A stretch of 64,000 bases of DNA from Bacteroidia bacterium (GCA_014376805.1 JACMQU010000110.1:259-64258), one strand, 5' to 3'; counted from the stretch's first letter, positions 1 to 64,000 are shown. The notes: generated from the sequence alone by a model not told the origin. Numbers and translations are program-made.

Positions 1-2163
1 GTAATCACCACAGTGCCAACAGCATCTTCATTTGCCCAGTCATTTGGAAACTTTAACTGGAGTAATACAGGTCAGACTTCTACTACAAGTATGGCGGGAA
101 ATTTAGCTACAGTTAATGGTAATTTTATAATTACAAGCACCGGATCAAGTGAATTTAGATTTAGTGGAAGTAGCACCACCAACTTAACGGTAGGAGGGAC
201 ATTTACTATTGCACAAGCAGGTAAAATTAATTGTATTACTAGCAGTGGAGGTAGCGCAATAGTTACTATAAATGGCAATTCAAGTATAGACGGAACTTTA
301 AATTTTGCTGCTAATGCAACTACCACAAATACTTTTAACCTGAATGGCGATTTAGCAATTGGAAGTACAGGAGTTATCTCTAATACTTCAGGAGGAGCAG
401 CATCTATTAATTTTTTAAAGACAGGTGCTCAAAATTTCACCATAACAAGTGGTGCAGTTTTAGCTGCTACAACAAAAGTATCATGGAGCATTGCCAATAC
501 CAGTAATGTAACATTAACCGGTAATTTCACCACTTCAAGTGTAGCTGGTCAAACCTTTACTTTAGTTACTGCAGGTTCTGCGGGCACCTTAACAATTGCA
601 GCAGGATCTTCATTTACTCATGCCAATACTACTGCCTCAAGTTGTAACTTTAATGGTAAAAGTGTAACACTTAAATCAAGTATAATTGGAACGGCATCAC
701 TTGGAACTTTTTCATCTGCGCCTGCAAATGCCACAAATATAACGGCAGAGCGTTACTTAGCAGGTGGTGCAAGCCACAGACGTACGCGTTTACTGGCATC
801 TCCGGTTACAAATGGTACGGCATTACAATGGAGAAACAATGGAACGAATGCAATAGGTTTAGGTATTCAGATTACAGGTAATGGTGGTGTTATTAATAAT
901 TTTGATGTTTCAGGTAATAGCAGCAATCCGTCATCAGCATGGACTTATACTACATCTGCAGTTATAAGTACAACTGGCAGCAATGGTGCCGATTGGGTTG
1001 GATTTACAGATGGCAATATGACTTTAACTAATGGAACAGGTTACCGGGTGCTGGTTCGTGGCGACAGATTAAATGACCTGACAACAACCAACTCTGCAAC
1101 AACCAATACTACTATCTTTGTTACCGGATCTTATCCAACTTCAACCGTAACTATTTCAACAATCAGAGATGCTGGTTTTAGCAATGGATGGAATCTTATT
1201 GGAAATCCTTACCCTAGTGCTATAAGTTGGAATGCACTTACAAAAGGGGCAGACTTATCCGGCTCTTATCAGATTTTTGATCCTTCCAGTAATGCCTATG
1301 TATCCTGGAACGGAACAACAGGTTCTGCAACAGATCTAATTGCTTCAGGTCAGGGATTTTTTGTTCTTAGAACTAGTGGTATAAGCGGTTCAGCCGGAGA
1401 TGTAACAATTAATGAAGCCAACAAATCGACAGCTCAGGGAGGTGCATTTTTTGGAAAAAAAGAAATCACCGATTTGTTAAAATTTACGATGAAGTATGAT
1501 AGTTTTAATTATGATGACAGTTATATACATTTCAGAGCAGATGCTTTTGTAGGACCAGATAATTTTGATGCGCTGAAATTTAATAACCCAACCATTAATT
1601 CATGCACTTATGATGGCTTTGGAAACAAATACAATATTAATAGTTTACCATCATTGCTGACTGATGAAAAAATTATTCCAATAAGTGTGTTCAACTCTGC
1701 AAATGCTACTTACTTTTTTGAATTCAGTAACCTGGAAACATTTAGTAACACCGATGTATATCTAATAGATACCTGGCTTAAAGTGACTCAAAAAGTGAGC
1801 AATGATTTTAAATATAATTTCACTTTATCTACAGCAGTTGAATCAAGAGGTGATGGACGTTTTCAATTGATGTTCAAAAAAACATCAACTGGATTGAATG
1901 CTGTAAATGTATCTGAAAAAAACAATTTATACCTGTTTCCAAATCCGGCTAAAGAAGCAATTAATATAGGAATGCATTATCAGATTGGGGATAAATATAA
2001 TTTCGAAATTCATGACCAGTTAGGGCAGCAAATACGCACTGGAGTTATTAATTTTACTGGCACTTTTATACCGTCTATCGCGATTGATGAATTAAACAAC
2101 GGGGTTTATTTTATAACCATCAGCAATAATAAAACCTTACAGAAAATAAAATTTATCAAATAA
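1..2163 (+). CDS. Large secreted protein with T9SS C-terminal sorting domain (5' end outside window)
   Basis: The frame is open from nt 1 and the visible N-terminus has no signal peptide, so the gene starts upstream. The body is Thr/Ser/Asn/Gly-rich and repetitive. The last ~80 aa (LYLFPNPAKEAINI...NGVYFITISNN...KIKFIK) fit the Por/T9SS CTD pattern. Confidence 0.7.
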   Translation, partial: VITTVPTASSFAQSFGNFNWSNTGQTSTTSMAGNLATVNGNFIITSTGSSEFRFSGSSTTNLTVGGTFTIAQAGKINCITSSGGSAIVTINGNSSIDGTLNFAANATTTNTFNLNGDLAIGSTGVISNTSGGAASINFLKTGAQNFTITSGAVLAATTKVSWSIANTSNVTLTGNFTTSSVAGQTFTLVTAGSAGTLTIAAGSSFTHANTTASSCNFNGKSVTLKSSIIGTASLGTFSSAPANATNITAERYLAGGASHRRTRLLASPVTNGTALQWRNNGTNAIGLGIQITGNGGVINNFDVSGNSSNPSSAWTYTTSAVISTTGSNGADWVGFTDGNMTLTNGTGYRVLVRGDRLNDLTTTNSATTNTTIFVTGSYPTSTVTISTIRDAGFSNGWNLIGNPYPSAISWNALTKGADLSGSYQIFDPSSNAYVSWNGTTGSATDLIASGQGFFVLRTSGISGSAGDVTINEANKSTAQGGAFFGKKEITDLLKFTMKYDSFNYDDSYIHFRADAFVGPDNFDALKFNNPTINSCTYDGFGNKYNINSLPSLLTDEKIIPISVFNSANATYFFEFSNLETFSNTDVYLIDTWLKVTQKVSNDFKYNFTLSTAVESRGDGRFQLMFKKTSTGLNAVNVSEKNNLYLFPNPAKEAINIGMHYQIGDKYNFEIHDQLGQQIRTGVINFTGTFIPSIAIDELNNGVYFITISNNKTLQKIKFIK

Positions 2164-2214
2164 AATTATATCAAAAATATTTCTTTTTTAAATATCAATC
2201 AAAAAATAAAATAC

Positions 2215-2430
2215 ATGAAAAATACAATAAAGCTTATATTTTTTTCAATGCTTGCCCTTTGTTTAAGCACAACAATTTATGCACAACCCGGACTTGATGA
2301 TGATGGGGTAAGCGATGCCCCTTTAGATGGAGGAATTTCTCTTTTAGCTAGTGCAGGACTTGCATTTGGAATTAAAAAATTGTATGATCAGAAATCAGGT
2401 AAATCAAAAGATAAACCGGAAGTTGAATGA
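2215..2430 (+). CDS. Small exported protein ending in a motif + TM helix + basic cluster (CTERM-type sorting-signal-like)
   Basis: N-terminal signal peptide (MKNTIKLIFFSMLALCLSTTIYAQ). The C-terminal half reads APLDGG-ISLLASAGLAFGI-KKLYDQK. A hairpin terminator follows. Confidence 0.5.
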   Translation: MKNTIKLIFFSMLALCLSTTIYAQPGLDDDGVSDAPLDGGISLLASAGLAFGIKKLYDQKSGKSKDKPEVE

Positions 2431-2460
2431 ACAATTTTTCTGTTCATTTTATCTTTTTTA
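2427..2460 (+). terminator. Putative intrinsic terminator
   Basis: ATGAACA (2427-2433) and TGTTCAT (2441-2447) form a 7-bp stem with a 7-nt loop, followed by a T-rich tract (tttatctttttt). Confidence 0.4.
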
Positions 2461-2614
2461 AATTGTTTTTTGAACCGAAGTGTTTTACACATTTTAGAGT
2501 GATCAGGAAATTCAGAGATCTATGTTTTTTCTGTTAATCTCATGAATTCCTGAACATAAAAAACCAATAGGCAAATTTATTTACGTCTGATATTTAATTA
2601 TTAAAAGTATAGAT

Positions 2615-3226
2615 ATGCAACCGATCACACTTAAAAGGTGGAGAAAGTTTTCCAGCAGTTTATTAATTGATGGATTTGTGTTAATTGCCAATATTATATT
2701 GTTATTGATACTTTATCGATCCATCAGATCTATTATTTCTTTTGGCGATCATTTAAATAAAAACATTGGAAATTTATTACATGAAAAATCTTATTTAAGA
2801 AACGCTGCAATTAAAGCGTTAAAGAATGGAAGAATAATTGTGCAGGATTATGATTTATCTGTAGATAGCATTATGCTACAGGACGATTTAAATTTGACGA
2901 TGCTCTTAACAATTTTCTGTGCTATATTGCTTCCTGTTCTTTTTGCTGTTATTTATTGTTATATACTTCATTTAAGTCATTTTGCAAAGCAGCGTTCAAT
3001 AGTTTTAACCATAGGTTTTTTGTCTGCAGCGTTGTCTTTATTTTATTATGAATTCAATAAATTTCTTTCTGATCAGGAACCTTATACTTTCTTTCTTACC
3101 ACTGTCGCATCTTTAATTATATACTTGTTTCTTTATGTTTTCATTATAAATACACCCAAAGAGTCCGGAGGATATTATGAGTCGGAAAGGCATGATGAAT
3201 CTACCATTATTGAACTGGTGGTTTAG
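2615..3226 (+). CDS. Hypothetical multi-pass membrane protein
   Basis: 203-aa ORF with several long hydrophobic segments (LLIDGFVLIANIILLLILY, MLLTIFCAILLPVLFAVIYCYIL, TVASLIIYLFLYVFII). No recognisable catalytic motif. Confidence 0.45.
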   Translation: MQPITLKRWRKFSSSLLIDGFVLIANIILLLILYRSIRSIISFGDHLNKNIGNLLHEKSYLRNAAIKALKNGRIIVQDYDLSVDSIMLQDDLNLTMLLTIFCAILLPVLFAVIYCYILHLSHFAKQRSIVLTIGFLSAALSLFYYEFNKFLSDQEPYTFFLTTVASLIIYLFLYVFIINTPKESGGYYESERHDESTIIELVV

Positions 3227-3857
3227 GCAGTGTTAATAATATCTAAATCAATTCTACTTTGATACCAGTAATTAAGAATATACTAATAAACTAAAGTATG
3301 AATACAGGAGTAATTATATTTATAGTTCTGATTCCATAATAATTTTTTATAGTAATTTTTAAAAAGTATCTTTAACGGACAACGCCACTATATATTTAAA
3401 TCCTGTTAATTTCAGCATTTTTAATAGTGGATTTTTTTAAAAATATTTCATTTTTACCTTCATTGATCCCTTCCTATGCATCTACTCTAATGCTATAATT
3501 TTGAAACATTTAACCAGTAATGGTTTACTTATGGTAGAACCGGTACAAAATTATGCTTTAAAAAAAAGATGATAGGGAACGCTAACAAATAAACGTTAGA
3601 AAATAAAGCAGGTAGGTTTTTTTTCTACCTTTAAAAAAAATGATCCATTGTTAGCCTTGGCATACCCTTAAGTTATTTAAAAGTAAACTTAGATATTGAC
3701 TTTCACTTACGTTAAAATGAGTTTTGCTTTACTAAAACGTATTAAAATGAATCCTTAAAACTGTTCTTTTCTAATTAAGCGTTTTACATGCTGTCCTTCT
3801 TTGAACACAATTATTCAATAACAATATACTAACCTTCAAAACTTGTACAGTAAAACT

Positions 3858-3865
3858 TACTTTTG
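3858..3865 (+). promoter_or_regulatory. Bacteroidota -7 box (TACTTTTG) for the TonB receptor gene
   Basis: Exact match to TAnnTTTG, 28 nt upstream of ATG 3893. It lies inside the TTG-extended ORF call (3863), which argues for the ATG start. Confidence 0.4.
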
Positions 3866-3892
3866 TGCATAAACTTTAACTTGATTCTAAAG

Positions 3893-6100
3893 ATGAAAAA
3901 AAATAAATTGATTATTATTCTACTGCTTTTTATTTATGCTTCTACTTATTGCAAAGCGCAAAATATTTTTAACGTAATTGTTTTAGACAAAGATGAAAAA
4001 GAGCCGCTTTCGGGAGTGAATGTTTCTATAATTGGAGTAGCGAATAGGGCAATTACGGATAAATCTGGCAAAGCAATATTAACGCAAATTGCGAATGGAA
4101 AACAAGTTATTGAATTTAAATATCCGGGATTTATCACCAGAGTTGATACTTTCTTTTTTCCGTTAATAAGTGAAAAAATTATTACTGTTTATTTGGAAGA
4201 AGAAAATGAAGACCTTGAAGAAATTGTTGTTTCAAGCACACGCAGCAGTCGACTAATTTCAGATATCCCAACTCGTATTGAAACAATAGCCGCTGAAGAG
4301 TTAGAAGAAAAAGGAGCTGATCAGCCAGGCAATATTAAAATGATACTTACTGAAAGTACAGGGATACAAACTCAACAAACTTCTGCCACTTCTGCCAATG
4401 CCAGCATAAGAATTCAAGGTCTTGACGGAAAGTATACGCAACTTTTAAAAGATGGCTTTCCACTTTATGCGGGATTTGCCGGAGGTTTAAGTATTCTGCA
4501 AATTCCACCACTTGATTTAAAAAGAGTAGAAGTAATAAAAGGCTCTGCATCTACATTATATGGTGGTGGTGCTATTGCAGGCCTGATTAATCTTATTACG
4601 AAAGATCCTGCTGAGAAAAGAGAGCTTACTTTTATGACAAATGTTACCAGTGCAAAAGGACTGGACCTAAGCGGATATTACAATCAAAAATTCAAAAAAA
4701 TAGGAATTACTTTTTTTGTAGCCAGAAATACTCAGCAAGCATATGACCCTAATAAAGATAACCTTTCAGATATTCCTCAATACGATAGATATACTTTTAA
4801 TCCGCGTTTTTTTTATTATTTTAGTCCTACAGCAACCTTAAGTTTAGGCTTTAATTCTACTGTTGAAAATCGTTTAGGAGGAGATATGCAGGTTATTCAA
4901 AACAAAACAGATTCCGCACATACTTATTTTGAGAAGAACATAACTAACCGCTATTCTACTCAATTAAAATTTGTAAAAAACTTTAAAAACAAATCAGTTA
5001 TTACCGTAAAGAATAGTATTACCCATTTCTCCCGAAACATTGCTTGGAGAAATTATAATTTTGGTGGCCAGCAAATAGCAGGATATACAGAACTAACTTA
5101 TCTGTTACCTAAAGAGAAAACAGAATGGGTGAGTGGACTTAATGTGTGGACAGACCAGTTTAAAGAAACACCCAACGTTTCATTAGTTCAAAGAGATTAC
5201 ACCCAATTTACCGTTGGTGCTTTTGTTCAGAACCATTGGAACCTTACGGAAATGTTTATAGCAGAAACAGGCTTAAGGTTAGATTATGTGAATCAGGTTG
5301 CGCCACTGCAGACCAACAAAAACAGTTTTCATTTATTGCCAAGACTTTCCTTACTCTATAAATTAACGGGTAATTTTACGATTCGTCTCGGAGGAGGTAT
5401 GGGGTATAAAGCACCAACTATTTTTTCTGAATCGGCAGAAGCTACAGGATTCGTAAATATCAAACCCATCAATATTCAACGCAGTAATTCGGAAACTTCT
5501 ATAGGTGGAAATTTTGATATTAATTACCGCATTTTGCTATTTGAAGACATTTCTTTCACGATAAATGAAATGTTATTTTATACCCGGTTAAACAATCCTC
5601 TGATATTAAATTATATCCCTGTAATTAATGCAAATGAATTTGCCAATGCCAATGGAAATTTGACAACACAGGGCAGTGAAACTAATTTAAAATTTAAATA
5701 TGAGCATATTGGAATATACGTTGGTTACACTTTTATTGATGCACAAAGACATTATGATAGGGTAAGTATTATAAATCCATTAACTGCAAAACACAGAGTA
5801 AATTTTATGCTTATGTATGAAGTTGAAAATAAAATACGGATTGGTTTTGAGGCATTTTATATTTCATCGCAGGTTTTAAACAATGGCCTTCATACACGCG
5901 ATTACTGGATGATGGGCATTTCAGCAGAAAAGAAATTTAAACACTTCACCCTGTTTATAAATGCAGAGAATTTTTTAGATACCCGACAATCAAAGTACCA
6001 ACCAATGTATGTTGGTTCTATTCAAAATCCACAGTTTTCAGAAATCTGGGCACCAACTGATGGATTTGTTTTTAATGGTGGGTTCAAAATAATTTTGTAA
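3893..6100 (+). CDS. TonB-dependent receptor (CarboxypepD_reg + plug + beta-barrel)
   Basis: Signal peptide MKKNKLIIILLLFIYASTYCKAQ. N-terminal carboxypeptidase-regulatory-like segment (FNVIVLDKDEKEPLSGVNVSIIG), plug motifs (RVEVIKGSASTLYGGGAIAGLINLITK) and a long alternating beta-strand body. Start set at ATG 3893 rather than TTG 3863. Confidence 0.85.
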   Translation: MKKNKLIIILLLFIYASTYCKAQNIFNVIVLDKDEKEPLSGVNVSIIGVANRAITDKSGKAILTQIANGKQVIEFKYPGFITRVDTFFFPLISEKIITVYLEEENEDLEEIVVSSTRSSRLISDIPTRIETIAAEELEEKGADQPGNIKMILTESTGIQTQQTSATSANASIRIQGLDGKYTQLLKDGFPLYAGFAGGLSILQIPPLDLKRVEVIKGSASTLYGGGAIAGLINLITKDPAEKRELTFMTNVTSAKGLDLSGYYNQKFKKIGITFFVARNTQQAYDPNKDNLSDIPQYDRYTFNPRFFYYFSPTATLSLGFNSTVENRLGGDMQVIQNKTDSAHTYFEKNITNRYSTQLKFVKNFKNKSVITVKNSITHFSRNIAWRNYNFGGQQIAGYTELTYLLPKEKTEWVSGLNVWTDQFKETPNVSLVQRDYTQFTVGAFVQNHWNLTEMFIAETGLRLDYVNQVAPLQTNKNSFHLLPRLSLLYKLTGNFTIRLGGGMGYKAPTIFSESAEATGFVNIKPINIQRSNSETSIGGNFDINYRILLFEDISFTINEMLFYTRLNNPLILNYIPVINANEFANANGNLTTQGSETNLKFKYEHIGIYVGYTFIDAQRHYDRVSIINPLTAKHRVNFMLMYEVENKIRIGFEAFYISSQVLNNGLHTRDYWMMGISAEKKFKHFTLFINAENFLDTRQSKYQPMYVGSIQNPQFSEIWAPTDGFVFNGGFKIIL

Positions 6101-6243
6101 TAATGAGTTGTTAACACAATTTTATAACGCATAATTTTTTGTTACTTATAATTACCTCCTTAGCTTTCACACAAATTTTTTAAACTAACAAACTATTTTG
6201 AGAGGAATTCTGATTATTATAATTTAACAAATTTTAGGTTAAT

Positions 6244-6695
6244 ATGCCTAAAAATTTTCTGATGAATAAAACCTAAATTATCTGCGCAATATTAAAAAAT
6301 TAATAACCGAAATAGAGGCATACAGTAATGATGCATCCCAGCAGCTGGTAATGGGTAAAATCTCAAAACTGTGTGGGAATTTGGCTTAACATTTAATAGG
6401 AAACTTAAATCATTTTTTAGGTTCAACCTTTGGTAAAACAGACTTTGTACGTGATAGGGATGCAGAGTTCAGTACCAAAAAACTTACAAAATTGCAACTT
6501 GTGCAATTGTTAGTTGAAGCCAACTTACAAGTAACAAACACTTTTTTTAACCTTAACGAAAGTGATATGCAAAACAATTACCCTTTTGATTTTGCGGGTA
6601 AACATTCCACAGAATTTTACCTGATATTTTTTATCTCTCATTTTGAATACCATTTGGGTCAGATAAATTACTATAGAAGAATAAGTGAAAATTAA
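6244..6695 (+). pseudogene. DinB/DUF1572-family gene disrupted by a frame change and an in-frame stop
   Basis: ATG 6244 runs into TAA at 6274-6276. The family-like sequence continues in the next frame (NLNYLRNIKKLITEIEAY...ISKLCGNLA), which has TAA at 6267 upstream and is then interrupted by TAA at 6387-6389. It continues HLIGNLNHFLGSTFGKTDFVRDRDAEFSTKK...FEYHLGQINYYRRI to 6695. Confidence 0.6.
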
Positions 6696-6702
6696 TTTAC
6701 GT

Positions 6703-7452
6703 TTATTTTACTATACCGGTTCTTGAGGTTTGTGAATTAACAGAAAAGCATCCTAAAGCTCCGTTGCTGATATTGGAAACAGGATTAGCCGGTGGAGCAG
6801 ATAAAAACTGATCAAAGTCTTCTCCATTTACCGGCAGACTCTTGTAGAAATTGTATGTGGCTTTATCTATGCTTCTTAAATATACTGTTACCATACTATT
6901 ATAAAAAAGACTTTTTTTAAATGTAATTGAAATTTCTTTACCATCGGTAAGTTTATCATCCAGTACATATCTATCTTTGTAATGCGGGAAGGTTTCAACT
7001 ATGTAGTAATTAGCCTTGTTAGGAGGATCTTTAAATTTACATCCATACTTATAATAATTAGGTTTATCATATTGAAAAAATATGGTATCAATAGGCACCG
7101 TAACAGGTAATGTTGAAAAGGAACTGTACCTGCTTCCATCTTTTGTAATAATATTTAAGAAATAAGTTCGGTCAACTATTTTTTTAATTGTAACTGTTGA
7201 ATAATATCCATTACTAAATTCTCTTAGCGTATCTATTTGGCCCATATTATCCGAAATAATAACCATGGCACCTGTTTCGTTTATTTGTTTATTTTCATAA
7301 TAATTAACTGATCTGCTAAGCGAAGCAAAGTTGTAACTGGCATCTACCACTAATTTCGGATTTGTAGTGTTCAGGTCAATGTGAACAATTTTTTCACATG
7401 AACATAAAACAATAAGTGAAATTAAAAGCATCTCTTTGTATGTTGATTTCAT
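6703..7452 (-). CDS. DUF4249-like lipoprotein, partner of the adjacent TonB receptor
   Basis: Lipoprotein signal (LIVLCSC). The C-terminal GALGCFSVNS motif resembles the DUF4249 end. It sits 6 nt downstream of the receptor gene on the same strand and is a paralogue of 57025..57873. Confidence 0.65.
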   Translation of the reverse strand: MKSTYKEMLLISLIVLCSCEKIVHIDLNTTNPKLVVDASYNFASLSRSVNYYENKQINETGAMVIISDNMGQIDTLREFSNGYYSTVTIKKIVDRTYFLNIITKDGSRYSSFSTLPVTVPIDTIFFQYDKPNYYKYGCKFKDPPNKANYYIVETFPHYKDRYVLDDKLTDGKEISITFKKSLFYNSMVTVYLRSIDKATYNFYKSLPVNGEDFDQFLSAPPANPVSNISNGALGCFSVNSQTSRTGIVK

Positions 7453-7458
7453 GCTTTC

Positions 7459-9801
7459 TCAGAATTTAAAATTATAAGTTATGGCCGGAACCACGCTAAA
7501 CAATGATAACTGTACAGCCTGATTTTGATAGGGTGCATTCAAATCTTTTTGAAACGTAATAGAGTAAGCATTCTCTCTGGCATAAACATTATAGACAGAA
7601 AAATTCCAGCTTGATTCATATTTTGGTTTGGGTTTACCCTTCCATGTTAAGCCTAAATCCATGCGATGATAAGCAGGCATTCTATAACCATTGCGTTCGG
7701 TGTACAGGTTATATACATTGCCATTAAAATAATAAGTACCGGATGGAAAAGTAACAGCAAAACCGGTTTGATATACCCATACAGCTGATACGGTTAATCG
7801 CTTTGAAATTTGATATATAGTTACGATGGATATTGAATTGATAATATCCTGCCGGGCCGGATAAACGTTGCCAAAATTGATATTATCGAACTGCCGCAGG
7901 GTGCGGGAAAGTGTATAGCCGATCCAACCGGTGAAATTACCTTGTTTTTTCTTTACCAGCATTTCTATACCATATGCCCAACCGCGGCCAAAATATAACT
8001 GTGATTCAACAGCTTTGTTCAATCTCAGATCGGCACCGTCTTTATAATCAATCTGGTTTTGCATGTTTTTATAATAAGCTTCCGCAGAGGTTTCATACAT
8101 ATTGTTTTTGAAGTTTTTATAATAACCAAGTGATATCTGATCGCTAATTTGTGGCTTAACTAGTTTACCTGAAGGAATCCACAAATCAATGGGTGTAGAA
8201 GCTGTTGTGTTGGTCAATAATTGTAAGTATTGATTTATGTGATGATAAGCAGCCTTAACGGAACTTGATTCATTTAATAAATATACCACAGAAATTCTGG
8301 GTTCAATGCCTGCATAAGTGTTATAGATTTTATACTTTGAATAAATAGAAGAGTCGTTAATATTGCCAGTTTCATCAAAAGAAAATACTGTAGATGGCCC
8401 CAGGTTATTAAAAACAGAAAATCTAATCCCATAGTTTATAGTTACCCTGCTGTTAAATTTATAATTATCACTAACATAAAGTCCGCTTTCACTGGCATAT
8501 TTTTTTTCAATAGTCTGATCCAATATTTTTATGCTGTTAATATCTGAAGTATTTAAACTCACCTCACCCGGAGTAAATGTATGAAGCGTACTTTGTAATC
8601 CGAATTTAAAAGAGTGTTTAGCACTAAAGTAATATTGAAAATCTTCTTTTAAAGAGAAGTCCCGGATGCCGGTAGTAATAGCAAACTGAGCATTGCCGGT
8701 GCCTAGTATGAAATTGCTTTTATAATTGTTGTAAAGGAGAGAACTGTTAAAAAACAGTTTACTATTAAATATATGATTCCACCTAAAAGTGGCAGTTTTA
8801 TTACTCCAATAGGTTTCAATTCTTCTGTTCTTATTATTATCAAACACAAAATTGTCTTTGCCAAAATAGCCCGAAAAAAATATCCGGTCTTTTATTCCAA
8901 TTTGGTAACTCACTTTCAAATTCAAATCGTAGAAATACATAATCGTATTTTTTATCTGAGGCGGACCAAAAGCCCTTGCATACATATCGGCATAAGACCT
9001 CCTGGCGGAAATAATAAAGGAGCTTTTATTTTTTACAACAGGCCCTACCAGAGTGAGGCGTGAGGCAATTAAACCGATACCACCCGTTGTTTTAAATTGT
9101 TTATTATTACCATCATTCATTTTAATATCAAAGGCCGAAGAAATTCTTCCGCCATATTCAGCAGGGATTCCACTTTTGTAAATGGTAATACCTTTAATAG
9201 CATCAGAATTAAATACAGAAAAAAAACCAAGCACATGGGAAGGGTTATAAATAGTGGCTTCATCCAGAAGAATCAGGTTTTGATCGGCACTTCCTCCTCT
9301 TACATAAAAGCCACTATTTCCTTCGCTTATTCCTTTAATACCAGGTAATAACTGAATGGTTTTGAGGAGGTCTTTCTCTCCAAAAAAAACAGGAATTACA
9401 CTTATCTCTTTGATAGATATTTTTTCAATACCCATTTGTGAGGAACTTACATTTTTGTTTGCTGCTTCGCCTATAATCACGGCCTCCTTCATTTGATTGA
9501 TTTTTTCTGTAAGAGTGAGATTTAATTGTATATTCCTGTTTAACTCAATTAATGTATCAATATCATTATAACCCGTGAAACGATAAAATAAACGGTACAA
9601 ATCTGGTTTTAATGAAAGCGAATAAAATCCGTAAGCATTAGAAACCACACCTGTATGCGGCATTTGTTTTACAGAAACTGTAACTCCTATCATAGCTTCA
9701 CCGCTTTTCTCCTCATGCAGAGTGCCACTAACGGTAAAGTGAGTTTGAGAAAAGGCAGTGTGGTAAAAAAAAATACTAATGAAGAAGTAAAATAACTTCA
9801 T
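7459..9801 (-). CDS. TonB-dependent receptor (CarboxypepD_reg type)
   Basis: Signal peptide, FTVSGTL..GEAMIGVTVSV regulatory-like domain, plug motifs (DLLKTIQLLPGI, FYVRGGSADQNLILLDEATIYNPSH, FSVFNSDAIK), barrel ending NFKF. By eye roughly half of the aligned N-terminal residues match 54602..57022. Confidence 0.9.
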   Translation of the reverse strand: MKLFYFFISIFFYHTAFSQTHFTVSGTLHEEKSGEAMIGVTVSVKQMPHTGVVSNAYGFYSLSLKPDLYRLFYRFTGYNDIDTLIELNRNIQLNLTLTEKINQMKEAVIIGEAANKNVSSSQMGIEKISIKEISVIPVFFGEKDLLKTIQLLPGIKGISEGNSGFYVRGGSADQNLILLDEATIYNPSHVLGFFSVFNSDAIKGITIYKSGIPAEYGGRISSAFDIKMNDGNNKQFKTTGGIGLIASRLTLVGPVVKNKSSFIISARRSYADMYARAFGPPQIKNTIMYFYDLNLKVSYQIGIKDRIFFSGYFGKDNFVFDNNKNRRIETYWSNKTATFRWNHIFNSKLFFNSSLLYNNYKSNFILGTGNAQFAITTGIRDFSLKEDFQYYFSAKHSFKFGLQSTLHTFTPGEVSLNTSDINSIKILDQTIEKKYASESGLYVSDNYKFNSRVTINYGIRFSVFNNLGPSTVFSFDETGNINDSSIYSKYKIYNTYAGIEPRISVVYLLNESSSVKAAYHHINQYLQLLTNTTASTPIDLWIPSGKLVKPQISDQISLGYYKNFKNNMYETSAEAYYKNMQNQIDYKDGADLRLNKAVESQLYFGRGWAYGIEMLVKKKQGNFTGWIGYTLSRTLRQFDNINFGNVYPARQDIINSISIVTIYQISKRLTVSAVWVYQTGFAVTFPSGTYYFNGNVYNLYTERNGYRMPAYHRMDLGLTWKGKPKPKYESSWNFSVYNVYARENAYSITFQKDLNAPYQNQAVQLSLFSVVPAITYNFKF

Positions 9802-9940
9802 GTGGTAACGGATTGATTATAAAACAAACCTATCAATTGTTTCAATATTTTTAAATAAAAAATAATTGAGATAGCGTTCAACTTACTAAGTATTTTATTT
9901 TTAAAGTATAAAATGAAACACCACCGGGTATCTGCTTATA

Positions 9941-11587
9941 CTATTCCAGTTGTAATTTCACAAATTGATCTGCTCCTTTATTTTTCGTAAAAAGTATCAG
10001 TTCGTTTTTACCACTTATAGTTAGAAAGTCATCATCGGCTGAGCCTTCCTGAAGGATATTTTTTTCGTAGTCGGAGGATATAAATAAAAAATTATTTTTG
10101 ATTTTACCGTTTATCGAATTTAAAGAAGAGCAAATAAATTGCGGAGTGCCTGAATCATGTAAATTTTTGAGTAAACTCAGATCAAAATTCTCTTTAGAAT
10201 ATAAATCAAAATTCTTTGGTTCCTCGTTGTGAAAAATATATAGTTGTTGTTCTGTGGCAATGGCATTATATTGTTTATAATGGTGAAGGATTTTTGCATT
10301 AAATGAATTTCGGTATGGTATATGGCTAACCCATTCATACAAGCCATTATTATTAAATTTCACCACAAGTATATCTCTGTAATGGTATTTAATGGTATTG
10401 GTGGTGGCGGGAGAAGGAACTGTAGGATGTAATTTGGAAAATTTGGGTGAACCGGCCTGCTGATGATTCGGATCCTCTTCAAGAACAGGTGCTTCCGCAT
10501 ATTCTTTGGTGTATTGCTGTGCCACAAGATAAATATCATTGCCTGTATTGAGCATATAATCTAATGCATATTCATATTTTGGAGCATTATCAATATTAGG
10601 GTCTATCCGTAACAAAACGGGTTCCTCTAAAAACTTTACCGTTTTAGCTATAAATTTATCATTTTTTTTGTTCAGAATATAACAAAAATACCCTGTGTTT
10701 GACCTGCTGCCTTCAATATTTTTAAGCATGCCCCCTATGATAAGTTCATTGTTTGCAGTCCTTGAAAATTTAACCGAACTAATCAGGTAGTTTCCATCAA
10801 ATTCCAGTTGCAACATCTTTTCAGAAATTAATTGCCCTGATAAAATATATAACTGATAAGTATAAAAAAGGCCCTCACTTTTATCTGCATTTCTGAATAG
10901 AAAATAAAAGTGATAATTTTTATCCATATCCGGTCCTGCTTTGTCACTTATATCTTCCATACCAATTAAAGTTTCTTCCAGGTTCCTTTCACGGGATCCT
11001 TTTCCCGGGCGTTCACTTTTCATTGTTTTCTCCCATACTTTTGAAAGTGCCGGTTTAAGTTCAAAAAGATATAATTCAGAAATATAATCATTGGCTTCTG
11101 AGGGTTCATAAGAAGCTTTGATAAAAATCCTATTCAGGGCTGCGTTAAATGAAATGGTATAAATGATATATACATTTTTAATGGTAATCAGGTTTGCGTG
11201 TGTTTCTATTATATTGCCCTGTGCAGAAACAGACTGATAATATAAATTTGTTAGTTCAGTATTGTCGTTATAGTGACTCTTAAAAATATATACATTACCC
11301 AAAGCATATTGGATAGAAATAACCTGGTCATTTATTCCTTCAGGGTAAATTATTTTTTTTGAAAAAACAGGAGTTAAACTGTTTTTATTATACTTTTCGA
11401 GATAAAATGCCCCGCCCGTAGCATTGCTCATTCTATAAGCATAAAAAGAAGAATCATCTCCTCGCACCATCCGGTTCATCTTTTTATCATCTTTATTTTC
11501 GATCATAGGGCCAATGCTGGTTTTCACCTGAGCCATTATAAAAAAAGGGTAAATGCATAACAGCAGAAATATCGTTTTAACTTTCAT
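9941..11587 (-). CDS. Hypothetical secreted protein
   Basis: 548-aa ORF with signal peptide (MKVKTIFLLLCIYPFFIMAQ). I recognise no motif. Confidence 0.55.
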   Translation of the reverse strand: MKVKTIFLLLCIYPFFIMAQVKTSIGPMIENKDDKKMNRMVRGDDSSFYAYRMSNATGGAFYLEKYNKNSLTPVFSKKIIYPEGINDQVISIQYALGNVYIFKSHYNDNTELTNLYYQSVSAQGNIIETHANLITIKNVYIIYTISFNAALNRIFIKASYEPSEANDYISELYLFELKPALSKVWEKTMKSERPGKGSRERNLEETLIGMEDISDKAGPDMDKNYHFYFLFRNADKSEGLFYTYQLYILSGQLISEKMLQLEFDGNYLISSVKFSRTANNELIIGGMLKNIEGSRSNTGYFCYILNKKNDKFIAKTVKFLEEPVLLRIDPNIDNAPKYEYALDYMLNTGNDIYLVAQQYTKEYAEAPVLEEDPNHQQAGSPKFSKLHPTVPSPATTNTIKYHYRDILVVKFNNNGLYEWVSHIPYRNSFNAKILHHYKQYNAIATEQQLYIFHNEEPKNFDLYSKENFDLSLLKNLHDSGTPQFICSSLNSINGKIKNNFLFISSDYEKNILQEGSADDDFLTISGKNELILFTKNKGADQFVKLQLE

Positions 11588-11883
11588 AGATCAGTTCACT
11601 TGTTTACCCTGCAAGTACCGACATTATTGTTATTAAAAAAACAGGTATGTAAATATTATAAAATTTATTAATCTTTATAACGCTTAACAGCGTCATAACT
11701 TCCCTAGAAATTTACCTTTTAGTTGGGATTAATTATCGGCTAGGTGCTATTTATAACGGGCAAATTAATTCGTTTTGTGCATAACATTAAATTCATTTTT
11801 CTTTGGGTATGCATTGCAATAAAGCAAAATGAACCACCTGATTAGTTAATAAACATTTTAACTAAAAAACGATCCGGAATATT

Positions 11884-11891
11884 TAAATTTG
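11884..11891 (+). promoter_or_regulatory. -7 box (TAAATTTG) upstream of trhO
   Basis: Exact TAnnTTTG match ending 10 nt before ATG 11902. Confidence 0.35.
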
Positions 11892-11901
11892 CCGGGTTAA
11901 T

Positions 11902-12813
11902 ATGAATAAAAAATCTAAATATCTGGTACTGGCATTTTATTTTTATACTCCTGTTTGTGATGCTGAAGAGTTTGTAATTCAGCATTTAAACTATTGTAAA
12001 ATGCTGGGTATTACCGGAAGAGTATATATAGCCAGAGAGGGTATCAATGGCACCATTTGCGGTACTCCGCAACAATGTTATATTTATATGGATGATCTCA
12101 GATCGGATGCTCGTTTTGAAACCATCAGCTTTAAAATTAGTGAATTCGATCATTCCACTTTTAACAGGATGCATGTGCGCTTAAAAAAAGAAATCGTATT
12201 TTCTGGCCTGGAGCATGTTAACCCGATAAGGCGTACCGGCATACATTTGCATGGAAAAGAATTCCAGGCAATGAAGGATAATAAGGATGTGGTGGTAATA
12301 GATGTGCGGTCGAATTATGAAACCCGCATGGGCAAGTTTAAAAATGCAGTTACACTGAATATGGAAACCTTTAGGGAATTTCCTTCAAAATTAGCTGAAC
12401 TTGAACAATACCGTGATAAAAAAGTTATTACTTACTGCACCGGTGGTATTAAGTGCGAAAAGGCGTCGGCTTATTTACTGGAACAAGGTTTTAAAGAGGT
12501 GTTTCAATTATATGATGGCATAATTGGCTATGCAAAAGAAACCGGCGGAAAAGATTTTGATGGCGTGTTATATGTATTTGATGGCAGGGTTACGTTACCT
12601 GTTAATGAAATTAACCCTGTGGTTATTTCAATATGTATAAAATGTAATAATCCCACTCCGCGTAGTTTAAATTGCGCCAATGTAGAATGCAATGAACAGT
12701 TTACCATGTGCGAATCCTGTGCTACTGAAATGCAAGGCTGCTGCTCTGAGGCTTGTTTGCTGGCTCCGGGCAAGAGGGTTTATAATGGAACCGGCTTCTA
12801 TGCGCGACTTTGA
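11902..12813 (+). CDS. trhO: Rhodanese-domain tRNA uridine(34) hydroxylase (UPF0176/YceA family)
   Basis: Typical N-terminus (ALYKF-like LAFYFYTPV), GRVYIAREGINGTI, a rhodanese active-site loop (ITYCTGGIKCEKAS) and a Cys-rich C-terminal tail. Confidence 0.8.
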   Translation: MNKKSKYLVLAFYFYTPVCDAEEFVIQHLNYCKMLGITGRVYIAREGINGTICGTPQQCYIYMDDLRSDARFETISFKISEFDHSTFNRMHVRLKKEIVFSGLEHVNPIRRTGIHLHGKEFQAMKDNKDVVVIDVRSNYETRMGKFKNAVTLNMETFREFPSKLAELEQYRDKKVITYCTGGIKCEKASAYLLEQGFKEVFQLYDGIIGYAKETGGKDFDGVLYVFDGRVTLPVNEINPVVISICIKCNNPTPRSLNCANVECNEQFTMCESCATEMQGCCSEACLLAPGKRVYNGTGFYARL

Positions 12814-12900
12814 GGAAGAAGGTGGGAAGGTTAGAAGGTAAAAAAGTTAGCAGGTAAGAAGGTGAGAGGGGAAGAGTGGAAAAGAGGTATGACTTCGTAA
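12814..12900 (+). repeat. Purine-rich repeat block with the left arm of an inverted repeat
   Basis: Three direct AGAAGGT(R)-like units (12816-12825, 12831-12839, 12855-12865), then GGTATGACTTCGTAA (12886-12900). The reverse complement of that 15-mer matches 13950-13964 at 13 of 15 positions. Confidence 0.5.
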
Positions 12901-12918
12901 TCTGTATTTGGTATTTCA

Positions 12919-13227
12919 ATGAAAAAAACAGCAAATAAAAATATCACCACACTTGAAGAAATCCTGAACAAAAAATATGGCAAGACAGAAACTCCTAAAC
13001 GTGAAAAATGGGAACAAGAATTTGAATCATTCCGACTTGGAGTATTGTTAGAAGAGGTTAGAATTAAACTTGGCATGATACAAGCTCAATTGGCGGAAAA
13101 ATGCGGGACCAACAAATCATATATATCACGCATTGAGAATGACGCTTCCGACATCAGGCTTTCGACCTTGATGAAAATTATTCATCAAGGGCTTGGGGGA
13201 CACCTTAAGCTTACTCTTACGCTATAG
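12919..13227 (+). CDS. XRE-family helix-turn-helix protein (HigA-antitoxin-like)
   Basis: The HTH segment [36 protein letters not shown] is typical of XRE/Cro-type regulators. Only 102 aa, with no partner toxin ORF nearby. Confidence 0.7.
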
Positions 13228-13545
13228 CTGACAAGGGAGGCACAAGGTATAACAAAGGCTTACCATTAAGTAGCGGCATTGCTTTTCGCTGGGCTATTTT
13301 GTGTATGTTTATAATGAGGTTATACGTGGGTACCTAGGTGACATCCGCCACCTTCTGGTAGCCTCACCCGATTGATAATTTGAATATTTTTAGTCAATTG
13401 ATTATAAAAACTTCGAACTGAAAGGAAAATTAGTTTAATAGACTTTGTTTTTCAGTAATAAAATCTTATATATAGGATTTAAGATATGTTGATTCTTTGC
13501 TGAAGTGGGCTGAATGTTTTTGGTTTGCAATTCAGAACAGAAGCT

Positions 13546-13929
13546 ATGGAAATAATCAGGTATCACAGTCAATTAAAAGTTTATCAAAAATCTGTTGCTG
13601 TTTCAATGGAAATATTCCGACTTACAAAAAATTTTCCCAAAGAAGAAACGTATTCCTTATCAGATCAAATCAGGCAATCGTCCCGTTCAGTATCTGCCAG
13701 TATCGCAGAAGCCTTTAAACGACGCATATATTTAAAATCATTTTGTTCGAAACTAAATGAAAGTGAAGCCGAAGCAGCCGAAACTCAAAGCTGGCTTCAC
13801 TATGCACTTGCCTGCCAATATTTAAAAGATGATGAACATAAAAAAATGGATGAAACATATTCTGAAATTATCTCCATGCTCGTAAAAATGCAACAATACC
13901 CTCAAAAGTGGTCAATCCAAAAACCTTAA
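13546..13929 (+). CDS. Four-helix-bundle protein (23S rRNA intervening-sequence protein / Avd-like, TIGR02436 family)
   Basis: Family hallmarks: LKVYQKS..VSMEIFRLTKNFPKEETYSLSDQIRQSSRSVSASIAEAF.R and ESEAEAAETQSWLHYA. Start placed at ATG 13546 rather than TTG 13525. Confidence 0.8.
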   Translation: MEIIRYHSQLKVYQKSVAVSMEIFRLTKNFPKEETYSLSDQIRQSSRSVSASIAEAFKRRIYLKSFCSKLNESEAEAAETQSWLHYALACQYLKDDEHKKMDETYSEIISMLVKMQQYPQKWSIQKP

Positions 13930-13949
13930 ACCGTCGCTAAAGCTATGGC

Positions 13950-13987
13950 TTATGAAGTCACACCTTCCTCCCCCCAAACTTCTCCCC
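13950..13987 (+). repeat. Right arm of the inverted repeat plus a pyrimidine-rich tract
   Basis: TTATGAAGTCACACC (13950-13964) followed by ttcctccccccaaacttctcccc. This is the reverse-complement counterpart of the purine-rich block at 12855-12900. Confidence 0.5.
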
Positions 13988-14038
13988 AATTTATGCACAC
14001 AACTTCAAGCATCGCCGGTAAAGGGTTAAATTGCGGCA

Positions 14039-16642
14039 ATGGCTAAGAAAGCAGACGGCAGCGAAACCCCATTGATGAAACAATACCTGGATATTAAAAC
14101 AAAATATCCCGGTGCTATTTTGCTTTTCAGGGTTGGCGATTTTTACGAAATGTTTGGAGAAGATGCCATCAAAGCCTCACAAATTCTGGGCATTGTTTTA
14201 ACCAGGCGCGCTAATGGTTCTGCTACGTACATTGAACTAGCGGGGTTCCCCCATCACTCGCTGGATAATTACCTGCCCAAACTGGTTCGCGCCGGGCAAC
14301 GCGTGGCTATTTGCGATCAGCTTGAAGACCCAAAACTCACAAAAAAAATTGTGAAGCGCGGGGTTACCGAACTCATAACCCCGGGTGTAAGCTATAATGA
14401 TAAAATACTTGATCACCGCAGCAATAATTATCTGGCAGCGGTTTATCTTGAAACTGAAAAAGGTGGTGTGGCTTTTCTGGATATTTCTACCGGAGAGTTT
14501 ATGGCAACTGAAGGCCCAATCCCTTATATCGACAAATTACTGCAAAGCTTTAAGCCGTCTGAAACACTGGTTTCGAAAAAACAACTGAACGTCTTTAAAC
14601 AGCATTTCGGCGATAAATTTTATACTTATACTTTAGATGAATGGGTGTTTCAGCATAATTACGCTTATGATAAATTACTGCAGCATTTTAATACACAAAC
14701 TTTAAAAGGATTTGGCATTCAGAATATGCTTATGGCAGTTACTGCTGCAGGTGTATGCATGCATTACCTGAGTGAAACGCATCACGATCAGGTTGGACAT
14801 ATTCAATCAATCTCCAGAATTAATGAAGAAAAATATGTATGGCTTGACCGCTTTACTATACGCAATTTAGAGTTGTTACAATCGGGCAATGAAAACGGTG
14901 TTTCGCTGATACAAGTTATAGATTGCACTGTTACACCTATGGGTGCCCGACTGCTTAAACGATGGCTGGTAATGCCTTTAAAAGACCTGGTGCTTATAAA
15001 TGAACGTTTAACAATAGTGGAAGAAGCCAAACGATCGGATATACTACGAAAAAGTATGATTGATGTGCTTAAGCAGGTTGGCGATTTGGAACGATTAATT
15101 TCAAAACTGGCTATGAGAAGAATTGGCCCGCGCGAAATGCAACAGTTAAACCGTTCATTAAAAACTATTGAACACATTAAATTATTGCTCAAGCAATCAC
15201 CCAACGATCAATTGCATAAACTCTCAGATCAACTCAACCCCTGCACGTGGGTTACAGAAAAACTCGATAAGGAACTTATGCCCGATCCTCCTATAACAGC
15301 AAATAGAGGTAACGTGATTAAAGAAGGCGTAGATGCCCATTTAGATGAACTCAGAAAGATTGCATTTGGTGGTAAAGGATATTTGCTCGAACTGCAAAAA
15401 AAAGAGCAGGAACGCACTGGTATTCCGAGTTTAAAAATAGCGTTTAATAATGTATTTGGATATTACCTTGAAGTAACACACTTGCATAAAGATAAAGTGC
15501 CGGCAGACTGGATGCGAAAACAAACGCTCACCAATGCTGAACGCTATATTACCGAAGAACTAAAACAATACGAAGAACAGATTCTTGGTGCCGAAGAAAA
15601 AATATCGGTGATTGAAGAAAGATTGTACACTGAACTTGTAACCGCTTTGGTTGATTACGTAATTCCGATACAAGCCAATGCCCAAATTATAGCACGGATA
15701 GATTGCCTTTACTCCTTTGCACAATTAGCCGAGAATAATCATTATTGTAAACCGGAGTTAAATGAAGGTAATGAATTAATTATTAAAGATGCCCGGCACC
15801 CGGTTATCGAAAAGCAATTGCCTTTGGGTGAACCCTATATAGCCAATGATATTTACCTTGACCGCGACACGCAGCAAATGATCATTTTAACAGGCCCTAA
15901 TATGTCTGGTAAATCTGCTGTTTTAAGACAAACAGCCTTATGCGTTTTAATGGCACAGATAGGAAGTTTTGTTCCTGCCTCTTATGCAAAACTGGCAATT
16001 GTTGATAAAATTTTTACAAGAGTAGGCGCCAGTGATAATTTGTCGTCGGGCGAAAGTACTTTTATGGTGGAAATGACCGAAACGGCCAGTATTCTCAATA
16101 ACTTATCGCCTAACAGCCTTATACTTCTGGATGAAATTGGAAGAGGTACTTCAACCTATGATGGCATCTCTCTTGCATGGGCCATTAGTGAGTATTTAAA
16201 CAAGCATCCCTATAAACCCAAAACCCTATTTGCCACGCATTACCATGAGCTAAACGAACTGGAACAACCTGGCAATGGGATCAGGAATTACCATGTAAAT
16301 GTAAAAGAACAGGATAAAAAAGTAATTTTTTTACGCAAACTTAAAGAGGGTGGGAGCGAGCATAGTTTCGGTATTCATGTGGCACGTATGGCTGGTATTC
16401 CTAAAACAGTTTTATTGCGTTCAGACGAACTACTAAAAGAACTTGAAAAGAACCGCGAGAACATGTCGGCAAAAGATGGTGGCAAGGTTAAAGTGAGCCC
16501 TATTCAACTTAGTATGTTTCAAATGGATGATCCTTTAATGCAAACCATCCGGGCGCAACTGGAACACTTGGATCTGAATACACTTTCGCCAATAGAAGCT
16601 TTACTTAAGCTAAATGAAATTAAGCTTTTGTTAAAAGGGTAA
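14039..16642 (+). CDS. mutS: DNA mismatch repair protein MutS
   Basis: TPLMKQYLDIK..YPGAILLFRVGDFYEMFGEDA N-terminus, Walker A (ILTGPNMSGKSAVLRQ), STFMVEMTE and LLDEIGRGTSTYDGISLA motifs. 867 aa. Confidence 0.97.
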   Translation: MAKKADGSETPLMKQYLDIKTKYPGAILLFRVGDFYEMFGEDAIKASQILGIVLTRRANGSATYIELAGFPHHSLDNYLPKLVRAGQRVAICDQLEDPKLTKKIVKRGVTELITPGVSYNDKILDHRSNNYLAAVYLETEKGGVAFLDISTGEFMATEGPIPYIDKLLQSFKPSETLVSKKQLNVFKQHFGDKFYTYTLDEWVFQHNYAYDKLLQHFNTQTLKGFGIQNMLMAVTAAGVCMHYLSETHHDQVGHIQSISRINEEKYVWLDRFTIRNLELLQSGNENGVSLIQVIDCTVTPMGARLLKRWLVMPLKDLVLINERLTIVEEAKRSDILRKSMIDVLKQVGDLERLISKLAMRRIGPREMQQLNRSLKTIEHIKLLLKQSPNDQLHKLSDQLNPCTWVTEKLDKELMPDPPITANRGNVIKEGVDAHLDELRKIAFGGKGYLLELQKKEQERTGIPSLKIAFNNVFGYYLEVTHLHKDKVPADWMRKQTLTNAERYITEELKQYEEQILGAEEKISVIEERLYTELVTALVDYVIPIQANAQIIARIDCLYSFAQLAENNHYCKPELNEGNELIIKDARHPVIEKQLPLGEPYIANDIYLDRDTQQMIILTGPNMSGKSAVLRQTALCVLMAQIGSFVPASYAKLAIVDKIFTRVGASDNLSSGESTFMVEMTETASILNNLSPNSLILLDEIGRGTSTYDGISLAWAISEYLNKHPYKPKTLFATHYHELNELEQPGNGIRNYHVNVKEQDKKVIFLRKLKEGGSEHSFGIHVARMAGIPKTVLLRSDELLKELEKNRENMSAKDGGKVKVSPIQLSMFQMDDPLMQTIRAQLEHLDLNTLSPIEALLKLNEIKLLLKG

Positions 16643-16702
16643 CTTGCAGTTAACAATCAGTATGAAGGATTATATAATATTAAAAATAAAAATAAAATTA
16701 AA

Positions 16703-17980
16703 ATGAACTATCAATTAGCTGATGAGGCTGTACGGGAAATAAAATCGGGTAACAGGGTTTTTGTTCATGGGAGTGCAGCTACCCCAATTCACCTCTTAAA
16801 AGCAATGTTTAAAAGAAGCAATGAATTAGAAAATGTTGAATTAGTATGTATCACAACTTTAGGGGAAGGGGTTTTTAAAGAGGCGGGTTCTAAGAAAAAT
16901 TTCTTTATAAATTCCCTTTTCGTTTCAGATAATGTAAGAGAAATTGTTAACAGTGAAGGAGGCGATTATATCCCGGTTTTTCTAAGTGAAATTAATCAGT
17001 TATTTGAAAAAGGAATTTTGCCATTGGATGTTGCTCTGATTCATGTTTCTCCTCCCGATAAACATGGTTTTTGCTCGCTGGGTACCTCTGTAGATATAAC
17101 CCGTTCTGCAGTAAAACATTCCAGATATGTGATAGCCCAGGTTAATGCGCGCATGCCGCGTACCCATGGCGATGGTATTATACATGTGAGCGAAATTAAT
17201 GTGCTGGTTGAGGTGGATGAGGCCTTGCCCGAAGTTAACTATCATGATGGCATTGATGAAACTGCACTTACCATAGGTAAATATTGTGCTGAACTTATTG
17301 AAGATCGCTCAGCTCTGCAAATGGGAATAGGCACCATACCGGATGCTGTGCTTACCTGTTTATCTGATCATAAAGACTTGGGTATCCATACAGAAATGTT
17401 TTCTGATGGAATTATTCCTTTGGTTTTGAAAGGTGTGATCACTAACAAATACAAAAAGAAACACCGGGAGAAAATAGTAACAGGCTTTGCTATTGGTACA
17501 AAAAAATTATATGATTTTATTGATGATAATCCATTGGTTGCTTTCCTTGAAATTGATTATGTTAATAATACTTCTGTTATAGCTGCAAATCCAAAAGCTG
17601 TTGCCATCAATTCAGCTATTGAAATAGACCTCACCGGACAAGTTTGTGCCGATTCTATAGGAACATATCAATATTCTGGTGTTGGCGGGCAAATGGATTT
17701 CATGAGAGGTGCTGCCTTATCAGACGGTGGAAAACCTATTATTGCGTTAACATCAATAACAAAAAAAGGAGCTTCTAAAATTGTTCCTTTCCTTAAGAAT
17801 GGTGCAGGCGTAGTAACCACCAGAGCACATGTGCATTATGTGGTTACCGAATATGGAGTAGCCTATTTATTTGGTAAAAATATGAGGCAGCGTGCCATAG
17901 CATTGATGAACATTGCACATCCTATGCACAGAGAATGGTTAGAAAAAGCTATTCTGTTAAGGTTTGGAAATTATAAATAA
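16703..17980 (+). CDS. Acetyl-CoA hydrolase/transferase family protein (4-hydroxybutyrate CoA-transferase-like)
   Basis: 425 aa with family-typical segments (GSAATPIHLLKAM, LQMGIGTIPDAVL, INSAIEIDLTGQVCADSIG..QYSGVGGQMDFMRGA). Confidence 0.8.
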   Translation: MNYQLADEAVREIKSGNRVFVHGSAATPIHLLKAMFKRSNELENVELVCITTLGEGVFKEAGSKKNFFINSLFVSDNVREIVNSEGGDYIPVFLSEINQLFEKGILPLDVALIHVSPPDKHGFCSLGTSVDITRSAVKHSRYVIAQVNARMPRTHGDGIIHVSEINVLVEVDEALPEVNYHDGIDETALTIGKYCAELIEDRSALQMGIGTIPDAVLTCLSDHKDLGIHTEMFSDGIIPLVLKGVITNKYKKKHREKIVTGFAIGTKKLYDFIDDNPLVAFLEIDYVNNTSVIAANPKAVAINSAIEIDLTGQVCADSIGTYQYSGVGGQMDFMRGAALSDGGKPIIALTSITKKGASKIVPFLKNGAGVVTTRAHVHYVVTEYGVAYLFGKNMRQRAIALMNIAHPMHREWLEKAILLRFGNYK

Positions 17981-18062
17981 CAATAAAAAATATTTAGTCT
18001 GTAACCTTTTTACTATGAAAATCAGCAACTAAAGTATTACACTCAAAAAAAATGAAAAAACG

Positions 18063-18093
18063 TTTGCATACAACACTTCAGTTCTTATATTTG
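18063..18093 (+). promoter_or_regulatory. Complete Bacteroidota promoter (-33 TTTG / 19 nt / -7 TATATTTG) for the tRNA genes
   Basis: TTTG at 18063-18066, a 19-nt spacer and TATATTTG at 18086-18093. tRNA-Gly starts at 18174. Confidence 0.5.
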
Positions 18094-18173
18094 CAATCCC
18101 GAAAGGGTAATGCCACAATGGTTAGAGTGGGTTGAAGAGAAACCTCCTTCGCTAAAGCTACAGTGGTCAAAGT

Positions 18174-18249
18174 GCGAGAGTAGCTCAGTTGGTAGAGCGC
18201 AACCTTGCCAAGGTTGAGGTCGCGGGTTCGAGTCTCGTCTCTTGCTCCA
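18174..18249 (+). tRNA. tRNA-Gly (anticodon GCC)
   Basis: Cloverleaf folded by hand as GCGAGAG/TA/GCTC-AGTTGGTA-GAGC/G/CAACC-TTGCCAA-GGTTG/AGGTC/GCGGG-TTCGAGT-CTCGT/CTCTTGC/T/CCA. 76 nt with encoded CCA. Confidence 0.9.
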
Positions 18250-18487
18250 ATGGAAGAAGTTATTTGTTAATGTTATTGGATATTGATAATCTGTAACCAA
18301 TAGCCCTAAATAAATAACTTCTTTTTTTTGAATGCTTATTGAATTTATTACCACTAAACCGGTTCAATCTTCAAATGCATTTTTGTTTTTTATGAATGGA
18401 TCATTTTCTCTGGTGATGATCCCGATAACTATCGGGATGTTAAACAAGAGTTTTGAGAAATATTCCTATTAAGTGATAAATTTTTCT

Positions 18488-18575
18488 GCTCGGGTGGTGG
18501 AACTGGTAGACACGCAGGACTTAAAATCCTGTATCCTTTAAAGATGTGCGGGTTCAAGTCCCGCCCCGAGTACCA
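18488..18575 (+). tRNA. tRNA-Leu (anticodon UAA), long variable arm
   Basis: GCTCGGG acceptor, anticodon arm CAGGA-CTTAAAA-TCCTG, 16-nt variable arm, T arm GCGGG-TTCAAGT-CCCGC, 3' CCCGAGT-A-CCA. 88 nt. Positions 1-72 form a G-U pair. Confidence 0.88.
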
Positions 18576-18576
18576 T

Positions 18577-18610
18577 GGCCTTGTAATATTATAATTTACA
18601 AGGCCTTTTT
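18577..18610 (+). terminator. Intrinsic terminator after tRNA-Leu
   Basis: GGCCTTGTAA (18577-18586) pairs with TTACAAGGCC (18596-18605), a 10-bp perfect stem with a 9-nt loop, followed by TTTTT. Confidence 0.7.
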
Positions 18611-18801
18611 GCTGCTATTCCCACTTTATGGTAAATCTATTCCTTCATTTGATCAGTCGTTTGACCAGTTCGCTGCAGATTTAAAAAAGGAAGCAGAGAC
18701 GGTTATGAATACAACAAGATAATATTTATTTACTCCGGAAAACTTATATTGTAATTTAAATATAAGGCAAAAAATAAAGTGGAATTTAACTTTTTTAGTA
18801 A

Positions 18802-18829
18802 AATAACATTCATTTTAATGAATGTTATT
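18802..18829. promoter_or_regulatory. 28-bp perfect palindrome (13-bp arms): candidate operator at the head of the Cus module
   Basis: AATAACATTCATT-TT-AATGAATGTTATT. It ends about 24 nt upstream of the -7-like box TATATTGC (18853-18860), near where a -33 element would lie. Confidence 0.4.
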
Positions 18830-18867
18830 ATGCATATTCTTCGATTTTTTTGTATATTGCAAGTAGT

Positions 18868-19245
18868 TTGAAAAAAATAGTAGCCATATCACTCGCATTT
18901 CTGATTACGATATCTTCAGTAGGGTTCTGCTTATCCATTAATTATTGTCCTTATAAGAAAAAAGCAAGTGTTTCTCTTAATAACGATAAACCTTGTTGCT
19001 GTAGTAAAAAATCAGTTAAAAATGATTGCTGTAACAAAACAAAGGTTATACTTAAAAAGTTAAAAGATAATTACAATCCTTCAGTTCCCTTAAAATTGTC
19101 TTTGGTTCAAACCGCTATTGTAAAAAGATATTACAATTCATTTTTAATACAGCCGATCCTTTTAAAAGTGAAGATTTTTTCTGATAAATCTCCGCCTTTC
19201 AAACTTGTAGAATTAAATATTCTCTACCAGAATATTCTCATTTAA
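18868..19245 (+). CDS. HYC_CC_PP-like small Cys-rich membrane protein (leader gene of the metal-efflux operon)
   Basis: N-terminal TM helix, then NYC, CCC/DCC and SPPF motifs, ending YQNILI. Paralogue of 43186..43578. The likely start is TTG 18868 (KKIVAISLAFL); the ORF track extends it to 18850. Confidence 0.55.
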   Translation: MKKIVAISLAFLITISSVGFCLSINYCPYKKKASVSLNNDKPCCCSKKSVKNDCCNKTKVILKKLKDNYNPSVPLKLSLVQTAIVKRYYNSFLIQPILLKVKIFSDKSPPFKLVELNILYQNILI

Positions 19246-19409
19246 ACTTTCATAATTTATCATGGCTTCCATTTTATGGGAGCTATTTGTCGTTATTTTC
19301 CGACAAATTATACAATTTATTTTCTGTCTGATTTTTTTGTGCGATCGCACTTCTCTTTTGCAAAAGGAGGGTATCGTTACATCAATCAAAATATAAAAAC
19401 AACCCAAGT

Positions 19410-19754
19410 ATGAAAAATTTAATAATTTTATTGTTATCTGTATTAGTATTTAATACCATGTTACCGGCTCAGGAAAAAACCAGAAAAAGCGAAACTTTTA
19501 AAGTTTATGGTAATTGCGAAATGTGCCAGGAAACAATTGAAACCGCTTTAAAAAAGAAAGATGGTGTACTGGCTAAAAGCTGGGATACCCAAACAAAAAT
19601 GCTGACAGTTTCTTATGAGCCATCTAAAATAACGCTGACTGAAATAAAGCAGAAAATTGCTGATGTGGGTTATGATACGGATGAAATAAAAGCTAAGGCA
19701 GAAACATATAATAAATTGCATAAATGCTGTCAGTATAAAAGGTCGGAAAAATGA
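19410..19754 (+). CDS. Periplasmic heavy-metal-associated (HMA) domain protein
   Basis: Signal peptide, then an HMA fold signature (FKVYGNCEMCQETIETALKK..GV....W......L.V.Y) with a CxxC metal site. An extra CC lies near the C-terminus. Confidence 0.75.
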   Translation: MKNLIILLLSVLVFNTMLPAQEKTRKSETFKVYGNCEMCQETIETALKKKDGVLAKSWDTQTKMLTVSYEPSKITLTEIKQKIADVGYDTDEIKAKAETYNKLHKCCQYKRSEK

Positions 19755-19865
19755 TTATTATTATTTAGTGACCCCGCTTTTTACGTTAACCATTAAGCAA
19801 TTTTGAAACCGTTAGGTTCTCACAAAAAATGATTAGTCTACAATTCCTTAATTAGTAATTTATTT

Positions 19866-21140
19866 ATGGTAAAATACCTTATATCGTTTTCGCTTCATAA
19901 CAGGTGGATAGTACTTTTGGTTTGCCTCTGTATGTTTTTATGGGGTTTATATGCGGTAAAGAAAAATCCGATTGATGCGATACCGGATTTATCCGAAAAC
20001 CAGGTAATTGTTTTTACGGAATGGGTGGGGCGTAGTCCTCAGTTAATTGAAGATCAGGTTACCTATCCTTTAGTATCTAATTTGCAGAATATACCGAATA
20101 TAAAAAATGTGAGAGGCACCTCCATGTTTGGGATGAGCTTTGTGTATATTGTGTTTGAAGATAATGTTGACATATACTGGGCACGAACAAGGGTTCTGGA
20201 GAAACTTAGCTATGCACAACGATTATTACCTGAAGGAATAACGCCTGCACTTGGGCCTGACGGGACTGGTGTAGGTCATGTATTTTGGTACACACTTCAT
20301 GCACCTGGTTATGATTTGGGAGAGTTAAGGGCATTACAGGATTGGTACATAAAATATGGTTTACAAACGGTAAAAGGTGTAAGTGAGGTTGCTTCTTTTG
20401 GCGGCATGCAAAAACAATATCAGATAAATATTGATCCGCATAAACTTACTTATTATAATGTATCGCTTACCGATGTGTTAAAATCTGTTAAAAGTAATAA
20501 CAATGATGTAAGCGGCAGAAAATTTGAAATGAATGATATGGGCTATATCGTAAGAGGTTTGGGATATATAAAAAAGATAGAAGACGTTGAAAATATTCCG
20601 GTAGGAAAAGATGGAACCACACCTATCAGAATTAAAGATGTGGCCTCGGTACAAATGGGAGGTGATCTTAGGCTTGGAATTTTTGATGAAAACGGGGAAG
20701 GTGAGGTAGTAGGTGGTATAGTGGTGATGCGGTATAAAGAAAATGCAGATGAGGTAATACGCCGCGTAAAAAGTAAACTGGCAGCTATTGAAAAAGGATT
20801 ACCTGAAGGTGTTCAATTTAAAATTGCCTATGACCGCAGCGAATTAATAGAAGCCGCTATAAGTTCTGTTAAGAGAACATTAATTGAAGAAATAATAGTG
20901 GTGTCTCTTATCGTTATCCTTTTCTTGTTTCACTGGAGAAGTGCATTCATCATTATCATCCAGATTCCTGTTTCTATTGCCGCAAGTTTTATTCTTTTAA
21001 ATGCATTTGGAATCTCCTCAAACATTATGTCTATTACGGGTATTGCCCTGGCTATTGGGGTAGTGGTTGATGATGGAATTATTATGGTTGAAAACGCTTA
21101 TCGACATATTGCCGATGCGCAACAAAAAAATGAATTATAA
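19866..21140 (+). CDS. cusA: CusA-type heavy-metal RND pump, N-terminal piece (TM1 to TM4)
   Basis: Collinear with the E. coli CusA N-terminus as I recall it (NRWIVLL, AIPDLSENQVIV, FGMSFVYIVFEDNVDIYWARTRVLEKL, GPDGTGVGHVFWY). Ends at TAA 21138-21140 in the TM4-TM5 cytoplasmic loop. Confidence 0.85.
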   Translation: MVKYLISFSLHNRWIVLLVCLCMFLWGLYAVKKNPIDAIPDLSENQVIVFTEWVGRSPQLIEDQVTYPLVSNLQNIPNIKNVRGTSMFGMSFVYIVFEDNVDIYWARTRVLEKLSYAQRLLPEGITPALGPDGTGVGHVFWYTLHAPGYDLGELRALQDWYIKYGLQTVKGVSEVASFGGMQKQYQINIDPHKLTYYNVSLTDVLKSVKSNNNDVSGRKFEMNDMGYIVRGLGYIKKIEDVENIPVGKDGTTPIRIKDVASVQMGGDLRLGIFDENGEGEVVGGIVVMRYKENADEVIRRVKSKLAAIEKGLPEGVQFKIAYDRSELIEAAISSVKRTLIEEIIVVSLIVILFLFHWRSAFIIIIQIPVSIAASFILLNAFGISSNIMSITGIALAIGVVVDDGIIMVENAYRHIADAQQKNEL

Positions 21141-23056
21141 TGAAAGAAGATACAGAAAATAAGAATCAAAAACGCCTGAATATAATTGAGAAATCTTGTC
21201 AGCAGATAGGTAAAGGAGCGTTCTATTCTACTATCATTATTATGGCTTCTTTCTTACCGGTTTTTTTACTTACCGGACAGGAAGGTAAACTTTTTTCACC
21301 CCTTGCTTACACCAAAACATTTATCATGTTAATTGATGCCTTTGTTGCTGTAACACTGGTGCCTGTATTGATTTCGTTTTTCTTAAAAGGAAACTGTAAA
21401 CCTGAAAGTAAAAACCCGGTAAACAATTTTTTATTGAAATTATATTCTCCGTTACTGAGGTGGTGTTTGCGTTGGAGAAAGACAACAATCGGGATCAATT
21501 TTATGGCATTATGCATTAGTATTCCAATGGTATTAAGTTTGGGTACAGAGTTTATGCCCCCATTGGATGAGGGCAGTATCTTATTTATGCCCGTTACGTT
21601 ACCTGATGTATCTAATGCCGAAGTTAAAAGAATATTGCAGGTACAGGATAAATTAATTAAGTCTTTACCTGAAGTAGTAAATGTTTTAGGTAAAGCAGGT
21701 AGAGCTAATACGGCAACAGATAATTCTCCCGTGAGTATGATTGAAACAATAATTTTGTTAAAGCCAAAAAGCGAATGGAGACCGGGAATTAAAAAGGAAG
21801 ATATTGTTTCGGAACTGAATGCGAAAATTCAAATTCCGGGTACTGTAAATGGCTGGACTCAACCCATAATTAACCGGATTAATATGCTTTCTACCGGTAT
21901 AAGAACAGATGTAGGTGTGAAAATATTTGGCGATAACCTGGATACTATTAACAGGCTTGCACAACTCATTAATCAGGAACTTACCGGTTTAAATGGTGTA
22001 AAAGATTTGTATGCTGAACCTATAACAGGAGGGAAATACCTCGACATCAGAATTAAGAAAGAAGAGATAGGAAGGTATGGTTTAAACGTGGATGATGTAA
22101 ATATGGTTATTGAATCGGCATTGGGAGGAATGAACCTGACAACTACAATTGAAGGAAGGAAAAGATTTAGTGTTAATGCAAGATTTGGACAAGATTTTAG
22201 AAATTCGATAAGTGACATTAAACGTACCCCTATACAAACTACAGATTATGGTCCTATACCACTTTCATCGGTAGCCGAAATACATATAGTAGAAGGGCCT
22301 CCTATGATACAATCAGAAAATTCTTTGTTGAGAGGCACTGTTTTATTTAATGTAAGAGGCAGGGATTTAGGAAGTACAGTTATGGAAGCGCAACAAAAAA
22401 TAAATGAAACCATAGCAAAACTGCCAAGAGGATATTTTATAGAATGGAGCGGACAATGGGAAAACCAGATTAGGGCAACCAATACCCTTAAAATGATCAT
22501 TCCTGTTGTTTTACTAATTATATTCATTGTTCTGTATTTGGTTTATAAGTCTTTTAGAGAAGCTTTTTTTAGCCTGGTTACCGTACCTTTTGCATTAATT
22601 GGAGGTGTTTTTATGATTTACTTTTATCAGGTAAATTTATCGGTGGCAGTGGCTGTAGGTTTTATTGCACTTTTTGGCATTGCTGTTCAAACAGGAATAT
22701 TTATGGTTATTTATTTACAGGAGGCCATGCATGAATTGGTGAAACTAAAGGGTAATTCGAGAGAAACAATTTCTGATGAAGATTTAAGGGAATATGTATA
22801 CAGAGGAGCGGCACAACGTTTACGCCCTAAAATTATGACTGTATGCGTGGCACTATTCGGATTAGTGCCAATTTTATGGTCTCATGGAGTGGGCAGCGAT
22901 GTAATGATACCAATTGTACTGCCGATGATTGGAGGTGTGCTTACCTCTTCTATTCATGTGTTGTTAACTACGCCGGTGGTTTTTGAAATGACTAAGCGTT
23001 TTGAATTAAATAAATTTGGTAAAATGGATATGGTTGAATCAACTATCGGGCATTGA
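21140..23056 (+). CDS. cusA: CusA-type heavy-metal RND pump, C-terminal piece (TM5 to TM12)
   Basis: ATG overlaps the upstream stop (TAATG). The sequence continues the CusA alignment without loss (SFLPVFLLTGQEGKLFSPLAYTKT). The positions of the three CusA Met ligands are kept (LFMPVT, VSMIET, INMLSTG). Confidence 0.85.
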   Translation: MKEDTENKNQKRLNIIEKSCQQIGKGAFYSTIIIMASFLPVFLLTGQEGKLFSPLAYTKTFIMLIDAFVAVTLVPVLISFFLKGNCKPESKNPVNNFLLKLYSPLLRWCLRWRKTTIGINFMALCISIPMVLSLGTEFMPPLDEGSILFMPVTLPDVSNAEVKRILQVQDKLIKSLPEVVNVLGKAGRANTATDNSPVSMIETIILLKPKSEWRPGIKKEDIVSELNAKIQIPGTVNGWTQPIINRINMLSTGIRTDVGVKIFGDNLDTINRLAQLINQELTGLNGVKDLYAEPITGGKYLDIRIKKEEIGRYGLNVDDVNMVIESALGGMNLTTTIEGRKRFSVNARFGQDFRNSISDIKRTPIQTTDYGPIPLSSVAEIHIVEGPPMIQSENSLLRGTVLFNVRGRDLGSTVMEAQQKINETIAKLPRGYFIEWSGQWENQIRATNTLKMIIPVVLLIIFIVLYLVYKSFREAFFSLVTVPFALIGGVFMIYFYQVNLSVAVAVGFIALFGIAVQTGIFMVIYLQEAMHELVKLKGNSRETISDEDLREYVYRGAAQRLRPKIMTVCVALFGLVPILWSHGVGSDVMIPIVLPMIGGVLTSSIHVLLTTPVVFEMTKRFELNKFGKMDMVESTIGH

Positions 23057-23058
23057 TT

Positions 23059-24282
23059 ATGAAAAAAACGAATTTGTTACTGTGGGTGGTTTGTATTTCT
23101 TTTTTTACTTTAAGGGCTCAGCCTTTAACGCTGGATTCAATTATATTCATCATTGAAAAAAATAACCCCGAAATAAAAAAATTCACTTATAAAATAAATG
23201 GACTGGATGCTAATGTGAAAGGTGCAGGAAACTGGGATGCACCTTTGGTGGGAGCAGGCCTGTGGATGGTACCTTATGCGCTTACGGGCAACGGATCTTA
23301 TATGCTTTCCATACAGCAAATGATTCCAAATCCGCAAAAGATTAAAGCAAGGCAAAACTATTTATCAGGTATCGGATCGGTTCAAACCGAAAACAAAAAC
23401 TATTTAAAAAACCAATTAATTGCAGAAGCCAAATCATTGTATTATGAATGGATGGTATTGAAAAAAAAACAGATAATTATTGGTGAAAACGAAGAGATTA
23501 TTAGCTTAATAATAAAAGAAGTGGAACTTAAATATGCCTACGAACAAGGTAAACTTAACAACGTCTATAAAGCAAAAGCCAATTTATACCAGTTAAAAAA
23601 CGCACAATTAAACTTGCAAAATGATATCCGGCAAAAAGCAATTTCGTTAAATGCTTTAATGTACAGGAATAAAGATTTTGTATTTGATATAGACACACTA
23701 TATGTAATTAAAAACTACACTGAAAATATGCTGGATAATTCAATATTATTAACTGTAAGAAGCGATATTAAAGCAATTGATAAATCTATTCAATTAATAA
23801 AGTTGAACCAAAATGTACAGATTAAAAAAAAGAAGCCTGATTTCGGAATCCGGTATGATAACATGTTCGCTATAGGGAACCAAATGAATCAGTTTAATGT
23901 TATGGGCATGTTTACAATACCCATTGTGCCCTGGGCCAACAGAGAATATAAAGCGAATATAATAGCAGGCAATTTTGAGATACAGGCATTTGAAGAAGAA
24001 AAGAAGGCAATTGCTAATGAGGCAGCAAAAAAAATTCAGTCGGTTATAGCTCAGTTAAAAAATAAAAAGCTACAGCTCGTTCTGTATGAAAAAAATATTC
24101 TTCCTGCTTTACAAAATAATTATAAACTAACACTATTGGCTTATAAACAAAATACGGAAGACTTGTTTATAGTTCTTGATGCATTGCAAACATTTAAAAT
24201 GGGGCAATTAGAATATTTGAACCAATTGCAGGACTTGTTAATACTACAAACTGATTATGAAAAAGAACTTGAGATATTGTAA
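23059..24282 (+). CDS. TolC-family outer-membrane efflux factor
   Basis: Signal peptide, about 400 aa of heptad-like alpha-helical repeats typical of OMF proteins. Lies 3 nt after the pump gene. Confidence 0.75.
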   Translation: MKKTNLLLWVVCISFFTLRAQPLTLDSIIFIIEKNNPEIKKFTYKINGLDANVKGAGNWDAPLVGAGLWMVPYALTGNGSYMLSIQQMIPNPQKIKARQNYLSGIGSVQTENKNYLKNQLIAEAKSLYYEWMVLKKKQIIIGENEEIISLIIKEVELKYAYEQGKLNNVYKAKANLYQLKNAQLNLQNDIRQKAISLNALMYRNKDFVFDIDTLYVIKNYTENMLDNSILLTVRSDIKAIDKSIQLIKLNQNVQIKKKKPDFGIRYDNMFAIGNQMNQFNVMGMFTIPIVPWANREYKANIIAGNFEIQAFEEEKKAIANEAAKKIQSVIAQLKNKKLQLVLYEKNILPALQNNYKLTLLAYKQNTEDLFIVLDALQTFKMGQLEYLNQLQDLLILQTDYEKELEIL

Positions 24283-24298
24283 ACTTAAAAGATTTGTA

Positions 24299-25525
24299 AT
24301 GTGGCAACTTACTATTCCCGTTTTATTACTTTACTTAGTTATTGGTTCATGCAATACTAACACTAAACAGAATACAGAAAAAGTGAGTGTGGATAGCTCT
24401 ACCTTATATTACTGCCCTATGCATCCGGAGATAGTAAAACTATCACCCGGTATCTGTCCTAAGCCTGTGTGTAAGGGAATGGAACTTATAAAAAAAGTAA
24501 ATGATAAGGGCATGGCAGAAGTGTTAAATCCGGTTAATTCTAATGTACTCTCCTCTATAAAAACGGTTCATCCTAAAGAAATGGAACTGGCAACGGATAT
24601 AAACAGTCAGGGCTATATTGATTTTGATAACCGTACCAAACATAATGTAGCTTCAAAATATAATGGAAGGATAGAAAAACTATATATAAAAAATAATTTC
24701 CAACTTGTAAAAAAGGGAGACAGACTTTTTGATATTTATAGTCCCGAACTAATAACCCTTCAGCAAAATCTCATTTACCTGCTTTCGGGCAATGGTTCAG
24801 AAGAACTTATTAACGGCACTAAACTTAAGCTAAAATTATTGGGCTTTACAGATGGGCAAACGGATGCGCTTGTTAAAACTAAAAAAGTATTGCAGGTTGT
24901 TCCCGTATTTAGTAAATACAATGGCCATGTGCATGAAGCACCTGATACACGCCAAACAAATATGAGCATGCAAAGCAGGCAACAAACTGCTGAACTTTCT
25001 GTTAAAGAAGGCATGTACGTGGAAAAGGGTAAAGGAATCTTTAATATTTTTGATCCCAGTGATTTGGTGGTTATTTTAAAAATAAATGCAACTGATGTAG
25101 CTGAAATATGGGTGGGACAGGAAGTAAAATATACCGTTAATGAGGTTTCTGATAGTGTTTTGAGGGGAAAAATTAATTTTATTGAACCTTTCTATCAACA
25201 GGGTGGCAAAACCTTACTGGTAAGAGTTAATATGAACAACCATGAACAACACCATAAAGCAGGAAGTTTGGTTAAGGCAATAATAAAAGGTAAAAAAACG
25301 GAAGGCCTTTGGATACCAGAAAATGCTGTATTGAATCTGGGTATTAACAAAATGGTATGGCTTAAGAAGGGTGGAGGATTTGTATCGCATAAAATAGAGA
25401 TAGGGGTTACTTCAAATGATTGGATAGAAGTATATGATGGCTTAACAAAAAGAGATGAAATTGCAGCTGAAGCACATTATTTAAATGACAGTGAAAGTAT
25501 AATTAAAATGGATAGTGACAAGTAA
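24299..25525 (+). CDS. RND periplasmic adaptor (CusB-like) with N-terminal heavy-metal-binding domain, copy 1
   Basis: Lipoprotein signal (LVIGSC), a YYCPMHPEIV..PGICPKPVCKGMEL four-Cys metal-binding motif, then a lipoyl/beta-barrel adaptor body (NGRIEKLYIKNNFQLVKKGDRLFDIYSPEL). Confidence 0.8.
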   Translation: MWQLTIPVLLLYLVIGSCNTNTKQNTEKVSVDSSTLYYCPMHPEIVKLSPGICPKPVCKGMELIKKVNDKGMAEVLNPVNSNVLSSIKTVHPKEMELATDINSQGYIDFDNRTKHNVASKYNGRIEKLYIKNNFQLVKKGDRLFDIYSPELITLQQNLIYLLSGNGSEELINGTKLKLKLLGFTDGQTDALVKTKKVLQVVPVFSKYNGHVHEAPDTRQTNMSMQSRQQTAELSVKEGMYVEKGKGIFNIFDPSDLVVILKINATDVAEIWVGQEVKYTVNEVSDSVLRGKINFIEPFYQQGGKTLLVRVNMNNHEQHHKAGSLVKAIIKGKKTEGLWIPENAVLNLGINKMVWLKKGGGFVSHKIEIGVTSNDWIEVYDGLTKRDEIAAEAHYLNDSESIIKMDSDK

Positions 25526-25535
25526 TAACCAACCG

Positions 25536-26789
25536 ATGAAACAGGAAAAGGAACAACAACAAAAAACATTTACTATTTTCATTGCTAAACTGCCTAAAAG
25601 GATAACATTTCTTCTGATGGTTGTAGCTATGTTTTTTTTATTTTACTCCTGCAGAAAGCCTAAAGAAAAAATTGCAGAAAACGAATATTATATATGTTCC
25701 ATGGATCCGCAGGTAATGGAAAAACAACCAGGTAATTGTCCTATTTGTCAGATGACATTAACTAAAGCAATTATTAATAGAAATCAGATGGAGGTAATTA
25801 AACTAAGTAACGAACAAATACAATTAGCCGGTATAAAAACAGCTACAGTAAGGTTTTCGGAAATTGGGGAAGAGCATGTACTATCCGGTATTTTTTCACT
25901 TAATCAAAATAACACAGAACAAATAAGTTCAAGGATTAATGGCCGTATAGAAAAATTATATCATAAAATTATTGGTGAAGAAATTAAAAAGGGCAGCCCT
26001 GTTTATGATATGTATAGCCGTGAATTATTTTTGGCACAAGATGAATATTTAATTGCATGGAACCGCTTTGAAAAAATTGAAAATCAATATACAGAAGGCA
26101 GTGAAATAGTACTTTCCGCTAAAAATAAGTTATTACTATGGGGTATGACGGAAGGCCAGATAAAAGTACTGGAGCATACCGGTATAGCGCAAGTTACACT
26201 GCCGGTATTTAGTAAAGTTTCGGGTATTATAACTAATATACCTTTAAAGGAAGGTGATTATATTAGCGAAGGAAGCCGAATTTATGCGCTGGCCGGTTTA
26301 AAGACCCTATGGGTGGAGGCCCAGTTATTCTCAAGTGAACTTAATTATTTACAGGAAGGTAAAAAAGTAGAAATTATACCGCATACCTATCCACAACAAC
26401 ATATTGAGGGTACAATTATATTTACCAACCCCGAATTACAAGAGCAAAGTAAAATTAACCTGGTGCGAATTGAAGTGGATAACAAAGATCTTATTTATAA
26501 ACCGGGTGCGCAGGTTTATGTGATCCTGAAATCTGATTTAAAAAAAGCAATTGCCGTTCCTGTAGATGCTGTAATCGCAAATGAAAACTATTCCATCGTT
26601 TGGGTTCAGAATAGCAATGAAACTTTTAGTGCAAAGACCGTAAAAACCGGAATGCAAAATAACAATGAGGTTGAGATTATTTCAGGTCTTAAAGTAGGTG
26701 AACAGGTAGTGATAAGCGGGTCTTATTTATTAAACAGTGAATTTATTTTTAAACGGGGTATGAAGCCAATGGCACAGACAAAAATGTAA
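25536..26789 (+). CDS. RND periplasmic adaptor (CusB-like) with N-terminal heavy-metal-binding domain, copy 2
   Basis: Lipoprotein signal (FLFYSC), YYICSMDPQVMEKQPGNCPICQMTL, and an adaptor body (NGRIEKLYHKIIGEEIKKGSPVYDMYSREL). Paralogue of the preceding gene. Confidence 0.8.
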   Translation: MKQEKEQQQKTFTIFIAKLPKRITFLLMVVAMFFLFYSCRKPKEKIAENEYYICSMDPQVMEKQPGNCPICQMTLTKAIINRNQMEVIKLSNEQIQLAGIKTATVRFSEIGEEHVLSGIFSLNQNNTEQISSRINGRIEKLYHKIIGEEIKKGSPVYDMYSRELFLAQDEYLIAWNRFEKIENQYTEGSEIVLSAKNKLLLWGMTEGQIKVLEHTGIAQVTLPVFSKVSGIITNIPLKEGDYISEGSRIYALAGLKTLWVEAQLFSSELNYLQEGKKVEIIPHTYPQQHIEGTIIFTNPELQEQSKINLVRIEVDNKDLIYKPGAQVYVILKSDLKKAIAVPVDAVIANENYSIVWVQNSNETFSAKTVKTGMQNNNEVEIISGLKVGEQVVISGSYLLNSEFIFKRGMKPMAQTKM

Positions 26790-27362
26790 ATGGCTAAACA
26801 AAATAAAACTATTCAAATAAAAAATATGTGTTGCCGCCGGTGTATTCTAATGGTAACAGATATTTTAGAAAAACGCAGTTTACATGTACAATCTGTGAGG
26901 CTGGGTAAGGCCGTGTTTACCGGCAATATCGACTATAAACTACTAGATAATGATTTAAAGTTAATTGGCTTTGAACGCATTATTGATCCTGAAATTATTT
27001 TAACAGAAACTATCAGAAACACCTTGTTTGAATTTATTAATAATATAGAGGAGCATACCGAAAACAATTCTAATCTGATTAAATTAGTTGAACACAAAAC
27101 GAAAATTACATTCAGGCAGGCTAACCTTGTTTTTATAAAGCACAGAAATACCACTATTGAAAAATATTTTATTTTACTGAAAATTGAAAAAGTAAAAGCA
27201 CTTATTGAAGAGGGGCAACTAAATTTTAATGAAATTGCTGAAAAGTTGGAATATAAAGCATATCAGCACCTCGCTGCACAATTTAAAAAAAACACAAGTA
27301 AAACAATGAGTAGCTTTAAAAAATCTAATCATAAAAACAGGAAGCCTTTTGATGAAATTTAA
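26790..27362 (+). CDS. Regulator with HMA-like N-terminal domain and a divergent AraC-type HTH
   Basis: IQIKNMCCRRCILMV (an HMA-like beta1-loop with Cys) and C-terminal LNFNEIAEKLEYKAYQHLAAQFKK. Paralogue of 52713..53312. The ATG abuts the upstream stop. Confidence 0.6.
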   Translation: MAKQNKTIQIKNMCCRRCILMVTDILEKRSLHVQSVRLGKAVFTGNIDYKLLDNDLKLIGFERIIDPEIILTETIRNTLFEFINNIEEHTENNSNLIKLVEHKTKITFRQANLVFIKHRNTTIEKYFILLKIEKVKALIEEGQLNFNEIAEKLEYKAYQHLAAQFKKNTSKTMSSFKKSNHKNRKPFDEI

Positions 27363-27469
27363 ACTGCATTTGAATGGATAATTTAATTATACTATTTAGG
27401 TGATAATTTGTACGCAAATTGTATAAAAATATAATTAAAATTGTAAAGGACTTAATAAACAGATCAATT

Positions 27470-28255
27470 ATGAAAAAACTTTGTACCCTATTTTTATCCG
27501 GAATTATACTGGTTTTATTTCCTTTTCTTTCTATTGGTCAATCAGTAGCAACAGATTTTACAGCTAACGATTGCGGAGGAACATCACATCATTTATTCTC
27601 TGAATTAGATGCAGGTAAAGTGGTAGTTATTTCTTTTGTAATGCCTTGCGGTTCATGCATAGGGCCATCGCAGTCTGCGCTTGCTACTGTGCAGAATTTT
27701 GCCTCTTCCCATCCTGGTAAAGTTGTATTTTATCTGGCCGATGATGTAGCAAATACCTCTTGCAGTAGTTTATCTGCCTGGGCTACTAATAATGGGATGG
27801 GAAGTATTCCTGCTTTCTCTAGCGGATCCGTTACAGAAACGCCCTATGGTAGTGGTGGCATGCCTAAAATAGTAGTTCTTGGTGGTACAAATCATTCGGT
27901 ATATTTTACTCAGAATGGAGGTGTAAATTCGATTAATTTAACCAATGCCATAAATTCTGCATTAACTGCAACCGGAATTTCTGAAGTAAAAAAAGTGGAT
28001 CTGCAGGTTAAAATTTTTCCAAATCCAGCAATTGATAAACTTTCTGTAAATTATATTTTAACTCAAACTTCAGAAGTTAATTTTGAAATATATAACATGT
28101 TAGGTTCAAAAGTAAAAACCTTTGGTGAAGGAAAACATACGTTTGGAAAACAGGAATCTCAACTAGATTTTGGTGCTTTAACCAATGGTATTTATTTCTT
28201 GAAAATTGAAGCAGGAAGTGCATCCCAAATCATAAAATTTACTATTGCACAGTAA
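27470..28255 (+). CDS. Thioredoxin-fold CxxC protein with T9SS C-terminal sorting domain
   Basis: Signal peptide, DCGGTSHHLF..GKVVVISFVMPCGSC (redoxin-like CxxC), GGMPKIVVLGG, then a CTD (IFPNPAIDKLSV...NGIYFLKIEAG...IIKFTIAQ). Paralogue of 43710..44501. Confidence 0.6.
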   Translation: MKKLCTLFLSGIILVLFPFLSIGQSVATDFTANDCGGTSHHLFSELDAGKVVVISFVMPCGSCIGPSQSALATVQNFASSHPGKVVFYLADDVANTSCSSLSAWATNNGMGSIPAFSSGSVTETPYGSGGMPKIVVLGGTNHSVYFTQNGGVNSINLTNAINSALTATGISEVKKVDLQVKIFPNPAIDKLSVNYILTQTSEVNFEIYNMLGSKVKTFGEGKHTFGKQESQLDFGALTNGIYFLKIEAGSASQIIKFTIAQ

Positions 28256-29304
28256 TGCAAGGTTACGTTAAGTACCTGTTTTTATGTCTGTTTTTCTTTT
28301 TAATCTCTCCGCATTGGGTTTTATCGCAAGGCTGCTGTTCAGGTGGAAGTGGTAATCCTATTGCAGGTGGTGTTTCACAAGGTGTACTGCTAGATAAACA
28401 ACTTGAGTTGAGCGCAAATTATCAATATTTTATTTCGAAAAAGTTTTATGCTGGTGATAAAGATACAATCGCTTTACTCAACAATTTAAGCAACAATTAT
28501 TTATACTTTCGGGTGGCATATGGCCTTTCTCAAAAACTTACTATGTCTGTAGAAGGAGGCTATTTTATTAATAAATCAGAAACCGGACTGAATCCTGATA
28601 ATATTGACAATACGAAAAAATCTGGAGGTATAGCTGACCTTATTTTGTTTCCCCGATATACTGTTTACAACAAAACAAATGAAACTAAGCGTACAGAAAT
28701 AACTTTAGGAATGGGTTTAAAAATTCCTTTGGGTAAATACAATGACTCAACACTGGTATTTGTTCATCCGGTTACCGGCCTCAGATCTTATACTACTTCA
28801 CCACCTACCATTCAACCTACAAATGGATCAAACGATTTTATTTTTTACGGTTTTGTGTTCAGAGAATATAAGCGTTTAAAATTCCGGATTTTTGCGAATG
28901 GATTATATGTAAGAAAAGGCTGGAATCCTTTAGGTGAAAAGTTTGGGAATTATGCGAGTGTTGGGTTATTTGCCGGTAAAACTTTTTTTAAAAAATTAAG
29001 TATTACGCTTCAGTTAAAAGGTGAATGGGTAGACAGAATGCAGGCTGCTCCCGGATTAGATATTCTGGCTTTGTATAATATTGATTTGAATTCTACAGGA
29101 AGTAAAAAAATATCATTTGTTCCTCAACTAAGTTACACTTATAAATCATTCACCCTTTTCGCCCTTAGCGATGTTCCGATTTATCAGTATTTAAATGGGG
29201 TGCAAATTGGGTTCCAGCATCAACTCACCGCTGGATTATCTTATCGCTTTTTTCCTGTAAAAAGTATTTTTAAAGTCTCTCCTTTAGAAAAGTTTCCAAA
29301 TTAA
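28255..29304 (+). CDS. Outer-membrane beta-barrel protein with an N-terminal Cys-Cys/Gly-rich segment
   Basis: TAATG overlap with the upstream gene. Signal peptide, then QGCCSGGSGNPIAGG, an alternating beta-strand pattern and LTAGLSYRF near the end. Confidence 0.5.
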   Translation: MQGYVKYLFLCLFFFLISPHWVLSQGCCSGGSGNPIAGGVSQGVLLDKQLELSANYQYFISKKFYAGDKDTIALLNNLSNNYLYFRVAYGLSQKLTMSVEGGYFINKSETGLNPDNIDNTKKSGGIADLILFPRYTVYNKTNETKRTEITLGMGLKIPLGKYNDSTLVFVHPVTGLRSYTTSPPTIQPTNGSNDFIFYGFVFREYKRLKFRIFANGLYVRKGWNPLGEKFGNYASVGLFAGKTFFKKLSITLQLKGEWVDRMQAAPGLDILALYNIDLNSTGSKKISFVPQLSYTYKSFTLFALSDVPIYQYLNGVQIGFQHQLTAGLSYRFFPVKSIFKVSPLEKFPN

Positions 29305-29364
29305 TTTTCTCCTTATATTTTAAATAAGCTGCAAAATTTTTAATGCATTTTTAATTATTTATTT

Positions 29365-29383
29365 GTTTAGAATGATTCTAAAC
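29365..29383. promoter_or_regulatory. Fur-family-like 7-1-7 box (19-bp palindrome)
   Basis: GTTTAGAAT-G-ATTCTAAAC has perfect 9-bp arms. The core TTAGAATgATTCTAA differs by one base per half-site from the PerR-type TTATAATnATTATAA and has the same 7-1-7 layout as Fur and Zur boxes. It ends 35 nt upstream of ATG 29418. Confidence 0.45.
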
Positions 29384-29417
29384 AGTAGTTTCGCCTCCGA
29401 TAAAAGAATTTATAAAA

Positions 29418-31586
29418 ATGAAAAGGAAATTATTCTTAACCGTCATCAGCCAGTTTTTATTAATATACTGTTATGCACAAACAGACAGTTTAAAAACATT
29501 AAAAGAAGTTTCTATAACGGGATATAAAACCGTTAATGGAGTTGGACATTTTTCTGAAGTAAAAGATGGAATTATTTATGCAGGAAAGAAAAACGAAGTA
29601 ATTTTGGTGGATAGTTTAGATGCCAATAAGGCAATTAACAATACCCGTCAAATACTTGGACGCATTCCGGGTTTAAACATAGTTGAAACAGAGAGTGGGG
29701 GATTTACTTCAAACGGAATTGCAACAAGAGGTTTAAATCCGTCGCAGAGTATAGAGATGAATACACGCCAGAATGGTTATAATATAAGCGGAGATGTATT
29801 TAGTTATAACGAAGCATATTATTTGCCTGCAATGGAAGCTGTAAGCAGAATAGAGATGGTTAGAGGGGCTGCCTCTTTACAATTTGGACCACAGTTTGGT
29901 GGTTTGGTAAATTATGTAATAAAAGATGCCCCCGTTAATAAACCATTTGAATTTAATACCTCTCAAACTATAGGAAGTTTTGGTATGTTTAATTCATTTA
30001 ATTCTGTTGGTGGCAATTATAAAAAAATAAGTTACTATGGGTTTTTGCAATATCGTAACATGAACGGTTATAGGGCAAATAGCCAGCAATGGCAACTATC
30101 AGGTTTTGGAAAGCTGCGGTATAATCATTCTGAAAAACTAAATTTGGGCATCGAATATTCTCTGTTACGAAACAAATTACAAATGCCTGGTGGGTTAACG
30201 GACAGTTTATTTAATGCCAGTCCTAAAACATCTACAAGAACAAGAAACTGGATCATCAGCCCTTGGAATATTGTAAATTTATTTGTTAATTATCATCCTT
30301 CAGCAAATACAACGTTAACTTTTAAAACCACCTATTTATTTAGCAGGCGTTCATTGGTTTGGAGAAATGAAGATGGGGGAGCAGGGGCAGTGGATGAGTT
30401 GGATCCGTTAACGCAGGCATATTCGCCCAGAGAAGTGGGCAATGAATCTATGAAAAGTTCTGCAACTGAAGTTAGATTTTCTAAAAACTATAAACTTTTC
30501 CATAATACTTCCACTTTAGCCGGAGGTATTAGATACAGTTATGCCTGGTTTAAAAGACAGGGGGGCGGAGAAGGCAGCACTAACAGCGATTTTGACCTCT
30601 CTATTAAGGGAGAATGGGGATATAATCTCGATTTTACGACTACCAATATTGCGCCGTTTATAGAAAATATATTTAGAATAGGAAAAAGACTCAGTATTAC
30701 TCCAGGCCTTAGATTTGAATATATAAGAACCACTGCTAACGGATATAAAATTGTTGATGGAATTAAGCTAATGTCTGATGAAACCAGATCAAGAAGTCTT
30801 CCTCTTTTTGGCACAGGTGTAGAATTTAAACTCACCTCTTCCACTAATTTTTATGCCAATTTTACCCAGGCATACAGACCAATTGACTATAGCCAGTTGC
30901 AGCCATTTGGCATCACTTCCAGAATTGACCCTGATTTAAAAGATGCACACGGATATAACGCAGACCTTGGTTACAGGGGTACAGTAAATAATTATTTAAA
31001 CTTCGACATTGGAGGGTTTTTGATGGAATATAATAATAGAATTGGCATTATACTTAAAACAGATCCTGCAACAGGTAATGATTATTCACTCCGTACCAAT
31101 GTGGCAAACAGCACCCACCAGGGAATTGAAAGTTATATAGAATTTAATCTTTTAAAATATCTTCATTCAAATTCTACTTCCGGCTTAAGTCTTTTTAATT
31201 CATTTGCTTACATAGACGCACGTTATACAAGTGGAGAATTCAAAGGGAAAAGAGTGGAGGCGGCAGCTCAGACCATAAACCGCACAGGTATTATTTTTAG
31301 TAGTCGTTATTTCTCAAGTACCTTTCAGGTTAGCTCAATTGGCGATGCGTATGGAGATGCTTCAAATATAAAAATAAGTAATGATCCTGTTGCAGGTTAT
31401 ATACCGGCTTATACGATTTTTGACTTTAGTATGAGCTATAAATTTAAGAATTACGCCTTGAAAGCGGGATCTAATAATTTAACAGATAAGGCATATTTTA
31501 CCAGAAGAACAGATGAATATCCAGGCCCCGGAATTATCCCTTCTATTGGTAGAAGTTTTTATCTTGGTTTGAGCGCAAAATTTTAA
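29418..31586 (+). CDS. TonB-dependent receptor (siderophore/metal-uptake type)
   Basis: Signal peptide, plug (ILGRIPGLNIVE, RGLNPSQSIEMNTRQNGYNI, RIEMVRGAASLQFGPQFGGLVNYV) and a 22-strand-like barrel ending LGLSAKF. Confidence 0.85.
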   Translation: MKRKLFLTVISQFLLIYCYAQTDSLKTLKEVSITGYKTVNGVGHFSEVKDGIIYAGKKNEVILVDSLDANKAINNTRQILGRIPGLNIVETESGGFTSNGIATRGLNPSQSIEMNTRQNGYNISGDVFSYNEAYYLPAMEAVSRIEMVRGAASLQFGPQFGGLVNYVIKDAPVNKPFEFNTSQTIGSFGMFNSFNSVGGNYKKISYYGFLQYRNMNGYRANSQQWQLSGFGKLRYNHSEKLNLGIEYSLLRNKLQMPGGLTDSLFNASPKTSTRTRNWIISPWNIVNLFVNYHPSANTTLTFKTTYLFSRRSLVWRNEDGGAGAVDELDPLTQAYSPREVGNESMKSSATEVRFSKNYKLFHNTSTLAGGIRYSYAWFKRQGGGEGSTNSDFDLSIKGEWGYNLDFTTTNIAPFIENIFRIGKRLSITPGLRFEYIRTTANGYKIVDGIKLMSDETRSRSLPLFGTGVEFKLTSSTNFYANFTQAYRPIDYSQLQPFGITSRIDPDLKDAHGYNADLGYRGTVNNYLNFDIGGFLMEYNNRIGIILKTDPATGNDYSLRTNVANSTHQGIESYIEFNLLKYLHSNSTSGLSLFNSFAYIDARYTSGEFKGKRVEAAAQTINRTGIIFSSRYFSSTFQVSSIGDAYGDASNIKISNDPVAGYIPAYTIFDFSMSYKFKNYALKAGSNNLTDKAYFTRRTDEYPGPGIIPSIGRSFYLGLSAKF

Positions 31587-31681
31587 CAGAATTATCATAA
31601 CTCTTTTTGCTGTGCGCACTGTTTGAACACAATTGTTTTTTGAAAAAATTAAGAGATAGTATTTTTTCTATCAGGTTTTAA

Positions 31682-31689
31682 TATCTTTG
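31682..31689 (+). promoter_or_regulatory. -7 box (TATCTTTG) for the czc operon
   Basis: Exact TAnnTTTG match ending 6 nt before ATG 31696, which implies a very short leader. Confidence 0.4.
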
Positions 31690-31695
31690 CCGCCA

Positions 31696-32019
31696 ATGAA
31701 AACATTGGCTATCATTTTCTCTATATACATAACGCTGCTTGCTGCTATGCCTTGCTGTATATTTGATAATTGTCCCGATGACCAGTCAGTTAATTCACAG
31801 TCGGATAAACTTAACCATGAAAGTGGTGATGAAGATGGTTGTGGCACTTGTTCACCATTTTTTAATTGTAGTACCTGTAATGTTTCATTTATAAATACCC
31901 AGGTAAACATCTTTAATTTTGTTAGTTTTATTATAAGCGATAAAATTCAATGCAATTATGTTTTTATAAGCACAGGAACTTGTATTACTTCCATCTGGCA
32001 ACCGCCTAAATTAGTTTGA
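31696..32019 (+). CDS. DUF6660-like small Cys-rich membrane protein
   Basis: MKTLAIIFSIYITLLAAMPCC.FDNC, CSPFFNCSTC and C-terminal WQPPKLV match my recollection of the DUF6660 pattern, which is commonly found upstream of czcA in Bacteroidota. Confidence 0.5.
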   Translation: MKTLAIIFSIYITLLAAMPCCIFDNCPDDQSVNSQSDKLNHESGDEDGCGTCSPFFNCSTCNVSFINTQVNIFNFVSFIISDKIQCNYVFISTGTCITSIWQPPKLV

Positions 32020-32097
32020 TCAGCTTAATTTTATTTGTCGGGTTATAATTCACCTGGCCCGTTTTTACTTTTTTTTATTAATAAAAATCAAACAATT

Positions 32098-35000
32098 ATG
32101 CTTGATGCAATTATCCGTTTTTCCATCCGGAACAAACTGATTATAGGAATATTTACGCTTGCCTTAATAGCGTGGGGAAGCTATTCTGTGACACAACTTC
32201 CTATTGATGCAGTGCCCGACATTACCAATAACCAGGTTCAGATAATTACCATAGCACCTTCACAAGCAGCTCAGGATATAGAAAGGTTAGTAACATTTCC
32301 TATTGAGCAAGCTGTGGCAACCATTTATGGAATATATGAAGTGCGATCATTTTCACGTTTTGGATTAAGTACCGTTACCGTTGTATTTAAAGATCATATT
32401 GATCCATATTGGGCAAGACAACAAATTGCGGAAAGGTTAAATAATGCCAGAGACCTGATACCTGCCGGGATCGGAATTCCAATACTTGCACCCTTGAGTT
32501 CTGGTTTAGGCGAAATCTATCAATATACTATTCATGAAAAAAAAGGATCTGATAAAAAATATTCCGCATTAGATTTACGTACTATACAAGACTGGATTGT
32601 TCGCAGACAATTACTGGGTGTAGAAGGTATAGCGGATGTAAGCAGTTTTGGCGGTAAGCTTAAACAATATGAAATATCTTTAAACCCTGATAAACTGAAG
32701 GGAATGAATATTACCATTAATGAAATATTTACTGCCCTGAAAAAGAATAACCAGAATACCGGGGGAGCCTACATTGATAAAAAACCTAATGCTTATTACA
32801 TACGTTCTGAAGGATTAATTGAAACATTAGATGACATAGAAAATATAGTAGTTAAGAACATGCAAAACGGAATACCTGTGCTAATAAGAGATGTTGCACA
32901 TGTTCAATTAGGCAATGCCATAAGATACGGAGCCATGACCTATAATGCGGATGGTGAAGTGGTAGGTGGTATTGTTATGATGCTAAAAGGAGCAAATTCA
33001 TCAAAGGTAATTGGCAATGTAAAAGAGCGTATAAAACAAATTGAAAAAACATTACCGGAAGGTTTAGCCATTGAACCATTTATAGATCGTACCAAACTTG
33101 TAAATAGCGCAATTAATACCGTAACAAAAAATCTGGCAGAAGGGGCATTGATTGTAATATTTATACTGGTGATTTTTTTAGGGAATTTTCGTGCAGGGAT
33201 TATTGTGGCATCGGTAATTCCACTCGCTATGTTGTTTGCTGTTTCATTAATGAACGTATTTGGTGTATCTGGTAATTTAATGAGTTTGGGAGCACTCGAC
33301 TTTGGATTGATTATAGATGGTGCTGTGATTATAGTAGAAGCAACTATGCATCATTTAGGATTAAGGGGTATTAACAGAAAACTTACCCAACCTGAAATGG
33401 ATGATGAAGTTTTTGAATCAGCCAGCAAGATCCGAAACTCAGCAGCTTTTGGAGAGATTATTATATTAATAGTTTATCTGCCAATACTTGCCCTGGTAGG
33501 TATTGAAGGGAAAATGTTTAAACCCATGGCGCAAACAGTTTCATTTGCAATAATAGGAGCGTTTATACTTTCTCTTACTTATGTACCTATGATTAGTGCT
33601 TTGTTTTTAAATAAAAACATCAGCAGTAAAAAAACCTTTTCTGATAAAATGATGGAAAAAATTTATGCGTGGTATAAGCCGCTTATATCCTATTCGCTTA
33701 ATAAATCAAAGTTGATAATTGGAATGGCCGTTATCATTTTTGTTTTTTCGTTATTTCTTTTTAATCGTTTAGGTGCAGAGTTTATACCATCGCTTGATGA
33801 AGGAGATTTTGCAGTTGAAACACGCGTACTAACGGGCAGTAGTTTAAGTGAAACAATAGAAGCGGCATCAAAAGCGGCAAAAATTTTATTAAAGGAATTT
33901 CCGGATGAAGTTAAAGAAGTGGTAGGAAAAATCGGATCATCTGAAATTCCCAGTGATCCAATGCCTATAGAAGCATGTGATTTGATGGTAATGTTAAAGC
34001 CTAAAGAGGAATGGAAGAAAGCAAATAGTGGTAATGAACTGGCAAATAAAATGGGAGAAGCTTTAGTGGACATTCCAGGGGTAACATTTAGCTTTCAGCA
34101 ACCAATTCAAATGCGTTTTAATGAGTTGATGAGTGGTGCAAGACAAGATGTGGTGATAAAAGTATATGGCGAAGATCTGGATATGCTTACTTCTTATGGT
34201 GAAAAAATAGGTAAAATTTTACCTGCTATTGAAGGGGCGGTTGACATATACGTTGAGAAAGTGACAGGACTGCCACAGATCATTATTAAATATAAAAGGG
34301 ATCAGATTGCAAAATTTGGAATGAACATAGAAGATATTAATCAAACTATTAATGCAGCATTTGCCGGCCAAAGTGCGGGCTTAGTGTACGAAAAAGAAAA
34401 AAGGTTTGATCTGGTAGTGCGTTTGGATTTAAACAGCAGACAAGGAATTGAAGATGTAAGGCAACTTTATGTTAACACCCCTGCAGGACTTCAAATACCT
34501 TTGCAGCAGGTTGCAGATGTATCTTTTGTGATAGGTCCTAATCAGATTCAAAGAGATGATGCGAAACGCAGAATAATTATTGGATTTAACATAAGAGGGC
34601 GCGATGTGGAAAGTATTGTAAATGAATTAAAAGATAAGATTGATACTAAAATAAAATTTGCTCCGGGTTATTATGTTACTTATGGCGGCACTTTTAAAAA
34701 TCTTGAAGAAGCCCGTTCACGTCTAATAATTGCAGTTCCTGTATCTTTATTATTAATTCTGATATTGTTGTATTTCACATTTGGTTCTATCATACAAAGT
34801 TTGTTAATTTTTACTGCCATACCGCTTTCTGCTATTGGGGGAATATTGGGCTTATGGGTGCGTGATATGCCTTTTAGCATTTCGGCCGGTGTGGGGTTTA
34901 TTGCACTGTTTGGTGTTGCCGTATTAAATGGCATAGTGCTGATTGGTGAGTTTAACAGGTTGAAAAAAAATGGTATTACAGACCTCCAAGAAATTATTTT

Positions 35001-36471
35001 AAAAGGAACACAAATAAGGCTGCGGCCGGTAATTATGACAGCCTGTGTTGCCTCATTAGGATTTCTTCCTATGGCGTTGTCGCACGGTGCCGGAGCTGAA
35101 GTACAAAAGCCTCTGGCAACAGTTGTTATAGGCGGGTTAATAACTGCCACTTTATTAACACTTATTGTATTGCCTTGTTTATATTTATTAATTGGCAAAC
35201 GTAAAAATCTAACATCAAAAATACCTTTAACAGTAATATTATTTTTGGTTTGTTTAGTGTTTAAAACCAAAAATGTTGCAGCTCAAAACATTCCTGTAAG
35301 TTTAGAAAGTGCCATCTCTATTGCTATAGAAAACAACAAAGGTTTGAAAGCAGTTTATAAGGAAAAAATGATATTTGAGTATCAAAAAAAAATGGCCACC
35401 GAATTGCCTAAAACGGATGTAAGCTTATTGTATGGTCAATACAATGGTTTTTATAAACAGGACAATAATTTTGCCGTAACCCAGATTATCCCGTTTCCTA
35501 CAGTATTCATTGCAAAATCGGCACTAGGAAATGAACGCATTAAAAGCGCAGAATATAAAATTGCATTTACACAAAATGAACTAATATACAGGGTAAAAAA
35601 TGTATATTATAATTTAATTTATCTTCAACTATTAGAAGGCATGTTGCTACAGCAGGATAGTGTTTACAAAGATTTTTCAAGGGCTGCAAGTTTAAAATAC
35701 AAAGTTGGTGAATCTACCTTATTAGAAAAAATGGCTGCTGAAAGTCGTATGCAGGAAATTGCAAACAGAATATTGAATAATGCTGCTGAGATCAAACAAA
35801 AACAAACGGAGTTTCAGTTCCTGCTTAACACAGATCGTAACTATATTATTGGTGAGTTTGTTAAAAATGAATTGTTGTTAAGCAGTAAAACCGATTCAAA
35901 TCAAATTCAGTTAAATCCTTATTTAAATTTTCTTAAACAGCAGGTGGCCATTGCTGAAAAGGAAAAATCGGTTGCTGTGAATTCATCTTTACCGGATTTT
36001 AAAATTGGATATTTTAATCAGAGTCTTTATGGTGTTCCGCTTAGTGATGTAAACATGCAATTTGCAGGAGCATCAAATAGATTTCAGGGCTTACATGTGG
36101 GTGTAATTTTTCCACTTTGGTTCGCACCGGATGTGGCAAAAGCCAAATCGTTTAAAGCCCAGGCTCTTACTGCTGAGCTCAATTTTCAATATCAGGAAAT
36201 GAATATTCAAAATCAATTTAAACAAATTGTTCTGAATTATATTAAGTCTAGAAATAGCCTGAATTATTACAATAACACAGCCTTACCAAATGTGAACCTG
36301 ATAAGCAGGCAATCTCAAATTGCCTATGCAAAAGGAGAATTAAGTTATACAGAATATTTATTGAGCCAGCAACAGGTAATAAGCATTCGTGAAAACTATC
36401 TGCAAACCTTAAATGAATATAACCAGGCTATCATTAACATCGAATTTTATACAGGTAATTATAACAAATAA
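32098..36471 (+). CDS. czcA: CzcA-type divalent-cation RND pump fused in frame to a TolC-like outer-membrane factor
   Basis: The first ~1040 aa are collinear with CzcA (EFIPSLDEGDFAVE, FSFQQPIQMRFNELMSGARQDV, 12 TM). Next comes KRKNLTSK + IPLTVILFLVCLVF + KTKNVAAQ, then about 400 aa of OMF-type helical repeats. No stop codon anywhere in the single 1478-codon ORF. Confidence 0.85.
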   Translation: MLDAIIRFSIRNKLIIGIFTLALIAWGSYSVTQLPIDAVPDITNNQVQIITIAPSQAAQDIERLVTFPIEQAVATIYGIYEVRSFSRFGLSTVTVVFKDHIDPYWARQQIAERLNNARDLIPAGIGIPILAPLSSGLGEIYQYTIHEKKGSDKKYSALDLRTIQDWIVRRQLLGVEGIADVSSFGGKLKQYEISLNPDKLKGMNITINEIFTALKKNNQNTGGAYIDKKPNAYYIRSEGLIETLDDIENIVVKNMQNGIPVLIRDVAHVQLGNAIRYGAMTYNADGEVVGGIVMMLKGANSSKVIGNVKERIKQIEKTLPEGLAIEPFIDRTKLVNSAINTVTKNLAEGALIVIFILVIFLGNFRAGIIVASVIPLAMLFAVSLMNVFGVSGNLMSLGALDFGLIIDGAVIIVEATMHHLGLRGINRKLTQPEMDDEVFESASKIRNSAAFGEIIILIVYLPILALVGIEGKMFKPMAQTVSFAIIGAFILSLTYVPMISALFLNKNISSKKTFSDKMMEKIYAWYKPLISYSLNKSKLIIGMAVIIFVFSLFLFNRLGAEFIPSLDEGDFAVETRVLTGSSLSETIEAASKAAKILLKEFPDEVKEVVGKIGSSEIPSDPMPIEACDLMVMLKPKEEWKKANSGNELANKMGEALVDIPGVTFSFQQPIQMRFNELMSGARQDVVIKVYGEDLDMLTSYGEKIGKILPAIEGAVDIYVEKVTGLPQIIIKYKRDQIAKFGMNIEDINQTINAAFAGQSAGLVYEKEKRFDLVVRLDLNSRQGIEDVRQLYVNTPAGLQIPLQQVADVSFVIGPNQIQRDDAKRRIIIGFNIRGRDVESIVNELKDKIDTKIKFAPGYYVTYGGTFKNLEEARSRLIIAVPVSLLLILILLYFTFGSIIQSLLIFTAIPLSAIGGILGLWVRDMPFSISAGVGFIALFGVAVLNGIVLIGEFNRLKKNGITDLQEIILKGTQIRLRPVIMTACVASLGFLPMALSHGAGAEVQKPLATVVIGGLITATLLTLIVLPCLYLLIGKRKNLTSKIPLTVILFLVCLVFKTKNVAAQNIPVSLESAISIAIENNKGLKAVYKEKMIFEYQKKMATELPKTDVSLLYGQYNGFYKQDNNFAVTQIIPFPTVFIAKSALGNERIKSAEYKIAFTQNELIYRVKNVYYNLIYLQLLEGMLLQQDSVYKDFSRAASLKYKVGESTLLEKMAAESRMQEIANRILNNAAEIKQKQTEFQFLLNTDRNYIIGEFVKNELLLSSKTDSNQIQLNPYLNFLKQQVAIAEKEKSVAVNSSLPDFKIGYFNQSLYGVPLSDVNMQFAGASNRFQGLHVGVIFPLWFAPDVAKAKSFKAQALTAELNFQYQEMNIQNQFKQIVLNYIKSRNSLNYYNNTALPNVNLISRQSQIAYAKGELSYTEYLLSQQQVISIRENYLQTLNEYNQAIINIEFYTGNYNK

Positions 36472-36475
36472 GATA

Positions 36476-37702
36476 ATGAATTTTATTAAAAGAAACATTC
36501 AGATTAGTTTTATATTTATGGCATTTTCAATTGCACTGGCATGTGGCAATAAGCAGGAGCAGGCTAAACAAACTGAAGTTAAAGAAACAGGTAATGGAAA
36601 CCTTGTTGAATTTACACAGCCGCAATTTGAAACATCGGAAATTGAAACAGGGGAGGTAGAACTGCGAAATATAAGCGGTACTATACAGGCTAATGGTATG
36701 TTAGATGTGCCACCTCAAAGTAAAGTAACCATTGCTGCTCCTATGGGTGGTTTTGTAAAAGAAACTCAGTTGCTTCAGGGCACCCATGTGGAAAAAGGAC
36801 AGGTAGTTGCAATTATGCAAAATACAGAATATATACAGATGCAGCAGGATTATCTGGATTACAGCAGCCAACTTGAATATTTAAAGGGAGAATATAACAG
36901 ACAACTCGAATTAGCAAAAGAAAACATCAATGCACAGAAAGCATTGCAGCAAAGTAAAGCAGCCTATTTAAGTATTCTGGCAAAGACAAAAGGCATAACT
37001 GCTAAGTTAAAAATGTTAAACATGGATGTTTCCGGAATTGAAAAAGGAGAGCTTAAACAAACCATTAGTTTACGTTCACCTATAACCGGATTTGTAACAA
37101 AGGTGAATGTAAATATTGGTGCTTATGTAAATCCAACAGATGCTATGTTTGAAATAGTTAATACAGAACACCTGCATGCTGAACTCACCGTTTTTGAAAA
37201 AGATGTACCAAAATTAAAAATTGGGCAAAAGGTTTTATTTACTTTAGCAAATGAAAATAAACCACGCAAAGCTGCCATCTATTTAATAGGCAGAGAGATT
37301 AATAAAGACCGTTCCGTTCAGATTCATTGTCATCTCAATGATGAAGATTCGGAACTCATTCCGGGAACATATTTGCGTGCATTTGTGGAAACAGATAATA
37401 ACAAGGTAACGGCACTGCCTTTAGAAGCGATTATTAATTTTGAAGGAAAGGATTATATTTTCATTGTAAAAGAAATTGAGCCAATTAATACACAGGCAGA
37501 TAAAGATGCTGGATTAGAAAAAACGAAGGATACATCCATAAGCGTTCATACATTTGAATTAATTGAAGTAGAAAAGGGAAATGAAGAATTGGGTTATGCT
37601 GAAATTCATTTGCCAAAAACGTTTAACCTGAAATCTAAAGTTGTGATAAAAGGTGCCTACAATATATTGGCTAAGATGAAAAATAGTGAAGAAGAAGAAT
37701 AA
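36476..37702 (+). CDS. RND periplasmic adaptor (CzcB/HlyD family)
   Basis: Lipoprotein signal (SIALAC), biotinyl-lipoyl-like motifs (MGGFVKETQLLQGTHVEKGQVVAIMQN; ITGFVTKVNVNIGAYV) and a coiled-coil hairpin. Start at ATG 36476. Confidence 0.8.
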   Translation: MNFIKRNIQISFIFMAFSIALACGNKQEQAKQTEVKETGNGNLVEFTQPQFETSEIETGEVELRNISGTIQANGMLDVPPQSKVTIAAPMGGFVKETQLLQGTHVEKGQVVAIMQNTEYIQMQQDYLDYSSQLEYLKGEYNRQLELAKENINAQKALQQSKAAYLSILAKTKGITAKLKMLNMDVSGIEKGELKQTISLRSPITGFVTKVNVNIGAYVNPTDAMFEIVNTEHLHAELTVFEKDVPKLKIGQKVLFTLANENKPRKAAIYLIGREINKDRSVQIHCHLNDEDSELIPGTYLRAFVETDNNKVTALPLEAIINFEGKDYIFIVKEIEPINTQADKDAGLEKTKDTSISVHTFELIEVEKGNEELGYAEIHLPKTFNLKSKVVIKGAYNILAKMKNSEEEE

Positions 37703-37763
37703 TATGTTTCTTTTATGCAGTTATTATATTCCTTGTTACTTAAATTTTAACAGCTAAATATAA

Positions 37764-39791
37764 ATGATTAACAACGATCCTAACCATATACATCAATATG
37801 ATGCAAATGGAAAAATGATCTGCTGCTCCCTTGAAGAGAAAGTTTATTTAAAAGCGAATGCAGATAATTTGATTCATTCAAACAACAGGCATGCGGATGA
37901 ATCTGATCATTTGCATGTTCATTCATCTGATGAAGATACCCGGAAAGTATATATCCCGGCAACAATCAGTTTCATCTTTTTAAGCGCGGGTTTATTATTT
38001 GATTATTTTATAAAACCGGTTTTTTTTCAGGCTTACTTTAGGATTGCCTGGTATGTATTTGCTTATTTACCGGTTGGAATTCCTGTAATGAAGGATGCCA
38101 TAAAATCTATTGCAGCAGGTGCCTTGTTCTCCGAATTTTTCTTGATGTCTATTGCTACCCTGGGTGCTTTTTTTATCGGTGAATATGCAGAAGGAGTAAC
38201 AGTTATGTTATTTTATGCTGTGGGTGAATTGTTTCAGACGGCTGCTGTTAACCGCGCTAAAAAAAGTATAAAAGCCTTGTTGGATATGCGTCCCGATACT
38301 GTTAATATTTTAAGAAACGGATCTATACAAACAGTTTCTCCTGCTCAGGTTCAAATTGGTGAAACCCTTCAAGTGATGCCCGGAGAAAAGGTAGCGCTTG
38401 ATGGCGAATTGATTTCTGCCTCTGCCTCTTTTAATACTGCAGCCCTCACTGGCGAAAGCAAACCGGATACAAAAAATAAAGGTGAAATGGTGCTGGCTGG
38501 AATGATAAACTTAAATTCTGTTTCAGATATTATAGTCACTACTTTATTTAAGGATAGCAAATTGTCGAAAATATTAGAAATGGTGCAGGAGGCAACTTCG
38601 CGTAAATCGCAAACTCAATTGTTTATTACAAAATTTGCCAGAATATATACACCCATTGTTGTGCTGTTGGCACTTTGTATTTGTTTACTACCCTATTTTT
38701 TTGTGTCTGATTATGTTTTCAGTAATTGGCTATACCGCTCCTTAGTATTCCTGGTTATATCTTGTCCTTGTGCCTTGGTAATTTCTATTCCATTAGGATA
38801 TTTTGGTGGAATTGGATTGGCATCCCGAAACGGAATTTTATTTAAAGGCTCTAATTACTTAGATATAATGACTAAAATTGATACTGTTGTTATGGATAAA
38901 ACAGGCACCCTTACCAAAGGAGTATTTAAGGTTCAAGACGCTGTTAGTGCTGGTATTGAGCAAAATGAATTACTTAAACTAACTGCTGCTTTAGAAAGCA
39001 AATCAACTCACCCGATCGCAAAGGCAATATCTCTGCACGTTGGTGATGCATTTAAAAATGTAAGTGTAAGTAATGTTGAAGAAATTTCTGGTTATGGCTT
39101 AAAAGGAACTATTGATGGTAAAGAAGTATTGGCCGGCAATTTAAAATTGTTTAAAAAATATAACATCGATTACAACAAAATAATTGAAAACATAACAGAA
39201 ACCATTGTAGTAGTTGCAGTGAACAACAAATATGCAGGTTATATTACTATTGCAGATGAAATAAAAGAAGATGCTTCTCAAACAATTAAAGACTTGCATA
39301 GTATTCATATTAAAACAGTGATATTATCTGGCGATAAACAAAGTGTAGTTGATAAAATTGCAAAAAAATTAGGTATTGATACTGCTTATGGCGATTTATT
39401 ACCTGAACATAAAGTTGAAAAAGTACAGGCCTTAAAAAATGAAAATAGAACCATTGCCTTTGTTGGAGATGGTGTTAATGATGCGCCTGTTGTTGCACTG
39501 GCAGATGCCGGAATTGCCATGGGTGGTTTAGGTAGTGATGCCACCATAGAAACGGCTGATATTGTTATTCAGAACGACCAGCCTTCAAAAATTGTAACAG
39601 CTATTAAAATTGGCATACTTACCCGAAAAATTGTCTGGCAAAATATTGCCCTGGCTCTCTCTGTTAAAGTTATGGTTTTGATATTAGGTGCAATTGGCAC
39701 TGCTACATTATGGGAAGCAGTTTTTGCAGATGTAGGGGTGGCTTTACTTGCTATTTTAAATGCGGTAAGAATACAACGTGTAAAATTTTAA
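37764..39791 (+). CDS. P1B-type heavy-metal ATPase, Zn/Cd/Pb (ZntA/CadA) subtype
   Basis: CPC (SCPCALVIS), DKTGTLT and GDGVNDAP. TM7 Lys (LALSVKVMVL) and TM8 ADVG (D-x-G) match the P1B-2 signature. The N-terminus is His/Cys-rich with no HMA fold. Confidence 0.9.
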   Translation: MINNDPNHIHQYDANGKMICCSLEEKVYLKANADNLIHSNNRHADESDHLHVHSSDEDTRKVYIPATISFIFLSAGLLFDYFIKPVFFQAYFRIAWYVFAYLPVGIPVMKDAIKSIAAGALFSEFFLMSIATLGAFFIGEYAEGVTVMLFYAVGELFQTAAVNRAKKSIKALLDMRPDTVNILRNGSIQTVSPAQVQIGETLQVMPGEKVALDGELISASASFNTAALTGESKPDTKNKGEMVLAGMINLNSVSDIIVTTLFKDSKLSKILEMVQEATSRKSQTQLFITKFARIYTPIVVLLALCICLLPYFFVSDYVFSNWLYRSLVFLVISCPCALVISIPLGYFGGIGLASRNGILFKGSNYLDIMTKIDTVVMDKTGTLTKGVFKVQDAVSAGIEQNELLKLTAALESKSTHPIAKAISLHVGDAFKNVSVSNVEEISGYGLKGTIDGKEVLAGNLKLFKKYNIDYNKIIENITETIVVVAVNNKYAGYITIADEIKEDASQTIKDLHSIHIKTVILSGDKQSVVDKIAKKLGIDTAYGDLLPEHKVEKVQALKNENRTIAFVGDGVNDAPVVALADAGIAMGGLGSDATIETADIVIQNDQPSKIVTAIKIGILTRKIVWQNIALALSVKVMVLILGAIGTATLWEAVFADVGVALLAILNAVRIQRVKF

Positions 39792-39941
39792 CTGTTAAAA
39801 ATCAATAAGTAATGTTTAAAACAATAATCGTTATTTACAAAATTAATGATACTATAAAAAATGTAAATTGACACGCTTTAACCGATATAAAATGATTGTC
39901 TAATATCATTCAAAAGTTTAAAATATTTGAAAACTGAAAGC

Positions 39942-39967
39942 TCCACATTTCATGTAGATTTTTTTTT
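39942..39967 (+). terminator. Putative intrinsic terminator downstream of the ATPase gene
   Basis: TCCACAT and ATGTAGA form a 7-bp stem with one mismatch and a 3-nt loop, followed by nine T. It lies about 150 nt after the stop codon. Confidence 0.35.
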
Positions 39968-40118
39968 ACAGATACAATTTATAACATAAGTTAAATAGTA
40001 CTTAATTATTTACTTATTTATATGCGCATACTAGAATAATAGCCCCAATAAATCATCCTTTCATCATTCTAAGTAATCTTTACTCAAGAACAAAAATATA
40101 ATTGATTTTTTTATTGGT

Positions 40119-40149
40119 TTTGGTAATTCGAGAAATACATTTAGATTTG
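40119..40149 (+). promoter_or_regulatory. Complete Bacteroidota promoter (-33 TTTG / 19 nt / -7 TAGATTTG)
   Basis: TTTG at 40119-40122, a 19-nt spacer and TAGATTTG at 40142-40149, ending 31 nt before ATG 40181. Confidence 0.5.
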
Positions 40150-40180
40150 TTTAAAAATATTTTTAATAATATCTAAATTT

Positions 40181-41377
40181 ATGTTTCCAATACGAACTTC
40201 TATAGTAGTTTTTTCAGCATTTATATTCATAAGTGCATGTATAAAACTGGAACCTTCTGCACCAGATAGCAATAATGTGTTAGATGGTCCCTTAGCTGAA
40301 CTTAATCACGAGCAAATGATTCAGCACATGCATGGAGATGCTGCATTTAATGATGCTATTTTTACATCTGAAAATGGTCTGGGCCCTGTATTTGTAGCAA
40401 ACACCTGTGCAAGTTGCCATGCAGGAGATGGAAAAGGCCACCAGTTTACCTCCTTAACGCGTTTTGGACAATCAGACAGCACAGGAAATTTATTTATTGG
40501 TAAAGGTGGGCCACAATTACAAAACAGAGCCATTCCGGGATTTCTCCCAGAACAACTTCCCTTTGGGGTACCTTTCACAAAATTAGTGGCTCCTGCTGTT
40601 ACGGGTTTAGGTTTCATTGATGCGGTAACGGATGCGGATATTATTGCCATGGCTGATCCAACAGATGCAGATGGAGACGGAATATCAGGTGTATTAAGTG
40701 TTGCTATTTTACCTTCATATGTAATTCCCCGAAACATGGCTATTCCACAAAATGGTTATTTCATTTGTAGGTTTGGCAAAAAAGCCGGTGCTTATGATTT
40801 GGTTTTACAAACGGCAAAAGCTTATAATCAGGATATGGGAATAATTTCGGGTTATGAGCCGGTTGATCCACATAGTAATTTGGCCGGAGATCCGGAAATA
40901 ACAGCACAAACTATTCAGGATAATGTATTTTATCAAAAGACTTTAAAAGCCCCACTTGCCCGAAATCAAAATAATTCTGATGTAATTTCAGGTAAGCAAA
41001 TTTTCATAAATATCGGTTGTGTAACTTGTCATAAAAAAGAGTTAAAAACAGGCCATTCAACAATAAGTTCATTATCCGAAAAATTATTCTTTCCTTACAC
41101 AGATTTACTGCTGCATGACATGGGTTCAGATCTGGATGATGGTTATACAGAAGGTTCAGCCAAATCAAGTGAATGGAGAACACCTGCACTATGGGGACTG
41201 GGATTAAGCAAAAACTCCCAGGGTGGAAATTATTTTTTAATGCATGATGGCAGGGCAACTACTATTGAACAAGCTGTTTTATTACATGGCGGAGAGGGGA
41301 GCAAAAGCCGCTCACAATACAATGCTTTAACCGAAACTGAAAGGAAAAAACTCCTTATATTTTTAGAAAACTTATAA
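40181..41377 (+). CDS. Di-haem cytochrome c oxidoreductase/peroxidase-like lipoprotein (DUF1111 family)
   Basis: Lipoprotein signal (FISAC) and two CxxCH haem motifs (CASCHAGDGKG; CVTCHKKEL). The family-typical end is TPALWGLG...LMHDGRATTIEQAVLLHGGEG. Confidence 0.8.
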   Translation: MFPIRTSIVVFSAFIFISACIKLEPSAPDSNNVLDGPLAELNHEQMIQHMHGDAAFNDAIFTSENGLGPVFVANTCASCHAGDGKGHQFTSLTRFGQSDSTGNLFIGKGGPQLQNRAIPGFLPEQLPFGVPFTKLVAPAVTGLGFIDAVTDADIIAMADPTDADGDGISGVLSVAILPSYVIPRNMAIPQNGYFICRFGKKAGAYDLVLQTAKAYNQDMGIISGYEPVDPHSNLAGDPEITAQTIQDNVFYQKTLKAPLARNQNNSDVISGKQIFINIGCVTCHKKELKTGHSTISSLSEKLFFPYTDLLLHDMGSDLDDGYTEGSAKSSEWRTPALWGLGLSKNSQGGNYFLMHDGRATTIEQAVLLHGGEGSKSRSQYNALTETERKKLLIFLENL

Positions 41378-41820
41378 TGAACCGGAGCACATTTATAAAG
41401 CAAGGGTGTATTTCATGCCTGGGGATAAGTCTCGGAATGTCACTCTTTAATTCCTGTAAATCCATACATTATGTAAATGGTAAGATGTCAGAAAATAACC
41501 TGAGTATCCCGATAACCGAATTTTCTGAACCTAATAAAAAAGGTAACGATACTTACAGAAAATATATTTTAGTTAAACATGAATCTCTTCAATATCCAAT
41601 TTGTGTTTATCGCATTTCCGGCAATGATTATAAAGCATTATGGCTACGTTGTTCGCATCAGGGTGCAGAATTGCAAGTGTCGGGTGATACTTTAGTTTGT
41701 CTGGCTCATGGATCAGAATTTGATAATTCAGGTAAAGTAACCAATGGACCTGCTGATAAAGACCTGCGAACTTTTATAACGTATCTTAAAAACGAACATT
41801 TAAACATAGTTTTAAAATGA
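41377..41820 (+). CDS. Rieske [2Fe-2S] domain protein
   Basis: CxH (LRCSHQG) and CxxH (CLAHGSEFD) Rieske ligand boxes at the usual spacing. TAATG overlap with the upstream gene. Confidence 0.8.
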   Translation: MNRSTFIKQGCISCLGISLGMSLFNSCKSIHYVNGKMSENNLSIPITEFSEPNKKGNDTYRKYILVKHESLQYPICVYRISGNDYKALWLRCSHQGAELQVSGDTLVCLAHGSEFDNSGKVTNGPADKDLRTFITYLKNEHLNIVLK

Positions 41821-43049
41821 AAAAATATTTATTTCTTATCTTATTGCAACTGGTTATACTCACCTCATTTGCGCAGGTTGATACTTCTTTATTCAAAACG
41901 ATCGCAAAAGATACTTCCTATAAAAACAACCTGATGAATATGGATGCTGTCTATAGCAGACCTTTTTTGAATTATTCAAAATCTCCGGTTTCAATTGGTG
42001 GTTATCTCGAAGCAAATTATCAGCACTTAGGTACAAACGGAATTAGTGAAGGACATCAGTTTCAGATGCGCAGAATGACCCTATTTATTGCATCATCCAT
42101 AAAAAACAGAATTAAGTTTTTGTCTGAAATAGAATTTGAAGATGGAACTAAAGAAATAAACATTGAGTTTGCCGCTGTTGATTTTACTTTCAATCCTATG
42201 ATAAATATAAGAGGCGGTATCCTGATGAATCCTATCGGGGCATTTAACCAGAATCATGATGGGCCTAAGTGGGAGTTTATAGACAGGCCTATATCAGCAA
42301 CACAAATGCTTCCCGCTACCTGGAGTAATGTAGGTTTCGGATTATATGGTAAAAAATATTCAGGTAACTGGATTTATGCTTATGAAGTTTATTTAACCAA
42401 TGGATTTGATGATCGGATCATAGCAAATAATGCAAACCGAACCAACCTGGCAGCAACTAAAGCAAATAAAAACCGTTTTGAAGAGAGCCCCAACGGAGAA
42501 CCGCTCTACACCGGAAAGTTTGCCATACGCAATAGAAAAATCGGGGAATTAGGTCTTTCTTATATGGGAGGCATCTATAACAAATTTCAGATAGATGGGT
42601 TCAACATTGATAAAAAGCGAAGTGTACATACATTTGCCATCGACTTTAATACAACATTACCGGTACTAAACACGAAGTTAATTGCAGAATGGGCTATGGT
42701 GGTAGTAGATGTTCCACCAACCTATTCACAGCAATTTGGAGATAAACAATATGGTGGCTTTTTAGATGTTGTTCAACCGGTTTTTAAAAAGCAAATGCAG
42801 GGTTTTCATAATGCTGTATTAAACCTTGCCTGCCGGTTTGAATTTGTGGATTGGAATGTGGCTACATTTAGAGAAACCGGAGGGAATATTGCTGATCATA
42901 TTTGGGCGGTTGTTCCTGCTGTTTCATTCAGACCTTCGCAACAAACTGTAATACGAATTAACTATCGCTATCAGCAACAAACGGATTTGTTAGGTAATAT
43001 ACCATTGCGAACCGGTGGATTTCAGATTGGATTCTCTACTTATTTTTAA
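41817..43049 (+). CDS. Outer-membrane porin-like beta-barrel protein
   Basis: ATGA overlap with the Rieske gene. Signal peptide, GGYLEANYQHL...FQMRRMTLFI...SEIEFEDG...RGGILMNPIGAFNQNHD pattern reminiscent of phosphate-selective-porin-like barrels, ending GFSTYF. Confidence 0.5.
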   Translation: MKKYLFLILLQLVILTSFAQVDTSLFKTIAKDTSYKNNLMNMDAVYSRPFLNYSKSPVSIGGYLEANYQHLGTNGISEGHQFQMRRMTLFIASSIKNRIKFLSEIEFEDGTKEINIEFAAVDFTFNPMINIRGGILMNPIGAFNQNHDGPKWEFIDRPISATQMLPATWSNVGFGLYGKKYSGNWIYAYEVYLTNGFDDRIIANNANRTNLAATKANKNRFEESPNGEPLYTGKFAIRNRKIGELGLSYMGGIYNKFQIDGFNIDKKRSVHTFAIDFNTTLPVLNTKLIAEWAMVVVDVPPTYSQQFGDKQYGGFLDVVQPVFKKQMQGFHNAVLNLACRFEFVDWNVATFRETGGNIADHIWAVVPAVSFRPSQQTVIRINYRYQQQTDLLGNIPLRTGGFQIGFSTYF

Positions 43050-43185
43050 TGAAGTTCAATATTTAATCATGACCAATACAAATTAATTTTACCATAAATT
43101 ATTCTCACTGAAAAAACGGGGGAAGAATAATTCTCAAAAACAATCAATTTGGATAATTCAAAAAAGAACCTTAGCTTGCACAGTA

Positions 43186-43578
43186 TTGAAAAAAATTGTA
43201 GCCATATTATTACTTTTTAGCTTTTTTCTGGCAAATTCAGGAATGGCGGTTTCAATGCACTGGTGTGGCGGTAAAATAACACATATCAGTTTTTTTTCCA
43301 ACGATTCACACCTTTGTTCCTGCAAAAAAAAGGAAAAGGACATGAAACCCGGCTGTTGTAAAGACAAAACAGCTTTCTTTAAATTAAAAAGTGAAATAAA
43401 TTCTCCAAATAATCACTCCTTTAAAGCATCAGTTTTTCAGATTATTTATATTCATTTTAACCAAAAAGAAACAGCGTATCTTTCTCTATATAAATTTACG
43501 AATACATTCTTCTATTATCCTCCCCCATTTAAACCTAAAGTTCCTACTTATATTACCAACGGAGTTTTTATCATTTAA
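43186..43578 (+). CDS. HYC_CC_PP-like small Cys-rich membrane protein, second copy
   Basis: TTG start, TM helix, MHWCGGK, GCCKDK and YPPPFKPK, ending NGVFII. The 5' end is conserved at the nucleotide level with 18853-18895. Confidence 0.55.
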   Translation: MKKIVAILLLFSFFLANSGMAVSMHWCGGKITHISFFSNDSHLCSCKKKEKDMKPGCCKDKTAFFKLKSEINSPNNHSFKASVFQIIYIHFNQKETAYLSLYKFTNTFFYYPPPFKPKVPTYITNGVFII

Positions 43579-43709
43579 TATTTCTGAAGTAATCTTAACC
43601 GTCATATCTGAACGGTTATTGAAGTTTTGGCATATCTGTGAGTCAGATTTGCGGCCAATTCAATTATACTTTTATAAAACTCAACAAAAATTATTTAAAA
43701 ATTTAAAAT

Positions 43710-44501
43710 ATGAAAAAATCAATTTTACTTTCACTTGTTTTGACGTTCGTTATTACGATTTCCAAAGCTCAGACTACTGCCATGAATTTCAATAAGAAAG
43801 ATTGCAGTGGCACCATGCACAATCTTTTTACGGATTTAGATGCAGGTAATGCAGTTATCCTTCATTTTTTTATGCCTAATTGCGGAAGTTGTCCTCCTCC
43901 GGCTCAAAAAATTCAGGCAATGGCAAATAATATTTTGAAATCACATCCCGGAAAAATAAAAGCTTATGCTATACCGTTCAACAATTCCACTACTTGTTCT
44001 TATGCATCAACTTGGGTTTCTTCTAATGGGCTTTCTTTATATACAGCATTAGATAGTGGTTCTGCTCAAGTAGCTCATTATGGCGGTTTTGGTATGCCTA
44101 CAGTAGTTGTTTTAGGTGGTATAGATCATAAAGTGTTGTTTTCAACGCTGAGTTTTTCAACCAGCGATACTACCACTATGAGGAATTCAATATTAAATAT
44201 GCTGAATGGTACTGCCGGAATTGATACTAAAATTATCAATGATATTCCTGCAATTAGTGTATTTCCAAATCCGGCAATAGATAACATGCAGATTGAACTT
44301 AATTTAAGCCAGACATCAAATATTAAAATTGAAGTTATAAACATGCTTGGAGAAATTGTAAGTGCTGTTTATAATGGTAAAGCCGGTGAAGGTGTTTTAA
44401 GAAAAGAGGTTTCAACAACTGATTTTAGTAATGGGATTTATTTTGTAAGGGTAATTTCAAATAATAATTTACAGAATTACAAATTCACAGTTACGCATTA
44501 A
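43710..44501 (+). CDS. Thioredoxin-fold CxxC protein with T9SS C-terminal sorting domain, second copy
   Basis: DCSGTMHNLF..NAVILHFFMPNCGSC, FGMPTVVVLGG, CTD (VFPNPAIDNMQIEL...NGIYFVRVISN...YKFTVTH). Confidence 0.6.
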   Translation: MKKSILLSLVLTFVITISKAQTTAMNFNKKDCSGTMHNLFTDLDAGNAVILHFFMPNCGSCPPPAQKIQAMANNILKSHPGKIKAYAIPFNNSTTCSYASTWVSSNGLSLYTALDSGSAQVAHYGGFGMPTVVVLGGIDHKVLFSTLSFSTSDTTTMRNSILNMLNGTAGIDTKIINDIPAISVFPNPAIDNMQIELNLSQTSNIKIEVINMLGEIVSAVYNGKAGEGVLRKEVSTTDFSNGIYFVRVISNNNLQNYKFTVTH

Positions 44502-45205
44502 TGTTTAAGGGTATCCAGGTAAAATTAAAAACAGGACTGGCAGTGGTTTTAACCACTGCCACTGTCTTCACTTTTGCTCAAAGCTATAATATTACGCCCA
44601 ACGATACTTTCATGGATCTGACGCCATTTAATAAACTCAGCCATTTTACCATACAACAAAATAACCTTACTAACGGAAAACTCCTTTTTAACTGGCAGCA
44701 GTTAGTTTTAAATATTCCATCCGGCTGGACAGCTAATTTATGCGACAATGGGCATTGCTATGCCGACTTTCCAGTAAAAGGGAAAATGGATACTGTTTTT
44801 AAAAGTGAATATGGAATGATGTCTCTAGGGATTGATCCCGGTATGGTATCCGGAACCGCACTTATCCGCTATGCAATCTGGGAGCAAAGTACACCTGAAA
44901 ATATGGATACCTTAACCTGGATTATTTCTTCAAACAGTGCAACCGGATTTACCGAAACAGAGCCTGATAAATCGTTGCTGATTTTTGTTGATGTAAGCGG
45001 AGATAACATTCATTTGTTAACATCATTGAATAAAGGTTTTTATTGCTCAATTTCTGATATTTCAGGTAAACAGGTTTATTCTGAAAATTTCATTTTTTCT
45101 ACAGCAAATATTTCTTCAGAAAATTTCCCAAATGGTTTTTATAATATTCTGATTATGGATTCCAATAAGAATATCAAAACTAAAAAAATAATGATTCAAC
45201 ACTAA
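44501..45205 (+). CDS. Small secreted CxNGxC protein with a T9SS-CTD-like end
   Basis: TAATG overlap. Signal peptide, FNWQQL...GWTANLCDNGHCY and the tail GKQVYSENF...FPNGFYNILIMD...KKIMIQH. Paralogue of 51682..52380. Confidence 0.5.
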   Translation: MFKGIQVKLKTGLAVVLTTATVFTFAQSYNITPNDTFMDLTPFNKLSHFTIQQNNLTNGKLLFNWQQLVLNIPSGWTANLCDNGHCYADFPVKGKMDTVFKSEYGMMSLGIDPGMVSGTALIRYAIWEQSTPENMDTLTWIISSNSATGFTETEPDKSLLIFVDVSGDNIHLLTSLNKGFYCSISDISGKQVYSENFIFSTANISSENFPNGFYNILIMDSNKNIKTKKIMIQH

Positions 45206-45211
45206 TTTACC

Positions 45212-46942
45212 ATGAGATTAACTGCCTTCTTCATTTTAGTCTATCAATCCCTGGTTTCACAGGCACAAAATCCTCTTTATATCCCGCCCGCTTTAACGGG
45301 TCCGGTATTTAATTTAAATATTCAGAGTGGGAGTAAAATGTTTTATGGTACAAATGCAACCCCTACTTATGGCGTTAATGGATCGTGGATGGCACCTACC
45401 CTGATAGTTAACAAAGGAGACAGTATTACCCTGCATGTTAAAAACGGACTGTCTGTAAAAACAACGATGCACTGGCATGGCTTGCATGTTGCTGCAAAAA
45501 ATGACGGAGGTCCACATCAGATAATATTACCCTTAGGAACCTGGAGTCCCTCATTTAAGATAAGAAATAATGCAGCTACCTTCTGGTATCACCCTCATGG
45601 TGCCGGACAAACTGATCCACAGGTATCAAAGGGCCTGGCAGGTTTTATAATTGTTAGAGACAGCACTGAGGCCTCCCTTAATTTGCCACGTACTTATGGA
45701 TTAGATGATATACCTTTAAATGTGCAGAGCAAGGCATTTGATGAATTAAAACAAATAGCTATTTCAACGGATATGGACACGGCACTTTTTGTAAACGGTA
45801 CTTTGCATCCATTGCTTAATGTACCACAACAAGTGGTTCGTTTTCGCTTATTAAATGGCAGCAGTTTACGTTCATATAATCTGGGTTTTTCTAATGGGCA
45901 GATCTTTTATCAGATTGCAACTGACGGAGGTTTACTGGATACGCCTGTTACACTTTCCCGTTTACGCCTTTCTCCCGGAGAAAGAGCAGAGATCCTTGTT
46001 AATTTTTCAGGTTTAATAGGGCAAACAATTAATTTAAAGAGCTATTCATCTGAGTTGGCAAAGGGTATTTATGGTGCCGACAGTATTGGAAAAGGCATAG
46101 ATATTATTGATGCGTATAATGATAATTTTCTGAATGGTTCTGATTTTAACCTGCTACAGATAAATATTGGTGCAACATCAGTTAATCCGGTTATAACAGT
46201 GCCCCTTAGCTTAGTACCCTTTAAACACTTTAATATTACTTCAGCTACACGTTACCGTAAAATTGAATTTGATACCATTCGTTTGCTGCCTGCTGATGTA
46301 CCAAATCTGGCAGATGGACCTTTTGGCATGAACCATAAAAGTTTTGATATGGAAACTATTAATGAGATAGTTCATTTGAATACAACGGAAATCTGGACAC
46401 TTGTAAACCATACGCTGGTGGCTCACCCTTTTCACATACACGATGTACAATTTGAAGTAATTGAAAAAAACGGAAAGCCAATATCTATAAGCGATAAGGG
46501 CTGGAAAGATGTTGTTTTGATAATGCCTAACGACAGTGTAAAATTTATCAGCAGGTTTGAAACTTTTTCTGACCCAATGGTGCCTTATATGTATCATTGT
46601 CATTTGCTACACCATGAAGATGATGGTATGATGGCAAGTTTTTTAGTAATTGATACTTCTGCTTCAACCGGAATTATAAATGTAGAGCAAGTGCACTATC
46701 TGCTATATCCTAATCCGGCAATCAATAACCTTACATTTCAATTTAAAGATGCCATTCATTTTGCTGAGGTAAACATAATTAATGTATTAGGGGAAATTAT
46801 TCTAAAGCAAACTATATCCAATTCCAATTCACTGATACTTGATGTTTCAACAATTAAAGAGGGTATGTATTTTATTCAGGTTATAGAAAGAGGAAATACC
46901 GAAAATAATCGTTTCTCCATACAAAAATTTATTAAACAATAA
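45212..46942 (+). CDS. Multicopper oxidase (CueO/CopA-like) with T9SS C-terminal sorting domain
   Basis: All four copper motifs are present: HWHGLH, WYHPH, HPFHIHD and HCHLLHHEDDGMM. The C-terminal CTD reads LYPNPAINNLTFQF...GMYFIQVIE...QKFIKQ. Confidence 0.9.
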   Translation: MRLTAFFILVYQSLVSQAQNPLYIPPALTGPVFNLNIQSGSKMFYGTNATPTYGVNGSWMAPTLIVNKGDSITLHVKNGLSVKTTMHWHGLHVAAKNDGGPHQIILPLGTWSPSFKIRNNAATFWYHPHGAGQTDPQVSKGLAGFIIVRDSTEASLNLPRTYGLDDIPLNVQSKAFDELKQIAISTDMDTALFVNGTLHPLLNVPQQVVRFRLLNGSSLRSYNLGFSNGQIFYQIATDGGLLDTPVTLSRLRLSPGERAEILVNFSGLIGQTINLKSYSSELAKGIYGADSIGKGIDIIDAYNDNFLNGSDFNLLQINIGATSVNPVITVPLSLVPFKHFNITSATRYRKIEFDTIRLLPADVPNLADGPFGMNHKSFDMETINEIVHLNTTEIWTLVNHTLVAHPFHIHDVQFEVIEKNGKPISISDKGWKDVVLIMPNDSVKFISRFETFSDPMVPYMYHCHLLHHEDDGMMASFLVIDTSASTGIINVEQVHYLLYPNPAINNLTFQFKDAIHFAEVNIINVLGEIILKQTISNSNSLILDVSTIKEGMYFIQVIERGNTENNRFSIQKFIKQ

Positions 46943-46951
46943 AACAACGAC

Positions 46952-48412
46952 ATGAAAAAAGCAACTCTAATCATAGCCGGTTTACTTTTTAATTTTATTG
47001 TCATCAATGCACAAACAAACCTTGTTTGGAAGATGGGGATGAATATTTCTACGGGTGCTTATGGGAATATGCATCCACGAATAGTGCTTGATGGTAAAGG
47101 CAATCCGTTGGTGATTTGGGGCAGGATGTCTGATGCCTCAGTTATGTTTTCGCGATGGACAGGTACTGCTTTTACAACGCCTGTAAAATTAAATCCTTCT
47201 TGGCTTTCCATTGCAACAGCCACCTGGATGGGGCCTGATATTGCATCCAAAGGAGATACCGTTTATGTAGTTGTAAAACGCATACCGGAAGCTTCTGATA
47301 CCAACCATATTTATCTGATACGTTCGTTTAATGGAGGCATTTCATTCTTTGCTCCGGTTCGTATCGATTTAATCGCCGACAGTATTTCTCGTTTTCCTGC
47401 TGTTACAGTAGATGCCACAGGAAATCCTATGGTGGCATTTATGAAATTTAATTCATCATTTCTCGATTCGAGGTGGGTAGTAACTAAATCTATAGATTAT
47501 GGAATCTCCTTTTCTCCGGATATAAAAGCAAGTGGCTGGAGTGGTGCCAAAGCAGAAGTATGTGATTGCTGCCCTGGCGCAATTATCTCTGATGGGAATG
47601 TAACATCAATGCTTTACCGGGATAACCTGAGTAATAAACGGGACATCTGGACAGGTATTTCAACAAATAACAATGTATCATTCAGTGATGGTTTTGCAAC
47701 AGATAATAGCAACTGGATGTTAATGTCATGCCCTTCCAGCGGGCCTGATGGAGTTATTATTGGTGATACCTTGTACACTGTATTTTTAAGTGGAGCAGGA
47801 GGTAAGAACAAAAACTATATCAGCAAATCATCTGTAAGTGAAAACAAATTAAAATCAATATCTCCACTAACAGGAAGTATAACCGGACTTACCCAGCAGA
47901 ATTTTCCGCGAATTGCAAGTGATGGCATTGCTGCGGCAATTGTATGGAAACAAACTGTTAATGGAAATGATCAATTGCCGCTTCTGTTCACAAATAATAT
48001 AGCTAAAGGTTTTACTGTTTATGATACTGTTGATTTAAACGATATTACAAATGCCGATGTGGCTGTAAATAAGGGAAATATATTTGTTGTATGGGAAGAT
48101 GATAATTCAGGAACTGTAAAGTTTCGACAAGGAACATACAAATATGTTACTACCGGAATACCGGCACAGGTAACCGATCCCGTTACCTCAATAAATGTTT
48201 TTCCTAACCCGGTAAATGATGTATTGAATATAGTATCACCATCGGGTGAAAATTATGTGTTGAACATTTATAATTCTCTGGGTGAAAAAATGTTTACTAT
48301 GGAATCATCCATAAATCTCCTGGTGCCTACTTCCACATTTCCTTCAGGCATTTATTTCATTGAATGGCGGACGGACAAACTTATTCACAATCAAAAAATT
48401 ATTAAACCGTGA
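46952..48412 (+). CDS. Asp-box (BNR/sialidase-like) beta-propeller protein with T9SS CTD
   Basis: Asp-box-like repeats (RSFNGGISF, KSIDYGISF). CTD VFPNPVNDVLNIV...SGIYFIEWR...QKIIKP. Confidence 0.55.
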   Translation: MKKATLIIAGLLFNFIVINAQTNLVWKMGMNISTGAYGNMHPRIVLDGKGNPLVIWGRMSDASVMFSRWTGTAFTTPVKLNPSWLSIATATWMGPDIASKGDTVYVVVKRIPEASDTNHIYLIRSFNGGISFFAPVRIDLIADSISRFPAVTVDATGNPMVAFMKFNSSFLDSRWVVTKSIDYGISFSPDIKASGWSGAKAEVCDCCPGAIISDGNVTSMLYRDNLSNKRDIWTGISTNNNVSFSDGFATDNSNWMLMSCPSSGPDGVIIGDTLYTVFLSGAGGKNKNYISKSSVSENKLKSISPLTGSITGLTQQNFPRIASDGIAAAIVWKQTVNGNDQLPLLFTNNIAKGFTVYDTVDLNDITNADVAVNKGNIFVVWEDDNSGTVKFRQGTYKYVTTGIPAQVTDPVTSINVFPNPVNDVLNIVSPSGENYVLNIYNSLGEKMFTMESSINLLVPTSTFPSGIYFIEWRTDKLIHNQKIIKP

Positions 48413-48477
48413 AAAGTATTTTTTTATCTTTTGGTTTACTACTCTTCATGCGCTTTATACAAATAAATCCGGTTAAA

Positions 48478-50157
48478 ATGAAAAAGCTAATTTACTTAAT
48501 AATATTATCCTTGTTCACTGTAGTGATTTCCAAAGCACAAAATCCATTAATCATTCCGGATACGCTAACTGGTGTTACTATAAATCTTGTACTTAAAGAT
48601 AGTTCAAAACAATTTTATACTTCTCGTAATACCAATACCATTGGATATAATGGTGGATATTTGGGTCCTACCATTATTTTAAATAAAGGGCAATATGTAA
48701 CAATGAATGTTCACAACCAGCTTGCAGATACAACCACAACATACTGGCATGGATTGCATGTTGCTTCTCAAAATGATGGAAGTCCTCACAATGCTATTAT
48801 GCCCGGTAATACCTGGTCGCCGGGTTTTACTGTGCTCGATAATGCAGCAACTTATTGGTATCATCCGCATCTGCATATGAAAACTTTTGAACAGGTTTTA
48901 AAAGGAGCAGCAGGGCTTATCATTATTCGCGACAGTATTGAATCTGCTTTACCTTTACCCCGCAAATACGGAGTTGATGATGTTCCTCTGATTTTCCAGT
49001 TTAAAACAATTAATCCGCTTACTAAACAAATTATGTTATCAGATTCGATGGATAATGTAGTTATGACAAATGGGGTGGTAAATCCATACTTAAATAGTCC
49101 TGCTCAAGTGGTACGCTACAGAATATTAAATGCATCCAGTGCGCGGGTATTCCGTTTCGGTTTTAACGACAATCGTATATTTTATCAGATTGCTTCTGAT
49201 GATGGTTTGTTAAATGCTCCTGTGCCTCTAACACGTCTTACCTTAGGAATAGGAGAAAGAGCTGAGATCCTGGTTAATTTAACGGATGACTTTGGTAAGA
49301 CTTTGTTTATAAAAACATTTGGGAATGAATTACCCTCAGGATTTACCGGAGGCCCTGGGGGAATGATGGGTGGTGTTACTGGTCCCCTGGATAATATAAA
49401 TTTTAATATTCTGCAGATAAATGTTACATCAGCTACAACTAATGCTGTTACTGCCATTCCATCCGTATTAACTTCAAACAATATTTGGTTAAAAACGGGT
49501 GTACCGATAAGGAATTTTACACTTCAGGCAGTACCCGTGATGAGCACTAACTTTTTTATCAATTCTACGCCCTTTAAGGAGAACGTAAACAATTTTTCGG
49601 TTCAAAAAAATAACGTAGAGATCTGGAAAATTCAGAACATGACATCTATAGCGCACCCGTTTCATATTCATGGAAACCATTTTTACATAATTTCAAAAAG
49701 TGGAAGTACTGTTCCGATTAATGAACAAGGTAGAAAAGATGTAGTTTTAATAGCACCTATGCAAACAGTTGAACTTATAACAAAATATGAAACATTTAAT
49801 GATTCCATGATGCCTTACATGTATCACTGTCATATTTTAAAGCACGAAGATATGGGAATGATGGGACAGTTTATTGTTAATAATTCAGTAACAGGAATCA
49901 ATGACATGGCTACTAAAACTCCTGAAATATATGTTTATCCCAACCCAACAAATGACTTCTTTTTTATTCAGAATAAAAACACGAACACGGTAATTCAACA
50001 GGTGAGCATAAGTGATGTTTTAGGCAGAAATTTATTACATCTTACTAATATAGACTTTTCTAAAATTGATATTTCAAACTTACCAACAGGGCAATATTTT
50101 ATTCAAATACTAACCAATAAGACAATTACAACCCTAAAAATTTTAAAACAAAATTGA
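48478..50157 (+). CDS. Second multicopper oxidase with T9SS CTD; first copper motif reads YWHGLH
   Basis: WYHPH, HPFHIHG and HCHILKHEDMGMM are intact. Motif 1 has Tyr (TAC 48742-48744) where MCO1 and CueO have His. CTD VYPNPTNDFFFIQ...GQYFIQILT...LKILKQN. Start at ATG 48478. Confidence 0.85.
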   Translation: MKKLIYLIILSLFTVVISKAQNPLIIPDTLTGVTINLVLKDSSKQFYTSRNTNTIGYNGGYLGPTIILNKGQYVTMNVHNQLADTTTTYWHGLHVASQNDGSPHNAIMPGNTWSPGFTVLDNAATYWYHPHLHMKTFEQVLKGAAGLIIIRDSIESALPLPRKYGVDDVPLIFQFKTINPLTKQIMLSDSMDNVVMTNGVVNPYLNSPAQVVRYRILNASSARVFRFGFNDNRIFYQIASDDGLLNAPVPLTRLTLGIGERAEILVNLTDDFGKTLFIKTFGNELPSGFTGGPGGMMGGVTGPLDNINFNILQINVTSATTNAVTAIPSVLTSNNIWLKTGVPIRNFTLQAVPVMSTNFFINSTPFKENVNNFSVQKNNVEIWKIQNMTSIAHPFHIHGNHFYIISKSGSTVPINEQGRKDVVLIAPMQTVELITKYETFNDSMMPYMYHCHILKHEDMGMMGQFIVNNSVTGINDMATKTPEIYVYPNPTNDFFFIQNKNTNTVIQQVSISDVLGRNLLHLTNIDFSKIDISNLPTGQYFIQILTNKTITTLKILKQN

Positions 50158-50246
50158 AGGAAAATTAAAATATTTTCCATAAAAGAAGTAAGAACTTATA
50201 TCCATGCTATCTATCATAAAATTTACATCATTAAAATAATTGAAGT

Positions 50247-51623
50247 ATGAAAAAATTGTTTTTCGGCTGTTTAATTCTCCTGGAATTATGCGTTAAATCT
50301 GCTTATTCTCAGCAAACTATTGATTCTTATGTACGAGACTCCATCAACAATGTATTTACTGTGGTGGCCAGTTCATCTAATGCGCTAAACTCACCGGTTG
50401 ATCTTGATTTTTATCCTAATCAAACGACAAGACCTTTTGAACTTTGGATCTTAAATCAGGGTACTTCAGCTACTGGTGGTTCAACGGTAATTGTTTCTAA
50501 TGCCAATCAAAGTACACGTACCTCAACATATGTAAAAGATGGTAATGCCTGGCATTTTATGTCGATGGCAAGTGCGATAGCTTTTGGAGATAGTCTTTGG
50601 GCAACAAGTGCTGATGTATTAGATGCCAATCATTCTTCAGGCCGTTATTCAGGTCCAACATTATGGCCTGGCAACCTTGATGTTTATGGTGTTGTTGGTA
50701 ATCCAAGTAATGCAACCTTTAATGGCAGCCATTTAGATATGATCCATCAAAGTCCATACAGCAAGGGTATAGCTTTTGAAAAAAATCTGGTTTACTGGGT
50801 CTTGGATGGTTATGAAAGAAATATAAAAAGATATGATTATATTAAAACCCATGAACCTGGTGGTGAAGATCATAGTGCAGGAAGTGTTCAGGTATATCCG
50901 GAATTTACTTTTAACAAGCATGCCACCTTACCAAGTCATATTGTAATTGATGCTAACAAAAAGTATTTATACGGATGTGATCCTGTTGGTAAAAGAGTAT
51001 TTAGAATTGATATCACTACAGGAATTGTAAATGGCCCGGGAACTAAAGTTAACAATGAACCTTTAGCAAGTTATAATACCTGCTCGGGATTGGTTTTTAA
51101 AGATGTTGTTACTACCGGTTTAATAAGTCCTGTTGGAATTGATATTTATGGTGACAGGTTAATTGTAACTGATAATGCTACAGATGAAATAATAATTTAT
51201 GACATTTATAATTTCAATGAAATAGGACGGATCAAACTCAGATATGCAGTAAATCCAGATCCTATGGGCATTAAGGTAGGCCCTGATGGTAAAATTTATT
51301 TTGCTGATAAATTAAATAAAAAAGTATATCAGATTGATAATTCTAAAGTTTTCGCACTAGATGCTAAGGAAGTATTGAGTTCAAAAGAAATTGCAATGGT
51401 TTATCCTAATCCTGCAACCAATGAAATTTTTGTTCAATTAAACAATTCACCCGATCAATCTGCATCCTATACAGTTATAAATGTAATGGGTGAAGTTGTA
51501 TGGCAACAAAATATCACTGGCGTATCTACCCGAATAGATATATCAACTTTTAAAAGTGGTATATATTTTTTAAAGCTAAATTCAACTAATAAATCTTTCA
51601 TCCAAAAAATAATAAAACAATAA
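50247..51623 (+). CDS. NHL/YncE-like beta-propeller protein with T9SS CTD
   Basis: Repeats of the type PVGIDIYGDRLIVTDNATDEIIIYD and PMGIKVGPDGKIYFADKLNKKVYQID. CTD VYPNPATNEIFVQL...SGIYFLKLNS...QKIIKQ. Confidence 0.5.
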   Translation: MKKLFFGCLILLELCVKSAYSQQTIDSYVRDSINNVFTVVASSSNALNSPVDLDFYPNQTTRPFELWILNQGTSATGGSTVIVSNANQSTRTSTYVKDGNAWHFMSMASAIAFGDSLWATSADVLDANHSSGRYSGPTLWPGNLDVYGVVGNPSNATFNGSHLDMIHQSPYSKGIAFEKNLVYWVLDGYERNIKRYDYIKTHEPGGEDHSAGSVQVYPEFTFNKHATLPSHIVIDANKKYLYGCDPVGKRVFRIDITTGIVNGPGTKVNNEPLASYNTCSGLVFKDVVTTGLISPVGIDIYGDRLIVTDNATDEIIIYDIYNFNEIGRIKLRYAVNPDPMGIKVGPDGKIYFADKLNKKVYQIDNSKVFALDAKEVLSSKEIAMVYPNPATNEIFVQLNNSPDQSASYTVINVMGEVVWQQNITGVSTRIDISTFKSGIYFLKLNSTNKSFIQKIIKQ

Positions 51624-51681
51624 AAAAGGCTTTAGATTTTGGCTCATTATGATATAAAGAGTTGCTAAAGCTTAAAAAATT

Positions 51682-52380
51682 ATGAAATACTTAATTCTAT
51701 TAATTGTTGTATTGTGTACTGTCACTAAATCATACTCGCAGATAAGTTTTCCAAAAGGAAACACCGTTAATCTGAATACAAATGTTGATTTTTTGTATGA
51801 AGAAACACGGATATTTTTTCACACTGGAAATTATAAAGCTAATGATTACAATTGGGAAAAGTTAAGTGATTCACTTGACAGCAGATGGTTGATTGGCTCC
51901 TGTTTTAACGGAGATTGCAGAAATGATTTGGTTCAAAGCGGTTCTTTTATTAAAGATTATGGCATAAACGATACTACCTGTTTTATAGCTTTTCATATAG
52001 AAACGCATGGTTTTGATGGGAACTCAATTATAAAGTATCATATTTATAACAAAAATAACACGGCGGATTCTTCCAATATGATTTTTAATGTACAATATAG
52101 AAATACTACCGGGCTTAATGATGAAACCCGATTGCAAACAAAGCAAATTGTAATTGTAAATCCTGTTAAAAAGGACCTTATAATATTAAATAAAATTTCT
52201 AAAATAGAAAATGTTGAAATTCATAATCTGCCCGGAGAATTAATATATACAGGTGATCCGATAAGGGATAATAATGAAAAAATAATCTTCCATTTGCCTG
52301 ATGGGATAGAGGGGATGTATTTGTTAAATTTAACTGTTAATGGTGTTCAAAAATGTTGGAAAATTATCATCAGTCCTTAA
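51682..52380 (+). CDS. Small secreted CxNGxC protein, second copy, with a CTD-like end
   Basis: YNWEKL...RWLIGSCFNGDCR aligns with FNWQQL...GWTANLCDNGHCY of 44501..45205. Tail GELIYTGDP...EGMYLLNLTVNG. Confidence 0.5.
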   Translation: MKYLILLIVVLCTVTKSYSQISFPKGNTVNLNTNVDFLYEETRIFFHTGNYKANDYNWEKLSDSLDSRWLIGSCFNGDCRNDLVQSGSFIKDYGINDTTCFIAFHIETHGFDGNSIIKYHIYNKNNTADSSNMIFNVQYRNTTGLNDETRLQTKQIVIVNPVKKDLIILNKISKIENVEIHNLPGELIYTGDPIRDNNEKIIFHLPDGIEGMYLLNLTVNGVQKCWKIIISP

Positions 52381-52432
52381 GTATAATTTAAACAATAAAG
52401 GATAAAGTAATCAAAATAAAATTAGTAAAAAA

Positions 52433-52648
52433 ATGAAAAATTTAATCATTACAATTGCAGCAATAGCCATAATAGCTGCCTGCAACAATTCAACTTCTTC
52501 TCATCAGAAAGCCGGTACTGAAATGAAATCAGACAGCATTAAAAATGCAGCGGTATATCAATGTCCGATGGATTGTGAGAAGGGTAAGACTTATGAAAAA
52601 GCTGGTAAGTGTGTGGTATGTGGAATGGAATTGGAAGAAATAAAATAA
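52433..52648 (+). CDS. Lipoprotein consisting of a single heavy-metal-binding (YxCPM-type, four-Cys) domain
   Basis: Lipobox IIAAC, then YQCPMDCEKGKTYEKAGKCVVCGMELEE. The same motif class sits at the N-termini of the two CusB-like adaptors. Confidence 0.6.
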   Translation: MKNLIITIAAIAIIAACNNSTSSHQKAGTEMKSDSIKNAAVYQCPMDCEKGKTYEKAGKCVVCGMELEEIK

Positions 52649-52712
52649 CAACCGTAGCAATTTTATATTTTCTAAAATAGTAGAAGTAGGAAAGATTTAT
52701 TGTTAAAAAATT

Positions 52713-53312
52713 TTGCGATGCTTATTCAAAAATTACATATATATTGATATTTTGAAACTCTACATTAAGAATATGGTTTGTAACCGCTGCATTATGATGG
52801 TTAAGCAGGTGTTAAATAAACTAAGTTTGCCTTATAGCCTTGTACAATTAGGAGATATAGATTTAACAACGGATGTATCGGTAGATCAACTTAAAAACTT
52901 AAATTCAGAACTAAAATTACTGGGTTTTTTAATTATTGATGACCGTAAGACACGCATCATAGAAAAGGTGAAAAATATAATTATAAAAATGGTGCACACG
53001 GATGTTGATCTTCCAAAACAAAATCTTTCTGATTATTTGTCTGATCAATTGCACTTCGAATATAATTACCTGAGCAGTATATTTTCTGAAGTAGAAAATA
53101 TCACCATTGAAAAATTTACGATCAACCAGAAAATTGAAAAAGTTAAAGAATTGCTGGTATATGATGAGTTAGATTTAAATGAAATTGCAGCTCAAACCGG
53201 CTATAGTAGTGCAGCACATCTGAGTAATCAGTTTAAGAAAACTACGGGACTTACGCCTTCGCATTTTAAAAAAATAAAGGAAAATAAACGCAAATCACTG
53301 GATGCTGTTTAA
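52713..53312 (+). CDS. AraC-family transcriptional regulator with HMA-like N-terminal domain
   Basis: YIKNMVCNRCIMMVKQVL (HMA-like) plus a canonical AraC HTH (LNEIAAQTGYSSAAHLSNQFKKTTGLTPSHFKK). The start is uncertain; TTG 52752 would give an N-terminus like the paralogue 26790..27362. Confidence 0.75.
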   Translation: MRCLFKNYIYIDILKLYIKNMVCNRCIMMVKQVLNKLSLPYSLVQLGDIDLTTDVSVDQLKNLNSELKLLGFLIIDDRKTRIIEKVKNIIIKMVHTDVDLPKQNLSDYLSDQLHFEYNYLSSIFSEVENITIEKFTINQKIEKVKELLVYDELDLNEIAAQTGYSSAAHLSNQFKKTTGLTPSHFKKIKENKRKSLDAV

Positions 53313-53453
53313 TCATACTAATTATATACTTTTTAAATTAAACTTTATGTGAATAATGTAACTAATTAGAATAATTTTGTAACAAAAACGGATGAGTTGT
53401 TATTAATATTTGTCGGCTAAAATTTAAACATAAAATCAGCTAACCTATATATT

Positions 53454-53714
53454 ATGAAAAAAACAGAAAAAAAAACCCTTAAGAAAAATCTTTTTACCGC
53501 TATTAAGAAAGTGCTGAGTTCGAATAAAGCAGAGCTAACAGAAAAAACTGAAAAAGCAGTTAAAAAATCGATTAAAAAAATTGTTAAAAAAACGAATATC
53601 ATAGATAACAATGATGCTGTAAAAGATAAGAAAGTAAGTGCATCAAATTCTTCAAAAAATAAATCAACAGCGGTATCTGCACCTATAATAGATAAAAAGA
53701 AAAAAGGCAAATAA
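53454..53714 (+). CDS. Lysine-rich small basic protein (histone-H1-like composition)
   Basis: 86 aa, visibly very Lys-rich, followed by a strong terminator. The antisense ORF 53417..53710 is the hydrophobic mirror image and is considered spurious. Confidence 0.45.
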   Translation: MKKTEKKTLKKNLFTAIKKVLSSNKAELTEKTEKAVKKSIKKIVKKTNIIDNNDAVKDKKVSASNSSKNKSTAVSAPIIDKKKKGK

Positions 53715-53784
53715 ATTAGCGTACCGGATGGTGTAAATTTATTTATAAGGTACTAAAAAATATTATTCATCTCAGCATATAAAT

Positions 53785-53815
53785 GGCGGTTCAAAAGGAT
53801 TGAACCGCCTTTTTT
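53785..53815 (+). terminator. Intrinsic terminator
   Basis: GGCGGTTCAA (53785-53794) pairs with TTGAACCGCC (53800-53809), with a 5-nt loop, followed by TTTTTT. Confidence 0.65.
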
Positions 53816-53926
53816 ATTACAAGTAATGAAATTCTTTTACTTCTGAATATTTTTAATTATTTTAAATTGCTTGTTATAAATTTTCTTTACTTTTTTGATC
53901 GACCAACAATTATATTTTATCTTAGA

Positions 53927-54445
53927 TCAGGAAATTTTATACAAAGCTGCCAGAATTTTTTTGCATCGGCTTTTTAGTCCGGGTGTACCGTATGGGAGCA
54001 GGTCTTCCAGTATCGGGATCAGTTCATTTTTTAGATCCGGTTCTTTTAAACAAATATGGTAAAGAACCATCATGCTAAATGCTTTTACTGCAATGGTTTC
54101 ATTTTTATCTGTTAAAAACTCAAAACATTTATCAGTAACAATGCCCATTAATTTATTGGGAATATTAAAATTCTGAAGTAGTCTCATTACATTGCGTTTA
54201 ACCGCTACGTGTAATGGCTTATCCAATAATTTACAGATAAAAGCCAATTGGGGTTGAACCAACCAGGGTTGAAGTTCTGCCACATAGCTAAGTGGCCATG
54301 CCGCCCTTTGTATAAGCTTTGTATTACCCAGAGCGAACACATTTAATAACTCCTTAAACCGCTCAGGATCGTCACCAATATAGGCTACTATAGCAAGTGT
54401 GTTTTTTTTTGAATGTTCCTTAGCTAAAGTATCTAGTATATACAT
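53927..54445 (-). CDS. HEAT/ARM-like helical repeat protein (possibly DNA-alkylation-repair-like)
   Basis: 172 aa, all-helical in appearance. The phrases RAAWPLSYV and AVKRNVMRLLQNF recall AlkD-like repeat proteins. This is a weak assignment. Confidence 0.35.
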   Translation of the reverse strand: MYILDTLAKEHSKKNTLAIVAYIGDDPERFKELLNVFALGNTKLIQRAAWPLSYVAELQPWLVQPQLAFICKLLDKPLHVAVKRNVMRLLQNFNIPNKLMGIVTDKCFEFLTDKNETIAVKAFSMMVLYHICLKEPDLKNELIPILEDLLPYGTPGLKSRCKKILAALYKIS

Positions 54446-54601
54446 GAGGCTAAAATAGAAATATTTTTTTTTGAAGAGATTTATTTTTTTTGCATTTCTT
54501 TAATACGAAGCAAAGTAAGAATGTAAACCGGTTTTGATATTTCATGCTTTCAAAGATCTAAACTTTTCACAATCATTTATAAATCACAAATTCTATTATT
54601 T

Positions 54602-57022
54602 TTGCGCATGGTTAAATTTCCTGAAGTTAATATTTCGCATTTTCTTTTACGTAACTTCCTTCTGATTTTATTGTTAGGTTTTATTTTTGCAAGTAATGCA
54701 ATGGCACAAACACGTTTTACCATTAGTGGTTATGTAAAAGACTCTGCAAACGGAGAAACCTTAACGGGTGCTGTGGTGCTTGTTAAAGAGGGTAAAGGTG
54801 GGGCAGCAACTAATGCTTATGGCTTTTATTCGCTAACGCTGGCAGAGGGCAGTTATCAGCTTATATATTCTTATATTGGCTTTCAAACCAAATTGGTTCA
54901 GCTAAACCTGTATAAAAATACCACGCTCAACCTGGCTTTAGCCGGTGAAGGTATTAAAGTAAAAGAGGTAGTGATAACCGCAGAACGGGAAGATAAAAAT
55001 GTTAGAAGTACAGAGATGGGTCGTATTGAAATTAGCGGTGAAAAAATAAAATCTTTGCCGGTAATATTTGGTGAACCGGATGTGTTAAAAGCGATTACTT
55101 TATTGCCGGGTATTAAAAGCGGAGGAGAGGCAAGTACCGGCTTTTATGTAAGGGGTGGCGGACCAGACCAGAACCTGATTTTAATGGATGAAGCGGTTGT
55201 TTATAACCCATCCCATTTATTCGGATTCTTATCGGTTTTCAATTCTGATGCAGTTAAAAATGTTGATATCATTAAAGGGGGGATGCCCGCAAATTATGGC
55301 GGTCGGTTATCTTCCATCCTCCATGTAAACATGCGTGAAGGCAATAACCAAAATTTTAATTATAGTGGTGGAATAGGTTTAATTTCATCCCGTTTAACGG
55401 CTGAAGGGCCCATACAAAAAGGAAAGAGCAGCTTCCTGATCTCGGGCAGAAGAACCTATATTGATATTTTGGCAAAGCCCTTTTTGCCAGACAGGATCAA
55501 AGGAAATAGTTATTATTTTTATGATCTGAACCTGAAAGCTAATTTTATTTTAAGTGATAAAGACCGATTGTTTATATCAGCATATTTTGGCAGGGATATT
55601 TTTGATTACCAGAGTGTACTAAACAGTAAGGTTAAGTTTAATTTTGGTTGGGGAAACAGCACTGCCACTTTACGCTGGAACCATGTGTTTAATTCAAAGT
55701 TATTTTGCAATACCAGTGTAATTTTTAATCGGTATGATTTATATAATGACGCAACTTTTGGAAGTGGTGGAATTAGTGTGAGAAGTAGTTTGCAGGACTG
55801 GAATATGAAAAGTGATTTCAGTTGGTTTGCCAATGATAACCACCTGGTAAAATTCGGTCTCAATTATACCTTTCATACTTTTCAGCCGGGTATTTTATCG
55901 GGCACTATAGGTTCAATAAATTTAGACGAAACCATAAACAAACAATATGCACATGAGTTTGCGGTGTACTTGATGGATGAATGGAAAATATCGCACAGAT
56001 GGTCTGTTAATTATGGAGTAAGGGCTGTTGCATTTAATCTCGTGGGCCCATACCAGCAAGAGGTTTACGATAATGATACCAAGCTCCCTACCGGGCAACA
56101 CACTCGTTTTAAAAGTGGAGAGTCCATTGCTTTTTATCCCCGGCTTGAACCCAGGTTCAGTGCTAATTACCTCCTTAATTCCAGTTCATCTGTAAAAGCA
56201 TCTTATACACAAACCTATCAGTTTTTACACCTGGCAACAACCAGTGGTGCCCAGTTCCCTATTGATTTATGGGTGCCCAGCTCCAGGTTAATTAAACCGC
56301 AATTAGCCTATCAGTATGCATTGGGTTACTTTAGAAATTTTAAACAAAACAGGTATGAAACATCGGCAGAAATCTATTATAAACCAATGTATAATCAGAT
56401 TGAATTTAAGCCGGGTGCTCAATTATTTTTTAATCAGAACCTGGAACATGAAATGGTTTTTGGAAATGGATTAAGTTATGGTATGGAATTATTTATCCGT
56501 AAAAAAACAGGAAGGCTTACAGGCTGGATAGGTTATACCTGGAGCCGCTCAACACGGCAGTTTGATGCCTTAAATAATGGTGAGCCATATTATTACAGAT
56601 ACGACAGAACCCATGATATGTCATTATTGTTGTCTTATACCATCAATAAAAAATGGTCAGCTAATTTTGTTTTTGTATATGGCACAGGGAATGCTACCAC
56701 CTTGCCCGATTCGCGCTATGCATACCGTTTCGGATATGATGCTAAAGAAAATCAACCTAAATTTACGTTCATAGATAAATATAGTAAAGTAAACTCATTC
56801 CGGCTTCCGGCTTACCATAGGGCAGATATTTCTGTTACGTATATCCGCAAAAAAACAGACAAATGGGAGAGTAGCTGGAATTTTTCAATTTATAACATTT
56901 ATAATAGGGCCAATCCATATTTTATTTATTTTAATCCGGATTTGGTTAACAAAACCGTTAATGCCTATATGGTTTATTTATTTCCGATTGTACCTTCCAT
57001 TATGTGGAACTTTAAATTTTAA
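54602..57022 (+). CDS. TonB-dependent receptor (CarboxypepD_reg type), paralogue of 7459..9801
   Basis: FTISGYVKDSANGETLTGAVVLV, DVLKAITLLPGIK, FYVRGGGPDQNLILMDEAVVYNPSH, ending NFKF. The start is uncertain (TTG 54602 or ATG 54608). Confidence 0.9.
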   Translation: MRMVKFPEVNISHFLLRNFLLILLLGFIFASNAMAQTRFTISGYVKDSANGETLTGAVVLVKEGKGGAATNAYGFYSLTLAEGSYQLIYSYIGFQTKLVQLNLYKNTTLNLALAGEGIKVKEVVITAEREDKNVRSTEMGRIEISGEKIKSLPVIFGEPDVLKAITLLPGIKSGGEASTGFYVRGGGPDQNLILMDEAVVYNPSHLFGFLSVFNSDAVKNVDIIKGGMPANYGGRLSSILHVNMREGNNQNFNYSGGIGLISSRLTAEGPIQKGKSSFLISGRRTYIDILAKPFLPDRIKGNSYYFYDLNLKANFILSDKDRLFISAYFGRDIFDYQSVLNSKVKFNFGWGNSTATLRWNHVFNSKLFCNTSVIFNRYDLYNDATFGSGGISVRSSLQDWNMKSDFSWFANDNHLVKFGLNYTFHTFQPGILSGTIGSINLDETINKQYAHEFAVYLMDEWKISHRWSVNYGVRAVAFNLVGPYQQEVYDNDTKLPTGQHTRFKSGESIAFYPRLEPRFSANYLLNSSSSVKASYTQTYQFLHLATTSGAQFPIDLWVPSSRLIKPQLAYQYALGYFRNFKQNRYETSAEIYYKPMYNQIEFKPGAQLFFNQNLEHEMVFGNGLSYGMELFIRKKTGRLTGWIGYTWSRSTRQFDALNNGEPYYYRYDRTHDMSLLLSYTINKKWSANFVFVYGTGNATTLPDSRYAYRFGYDAKENQPKFTFIDKYSKVNSFRLPAYHRADISVTYIRKKTDKWESSWNFSIYNIYNRANPYFIYFNPDLVNKTVNAYMVYLFPIVPSIMWNFKF

Positions 57023-57024
57023 AT

Positions 57025-57873
57025 ATGCGTATTAACATGTTTTTTATATCAGCATTATTTATGTGGGCTTTAGGCAGTTCATGTGAAAAGCAAATTGATA
57101 TAAAGGTACCTGCCTCAATAGAAGAAATAGTGGTAGAGGCATCTATAAATCAAAGATTTGGAAGCCTCAATTACGTGGTGATCACCAAAACAATTGATTA
57201 TTTTAAACCAGACCTGAGTTTAAATGCAGTAAGCGGTGCCACGGTATATATAACAGAAGGTAATGTTGCGGGTACCGATACTTTTTATGATGTAGCAAAC
57301 CGGAGGCAATTCATAGATCTGGCAGATACCCTATTGCCCGGTATATATATTAATCCATCATTTATGGGAAAAGCAGGTAAGCCATACTTATTAGAAATAG
57401 CGTTAAAAGACGGACGTAAAGTAAATGGTAAAACTTTTATTCCGGTTCCGGTTGTTTTTGATAGCATACATACCTGGTTTGAAAAAAATAATAAAGATAC
57501 CAATGCCTATTTTTATCTGCAATGGAAAGATGGTCCGGAGCAAAATAATTATAGGATGGCATTATGGAAAAATGTGGATTCAAATTTAACGGGTTGGGGT
57601 ATCGCCAATCGTTTTTATACCTTCGATGATGAGTTTATTAATAACACAGAACGACCGTTTCAGTCTATTAATCCTTATCGGTATGGAGATACGCTTAACA
57701 TCTATCTTTCGCAAATAGGTCGCAAAGAATTTATCTTCTGGAACTCCTTTAGAAACGCTGCAAATAATGGAGGGCCCTTTGCTACACCCGTTTCTGTAAC
57801 TTCTAATATCAATGGTGCTATAGGATCGTTTACCGGATATGGCATTGCTTATAAGCAGTTAATTTTAAGGTGA
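57025..57873 (+). CDS. DUF4249-like lipoprotein, partner of the receptor
   Basis: Lipoprotein signal (ALGSSC) and a C-terminal GAIGSFTGYG motif. Lies 2 nt after the receptor gene. Confidence 0.65.
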   Translation: MRINMFFISALFMWALGSSCEKQIDIKVPASIEEIVVEASINQRFGSLNYVVITKTIDYFKPDLSLNAVSGATVYITEGNVAGTDTFYDVANRRQFIDLADTLLPGIYINPSFMGKAGKPYLLEIALKDGRKVNGKTFIPVPVVFDSIHTWFEKNNKDTNAYFYLQWKDGPEQNNYRMALWKNVDSNLTGWGIANRFYTFDDEFINNTERPFQSINPYRYGDTLNIYLSQIGRKEFIFWNSFRNAANNGGPFATPVSVTSNINGAIGSFTGYGIAYKQLILR

Positions 57874-58042
57874 GGGAAAATTGTTACAAGTACTAATAAT
57901 CTGGCCTGATATTAAAAGTGAAAAAGTAAATTATAAAGCTGTTCATACATTTTTAATAATATGATGTTTTATGCTGCTTCACATTTACAAAAAAACACAA
58001 CAAAGCAACCAAGATCCGGTAAACCTAAGGTAATTCATTCAT

Positions 58043-58699
58043 TTAACTTACTATCTTAAAGTTAAACGCACCATTTTTTGTTGAACCAAATATCCGCAAC
58101 CAAATTGGTAGTAACATTTCAGTACCCCTTGCTGTGGTAATATCACCCAGGTCCATGATGTTTTTTTCAAGCCATCCAAAACTTTTCAGCAGTACTTTTA
58201 CTTCACTTTTAGCAGCCTCATCATTGCCACTCATAAACACATTATGATCGGCATTATTGATCATAGCAGGGTTAACCATTATTCCGCACCACATAGTATT
58301 TAACGTCTTCACGACCTTAATCTGAGGAAAATTTTTCTGTATTTCTTCACCCAGAGAATTATCGTTACAGATGGACAGGGCAGGTGGCATACCCATAGAA
58401 AAATCGAGCGCATTGGTAACATCAATCAATATTTTATTCTTCAGATTTTGTTCTCCCGCACTTTTTAAAATGTTCACAGCTTCCATACCCAGGGTGCAAT
58501 TAAAAATTATTTCACCAAGTGCTGCCGCCCCCGCAAATGTTCCTGCCAAGGCATGTGTGTTATTATGTTTATCAACAAAAGCCGTTGCTTTTTCATTGGC
58601 ACTTGTTCGCGAACCCATCATAACTTCATGTCCAAGTTCTATTAACTTTGAACCAATTGTATTGCCTACTGTGCCTGTTCCTAATACTGCTATTTTCAT
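58043..58699 (-). CDS. NAD(P)-binding oxidoreductase (NADPH-dependent F420-reductase-like family)
   Basis: Rossmann N-terminus MKIAVLGTGTVGNTIGSKLIELGHEVMMGSR. Size and layout are typical of this family. Confidence 0.7.
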   Translation of the reverse strand: MKIAVLGTGTVGNTIGSKLIELGHEVMMGSRTSANEKATAFVDKHNNTHALAGTFAGAAALGEIIFNCTLGMEAVNILKSAGEQNLKNKILIDVTNALDFSMGMPPALSICNDNSLGEEIQKNFPQIKVVKTLNTMWCGIMVNPAMINNADHNVFMSGNDEAAKSEVKVLLKSFGWLEKNIMDLGDITTARGTEMLLPIWLRIFGSTKNGAFNFKIVS

Positions 58700-58825
58700 G
58701 TTGGTATTAATTATATTTTATTGAACAAATGTATAAAAAAGCGAATAGTATAAAGTTAAGATTAGTCTATTTGTACTTTGTGAGTGAACCATTTAAATAT
58801 AAATTCATATAAATCTATATGCTGA

Positions 58826-59608
58826 TTAATGCAAGCTATTCATCCATACCGCAACAAAGGCAGCAACTTCTTCCCAGTTGTGCTGACAACAGATGTAATG
58901 TGTGCGGTCTTTAAATTGCATAAAATCCCTTCTGCTGTTTTTATCTTTATAGGCCTTGTAATTTTTCTTATTTAGAGAAGATGGAATGATTTGATCTTTT
59001 TCACCGGCAATAAACAACAATGGAGCATGTGGCAAATTAAAATCAACTTTACCTTCAGCACCTGTTGAACTGCGCGGTATATTGCGGCTTTCTGGCACTA
59101 CATATTTATCATATTCCAATTTGGTTTCATCAAGTGTCATGGTATTACAAAATGCATGGTGAAACCATTTAACCGATGGCAAACAAACCGTGTTACCTTT
59201 TAACGGGTTAATGGTAGGCAGATTTGCTTTTATAAAACTCCATTTAAAACTTGTAATGCCTTGCGGTGGTGCCGAGTTTATGCAAATACCCGCCACACCT
59301 TTGTTAATTGCTATTAGTTGCTGAACCAACAATGCACCCATTGAATGGCCAATAAGGATAGGATTTTTTTTAGGAAGCTGATCAATGTACGCGCTTAAAC
59401 CATCCAGTACATTTAACAGGCTTAGATCGCCTAAAGCGGCATGAGGCTTCTTTCTCAGGTCTGCAGGCTCACCCTTATGATATGGGTATGGTGGTACATA
59501 ACAGGTATATCCCCTTGCTTCAAAATAACGTTTCCAGGGCTCCCAGCTTTTGGGGTTCATAAATAATCCATGTATAAAAACAAGGGTCTTTGAGTTGATG
59601 GGCTGCAT
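58826..59608 (-). CDS. Alpha/beta hydrolase
   Basis: LVFIHGLF, nucleophile elbow GHSMGALL and a late-His region. 260 aa. Confidence 0.7.
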   Translation of the reverse strand: MQPINSKTLVFIHGLFMNPKSWEPWKRYFEARGYTCYVPPYPYHKGEPADLRKKPHAALGDLSLLNVLDGLSAYIDQLPKKNPILIGHSMGALLVQQLIAINKGVAGICINSAPPQGITSFKWSFIKANLPTINPLKGNTVCLPSVKWFHHAFCNTMTLDETKLEYDKYVVPESRNIPRSSTGAEGKVDFNLPHAPLLFIAGEKDQIIPSSLNKKNYKAYKDKNSRRDFMQFKDRTHYICCQHNWEEVAAFVAVWMNSLH

Positions 59609-59651
59609 GGGTTTAATAATAATTTTTGATAATATTGTTATGAACCGAAAA

Positions 59652-60128
59652 TTAAACGCGGGGATGTGTTTGTATATATTGCTTCAACAACCCCATTGTT
59701 TTCTGACGAATCTTTTGCTTCATAAACTCAGACCAGCCAAAGAGATAACCTTTCCATCCGAAAGCTTGTTGCGACCATTTCCATAAATCAAAATTATCTG
59801 TATGTTTAATAATTTTGCCCTCTTTAAATTCAAACTGTGCATCAATTTTATTCAGTACTTTTCTTCCGGTTTGTTTAAAGTTATATTCAGCTTCCCATTG
59901 CGCTGAACCTGATTTATCATCAGCCTTCACATCAGAAAAGCTGACCTTTATTTCACCCTTGCTTCTTTCAACCAGCAGGTGCCACATGTATTTTGCATCG
60001 TTGCCATTTAATACACCAAAAGCCGGATCTTCAAAACGGATATTCTCATGATAACAATTTACCATGCCTTCCGCATCGCCCTTTGAAAAGGATTGATAAA
60101 ATTTAGTGATCAATTCGCTATTGTTCAT
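59652..60128 (-). CDS. NTF2/SnoaL-like fold protein
   Basis: The N-terminus ELITKFYQSFSKGDAEGMVNCYHENIRFEDPAFG is typical of the SnoaL-like/ketosteroid-isomerase-like family. Confidence 0.6.
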   Translation of the reverse strand: MNNSELITKFYQSFSKGDAEGMVNCYHENIRFEDPAFGVLNGNDAKYMWHLLVERSKGEIKVSFSDVKADDKSGSAQWEAEYNFKQTGRKVLNKIDAQFEFKEGKIIKHTDNFDLWKWSQQAFGWKGYLFGWSEFMKQKIRQKTMGLLKQYIQTHPRV

Positions 60129-60341
60129 TCTTTGTTTTTATTAACGAATGTAAACATTCGTATTAAACAAGTGCTTATGAAATTTCATTAATTAAAAGTA
60201 GATTTAATACATAGGTATATAGAAATAGGAATGATAAAAGAAATAAAAAGGGACTGATGCTAAATCTAATTGCTCTTTTATCCTGCATGCTTAACAAAAA
60301 TTATAGAAGAGAAGAAGATCTAACAGATTACTGCACCCTTA

Positions 60342-60698
60342 TCACTTCACCTCATTTGCCGCGGCAGGCAATATATTACCTCGCAAAGCATTCAGCGCTT
60401 CGGCCTTTTCTTTCATTCTGTTTACCGCCTTAATAACCATAAATAACACAAATGCTATTATAAGAAAGTTAAGTAATGCCTGTATAAAATTTCCGTATTT
60501 TAATTCTGCTTCACCAAACTTAAAAGATAGCTTGGAGAAATTATAACCACCTGTTAAAATGCCTACAATAGGCATAATAATATCAGCTACCAGTGAGTCT
60601 ACAATCTTACTGAACGATGCGCCAATTACCACACCCACTGCAAGATCTATCACACTGCCTTTCATGGCAAATTCCCTGAATTCGGATGCTAAGCTCAT
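60342..60698 (-). CDS. mscL: Large-conductance mechanosensitive channel
   Basis: EFREFAMKGSVIDLAVGVVIGASFSKIVDSLVADIIMPIVG is the conserved MscL TM1 region. A second TM helix and a short helical tail follow. Confidence 0.9.
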   Translation of the reverse strand: MSLASEFREFAMKGSVIDLAVGVVIGASFSKIVDSLVADIIMPIVGILTGGYNFSKLSFKFGEAELKYGNFIQALLNFLIIAFVLFMVIKAVNRMKEKAEALNALRGNILPAAANEVK

Positions 60699-60752
60699 AA
60701 TTAAATTTTGTTTATAAAATCAATATTAAACTAAAATAGTTAACCACAAAAA

Positions 60753-63700
60753 TTAAAAACACCGCAGTACACCTACCTGCCATCTAAATTTAAAGTTATC
60801 GCCCTTTTCAGCGTAAGGGGCATTGCTCAGGTATAAAGGCATATCAAAACGTATAATCAGTGGTTTAGGTTCATCCAGTATGCCCCAGCGTTTTAGGGTA
60901 AATGCAAAACCTGCGCCGGCACTTGCTAACAAAGGTGTTTTTAAATTTGTAATTGTGCTTACGGCTTTACCATCAAAGGCTACTGGTTTGTTGGCTTGCA
61001 ATATTCCTGCATCCATAAAAAGATAACTGTCAATATGAAAATACTTCGCTAATCTACCACCCCGAATGGCAAAAAGTTTATCATAATCTAATTCCAAATT
61101 TACAGCGGCACCCGAATTTCCTTTAAATAAATAATACTGATCATTATTTAAGCTTACCGGTACCAGGTAACCCGCGTAACCCCTTAAATTAAGTCCGCCG
61201 CCTGTTTGTTGATGGTTAGGTGTAATACCGTATGCAAACCATTCTGCAGGCAATACTCCCGCCGCACGTGTGTATTTGTTTTCTATCATGGTCTCGGGGT
61301 TTGCACCTGCTAAATACAATTGCGATTCGGGTGCTGCATTGCTTCCTGTCATATATTGTGCAAACAGGCGCGATCTTAATTCAAACTTCCATACGTTATT
61401 ATGTTGAATCACTTCTGCAAAAGCAGAAGCATAATCAAAGTTCGAAAACAGCGCACTTGTTTTTAAGCCTACCAAGAGTTTTCCCGATCCATTTAAAGCT
61501 GTATAACTGTGTTCTATTTCCATATTAATGGTATTGTTCCATTGATCATAAGAAGAAATATTCGGATAAAAATCTGCTCCGGGAATAGAGATTAACTGGT
61601 ATGCCGGCAAATAATACAATTGCACCCTGCGCATGCTTTTTGCATAGATACGGTAAATGGTATTTTGATGTGTTTTTTCAATGCCAATCCGGTTCAAAAA
61701 GATACCATCTAATAAACGCGATTGCAGGTTTATATCCGTAAATTTTGCAAAGCGGTGCTTATATAATGTGTTATAATGAATAGGGTAAACTGCTTGACTT
61801 TGCTTATAAGTTTCGGTATTATAATTGGTTAGCACACCGGTATTATACCATACAGTAATATTAAATACCTGTTTTTGGTTCATGTAATTTCCATTCACAT
61901 GCAAGCCGGCTTTTATTCCATCATAATTATTATACCAAACATCAGGGCGCCACTTTAAAATATAATGTCTGCGATCAATCGGGTTAACAATGTTGTGATC
62001 AAAAGTAAACAGCACAGGGCACTTTAAACTGTTGTTTAACTGGTTAATATCTGCCAACCGGTAAGTTGGGTCAATCACTATATTTTTTATGTCTTTATTA
62101 AAAGCAATCTGAGTGGTATAGGTTGGGTTCAACATGCCCCAGCCTTTCCATAAGGGTAATACAATTGTACCCGTGTTTTTGGCAAAATAAGTGTTGGGTA
62201 TACTATAAGATTGTGTTGAACCATCTTTGGCAATCACATCAAAATCAACAGGCATTTGCATGCTCCCTTTGCGGTAAAAACTAAGCTCAACCGTATCTTT
62301 GTTAATGCGTTTAACTTTGCCTAATCCATAATCAATTCGTTTGGTTGTTTCCAGCCATTCATCAAAGAACCAGTTTAAATCAACATGCGTATATTGAATG
62401 ATGCTGCTTCTGAAATCTTCAAAATAGGGATGGCACATTTTCCATTGATTAAAGTAATGTTGCATGGCTTTTAAAAACAATTCATCTCCCAAAACATATT
62501 GTAAATTATATAACATGGTAGCCGTTTTATAATATACATGTCCATACCCGCCACCATGATTTAATGCACCGTTAAAATCATCGCTGTGCGTGTTTAACTG
62601 TATGTCGTTCTGGTTAATGGCGTCTCTCAGGTAGCCGGTCATTACGGTTTGATCCAACAACGGCATCGGACGGTAATACTTACTGATATAAGAAGTTTTT
62701 TTCAGCATATTTTTTGGTTCAGCCGTAAGTCTGCTCATGCTCCAATGGGTAAGAAACTGTGTGAAGCCTTCATCTAAACTGGCACGATAGGTTTCATTAT
62801 TTCCAACCATACCAAAGAACCAGTTATGTCCAACCTCATGCGCAAACAAGCCATAATAGCCCGGACTTCTACCGCCATCAAGGGTAAGCATCGGATACTC
62901 CATACCATCGCGTGCATCGGCACACACCATTTTTGGGTAAGCATACGCACCAATGTCATTACTGTACAGGGCAATTATTTTGGAAGTGAACAATGCAGCA
63001 TCCTGCCATCCACTGGCATGTGGCTCCTGCACCACAGCAATGCAACGAACCTTTTTGTTCGGGTTGGCCGGAAGGTCTAATACAACTTCACTATAACGAT
63101 AAGTAGGATCACAGGTCCATGCAAAATCGTGGGTGTTTACAGCGCGGTATTTCCATGTTTTATAAGTGCCATTGGGTTCAATGATTACGCTTGCTTTTTC
63201 ATCCCAGGGTTTTTTTTCAAAGTTTTTTAAATCAAGTTTTGCCCTCAGGTCAGCAGGCAGTACCTCTTGTTCATTTTGCAGTTCGCCTGTTGCCTCCATC
63301 AGGTAGTTGTTTGGAAGGGTAAGAGAAACATCAAACTGGCCAAAATCTCCGTAAAATTCTTTACCCAGGTGCTGATCTGTTTCCCAGCCAAATTTATGAT
63401 CGTACACACAAATGCGGGGATACCAGTGCACCACATCATATTGCTTGTTACCGGCGGCATCTTTAAATAGTTTCATTCTTCTTCTCTGGTTACCGCCGTC
63501 GTCAAAATATGTTTTAAACTGTATGGTAATTTCGCATGATGAATTAGGAAGGAGTGGGGTAATTAAATTCACCTTCATGATAGAATAATCAATTTCAAAA
63601 ACCTTTTTACCACCAATGCTACTTACGCCCTGCATGGAAGGTAAATTTATACCATTTATATTTTTGATCTCTATGTTTAATATCTCAGTGCCTTTGCCAT

Positions 63701-64000
63701 CGGCCTCATATTTGCCAAATTTTTGTTTAAAATGATTAACCTTATTTAAGCTTTCCAGATAGCTTCCTTTAATAAATGCATTCTGGTATAAATGAAAGTA
63801 AACATACTTTAAGGTATCGGGAGAATTGTTGTAATATGTAAGTGTTTCGTTCCCATCAATGATGTCTGTTTTATCATCCAGTTTTGCTTTAATTATATAG
63901 TGTACATCTTGTTGCCAGTAAGCCGTATTGGGTTTGCGGTTCTTCCAGTAATAAGGGTTTTCGGTGCTGCGGTAGTCAAACGACTGTGCCTGTAACAATA
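60753..64000 (-). CDS. M1-family zinc metallopeptidase with a C-terminal Omp85/surface-antigen-like beta-barrel (N-terminus outside window)
   Basis: HEVGH followed 18 residues later by E (LDEGFTQF) gives HExxH-x18-E. The last ~390 aa show an alternating beta-strand pattern with GGGLNLRGYAG and a terminal aromatic residue (LRCF). The ORF is open to the window edge. Confidence 0.8.
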   Translation of the reverse strand, partial: LLQAQSFDYRSTENPYYWKNRKPNTAYWQQDVHYIIKAKLDDKTDIIDGNETLTYYNNSPDTLKYVYFHLYQNAFIKGSYLESLNKVNHFKQKFGKYEADGKGTEILNIEIKNINGINLPSMQGVSSIGGKKVFEIDYSIMKVNLITPLLPNSSCEITIQFKTYFDDGGNQRRRMKLFKDAAGNKQYDVVHWYPRICVYDHKFGWETDQHLGKEFYGDFGQFDVSLTLPNNYLMEATGELQNEQEVLPADLRAKLDLKNFEKKPWDEKASVIIEPNGTYKTWKYRAVNTHDFAWTCDPTYRYSEVVLDLPANPNKKVRCIAVVQEPHASGWQDAALFTSKIIALYSNDIGAYAYPKMVCADARDGMEYPMLTLDGGRSPGYYGLFAHEVGHNWFFGMVGNNETYRASLDEGFTQFLTHWSMSRLTAEPKNMLKKTSYISKYYRPMPLLDQTVMTGYLRDAINQNDIQLNTHSDDFNGALNHGGGYGHVYYKTATMLYNLQYVLGDELFLKAMQHYFNQWKMCHPYFEDFRSSIIQYTHVDLNWFFDEWLETTKRIDYGLGKVKRINKDTVELSFYRKGSMQMPVDFDVIAKDGSTQSYSIPNTYFAKNTGTIVLPLWKGWGMLNPTYTTQIAFNKDIKNIVIDPTYRLADINQLNNSLKCPVLFTFDHNIVNPIDRRHYILKWRPDVWYNNYDGIKAGLHVNGNYMNQKQVFNITVWYNTGVLTNYNTETYKQSQAVYPIHYNTLYKHRFAKFTDINLQSRLLDGIFLNRIGIEKTHQNTIYRIYAKSMRRVQLYYLPAYQLISIPGADFYPNISSYDQWNNTINMEIEHSYTALNGSGKLLVGLKTSALFSNFDYASAFAEVIQHNNVWKFELRSRLFAQYMTGSNAAPESQLYLAGANPETMIENKYTRAAGVLPAEWFAYGITPNHQQTGGGLNLRGYAGYLVPVSLNNDQYYLFKGNSGAAVNLELDYDKLFAIRGGRLAKYFHIDSYLFMDAGILQANKPVAFDGKAVSTITNLKTPLLASAGAGFAFTLKRWGILDEPKPLIIRFDMPLYLSNAPYAEKGDNFKFRWQVGVLRCF

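Follow-up and report, generated by a model that had tools for sequence, protein, structure and literature searches.

A single open reading frame in a 64,000-nt window of Bacteroidia DNA (GCA_014376805.1, JACMQU010000110.1:259-64258; "the window" hereafter) joins a CzcA-type RND metal pump to its outer-membrane factor (OMF). The features of the junction make it highly probable, in our judgment, that the product is a polyprotein for two membranes, which would be cut by signal peptidase I (SPI), a residual 13th helix staying on CzcA. Databases already contain the fusion, labeled only "CzcA". Our literature search found no paper describing it, consistent with the first-pass annotation of this DNA, which had called its mechanism unstudied.

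The fused gene and its neighbors

The frame runs uninterrupted from 32035 to 36471 (plus strand), and its length of 1478 codons, as first annotated, is confirmed when counted from TTG 32035. The likely start is ATG 32098, which agrees with the catalogued product (P0121, 1457 aa) and with the lengths of the homologues (Table 1). Between the pump and the OMF lies a junction of 30 residues (aa 1033-1062). The first-pass annotation had placed a CzcA-type pump in frame with a TolC-like OMF of about 400 aa; the Pfam and NCBIfam domains bear this out, the OMF measuring 395 aa with two OEP stretches, and the junction coordinates it gave (35194-35220, 35221-35262 and 35275-35286) proved exact on recomputation. 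At the window's G+C content of 34.8%, the probability that a random codon is a stop is 0.075, and under this random-codon model the chance of 420 open codons past the junction is about 7e-15. The other two frames hold 36 and 43 stops across 35194-36471. The open frame through the OMF is not due to chance.

Table 1. Features of the fused gene and of the adjoining genes in the window.
Feature	Position	Strand	Evidence
Small Cys-rich DUF6660 gene, directly upstream of the fusion	31696..32019	+	Pfam DUF6660, E 4.4e-09
Fused czcA::OMF gene	32098..36471	+	1457 codons + stop; open frame; best 120 matches of 1434-1487 aa
HME-type RND pump part, aa 1-1032, 12 TM helices	32098..35193	+	TIGR00914, ACR_tran, solved relatives, hydropathy
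Signal-peptide n-region GKRKNLTSK, aa 1033-1041, net +4	35194..35220	+	Sequence reading; predicted cytoplasmic side
Signal-peptide h-region IPLTVILFLVCLVF, aa 1042-1055, 14 residues ("13th TM segment")	35221..35262	+	Hydropathy
Signal-peptide c-region KTKNVAA, aa 1056-1062; V at -3, A at -1	35263..35283	+	Motif
Mature outer-membrane factor, aa 1063-1457, 395 aa, first residue Gln1063	35284..36468	+	Pfam OEP x2, model, Foldseek
Periplasmic adaptor, CzcB-type MFP	36476..37702	+	HlyD_D23 E 3.1e-27; TIGR01730 129.5 bits (cut-off 94.9)
P1B-type heavy-metal ATPase, Zn/Cd class	37764..39791	+	TIGR01525 536 bits; TIGR01512 494.7 bits (cut-off 313.5)

The pump part scores 1172.6 bits against NCBIfam TIGR00914 (CusA/CzcA; cut-off 701.45) over aa 1-1038, and Pfam ACR_tran spans aa 5-1032 (E 1e-283). 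Its best solved relative is ZneA (4k0e, E 1.5e-205), whose chain residues 6-1018 align with aa 6-1035 of the fusion, while CusA aligns with aa 1-1034 (E 1.6e-184). The alignment with solved members runs end to end, with hydropathy peaks where they are expected for 12 TM helices and two large periplasmic loops, TM12 falling at aa 1014-1032. By homology to ZneA and CusA, the C-terminus of the RND part is cytoplasmic. The charged relay in TM4 of divalent-cation pumps reportedly reads DFG..DGA..VEN. The TM4 motif here (DFGLIIDGAVIIVEA, aa 401-415) has both Asp and the Glu, with the final Asn of that consensus replaced by Ala. The gene context, with a P1B ATPase of the Zn/Cd class and an adaptor of the CzcB type nearby, points to a putative Zn/Cd efflux pump.

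Sequence-only PDB searches with the OMF returned no match; Pfam OEP recognizes it in two stretches (E 1.7e-24). The AlphaFold2 model of the OMF (pLDDT 84.5, pTM 0.77) has four beta-strands (aa 44-50, 61-69, 238-247, 266-275) and long helices (aa 72-141, 281-349). Foldseek matched this model best to CusC (3pik, E 1.5e-15), CmeC, TOprJ1 (TMq 0.80), SilC, OprN, OprM and TolC. The 39 best matches (E <= 1.3e-10, TMq 0.62-0.80) are all OMF channels, one of them a modeled TolC, and five weaker matches (E up to 1e-4) are OMFs as well, but with rmsd > 20 A. According to the model, the OMF is a complete protomer of the TolC/CusC fold, and the fold suggests a trimeric channel in the outer membrane.

The DUF6660 gene, listed from TTG 31687 and with its first ATG at 31696, probably opens the operon. 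In 7 of 18 related loci, among them locus L017, where pump and OMF are split, the gene immediately before the RND gene is a homologue of it. The adaptor likely starts at ATG 36476, 5 nt past the stop of the fusion, and has a lipoprotein-like N-terminus (MNFIKRNIQISFIFMAFSIALAC). An MFP gene is directly downstream in all 17 related loci with this RND type (16 fused-type, 1 split). The P1B ATPase is a conserved neighbor, syntenic in L017, L004 and L007. The window also holds a second, CusA-like paralogous cluster (19866-26789) with a separate OMF, which serves as an internal comparator.

The junction segment

A signal-peptide-like link with an AxA-type site had been proposed here at first reading, and the n-, h- and c-regions that we delimit, ending in V-A-A before Q (nt 35275-35286), support it; the predicted SPI cut falls between nt 35283 and 35284. 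The n-region is positive, the h-region is within 7-15 residues, and the residues at -3 and -1 are small and uncharged, as in Sec/SPI signal peptides. An h-region of 14 residues is too short for a stable transmembrane helix; its length is that of a signal peptide and not of an anchor. Across 191 fused junctions the mean net charge of the n-region is +3, and the uncharged stretch averages 15.9 aa, versus 14.1 aa in the signal peptides of standalone OMFs. The position is not the canonical one, for the segment begins at residue 1033, behind 12 TM helices. To our knowledge, there are few proven bacterial precedents for internal signal peptides so placed, which counts against cleavage, as do the two lysines in the window's own c-region (at -7 and -5), a little unusual for such a site. 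The segment would work like a signal peptide, yet not a canonical one. Gln1063 at +1 fits the Q-rule of Bacteroidetes, in which a mean of 71% of SPI substrates have Gln at this position (PMC5837995; Q-rule substrates are also treated in PMC10653852).

The cleavage motif was defined by a simple -3/-1 rule as a small or aliphatic residue, any residue, then A, G or S, followed by Q. It is present in 172 of the 191 fused junctions (90%) and in 105 of 109 standalone OMFs (96%), compared to 6 of 390 control sites after TM1 or TM7 of the same proteins (2%) and 12% of random 16-mers. Among representatives at 50% identity the share is 83%. The strict motif is missing in about 10% of the fused junctions, and this counts against the cleavage reading; A, G or S followed by Q is found in 184 of the 191. 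The junctions are only 12-28% identical between relatives whose RND and OMF parts are 77-85% and 46-68% identical, respectively. Six of the seven closest relatives nevertheless retain Ala or Ser at -1 and Gln at +1 in aligned columns, and the seventh has NA then Q a few residues upstream. In these alignments selection maintains both the cleavage motif and the +1 Gln typical of Bacteroidetes in the fused proteins. The mature N-terminus is in register, the distance from Q(+1) to the LPKTD motif being 41 aa in the fusions and 40 aa in standalone proteins.

Distribution of the fusion

The best 120 database matches are all fused proteins (1434-1487 aa, 100% coverage), and over 70 representatives of clusters built at 50% identity cross the junction in one matched stretch (37-53% identity). 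With the CzcA tail alone as query, 75 of the 80 best loci in species-representative genomes have the same fusion, cultured Chryseobacterium, Tenacibaculum, Pedobacter and Dyadobacter among the carriers. With the OMF as query, none of 16 loci has an OMF with its own start at the junction: the frame is open across the entire RND part in 13, for only about 570-630 codons upstream in two, and is cut by the contig end in one. The first-pass annotation had supposed the fusion to be typical of the lineage and had proposed counting homologues longer than 1400 aa against split pairs; both counts, for the best matches and for the CzcA-tail loci, favor that view. Judged from these genomes, the fusion is real and ancient, and it is the normal state in Bacteroidota.

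The split state is exemplified by L017 (6.1 Mb genome), in which a czcA of 1044 aa overlaps at ATGA with an OMF gene of 408 aa whose product reads MRILIILFVFSFLSGFT then Q; the order czcA, OMF, czcB, ATPase is that of the window. This overlap in split relatives, together with the same gene order, identifies the junction, demonstrably at the sequence level, as the OMF's own ancestral Sec signal peptide, kept whole. Split czcA-OMF-czcB operons such as L017, and the window's second cluster, resemble the fused operon in order and in neighbors (DUF6660, adaptor, ATPase, DHOR), and the OMFs of the split operons have the signal-peptide architecture and mature N-terminus of the fusion. They differ in the stop and start codons between the genes (the ATGA overlap in L017, a 2-nt gap in the second cluster), by which the signal peptide is N-terminal. 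In a rough NJ tree, split OMFs occupy at least 8 clades that lie within the fused ones, so one and the same mature OMF works whether fused or separate.

Proposed processing and alternative explanations

We propose that one ribosome product would insert its CzcA-type RND part in the inner membrane with 12 helices and a cytoplasmic C-terminus. The positive n-region would remain in the cytoplasm, while the short h-region would re-engage SecYEG in an N-in/C-out orientation and thread the OMF part into the periplasm. As the conservation of the motif suggests, SPI would cut behind V-A-A (aa 1060-1062) and release an OMF of 395 residues. Its newly exposed N-terminus, Gln1063, would probably be cyclized to pyroglutamate, as happens with most SPI substrates of Bacteroidetes. 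The free OMF would travel to the outer membrane, trimerize, and join the CzcB adaptor and the CzcA trimer in an ordinary tripartite Zn/Cd/Co efflux pump. The signal peptide would stay on CzcA, forming a short residual 13th helix. A single initiation event would yield pump and channel strictly 1:1 (3:3 in the complex), which is the likely benefit of the fusion; the fusion could arise only because in Bacteroidota the OMF gene comes immediately behind czcA. We also entertain, as an unlikely extension, that the fusion is a selected assembly device and not a neutral loss of a stop codon, with the OMF delivered into the periplasm in cis, right at its own CzcA trimer, and the retained signal peptide acting as a functional 13th helix. 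Such a helix might, for example, hold the nascent OMF or recruit the adaptor until hand-over, and the device would ensure that each pump pairs with its cognate channel at 3:3 stoichiometry, in a phylum that has many paralogous OMFs and no known coupling based on Shine-Dalgarno sites.

The OMF could instead come mainly from independent initiation inside the long frame, the fusion being only apparent and the full-length product a by-product. Bacteroidota are not known to rely on Shine-Dalgarno sites, so a start may exist whatever the sequence context, and 100 of the 191 fused proteins keep an n-region Met at the ancestral start (e.g., ..ERKMKK.. and ..EKMGK..); in these species there may be dual expression. 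The other half of the family, however, has no such Met. In the window there is no in-frame ATG between aa 992 and 1091, as had been observed for the junction at first reading. The sole TTG (35245) and GTG (35257) in frame there lie inside the h-region and thus are unable to yield a signal peptide, their products having no n-region and an h-region of 5 residues; a usable one would arise only from the non-canonical ATT 35191 or ATA 35221. Promoter-like sites are no commoner than in shuffled sequences (37 observed versus 40.8 expected), and separate translation does not require the frame to be open, as it is in 75 of 80 species. We regard internal initiation as an improbable main source of the OMF.

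We consider it quite improbable, too, that the fusion stays uncleaved, with the hydrophobic segment a permanent 13th TM helix and the OMF tethered to a working CzcA. The single frame would allow this, and the segment does score as a TM peak (KD 1.97 over 19 residues), but its uncharged core has just 14 residues, and the stretch between it and Gln1063 is just 7 residues long (~25 A if extended). In the model, a helix at residues 19-37 leads directly to the first barrel strand (aa 44-50), and the length of the long helices (aa 72-141, ~105 A) indicates a full-length alpha-barrel with the fold of CusC, OprM and TolC. By this fold and the established pump architecture, the OMF's N-terminus must be > 100 A distant from the inner membrane, within the upper periplasmic half. 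The doubt voiced in the first-pass annotation about a permanent tether is well founded in view of the short linker and the predicted fold. A plain anchor would need neither the SPI motif nor the +1 Gln, both as well conserved here as in true signal peptides, and split relatives use the identical mature OMF.

There is a very slim chance that another protease (lipoprotein signal peptidase II, a rhomboid) or autoproteolysis frees the OMF. Many OMFs of the CusC/OprM/NodT type are lipoproteins, and the window's h-region contains a Cys (LFLVC). Yet F-L-V-C has Val at -1 and sits in the middle of the h-region, and what is conserved is a small -3/-1 pair followed by Gln, the SPI signature of the phylum. 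The predicted mature N-terminus is Gln and not a lipobox Cys, and only 4 of the 191 fused junctions contain a lipobox-like motif with Cys, so the OMF is TolC-like and not lipidated. An assembly or sequencing artifact is the weakest account: the split and fused states differ by a single frame change at the ATGA overlap, so that a missed stop or a 1-nt indel could mimic a fusion, but the same fused frame in the closest relatives (76-79% identity, P0122-P0125) and in hundreds of more distant relatives from independent assemblies, isolate genomes included, makes a local error very unlikely, and with a junction diverged by many substitutions and in-frame indels and no remnant start codon in the window, we give it practically no weight.

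Comparison with known systems

The CzcCBA, ZneCAB and CusCBA systems of Proteobacteria share with the window an HME-RND pump, a CzcB/CusB-like adaptor and an OMF of the CusC/TolC fold. The order is RND-OMF-adaptor in the window, whereas it is OMF-adaptor-RND in those systems; pump and OMF are here one polypeptide, the OMF is not a lipoprotein, and the TM4 motif ends in VEA in place of the VEN of the consensus.

The closest parallel for the proposed processing is FbcH of Bradyrhizobium japonicum, a cytochrome b/c1 precursor that is reportedly split by cleavage at an internal signal peptide. In FbcH, as reported, a polytopic inner-membrane part whose C-terminus is cytoplasmic is followed in one frame by an internal signal peptide and then by a partner from the same complex that faces the periplasm. 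The same layout is found in the window, where the upstream polytopic part ends, by homology, in the cytoplasm and the OMF is the periplasm-side partner of the same pump. FbcH belongs to another complex, and both of its products are said to stay at the inner membrane, whereas the part released here would go to the outer membrane. Its cleavage has reportedly been demonstrated, while that of the fusion is predicted from sequence, and the two mature proteins that we infer would likewise derive from one translation product. With the Q-rule Sec/SPI substrates of Bacteroidetes (PMC5837995, PMC10653852) the junction shares the n-, h- and c-regions, the small residues at -3 and -1 and the +1 Gln; it differs from them in being internal, 1032 residues from the N-terminus and behind 12 TM helices.

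The fused gene and its junction

The fused gene lies in an uninterrupted forward-strand ORF (32035..36471; 1478 codons counted from a TTG), whose first ATG, at 32098, yields the 1457-aa product catalogued as P0121. Residues 1-1038 fall in TIGR00914, the CusA/CzcA heavy-metal RND family of NCBIfam (1172.6 bits against a cut-off of 701), and among solved structures the pump part comes closest to the zinc pump ZneA (4k0e, E 1.5e-205, aligned over aa 6-1035) and to CusA (E 1.6e-184). The TM4 relay motif of this pump, DFGLIIDGAVIIVEA (aa 401-415, window 33298-33342), has Ala as its last residue, whereas that of proteobacterial CzcA-type pumps presumably ends in Asn (VEN). Re-reading of the translated junction returned exactly the coordinates of the first-pass annotation. 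At the window's G+C content of 34.8%, open stretches would average 13 codons at random; for the 420 open codons that follow the junction the chance probability is ~7e-15, and the other two frames contain 36 and 43 stops beyond it.

Features of the fused gene, its neighbours and the second, CusA-like cluster (slash, predicted cleavage site)
Feature	Residues	Window position	Strand	Remarks
Second RND pump, CusA-like		19866-23056	+	Two genes; TM4 motif VVDDGIIMVEN
Standalone OMF of second cluster		ATG 23059	+	2 nt after RND stop; product begins MKKTNLLLWVVCISFFTLRA/QPLTLDS
Adaptor genes of second cluster		24257-25525 and 25515-26789	+	After standalone OMF
AraC-type HTH gene		26790-27362
DUF6660 protein, small, Cys-rich		31696-32019	+	MKTLAIIFSIYITLLAAMPCC...GCGTCSPFFNCSTC...; directly upstream of fused gene
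Fused gene	1-1457	32098-36471	+
Pump part	5-1032			Pfam ACR_tran, E 1e-283
TM12	1014-1032
n-region	1033-1041	35194-35220	+	GKRKNLTSK
h-region	1042-1055	35221-35262	+	IPLTVILFLVCLVF
c-region	1056-1062	35263-35283	+	KTKNVAA
Gln1063	1063	35284-35286	+
C-terminal part				Two Pfam OEP stretches, E 1.7e-24
Adaptor gene		likely start ATG 36476	+	5 nt after fused gene's stop; lipoprotein-like N-terminus MNFIKRNIQISFIFMAFSIALAC/G
Metal-resistance island		37764-51623	+
Zn/Cd-class P1B ATPase		in island	+	Next to adaptor gene
Di-haem DHOR protein		40181-41377	+
Rieske protein		41377-41820	+
Multicopper oxidases		45212-46942 and 48409-50157	+

Distribution of the fusion

The fusion is the rule in this lineage. 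The best 120 matches to the full protein are all 1434-1487 aa long and span the whole query (100%) at 62-79% identity; each has the RND domain, most of them with an OEP domain as well. Their sources include Solitalea, Pedobacter, Chitinophaga, Fluviicola and Cyclobacteriaceae, several lie on megabase contigs, and NCBI names them merely "CusA/CzcA family heavy metal efflux RND transporter". When 50%-identity representatives were searched exhaustively with HMMER (query aa 258-1457), more than 70 proteins of ~1400-1490 aa gave one unbroken match across the junction, at 37-53% identity; because representatives this divergent span the junction, the fused architecture is old and diverse.

Two censuses were made in species-representative genomes, one with the OMF part as query and one with the last 203 CzcA residues, a query blind to the OMF. 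None of the 16 loci of the OMF-query census has a separate OMF start at the junction; in 13 the frame is open through the entire RND, in 2 it stays open over a shorter distance, and 1 is truncated where its contig ends. Among the best 80 loci of the CzcA-tail census, 75 continue through an OMF; of the other five, 2 are truly split, 2 have an interruption within the OMF part and 1 reaches the end of its contig. The first-pass annotation had supposed that the fusion might be lineage-typical in Bacteroidota and had proposed a count of long homologues against split pairs; the uniformly fused best 120 matches and the ratio of 75 to 2 among these 80 loci uphold that supposition. We regard it as virtually certain that the fusion is real and not an artefact. 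Isolates are represented in the fused set as well (many Chryseobacterium species, Tenacibaculum, Pedobacter steynii DSM 19110, Dyadobacter jiangsuensis DSM 29057 and Rurimicrobium arvi JCM 31921). The only case seen outside Bacteroidota is an Ignavibacteria MAG (L010) among the 16 OMF-query loci, and a search for others by way of atypical junctions (P0275, P0300, P0333 and others) returned names from Bacteroidota throughout.

An OMF-only search, which returned mostly standalone OMFs and fused proteins only as fragments, had suggested that fusions are rare, a suggestion refuted by the full-length search and the two censuses; its match list reflects a sampling effect of the word-indexed search and was not used as a census. 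Four MAG loci have interrupted fused genes that are presumably pseudogenes or assembly errors, two with a shorter open frame upstream (L002, L009) and two with a stop inside the OMF part (L019, L036). A typical Bacteroidota fused czcA::OMF gene is also filed under a MAG named Bordetella parapertussis (L096, CALRSN020000196.1, 5.4 kb), probably through a binning error.

Origin of the junction

The nearest relatives of the OMF part include standalone TolC-family proteins of 407-413 aa, two of which were viewed in their genomes. The split locus L017 (6.1 Mb genome) carries czcA (1044 aa), OMF (408 aa), czcB, a small ORF, P-type ATPase, DHOR and Rieske, arranged as in the window, the ATPase-DHOR-Rieske synteny being common to both. 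There an ATGA holds both the czcA stop and the overlapping OMF start; CzcA ends in ...LPCIYIYFEKIGSSNIKDSSV and its stop, and the OMF begins MRILIILFVFSFLSGFT/QSNTLTVQQAIDLALKNN, while the same region of the window reads ...LPCLYLLIGKRKNLTSKIPLTVILFLVCLVFKTKNVAA/QNIPVSLESAISIAIENN. From this comparison, the segment first described as a signal-peptide-like 13th TM helix is the OMF's own Sec signal peptide, placed in the czcA frame. The mature N-termini are in register: the conserved LPKTD lies a median of 41 residues from the +1 Gln in fused proteins and 40 in standalone ones. Evidently the identical mature OMF can function fused or separate.

In a rough neighbor-joining tree of 304 OMF parts, built by a crude method from a biased sample, standalone forms occupy at least 8 clades nested among the fused ones, which suggests repeated fission and/or fusion of the OMF and pump genes. 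On a 196-kb JGI contig (L018, 1389-7233), the standalone OMF P0006 closely resembles the OMF parts of fused proteins and follows a quite different RND (C-terminus ...VVYYIANKNKAK and stop) in the order adaptor-RND-OMF with an ATGA overlap. This arrangement suggests that OMFs may have moved between pump types after fission.

Probable processing of the fused protein

The junction has the layout of a cleavable signal peptide. The n-region carries a net charge of +4 in the window (family mean +3), and the h-region has 14 uncharged residues. Across the family the uncharged stretch averages 15.9 residues in fused proteins and 14.1 in standalone signal peptides, both well below the at least 19 residues of the same protein's real TM helices. 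We defined the cleavage motif as a small or aliphatic residue at -3 and A, G or S at -1, followed by Gln, no more than 16 residues past the hydrophobic core. It is present in 172 of 191 fused junctions (90%), in 60/72 (83%) when only 50%-identity representatives are kept, and in 105/109 standalone OMFs (96%), compared with 6/390 sites (2%) after TM1 and TM7 of the same proteins and 12% of random 16-mers of matching composition. This controlled test replaced a naive rule that took the first Q after the h-region and found A, S or G at -1 in 82%. The +1 Gln is the "Bacteroidetes Q-rule", under which a mean of 71% of the phylum's signal peptidase I substrates expose an N-terminal Gln that glutaminyl cyclase converts to pyroglutamate (PMC5837995; also PMC10653852); Ignavibacterium album follows it at 77% (PMC5837995).

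The window and its seven closest relatives share 77-85% identity in the RND part and 46-68% in the OMF part, and only 12-28%, with in-frame indels, in the 30-residue junction. Even so, in six of the seven the aligned columns retain A or S at -1 with Q at +1, and the seventh has NA/Q a few residues upstream. Divergence with these two residues kept is the signal-peptide mode of evolution. Taken together, we consider release of the OMF by signal peptidase I likely.

Three other ways of handling the OMF were weighed. The first is separate translation. The first-pass annotation saw no in-frame ATG for the OMF at the junction, and indeed none occurs from aa 992 to aa 1091; TTG (35245) and GTG (35257), both in frame, lie within the h-region, and a usable signal peptide could begin only at a non-canonical ATT (35191) or ATA (35221). 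Judging from the frame, the window's OMF can only be obtained via the fusion, these ATT and ATA starts aside. In the wider family, 100 of 191 junctions only have a Met anywhere in the n-region, which looks like the decaying remnant of an old start (for example ..ERKMKK..); species that have it may express the OMF in both ways. A scan for sigma-70 promoters and terminators gave counts at shuffle level and was uninformative, its consensus not being that of Bacteroidota.

The second is a channel that stays tethered to the pump. The AlphaFold2 model of aa 1063-1457 (pLDDT 84.5, pTM 0.77) is a full OMF protomer with four strands and 70-residue helices, in which an N-terminal helix (residues 19-37) runs directly into the first barrel strand. 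The best 39 Foldseek matches (E of 1.3e-10 or better) are all OMF channels, one of them a modelled, unsolved TolC; they include CusC (3pik, E 1.5e-15), CmeC, TOprJ1 (TMq 0.80), SilC, OprN, OprM and TolC. Sequence-only PDB searches with the OMF part, as a single sequence or a 25-sequence profile, gave no match at E <= 0.01. The hydrophobic core is separated from Gln1063 by 7 residues only (~25 A). From the established architecture of such channels and of assembled pumps, we infer that the OMF N-terminus would lie over 100 A away from the inner membrane, within the periplasm's upper half, and that a tethered channel could not reach the outer membrane. The third, processing as a lipoprotein by signal peptidase II, was rejected, since a Cys in lipobox context occurs in 4/191 junctions only.

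Neighbouring genes and the second cluster

As listed, the adaptor ORF starts at ATG 36413 and would share 59 nt with the fused gene; its next ATG, 36476, is the likelier start because it gives a lipoprotein-like signal peptide and lies just past the fused gene's stop. Upstream, a DUF6660 homologue occupies the same position in 7 of 18 related loci, one split locus included, and the protein may serve these pumps as a metal-binding or regulatory partner. The fused operon lies within a metal-resistance island, several of whose proteins, the two multicopper oxidases among them, carry type IX secretion C-terminal sorting domains.

The second RND is encoded in halves of 424 aa (ACR_tran profile 2-419) and 638 aa (profile 414-1019), which meet at a TAATG overlap with the break in the cytoplasmic TM4-TM5 loop. 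The frame upstream of the C-half is closed in all 63 species loci with full flanks, and each C-half starts at a Met of its own; in 62/63 the N-half is found just upstream, in all three relative frames. Because the split is conserved across the 63 loci, this is a real two-gene RND and not a frameshift. We know of no description of a two-gene RND; within the same 64 kb it adds another unusual RND architecture that is lineage-wide, and it mirrors the fusion. Both adaptors of the cluster carry YYCPMHPE / YICSMDPQ-type motifs in their N-terminal regions, and the second has a Pfam heavy-metal-binding domain. Whereas the fused gene joins pump and channel, the OMF of this cluster (19866-26789) is separate, so that one genome holds both arrangements.

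Proposed mechanism and comparison with known systems

What the sequence shows is one ORF in which an intact signal peptide, its cleavage motif conserved, joins a complete pump to a complete channel. In the mechanism that we propose, CzcA would insert with its C-terminus in the cytoplasm and the signal peptide would re-initiate translocation. Signal peptidase I would cut after VAA, and Gln1063 would be cyclised to give an OMF N-terminus of pyroQ-NIPVSLESAISIAIENNK. The released OMF would reach the outer membrane and trimerise, and the short 13th helix would stay on CzcA. The probable benefit of the fusion is that pump and channel are made in equimolar amounts. Throughout a whole clade of Bacteroidota HME pumps, inner-membrane motor and outer-membrane channel are made as one chain. 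If processing is as inferred, this would be a widespread natural case in which signal peptidase I cuts an internal signal peptide that follows a membrane protein of 12 helices, and a ready-made system for the study of pump/channel stoichiometry and pairing.

The fusion also has a practical consequence for annotation. Because the fused proteins are named only "CusA/CzcA", their OMF goes uncounted in Bacteroidota genomes and in metagenomic resistance-gene surveys. JGI labels several standalone OMFs of 408-416 aa "cobalt-zinc-cadmium resistance protein CzcA", an error presumably transferred from fused proteins labelled only CzcA.

The sequence fact is not new, fused proteins being abundant in databases; their interpretation and mechanism appear unstudied in the literature. 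We found no description of a natural RND-OMF fusion in efflux reviews, in a genome paper or in a full-text collection with few subscription journals, and the accessible text of a large 2021 review does not mention one. Tripartite efflux pumps are textbook three-gene systems, and the proteobacterial czcCBA and cusCFBA operons begin with the OMF gene. Topology permits the fusion only because in Bacteroidota the OMF gene directly follows the RND gene, whose product ends in the cytoplasm. The nearest mechanistic precedent known to us is the Bradyrhizobium cytochrome b/c1 precursor FbcH, which is reportedly cleaved at an internal signal peptide. Compared with HME tripartite pumps, the machine itself is an ordinary one, alike in components and likely function, and it is the polyprotein arrangement that is new here.

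Follow-up and report, generated by a model that had tools for sequence, protein, structure and literature searches.

Operons that join an imelysin/EfeO-like gene to genes for DUF1111 and DUF1513 proteins (the IrpA/IcmP/PIBO type) have been proposed to serve iron uptake (PMC3143127; bioRxiv 10.1101/072470). In Bradyrhizobium japonicum, as summarised in PMC9334652, the porin MnoP and the Nramp importer MntH are co-regulated by a manganese-responsive repressor, and MnoP is needed when manganese is scarce. In Bizionia argentinensis, a mutant (delta-mliR) with low cellular Fe, Mn and Zn was found to have two adjacent genes, annotated as 'cytochrome c' and 'Rieske', as the second and third most down-regulated; they fell together with siderophore receptor, imelysin and Feo genes, and a superoxide dismutase was co-regulated (PMC9478572).

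Here we analysed a 64,000-nucleotide stretch of DNA from a Bacteroidia bacterium (hereafter the window), which carries consecutive genes for a DHOR/DUF1111 lipoprotein, a Rieske lipoprotein and an outer-membrane porin (hereafter the triad). Like the imelysin/EfeO-DUF1111 operons, the triad encodes a di-haem member of the DHOR family of Pfam and is predicted to be metal-regulated and envelope-located. Unlike them, it includes a Rieske lipoprotein and a dedicated porin but neither imelysin/EfeO nor DUF1513, its DHOR protein is ~100 residues shorter than the Pfam model, and it has a putative DtxR/MntR-type operator and links to Nramp/Tro-type importers. Literature searches (DUF1111/di-heme oxidoreductase with Rieske; MntR and MntH contexts) returned no published description of such a triad. 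Most likely it serves the uptake of manganese (or iron) as a module of the outer envelope that has not been described before.

The triad is a translationally coupled operon within a metal island

The features of the locus are as follows:

40119..40149, plus strand: motif resembling a Bacteroidota promoter (TTTG, 19 nt, TAGATTTG); its end is 31 nt upstream of the start codon
40141..40154, no strand assigned: degenerate DtxR/MntR-type candidate operator, site 1 (TTAGATTTGTtTAA), one mismatch, overlapping the -7 box
40163..40176, no strand assigned: degenerate candidate operator, site 2 (TTAaTAATATCTAA), one mismatch
40181..41377, plus strand: di-haem DHOR/DUF1111 lipoprotein, 398 aa (Pfam PF06537)
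41377..41820, plus strand: Rieske [2Fe-2S] lipoprotein, 147 aa (Pfam PF00355)
41817..43049, plus strand: outer-membrane porin, 410 aa, OprP/OprO-like fold (AlphaFold model and Foldseek)

The original prediction of a self-contained, translationally coupled operon was upheld: the three open reading frames lie exactly where predicted, are intact and overlap one another, and the junctions TAATG (41375-41379) and ATGA (41817-41820) were each checked base by base. We conclude that the DHOR, Rieske and porin genes do form an operon. The glacier-metagenome run behind the window has also been assembled independently in Logan, and that assembly is identical from 40100 to 41450, with no differences.

The metal island described around the triad is present, as is the 389-bp AT-rich spacer 3' of the P1B-ATPase gene. 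The island encodes a fusion of RND pump and outer-membrane factor, a membrane-fusion protein, a P1B ATPase of the Zn/Cd type and two multicopper oxidases with T9SS tails, with the triad sitting between the ATPase and RND efflux genes on one side and the oxidases on the other. The window itself holds no importer, and no imelysin/EfeO or DUF1513 gene lies near the triad. A tblastn search with three DtxR-like proteins matched nothing in the 64 kb of the window: neither a DtxR homologue nor, inside the 389-bp spacer or outside it, the remains of a regulator gene.

The triad encodes two redox lipoproteins, predicted to be periplasmic, and a porin

The first gene was correctly read as DUF1111-type (Pfam DHOR PF06537, E 3.5e-58; 197.7 bits, where the curated cut-off is 22). 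Its product carries a lipobox (FISAC, Cys20) and the two expected haem sites, CASCH (C76-x-x-C79-H80) and CVTCH (C280-x-x-C283-H284), whose residues C76, C79, H80, C280, C283 and H284 are invariant in 34 homologues and likewise in 117 sequences from two clades. Other conserved sites are HDM (312-314), EW (331-332), HDG (355-357), H369 and a DxDxDG-like loop (159-170). The best PF06537 match covers only residues 231-398 of this 398-aa protein, the model having 499 positions. Sequence and profile comparisons of the DHOR protein with the PDB matched only the haem-motif region of small cytochromes, and an AlphaFold model built from the 34 homologues (pLDDT 53.9) was too poor for a fold search or a view of the active site.

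The second gene proved to be a Rieske protein, as had been proposed (PF00355, E 3.1e-12; 46.7 bits, where the cut-off is 20.3); it shows the CSH and CLAH boxes as well as a lipobox at Cys27. The cluster ligands C92, H94, C108 and H111 are invariant in an alignment of 24/24 sequences, so that the haem and Rieske ligands alike are conserved throughout the homologue alignments. The cysteines of the bc-type disulfide are absent, both from the window protein (CSHQGA / CLAHGS) and from the Bacteroidota consensus (CTHQGA / CxAHGS), and are kept in the boxes of a high-GC clade (CTHxGC / CPCHGS). The closest solved structure is 5cxm, a 110-aa b6f-type Rieske protein (E 5.6e-10). Homologues have RR or RK together with the lipobox, a Tat-type signal, with RR in 5/5 of the nearest relatives; in the window protein the signal is degenerate, R-S (MNRSTFIK) replacing the twin arginine, and going by this signal sequence export of the window protein could be impaired.

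The product of the third gene, described beforehand as a 410-aa outer-membrane barrel, was modelled by AlphaFold as a beta-barrel with moderate confidence (pLDDT 70.5), and a 16-stranded porin fold is moderately supported by its best PDB matches, OprP (2o4v) and OprO (4rjw; Foldseek E 1.5e-11, TM 0.58). In Pfam and NCBIfam the porin matched nothing, Porin_O_P (PF07396) included; its distant relatives gave only sub-threshold Pfam hints (BBP2, Porin_O_P), one of them scoring 16.7 bits against PF07396, whose cut-off is 20.9. A search yielded 5710 homologues of it; in the alignment the mean column identity is 78%. The protein has a signal peptide predicted to be cleaved before an invariant Q20, an internal loop (N138-G175, FNQNHDGPKWEF) that is strongly conserved, and a C-terminus ending in SxYF. 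An acidic stripe is formed by the conserved E104/E106/E108 and E113/E117, which strand alternation in the sequence pattern would place on the polar face.

Since the operon joins a lipoprotein that is a c-type cytochrome to an outer-membrane barrel as well conserved as an enzyme subunit, it might be taken for a miniature porin-cytochrome conduit that carries electrons across the outer membrane to extracellular Mn/Fe oxides, or from Fe(II). We consider this extremely improbable: an OprP-like barrel of ~16 strands with an internal loop leaves too little room to enclose a protein, no CxxCH haem motif occurs in the barrel, the cytochrome has just two haems, and its N-terminus lacks an obvious Bacteroidota surface-export motif.

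The three genes are conserved together across Bacteroidota and a distant clade

The order DHOR, Rieske, porin on one strand was found in 69/69 Bacteroidota genome loci and in 53/53 metagenome loci of a 39%-identical, high-GC clade, counting loci with room upstream, so the three genes are indeed co-conserved. The ATGA overlap of the Rieske and porin genes was retained in 67/77 loci, and the porin motifs and acidic residues are retained in the high-GC clade. The porin is carried by at least 596 species representatives. Comparative genomics thereby shows the triad to be an invariant, translationally coupled unit across Bacteroidota and the distant clade.

A DtxR-family regulator and its putative operator accompany the triad in relatives

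In 64/71 genome loci an exact TTAG-N6-CTAA palindrome lies near the DHOR gene (within ~120 nt upstream of it, to 70 nt past the called start), with only 18 further exact sites in 1.13 Mb. In the high-GC clade the exact operator was found at the promoter in 47/56 loci; all 75 exact sites within 631 kb lie at the cluster promoter, often as tandem pairs 22-23 bp apart. The palindrome is the core of the DtxR/IdeR box, and overlaps the promoter in the family's loci. A DtxR-family regulator (PF01325, PF02742 and FeoA) adjoins the triad in 43/81 genome loci. Given the palindrome at the promoter and the regulator beside it, the triad should be repressed at high and expressed at low availability of the metal.

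The regulator's closest solved relatives are manganese sensors (metal-dependent regulator 5zr4, 1.7e-36; SloR, 1.8e-34; ScaR, 6.6e-34), the matches to the iron sensors IdeR (1e-23) and DtxR (1e-18) being weaker. At the position of DtxR Cys102 it has Glu in 54/54 sequences, and at that of Met10, Asn or Asp. Its predicted metal ligands are the oxygen donors of the MntR/ScaR type, not the Met/Cys of DtxR/IdeR.

The window copy has weakened control elements

The window triad has no exact TTAG-N6-CTAA operator, only two one-mismatch sites 22 bp apart, which matches the family's tandem spacing. The mismatch of site 1 (C to T) falls on a position invariant in 64/64 family sites. Its 14-mer is identical to the second, promoter-proximal site of one relative (L028); a copy comparable to site 2 (TTAAAATAATCTAA) stands at +22 in two others (L026 and L036). 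At the position of the upstream, primary operator the window has three mismatches. The predicted promoter fared less well than the genes: TTTG-N19-TAGATTTG is present and plausibly placed, and relatives have a TAnnTTTG box 5-8 nt 3' of their operator, yet the pattern TTTGN{17,21}TANNTTTG occurs in the window at chance frequency (5 found, 4.6 expected), and the -7 box named earlier lies within the degenerate operator copy. Sigma-70 promoter and terminator counts for 39500-43800 equalled those of shuffled sequence; the terminator suspected in the spacer was not detected, the best spacer hairpin being no better than shuffles (z -1.19).

To summarize, the window module is separated from its regulator and keeps only two putative operator copies with one mismatch each, so that it may be expressed constitutively inside the Zn/Cd/Cu resistance island.

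Importers join the triad cluster in several lineages

An Nramp gene (PF01566, 4.9e-139) lies in the same-strand cluster in 13 loci, in two gene orders, one Bacteroidota locus (L031) reading operator-dtxR-DHOR-Rieske-porin-nramp. Two further loci have parts of a Tro-type importer, namely a binding protein resembling TroA (3.4e-85 to 1toa), an ATPase of the ABC type and ABC-3 permeases, on either side of the triad (L057) or after it (L066). Importer linkage is confined to 15 of ~160 loci; in several lineages the same putatively operator-controlled cluster is shown to encode a predicted divalent-cation inner-membrane importer (Nramp/MntH or TroABCD-like ABC). The absence of an imelysin/EfeO partner, remarked on in the window, holds generally: none was found among the recurrent neighbour families in 160 loci, and DUF1513, Ftr1 and Feo were not recurrent neighbours either.

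The original prediction had also suggested a possible electron link of the triad to the neighbouring copper-oxidase cluster, and this we could not sustain. As an accessory of resistance, the triad would supply electrons to, or take them from, the multicopper oxidases, or would alter the redox state of a toxic metal or metalloid passing the porin, a role suggested by its place in the window and by the efflux genes that adjoin it in 23-30/81 genome loci (about a third of the Bacteroidota loci have efflux and resistance genes as neighbours). Multicopper oxidases, however, occur near the triad in only 7/81 loci, and the copies most closely related to that of the window are found among housekeeping genes, in non-metal contexts. 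The conserved regulator is moreover of the repressor type found with uptake genes, with an operator overlapping the promoter; importers rather than exporters have been fused into the operon; and T9SS tails would put the oxidases outside the cell, the triad being periplasmic. We give such a role very little credence. The oxidase partnership was rejected because the association is not conserved, and an arsenite or other metalloid oxidase because no molybdopterin subunit was found anywhere in the neighbourhoods.

A peroxidase deserves somewhat more attention. Pfam describes DHOR as a putative peroxidase. Its HDG and RTPxL-like motifs, we presume, recall those of the CCP/MauG family, and the profile comparison with the cytochrome c peroxidases 1iqc and 3o5c gave E ~0.8, which is not significant. 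The DHOR protein could then work like a bacterial di-haem cytochrome c peroxidase that receives its electrons from the Rieske protein, switched on at manganese scarcity to replace manganese-dependent antioxidant defences, which would suit the co-regulated superoxide dismutase of Bizionia. Such an enzyme would be only loosely tied to the porin, whose exceptional conservation and coupling to the Rieske gene it leaves unexplained, as it does the Nramp and Tro-like ABC importers that join the operon; H2O2 requires no specific channel. A peroxidase is thus quite unlikely.

The decisive context, overlooked in the original prediction, is formed by the conserved repressor, its operator and the Nramp/Tro-type importers; metal acquisition is indicated, not resistance and not the handling of peroxide or metalloids. 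The general idea of a periplasmic haem c plus [2Fe-2S] module coupled to an outer-membrane metal channel is in keeping with all the findings.

Discussion

We propose, with a probability of about 0.6, that the triad is the envelope part of a repressor-controlled uptake system whose substrate is a divalent, redox-active metal, most probably manganese. Importers of the Nramp and Tro/Mnt ABC types accept divalent cations only, and bacterial Nramp/MntH is primarily a manganese importer. The transcriptome of the Bizionia delta-mliR mutant lends indirect support to the proposed metal response: the qPCR primers used for its two down-regulated genes translate to CHAGDGK/YLDQGGP and VLEGPAD, motifs of the triad DHOR and Rieske family. 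Because its stripe is acidic, not basic, the porin would let the metal species across the outer membrane; the two c-type haems and the [2Fe-2S] centre of the periplasmic lipoproteins may then hand single electrons to the metal, converting oxidised, non-transportable forms (Mn(III) complexes and Mn oxides, alternatively Fe(III)) to the divalent ion, which Nramp or ABC importers would take up. The one-electron step and its direction we purely infer. Mn(II) is fairly soluble and stable, and the need for a reductase is therefore not obvious; the triad genes encode no electron donor.

Three observations count against manganese: the operator equals the classical iron box, the DHOR family is tied to iron uptake elsewhere, and the Bizionia regulon is iron-centred. 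On these grounds iron is a possible metal. The same module under the same regulation would then admit Fe(II) or small Fe(III) chelates through the porin, with DHOR and Rieske reducing ferric iron in the periplasm, or else serving as the kind of ferroxidase proposed for DUF1111 in imelysin/EfeO clusters, and would pass the iron to importers of the Nramp, Tro or Feo type; Fe(II), too, can be carried by Nramp and Tro systems. The identity of the operator core with the DtxR/IdeR iron box (for example TTAGGTTAGCCTAA in L107) speaks for iron, as do the EfeO-like operons and the genes that fall along with the Bizionia orthologues. Against it stand the oxygen-donor ligands of the regulator, the preference of Nramp/MntH for manganese and the lack of imelysin, Ftr1 and Feo as recurrent neighbours. 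The two haems and the 2Fe-2S cluster hold four Fe atoms and would be costly to induce under iron starvation, so the module fits manganese starvation better. Overall we consider iron unlikely.

The manganese reading can be narrowed to a dedicated pathway for oxidised manganese, in which a manganese-selective, OprP-fold porin and a haem c/Rieske 'Mn(III) reductase' deliver Mn(II) to Nramp/Tro-type importers under an MntR-type repressor in several phyla. This version is tentative, with the odds clearly against it; if true, redox-assisted uptake of manganese would have its first example, and a DUF1111 protein and a stand-alone periplasmic Rieske lipoprotein would have their first assigned function. 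Outer-membrane manganese entry in Gram-negative bacteria is known for very few organisms, and in oxic soils, waters and ice it is oxidised manganese that dominates. The module is found in at least ~600 species-level genomes of aerobic Bacteroidota, plus other phyla. It turns three families hitherto 'hypothetical/putative', namely DUF1111, a small Rieske protein of the periplasm and an unannotated porin, into one testable system, whose operator motif allows the regulon to be mapped in any genome. It also corrects the published reading of the Bizionia pair, in which the two genes were assigned to respiratory complex III and cytochrome c. The window operon itself appears as an uptake-type module within a resistance island, with weakened control elements, and not as a copper-oxidase accessory.

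Among known systems, MtrAB, PioAB and Cyc2 likewise combine an outer-membrane barrel and a c-type cytochrome as a gene pair or triad and carry out metal redox chemistry in the envelope, but their haems are far more numerous or are joined to the barrel itself, their barrels are larger or of a different build, and none includes a Rieske protein. To our knowledge, no such module is under MntR-type control. A conduit of this kind was rejected for the triad, the barrel being too small and the haems only two. The small periplasmic Rieske protein of the PetC3 type (5cxm) shares with that of the triad a small b6f/bc-type domain that is not obviously part of a bc complex; the Bacteroidota triad protein differs in having lost the two disulfide cysteines and in its partners, DHOR and the porin.

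OprP and OprO, the phosphate and pyrophosphate porins of Pseudomonas aeruginosa, are the best structural matches of the triad porin (Foldseek E 1e-11 to 1e-10, TM 0.56-0.58) and of similar size (411-426 aa), yet share only 12% sequence identity with it, and the triad porin has no Porin_O_P match. Where OprP has an arginine ladder (2o4v title), the triad porin has acidic residues (E104/106/108, E113/117) on the predicted polar face.

The regulator is closest to SloR and ScaR, the regulators of the SloABC and ScaCBA systems, which like TroABCD-TroR combine an ABC importer of cluster A-I with a manganese sensor of the DtxR family; two triad clusters (L057 and L066) share the Tro-type parts, namely the TroA-like binding protein, ATPase and ABC-3 permeases. 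The Tro/Slo/Sca operons are mostly from monoderm bacteria or spirochaetes and, unlike the triad clusters, have no haem, Rieske or porin components. MnoP and MntH resemble the triad in that an outer-membrane porin is co-regulated with an Nramp importer by a manganese-responsive repressor; that repressor is of the Fur family and MnoP has no redox partners, whereas the triad's regulator belongs to the DtxR family and its porin is encoded together with a di-haem and a Rieske lipoprotein.

Architecture of the window operon

The original prediction described three overlapping genes, encoding a haem lipoprotein, a Rieske protein and an outer-membrane barrel (hereafter the triad). All three ORFs were reproduced exactly, each on the forward strand, and both stop/start overlaps, TAATG (41375-41379) and ATGA (41817-41820), were confirmed base by base.

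Features of the window
32035-36471: RND pump (ACR_tran, E 1e-283) fused to an outer-membrane-factor domain (OEP), a single 1478-aa ORF
40141-40154: candidate operator site 1, TTAGATTTGTtTAA, one mismatch
40163-40176: candidate operator site 2, TTAaTAATATCTAA, one mismatch
40181-41377, + strand: DHOR gene, 398 aa; Pfam PF06537 (former DUF1111), E 3.5e-58
41377-41820, + strand: Rieske gene, 147 aa; PF00355, E 3.1e-12; CSH and CLAH boxes
41817-43049, + strand: porin gene, 410 aa
43186-43578: HYC_CC_PP family protein, directly after the triad; NCBIfam NF047658, E 7e-14
43710-50157: six-gene run, every product with a T9SS C-terminal sorting domain
45212-46942 and 48409-50157: CueO-like multicopper oxidases with T9SS tails

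The first product matches the DHOR family (PF06537) and carries a FISAC lipobox and two CxxCH motifs, and the second, by its PF00355 match and its CSH and CLAH boxes, is the Rieske protein anticipated. The proposed promoter motif TTTG-N19-TAGATTTG does occur at 40119-40149, but the window holds five such motifs against 4.6 expected, and so the pattern taken alone is no evidence of a promoter; a scan of the 389-bp spacer detected no terminator of the kind suggested (hairpin z -1.19).

The metal island described around the triad was recovered as well, comprising the RND pump/OMF fusion, a membrane-fusion protein, a P1B ATPase of the Zn/Cd type, the HYC_CC_PP protein and two multicopper oxidases. 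The RND-OEP fusion was also found in Daejeonella (locus L005) and in 23 genome loci (triad loci from Bacteroidota), and Cys-rich small genes, DUF6660 or HYC_CC_PP-like, lie near the triad in ~19 genome loci, mostly just downstream. Because of their T9SS sorting tails, the multicopper oxidases are probably secreted or surface-attached and not periplasmic; the T9SS run also encodes a thioredoxin-like protein. The source of the window is a glacier metagenome, and the region is reproduced in a second assembly from that run.

The triad is a conserved and widespread unit

The third gene has no match in Pfam or NCBIfam. An AlphaFold model of its product, built from 34 homologues and of moderate quality (pLDDT 70.5, pTM 0.70), is a beta-barrel whose best PDB matches are OprP (2o4v, Foldseek E 1.5e-11, TM 0.58) and OprO, with general 16-stranded porins ranking next, which points to a porin with an OprP-like fold that lies outside every curated family. 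A large protein collection yielded 5710 homologues, the best of them 65-80% identical, and a scan with one genome per species placed the porin in at least 596 species. Carriers among the matches listed belong to Chitinophagales, Cytophagales, Sphingobacteriales, Flavobacteriales, Saprospiraceae and one Marinilabiliales, those named being all Bacteroidota except one contig labelled Reyranella; cultivable carriers include Chitinophaga, Niastella, Algoriphagus, Flavobacterium cellulosilyticum and Daejeonella. Mean column identity across Bacteroidota orders is 78%, an unusually high and indeed exceptional value for an outer-membrane barrel.

Eighty loci were examined per scan. The order DHOR-Rieske-porin on one strand was found in 69/69 genome loci with enough upstream DNA (80 fetched), and the ATGA overlap between Rieske and porin genes was kept in 67/77. 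An exhaustive profile search extended the wider porin superfamily to 1601 representatives at E<=1e-3, including one member from candidate division KSB1. We sampled 80 metagenomic loci whose porin is only 39% identical to that of the window (the high-GC clade; GC 56-77%, with one exception at 42%), and the triad was present in identical order in 53/53 of those with room. The three genes proposed as one operon are co-conserved in both sets, and the haem and Rieske ligands are invariant.

These ligands are C76, C79, H80 and C280, C283, H284 in DHOR (117 sequences, both clades), where H312-D313-M314, E331-W332, H355-D356-G357 and H369 are equally invariant and a DxDxDG-like loop at 159-170 has conserved positions in both clades; the AlphaFold model of this protein was poor (pLDDT 53.9). 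In the Rieske protein they are C92, H94, C108 and H111. In each clade DHOR and Rieske alike are predicted to be lipoproteins, and Rieske homologues of both clades carry a Tat-type RR/RK signal. The Bacteroidota Rieske copies have Ala in place of the bc-type disulfide Cys; gene 2 encodes a b6f/bc-lineage Rieske protein whose disulfide cysteines have been lost. An alignment of the window Rieske protein with its homologues also revealed, in the Bacteroidota copies, two invariant Cys (window C11, C14) within the hydrophobic region of the signal peptide, in addition to the lipobox C27; the high-GC clade is without these two and has kept the bc-type disulfide Cys.

In the porin, E104/E106/E108 and E113/E117 are conserved in both clades and alternate with hydrophobic residues on a beta-hairpin; their counterpart in OprP is an arginine ladder. 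Conservation peaks at FNQNHDGPKWEF...RP (143-158), between model strands 5 and 6 (E130-136, E171-182), which we infer to be the position of a constriction loop.

A DtxR-type operator and regulator accompany the triad

In the first three neighbourhoods examined, a DtxR-family regulator (PF01325 + PF02742 + FeoA) is encoded divergently, directly upstream of the triad, and such a gene adjoins it in 43/81 genome loci. Common to triad loci is an intergenic palindrome, TTAG-N6-CTAA (consensus TTAGAYTAGYCTAA), the core of the classical DtxR/IdeR box. Searching from ~120 nt upstream to 70 nt past the called DHOR start, we found exact copies in 64/71 genome loci, whether the regulator gene was adjacent or not, and only 18 other copies in 1.13 Mb. 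The 631 kb covered for the high-GC clade contain 75 exact copies, every one of them at the cluster promoter, and in genomes of 60-77% GC this AT-rich palindrome turned up at no other place in that sequence; tandem exact operators 22-23 bp apart stand just upstream of DHOR in 25 loci of the clade (within L090-L161), and operators precede dtxR where dtxR heads the operon. Among the window's close relatives a TAnnTTTG -7 box follows the candidate operator by 5-8 nt, a spacing that makes it overlap the promoter, as expected of a repressor.

The closest solved relatives of the regulator are manganese sensors, namely the metal-dependent regulator 5zr4 (1.7e-36), SloR (1.8e-34) and ScaR (6.6e-34); IdeR (1e-23) and DtxR (1e-18) match more weakly. 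The oxygen-donor pattern of the ligands sets selectivity for manganese versus iron in the DtxR family. The regulator has Glu at the position of DtxR Cys102 in 54/54 sequences, with Asn (Bacteroidota) or Asp (high-GC clade) in place of Met10, a predicted ligand set that corresponds to the oxygen-donor pattern of manganese sensors.

In one Cyclobacteriaceae genome (loci L003, 1793-4657, and L004, 249-3113) the regulator-triad unit lies beside a phage-type integrase, a tyrosinase and a copper ATPase, which suggests that such metal islands are mobile.

In some loci the triad joins operons of divalent-cation importers

In 13 loci the co-directional cluster that holds the triad also includes an Nramp/MntH gene (PF01566, E 4.9e-139), in two gene orders, dtxR-nramp-DHOR-Rieske-porin and dtxR-DHOR-Rieske-porin-nramp. 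The second order is found in the Bacteroidota locus L031, with the operator before dtxR and overlapping gene boundaries. In L057, a Cyclobacteriaceae locus, the triad interrupts a Tro-like operon: the operator, dtxR and a gene for a TroA-like binding protein (3.4e-85 to 1toa) come first, then DHOR, Rieske and porin, and last an ABC ATPase with two ABC-3 permeases. In the Lutibacter locus L066 the same ABC genes follow the porin. Three independent joinings into operons with inner-membrane divalent-cation importers argue strongly for a role of the triad in uptake.

We also observed in L057 (10412-11704) a Tro-like ABC-3 permease fused to a DtxR-type C-terminal metal-binding/dimerisation domain (PF00950 + PF02742), an arrangement that would give the transporter a metal-sensing domain of its own.

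The window copy is atypical in its control and context

The 64-kb window encodes neither a DtxR homologue nor an Nramp protein. Its two candidate sites are 22 bp apart, the tandem spacing of the family, and the 14-mer of site 1, within which the originally proposed -7 box TAGATTTG falls, recurs without change in locus L028 as its second, promoter-proximal site. That locus has an exact operator 22 bp further upstream; the equivalent window position, 40119-40132, has three mismatches. The window signal peptide of the Rieske protein (41377-41400) reads M-N-R-S-T-F-I-K, a degenerate twin-arginine motif. RR or RK is found there in 23/23 aligned homologues, and RR in the five nearest relatives; a single substitution would turn the Ser codon, AGC, into an Arg codon, and Tat export of this copy may be impaired. 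The triad is otherwise intact in all three ORFs and keeps every ligand. It is reasonable to suppose that this copy may have escaped tight repression after a move beside efflux genes.

Efflux genes adjoin the triad in 23-30/81 loci, and the closest relatives of the window copy lie among housekeeping genes, so the island context is recurrent and not defining. The suggested coupling to the copper-oxidase cluster is unsupported, since multicopper oxidases lie near the triad in only 7/81 loci.

A proposed role in metal uptake

Comparison across loci establishes the unit, its control element, the type of its regulator and its genetic coupling to importers. On this basis we propose that the triad serves metal-repressed uptake of a redox-active divalent metal, probably manganese; to this explanation as a whole we assign a probability of roughly 0.6. 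That it is a metal-repressed uptake module we consider quite likely; that the metal is manganese, about an even call. The substrate should be redox-active, as two haems and a [2Fe-2S] centre would be useful for nothing else, and Nramp and Tro-type importers accept divalent ions only. Since the redox centres need such a substrate and the importers need M(II), one-electron reduction would be their simplest role: the porin would conduct cationic metal species, DHOR and Rieske would reduce oxidised manganese (Mn(III) complexes or oxides), or Fe(III), by one electron, and the M(II) product would be the form that the importers transport. This reductase mechanism is tentative, and we regard it as rather unlikely.

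Transcript data exist for a marine flavobacterium, Bizionia argentinensis, in which a 'cytochrome c' gene, BZARG_RS03000, adjoins that of a 'Rieske (2Fe-2S) protein', BZARG_RS03005; they rank second and third among the most strongly down-regulated transcripts (log2 3.5-3.7) of a delta-mliR mutant low in cellular Fe, Mn and Zn, and were read by the authors as respiratory complex III and cytochrome c (PMC9478572). Translated, the qPCR primers give CHAGDGK and YLDQGGP for one gene and VLEGPAD for the other, matching the DHOR (CxxCHAGDGKGH ... GGPQLQ) and Rieske (V-x-x-GPAD) signatures of Flavobacteriales loci; on this sequence evidence the pair are triad orthologues, co-regulated with metal-uptake genes.

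The Bizionia regulon is iron-centred (PMC9478572), other DHOR proteins have been linked to iron uptake (PMC3143127; bioRxiv 10.1101/072470) and the operator equals the iron box, all of which makes iron a serious alternative as the transported metal; however, two haems and a 2Fe-2S centre amount to four Fe atoms, and a four-Fe module makes little sense as a response to iron starvation. Manganese is favoured by this iron cost, by the ligand set of the regulator and by Nramp/MntH being the commonest importer partner.

Comparison with known systems

We found no description of the triad by name in open-access papers or bioRxiv, and regard it as a widespread, undescribed repressor-controlled haem/Rieske/porin module and not an isolated oddity. 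A porin-cytochrome conduit was considered and rejected, as the triad lacks its defining features. In regulation and partners the triad resembles both MntR/Mur-controlled MnoP-MntH uptake and the Tro/Slo/Sca operons, and it has one component in common with imelysin-DUF1111 clusters; unlike all of these, it unites haem protein, Rieske protein and porin in one invariant unit.

Follow-up and report, generated by a model that had tools for sequence, protein, structure and literature searches.

We identified in an uncultured Bacteroidia bacterium a cluster of ten co-directional open reading frames, all on the plus strand and lying between positions 43186 and 53312 of the window (the whole 64 kb stretch of DNA analysed), which is most likely a metal-induced, surface-exported oxidase module, insofar as its function can be inferred. 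In the specific form that we favour, and to which we give about even chances, it would be a metal-responsive, probably copper-responsive, operon exporting a CueO-like multicopper oxidase (MCO) and Cys- and His-rich partners, by Sec and then by the T9SS, onto the cell surface or into the medium. In support of this we count C-terminal sorting domains (CTDs) on all seven putative cargo proteins, a conserved gene order, metal-related neighbours, a regulator with a copper-type HMA domain, a full set of copper ligands in MCO1, invariant Cys and His clusters, and no strong terminator within the cluster or before position 53785.

The intergenic gaps are at most 131 nt, and at 44499-44503 a TAA stop and an ATG start share one base. 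An earlier note on this DNA had described ten co-directional genes with a TAATG overlap at this site, and both points are borne out by the open reading frame calls. Its family assignments also hold, with model scores for HYC_CC_PP (NF047658), the two MCOs (Cu-oxidase_3 and Cu-oxidase_2), HMBD (PF19335) and the AraC-type HTH, and profile or structure matches for the thioredoxin fold, the Asp-box/BNR propeller and the NHL propeller; its count of CTD genes had to be corrected, as had part of its statement on P1B ATPases and CopZ. The first convincing plus-strand terminator after the cluster is a strong intrinsic-terminator-like hairpin followed by a T-run (53785-53809), and the other plus-strand terminator-like sites in 43186-53312 are short and lie within coding sequence. 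The window had been said to contain neither a Cu-type P1B ATPase nor CopZ. The P1B ATPase present (37764-39791) is indeed of the Zn/Cd type, but a secreted HMA/CopZ/MerP-like protein is encoded at 19410-19754. The island is flanked by TonB-dependent receptors.

Eight CTD genes had been claimed between 43710 and 52380; there are seven, the second to the eighth of the ten genes then listed. Each of the seven products ends in 70-80 aa that score above the cut-off of 23 for TIGR04183, the type-A CTD model (26.9-57.8 bits), so that the proposed T9SS tails stand up to the model, and the model search reported no type-B CTD among them. PF18962 scores above its gathering score in five of the seven and below it (27) in both CxNGxC proteins (25.1 and 20.4 bits); in the CxNGxC family, 28 of 28 members match PF18962 at E values up to 1 (best 9.8e-15). 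The CTD is kept family by family, in 28/28 CxNGxC proteins, in 120/120 top MCO homologues (PF18962 is found in all top 120 clusters for MCO1) and in nearly all top homologues of the first propeller, Prop1. The cargo CTDs match the solved CTDs 8glk_D, 8glj_D and 5hfs, and they resemble those of T9SS type-A cargo such as the gingipains and the secreted enzymes of F. johnsoniae in being C-terminal beta-sandwich sorting domains that match TIGR04183. The seven N-termini, read by eye and not with a predictor, appear Sec-like, with a basic start, a hydrophobic core, an A-Q or S-Q end and no twin arginine. The model scores support a predicted T9SS type-A cargo status for the cluster products, and seven consecutive CTD genes in an order repeated in other genomes is far beyond chance. 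The T9SS machinery itself (gldK-N/porK-N, sprA, porU/V) is absent from the 64 kb window; at one related locus, L002, 9 kb separate the module from gldN and gldM. In the papers searched, and in contrast to the role proposed here, T9SS cargo sets are not tied to metal homeostasis. That literature yielded neither an operon of seven consecutive T9SS cargo genes around an oxidase nor a paper describing a T9SS-exported MCO cluster, which agrees with the earlier note, whose author knew of no described system of this composition.

MCO1 (45212-46942), a CueO-like multicopper oxidase of three domains, begins with a Sec-type signal and ends in a type-A CTD (Cu-oxidase_3, 99.8 bits; Cu-oxidase_2, 83.5 bits; CTD, 39.2 bits), and its copper ligands, like those of all MCO1-type relatives, are complete (HxH, HxH, HxxHxH and HCHxxxHxxxxM). 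Its paralogue MCO2 (48478-50157), also CueO-like and CTD-bearing, is 41% identical to it and has a short loop, GGMMGG. The first motif of MCO2 reads YWHG (Tyr codon TAC at 48742-48744) as against HWHG in all relatives, the latter being retained by the MCO2 orthologues in loci L027 and L029. MCO2 has lost one type-2 copper histidine (His to Tyr), and as an oxidase it may be impaired. Its start is probably ATG 48478 and not GTG 48409, because the same start is called on an independent contig.

CueO is the best PDB and NCBIfam match of these MCOs, which have in common with the CueO, CutO and PcoA-type periplasmic enzymes three cupredoxin domains, the four copper-binding motifs (in MCO1) and a genomic setting of copper and heavy-metal export genes. 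They nevertheless depart from the CueO type in several ways. Both score under the NCBIfam CueO equivalog cut-off of 525 bits (MCO1 348.3, MCO2 357.1). Alignment to CueO reveals that the Met-rich insert is absent from MCO1 and MCO2, the alignments being interrupted there and the best one-piece alignment being to a deletion variant (2yxv), and the D-M-M-L stretch that CueO has ahead of its first copper histidine, which holds labile-copper ligands (Asp and Met), is replaced in MCO1 (D-M-M-L-H versus T-L-V-A-H). Their N-termini, MRLTAFFILVYQSLVSQAQ and MKKLIYLIILSLFTVVISKAQ, are of Sec and not Tat type, and from the T9SS CTD they are predicted to lie outside the outer membrane and not in the periplasm. 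Since the insert is missing, the MCO1 stretch is replaced and the scores fall short of the cut-off, the sequence does not imply cuprous oxidase activity, and the copper oxidation that had been proposed for this locus is not established.

An alternative that we regard as unlikely is a secreted oxidase with non-copper substrates, for instance a laccase, ferroxidase or Mn(II) oxidase whose extracellular substrates would be phenolics, Fe(II) or Mn(II). Its place in a metal island would then reflect no more than the enzyme's need for copper and the coupling of its expression to the copper supply. The propellers and beta-sandwich proteins might bind the substrate or a mineral, or serve as accessory subunits comparable to the small partners found in Mn-oxidising MCO complexes. 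The one-piece alignment of MCO1 to the Met-rich-deleted CueO variant and its missing D-M-M-L stretch would suit such an enzyme, as would the JGI annotation of MCO relatives as bilirubin oxidase or blue copper oxidase, the receptors on the island flanks, and the fact that T9SS cargo typically consists of extracellular degradative enzymes. Against this, export and resistance genes, not catabolic or uptake genes, dominate the neighbourhood, the module holds no carbohydrate- or lignin-related genes, and its regulator bears a copper-type HMA domain.

That regulator, the last gene of the cluster (52752-53312), combines an HMA-like domain (MVCNRC) with an AraC-type HTH (HTH_18, 59 bits). Its CxxC is invariant in 10 sequences and its N-terminal 60 aa match the HMA domains of ATP7B, CopA and CopZ (5e-5 to 1e-2; for ATP7B and CopZ 4.7e-5 to 5e-3), in keeping with the dedicated metal-sensing regulator envisaged earlier. 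Translation probably starts at TTG 52752, giving MKLYIKNMVCNRC, because this N-terminus is as in the orthologues. Preceding it is a 71-aa HMBD lipoprotein gene (52433-52648; lipobox AAC, YQCPM and CVVCGM; PF19335 37.6 bits, cut-off 23.6), which directly follows Prop1 in 14 of 74 related loci.

Of the other cargo, the Trx-CTD protein (43710-44501) has a TlpA/DsbE/ResA-type thioredoxin fold and a type-A CTD (TIGR04183, 43.5 bits). Its profile matches (4e-5 to 5e-4) include 3gl3 DsbE (3.8e-5), 2m72 and 2l5o, and no Pfam thioredoxin family was matched at E<=0.01. It carries CGSC at 43881-43892, invariant C32, C58, C61 and C96, and the cis-Pro motif MPT, with CGSC and G-M-P-T conserved in the family. 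With the suppressor-of-copper-sensitivity (Scs) and TlpA/ResA-type proteins it shares the thioredoxin fold, CxxC, cis-Pro and a copper-related locus; it differs from them in its two extra invariant Cys and its predicted T9SS export, and, in contrast to Scs systems, the module has no DsbD/ScsB-type supplier of reductant. The redox-active extracellular role once suggested for this protein is questionable, there being no evident source of reductant outside the cell. CxNGxC1 (44501-45205; CDNGHC at 44741-44758) joins a beta-sandwich domain of unassigned family to a type-A CTD (TIGR04183, 26.9 bits). Sequence comparison with Pfam and the PDB gave no match to the N-terminal domain, and the AF2 model (pLDDT 81) returned only generic Ig-like folds in a structure search. 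It has about 229 clusters of homologues (50% identity) at E<=1e-30, nearly all of those listed being 210-260 aa. CxNGxC2 (51682-52380; CFNGDC at 51901-51918; TIGR04183, 28.3 bits) is a distant paralogue with a type-A CTD (BLASTP E 1e-9, 21% identity).

Prop1 (46952-48412, 486 aa) is a six-bladed propeller of BNR/sialidase fold with a type-A CTD (40.8 bits; AF2 pLDDT 78) and Asp-box-like motifs (SFNGGISF and SIDYGISF). An invariant C-D-C-C-P at 47561-47575 and a fourth invariant Cys, C260, provide four cysteines that are 100% conserved across 75 homologues. Foldseek matches it to sialidases (E 2e-10 to 1e-8, TM 0.45-0.6), but at about 10% identity the alignment is too distant to place the sialidase catalytic residues (Arg triad, Tyr/Glu nucleophile, acid/base Asp), and the invariant Arg lie in blade-repeat motifs; we do not file it as a sialidase. 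To CopG (DUF411) its C-D-C-C gives a likeness by motif only, the fold being a propeller and DUF411 giving no match. Prop1 homologues form 846 clusters, the best 120 of these at 56-69% identity, and relatives occur in 207 stretches of a one-genome-per-species collection. Prop2 (50247-51623) is an NHL-repeat propeller with a type-A CTD (57.8 bits), in which profile positions 279-360 match the NHL blades of Pizza, PknD and TRIM (E 1e-17 to 2e-6), the N-terminal blades being too divergent for an NHL match. Its invariant His and Met residues include GSHLDMIHQSP (50724-50756) and H103, H162, H167, H202, H209 and H231. Three of the accessory proteins belong to families that are still uncharacterised and in which clusters of Cys or His are invariant.

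Conservation is uneven across the cluster. Many metagenome-assembled genomes (MAGs), from Chitinophagales, Sphingobacteriales, Saprospiraceae and Kapabacteria-like lineages, show the order HYC_CC_PP, Trx-CTD, CxNGxC-CTD, MCO-CTD, BNR propeller-CTD and HMBD lipoprotein, in some cases with HMA-AraC next, and copper or heavy-metal genes almost always surround the module; the recovered relatives are all MAGs, and none of the loci comes from a cultured host. MCO2, the NHL propeller and CxNGxC2, which make up the second half, are a rare add-on among them, and the order MCO-propeller-MCO-propeller was found at no other locus, so that the expected synteny holds for the first half only. Fifty of the Prop1 loci span 15 kb or more. 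A recognisable metal family is present in 37 of these, an MCO in 27 and an accessory CTD family in 33; 13 have no metal gene near Prop1 and about 23 have no MCO within 10 kb. Neighbours in the relatives include P1B ATPases, CusA/B/C-type RND parts, HMBD, DUF3347, HMA-MauE and HMA-AraC. The further P1B ATPases beside their modules are more distantly related, two having an HMA domain (Pfam), and Cus-like RND pumps also adjoin. The earlier suggestion that the cluster is the main copper detoxification route was based on a window of 64 kb and is not supported, given these ATPases and pumps and, in the window, the Zn/Cd-type ATPase and the secreted HMA protein.

The first gene, HYC_CC_PP (43186-43578), encodes a small Cys-rich membrane or secreted protein (NF047658 52.4 bits, cut-off 28; motifs HxCGGK, CxC, CCKDK and PPP). 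Of 80 related loci, 23 have an HYC_CC_PP homologue no more than about 10 kb away from Prop1, usually as the opening gene of the module. Just 3' of the HYC_CC_PP stop codon is a plus-strand stem-loop, AACCGTCATATCTGAACGGTT (43597-43617), which may be an attenuator or processing site. Most loci have a hairpin 3' of the HYC gene, with varied sequences, and the mean folding z after HYC genes is -1.87 (n=23), whereas 120 co-directional gaps taken as controls average -0.67 (Mann-Whitney p = 4.6e-5). In the cutF-cutO-cutG operon of Rhodobacter capsulatus a small Sec-exported protein with a Cys motif and a proline motif, a regulatory intergenic structure, an oxidase and a C-x-C-C protein follow one another, CopG being a C-x-C-C copper-cluster protein (PMC7558416). 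A parallel layout runs here from HYC_CC_PP through the stem-loop and MCO1 to Prop1, a likeness of layout and motif and not of sequence homology: Prop1 is a 486-aa BNR propeller whereas CopG is a thioredoxin-like DUF411 protein, and all the partner proteins here carry T9SS CTDs.

The parallel leads to a second alternative, which we hold to be as improbable as the first, namely that the accessory proteins serve as chaperones, in the periplasm or at the surface, that load four copper atoms into the Sec-exported MCO before or after T9SS export and form its disulfides, as CutF and CopG would for CutO, with the oxidase's own role left open. Such a biogenesis set would agree with the cutF-cutO-cutG-like arrangement (PMC7558416) and with the signals of the MCOs, which must acquire copper outside the cytoplasm because these are Sec rather than Tat. 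However, the resemblance is analogy, chaperones would need no export of their own, and in 13 of 60 loci Prop1 and CxNGxC are paired without an MCO directly upstream; the long loci with no MCO within 10 kb likewise indicate that the accessory proteins are not strictly oxidase-dependent. That there is no system, merely unrelated T9SS cargo brought together by chance in a mobile metal island, is very improbable: the second half is not conserved as a unit and the surroundings of Prop1 vary in gene content, but Trx, CxNGxC, MCO and Prop1 follow one another in exactly this order in 13 species-level genomes, further genomes show variants of it, the genes abut or overlap, and co-occurrence with metal genes is strong.

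Of the earlier interpretation, T9SS cargo, HMA regulator and, for the first half, conserved gene order remain; the main detoxification route is unsupported, copper oxidation is not established and the extracellular redox role is doubtful. For the copper-responsive export operon that we prefer, we speculate that the cytoplasmic HMA-AraC regulator would bind Cu(I) at its CxxC and switch the unit on. HYC_CC_PP would be made first, the stem-loop lying between it and the downstream genes, and the seven cargo proteins, going by family knowledge, would fold in the periplasm and be exported by the T9SS, the CTD being lost or exchanged. Outside the cell the MCO might oxidise Cu(I), some other reduced metal or a phenolic ligand with O2, while the thioredoxin-fold protein with its CxxC, the CxNGxC beta-sandwich, the BNR propeller (C-x-C-C plus C) and the His-rich NHL propeller would bind or pass metal ions, acting presumably like periplasmic CopG, ScsC or CusF-type helpers and not as catalytic reductases. 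Several points weigh against this: the gain from Cu(I) oxidation beyond the outer membrane in oxic water is not evident, thiol proteins would stand outside the cell with no obvious electron source, the window's ATPase is of the Zn/Cd type, both MCOs lack the Met-rich insert and fall short of the CueO cut-off, MCO2 is without a type-2 copper histidine, and metal genes are missing from the surroundings of Prop1 in 13 of the 50 long loci. The ancestral unit would comprise HYC, Trx, CxNGxC, MCO, BNR propeller and HMBD, with MCO2, the NHL propeller and CxNGxC2 as an accessory second unit in this genome. In one relative, a cupredoxin-CTD gene and a MerC gene are added in the same operon.

We give about even odds to the reading that the ten genes at 43186-53312 form a metal-induced module, which would export a CueO-like oxidase and Cys- and His-rich metal-handling partners past the outer membrane. 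The analysis shows the domain identities, the export signals, the conservation of gene order and the metal-related surroundings; the inducing metal, what the oxidase acts on and whether the partners bind metal are, like a place at the surface, inferred. The ten co-directional forward-strand ORFs of the earlier note are present: an HYC_CC_PP protein (NF047658, 52.4 bits, cut-off 28), a thioredoxin-fold protein (Trx-CTD), a CxNGxC protein, a multicopper oxidase (MCO1), a BNR propeller (Prop1), a second oxidase (MCO2), an NHL propeller (Prop2), a second CxNGxC protein, a 71-aa HMBD lipoprotein (PF19335) and an AraC-type regulator; family searches assigned the HYC_CC_PP protein, both oxidases, the lipoprotein and the regulator. 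The second gene's stop codon overlaps the third gene's start codon by one base (TAATG, 44499-44503), and the intergenic distances elsewhere in the cluster are at most 131 nt. Two start sites need correcting: MCO2 probably begins at ATG 48478, as called on an independent assembly of identical sequence, and TTG 52752 is pointed to as the start of the regulator because its orthologues start MKLYIKNMVC.

The earlier note counted eight genes with a T9SS C-terminal sorting domain (CTD) between 43710 and 52380, but this range, like the note's own list, holds seven; all seven proteins match the type-A model TIGR04183 (26.9-57.8 bits, cut-off 23), and the family model search gave no type-B match among the cluster proteins. 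The two CxNGxC proteins score just under the gathering score of the Pfam CTD model; that model recognises 28 of 28 members of their family with E values of 1 or lower (best 9.8e-15), and the family profile matches solved CTD structures in a PDB sequence search. Each of the seven N-termini is basic at its start and then hydrophobic up to an A-Q or S-Q, with no twin arginine in any of them, and we infer a location at the cell surface.

Both oxidases (41% identical to each other) carry Cu-oxidase_3 and Cu-oxidase_2 domains in the family search and have CueO as their best solved and curated relative, at 348 bits for MCO1 and 357 bits for MCO2 with the CueO equivalog model, below its cut-off of 525. 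Their alignments to CueO break over the Met-rich insert, the best one-piece alignment being to an insert-deleted CueO variant, and the D-M-M-L-H ahead of the first copper histidine of CueO is T-L-V-A-H in MCO1; we take the D-M-M-L stretch to be a labile-copper ligand site. The two proteins are best described as having a CueO-like scaffold, a likeness of sequence that does not imply a cuprous oxidase. These differences from CueO would accommodate a secreted laccase, ferroxidase or Mn oxidase, a reading that sits less easily with the metal-transport genes around the cluster and that we regard as unlikely.

All copper ligands are kept in MCO1 and in 16 relatives. MCO2 has Tyr (TAC, 48742-48744) at the first His of HWHG, where MCO1 has CAC; that His is kept in MCO1 and all 15 other aligned relatives, including both MCO2 orthologues, and because of this replacement MCO2 may be impaired. 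The Tyr might reflect a decaying second oxidase, a variant that still functions or a mistake in the assembly. Since the best 120 MCO1 homologue clusters all (120/120) carry a CTD, the fusion of oxidase and CTD is common in metagenomes; it is labelled automatically in databases.

The Trx-CTD profile matches thioredoxin folds of the TlpA/DsbE/ResA type (3gl3 at E 3.8e-5), and the family alignment has an invariant CGSC, a G-M-P-T cis-Pro loop and two more invariant cysteines. The CxNGxC proteins have in common W...W...C-x-N-x-x-C and a Gly/Tyr motif. Their N-terminal domain matches no Pfam or NCBIfam family and no PDB sequence relative, the PDB profile search having returned CTD matches only, and the AlphaFold model is a beta-sandwich (pLDDT 81) with generic Ig-like neighbours; we give no interpretation to the individual matches (pilus chaperones, RbmA), which are generic two-domain Ig-like folds. 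Among 1.84 billion representative proteins searched by profile, about 229 CxNGxC clusters match at E<=1e-30, those listed being nearly all of 210-260 aa and alike in architecture.

The N-terminal domains of Prop1 and Prop2 likewise belong to no family in Pfam or NCBIfam, and we rejected homology between the two propellers outside the CTDs, which are their sole relation. Prop1, with Asp-box-like motifs, is modelled as a six-bladed propeller (AF2, pLDDT 78) that comes closest in fold to sialidases, with about 10% identity; a sialidase function was rejected because this match is of fold alone and the genomic context is metal-related. It is unusually conserved, the best 120 of its 846 homologue clusters standing at 56-69% identity, and the only four cysteines it has (C204-D-C206-C207-P and C260-P) are kept without exception in 75 homologues. 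Prop2 matches NHL repeats (Pizza designs, PknD, TRIM; E 1e-17 to 1e-6) and has invariant His and Met residues, for instance in G-S-H-L-D-M-x-H-Q-S-P. Two of its homologues (L014:7127-8245 and L015:7601-8758, related loci from other genomes) have a lipoprotein-type signal (..NAC) in place of the CTD, so the propeller can be lipid-anchored and not T9SS-sorted. The first 60 residues of the regulator match the HMA domains present in copper ATPases and in CopZ and include an invariant CxxC, which would suit induction by a metal. An oxidase-maturation set is in our view as unlikely as a laccase or other secreted oxidase.

Relatives of Prop1 were found in 207 stretches by a profile scan with one genome per species, and the window's proteins were mapped onto 80 loci fetched from these, mostly from Chitinophagales, Sphingobacteriales, Saprospiraceae, Flavobacteriales and Kapabacteria- or Ignavibacteria-like lineages. 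Trx, CxNGxC, an MCO1-type oxidase and Prop1 stand in identical order in 13 of the 80, often with HYC_CC_PP ahead and HMBD after and sometimes with HMA-AraC, and the genes likewise abut or overlap. Shorter versions (Trx, MCO, Prop1; or CxNGxC and Prop1 alone) are also common. Directly upstream of Prop1 stands an MCO in 19/60 loci and a CxNGxC gene in 13/60; HMBD is directly downstream in 14/74. The 50 loci of at least 15 kb include a recognisable metal family in 37, an MCO in 27 and an accessory CTD family in 33, and P1B ATPases, split CusA-like RND pumps with CusB and OEP, DUF3347 and HMA-MauE recur as neighbours. Against this recurrence, chance juxtaposition of the genes, for which the rarity of the second unit might speak, is highly improbable.

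That second unit has MCO2 orthologues in L027 and L029 only, Prop2 in seven loci and CxNGxC2 in two, among the 80 mapped. The conserved synteny looked for in the earlier note accordingly holds for the first half, whose order recurs, but not for the succession MCO, propeller, MCO, propeller, present in no other of the 80 loci. One relative (L086:7376-20566) has in one string DUF8199, Trx, CxNGxC, MerC, MCO, a long Prop2, Prop1, a cupredoxin-like CTD protein, HMBD, AraC, HMA-MauE and a P1B ATPase; the cupredoxin-like protein is a possible electron-transfer partner.

The cluster is the closing part of a metal island of about 35 kb (18850-53312), which also holds two Cus/Czc-like RND modules, a secreted HMA protein (19410-19754), a TonB-dependent receptor and a P1B ATPase (37764-39791; CPC, N-x7-K, D-x-G) that passes the Cd/Zn subfamily model and fails the Cu model. 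HMA-MauE and DUF3347, frequent in related loci, are absent from the window. The earlier note was right that the window has no Cu-type P1B ATPase, a statement true for the window only; in related loci other, more distantly related P1B ATPases adjoin the module, two of them with an HMA domain, and its conclusion that the cluster may be the main copper detoxification route is therefore unsupported.

Immediately before the cluster, at 40181-43049, come genes for a di-haem oxidoreductase (DHOR), a Rieske protein and an unknown 410-aa protein; the latter two are immediately ahead of Prop1 in L074, and L002 has MbnP and a MauG-like di-haem peroxidase ahead of the module. At 26790-29304 a second HMA-AraC gene (26790-27362) precedes a CTD-bearing paralogue of the cluster's Trx (36% identity) and an unknown 349-aa protein, a pair that adjoins Prop1 in L046 and L075 and lies 4 kb off on the opposite strand in L007. 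The CusA-like pump is split into an N-terminal ORF (19866-21140, 424 aa) and a C-terminal ORF (21140-23056, 638 aa); the split is repeated in L020, L026, L027, L029 and L041, and L040 is more fragmented, so this is a conserved arrangement and not a frameshift. One 1478-aa ORF (32035-36471) encodes an entire RND pump and an outer-membrane efflux protein (OEP) domain, linked by a segment resembling a signal peptide; the related loci show no such fusion, so it may be genuine or stem from a lost stop codon.

Gram-negative copper tolerance is understood as running from cytoplasm to periplasm, through a P1B ATPase, the Cus pump and periplasmic CueO or PcoA, and to our knowledge copper-oxidase defence is known from the periplasm only. 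More tentatively than for the exported module as such, we speculate that the conserved core is an undescribed extracellular copper-handling system of environmental Bacteroidota, in which the T9SS-exported oxidase would act with three new families: the CxNGxC beta-sandwich, a His-rich NHL propeller, and a BNR propeller whose invariant C-x-C-C and C would make up a copper-thiolate site, a counterpart of CopG in function. The closest functional analogy is the cutF-cutO-cutG operon with CopG, which begins with a small gene for a Cys-motif protein, followed by a regulatory spacer, the oxidase and a C-x-C-C protein (PMC7558416). The likeness is one of analogy and not of demonstrated homology. Prop1 fails the CopG fold test, and its membership of CopG was rejected on account of its different fold.

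Taken singly, the oxidase family and the secretion tag are familiar; the combination, the conserved partner set and three uncharacterised families appear to be undescribed. Full-text literature searches pairing the T9SS or its sorting tail with multicopper oxidases, laccases or resistance to copper brought up no account of an oxidase cluster linked to the T9SS, in agreement with the earlier note, which knew of no system of such composition; searches on HYC_CC_PP and on the HMA-AraC regulator gave nothing relevant and nothing useful, respectively. If true, the extracellular copper-handling reading would shift periplasmic defence to the outside of the outer membrane, and a widespread module of this kind would add a third compartment to copper tolerance, give a first functional context to three uncharacterised families of hundreds of environmental genomes and lend T9SS a physiological role besides polymer degradation, motility and virulence. 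Being small and conserved, with many candidate metal ligands, these families lend themselves to biochemical and structural study. The chief constraint is that the carriers recovered so far are all uncultured: the fetched loci are all (80/80) from MAGs, without any cultured isolate, and experiments are therefore confined to heterologous hosts.

Transcription of the cluster may be modulated after its first gene. A stem-loop (43597-43617) lies just 3' of the HYC_CC_PP stop codon, and hairpins differing in sequence by locus occur within about 20 nt 3' of HYC genes in most loci (in the window also after 19245 and 32019; elsewhere in L010, L020, L022, L029, L017 and others). The mean folding z after HYC genes is -1.87 as compared to -0.67 in 120 control co-directional gaps (p = 4.6e-5), which suggests that the transcript is attenuated or processed after the small first gene and before those of the cargo. 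No strong forward-strand terminator lies between 43186 and 53312; a strong terminator-like hairpin, the strongest of the region, follows at 53785-53809, after a Lys-rich 86-aa ORF with no family match (53454-53714). A sigma-70 promoter scan was set aside because its 67 sites were at background (56.9 expected) and it is ill-suited to Bacteroidota. The window has three small Cys-rich HYC_CC_PP/DUF6660 genes (18850-19245, 31687-32019 and 43186-43578), heading respectively the operons of the secreted HMA protein with RND pump 1, of RND pump 2 and of the T9SS oxidase cluster, and this repeated position at the head of separate metal operons hints at a common leader, sensor or chaperone role.
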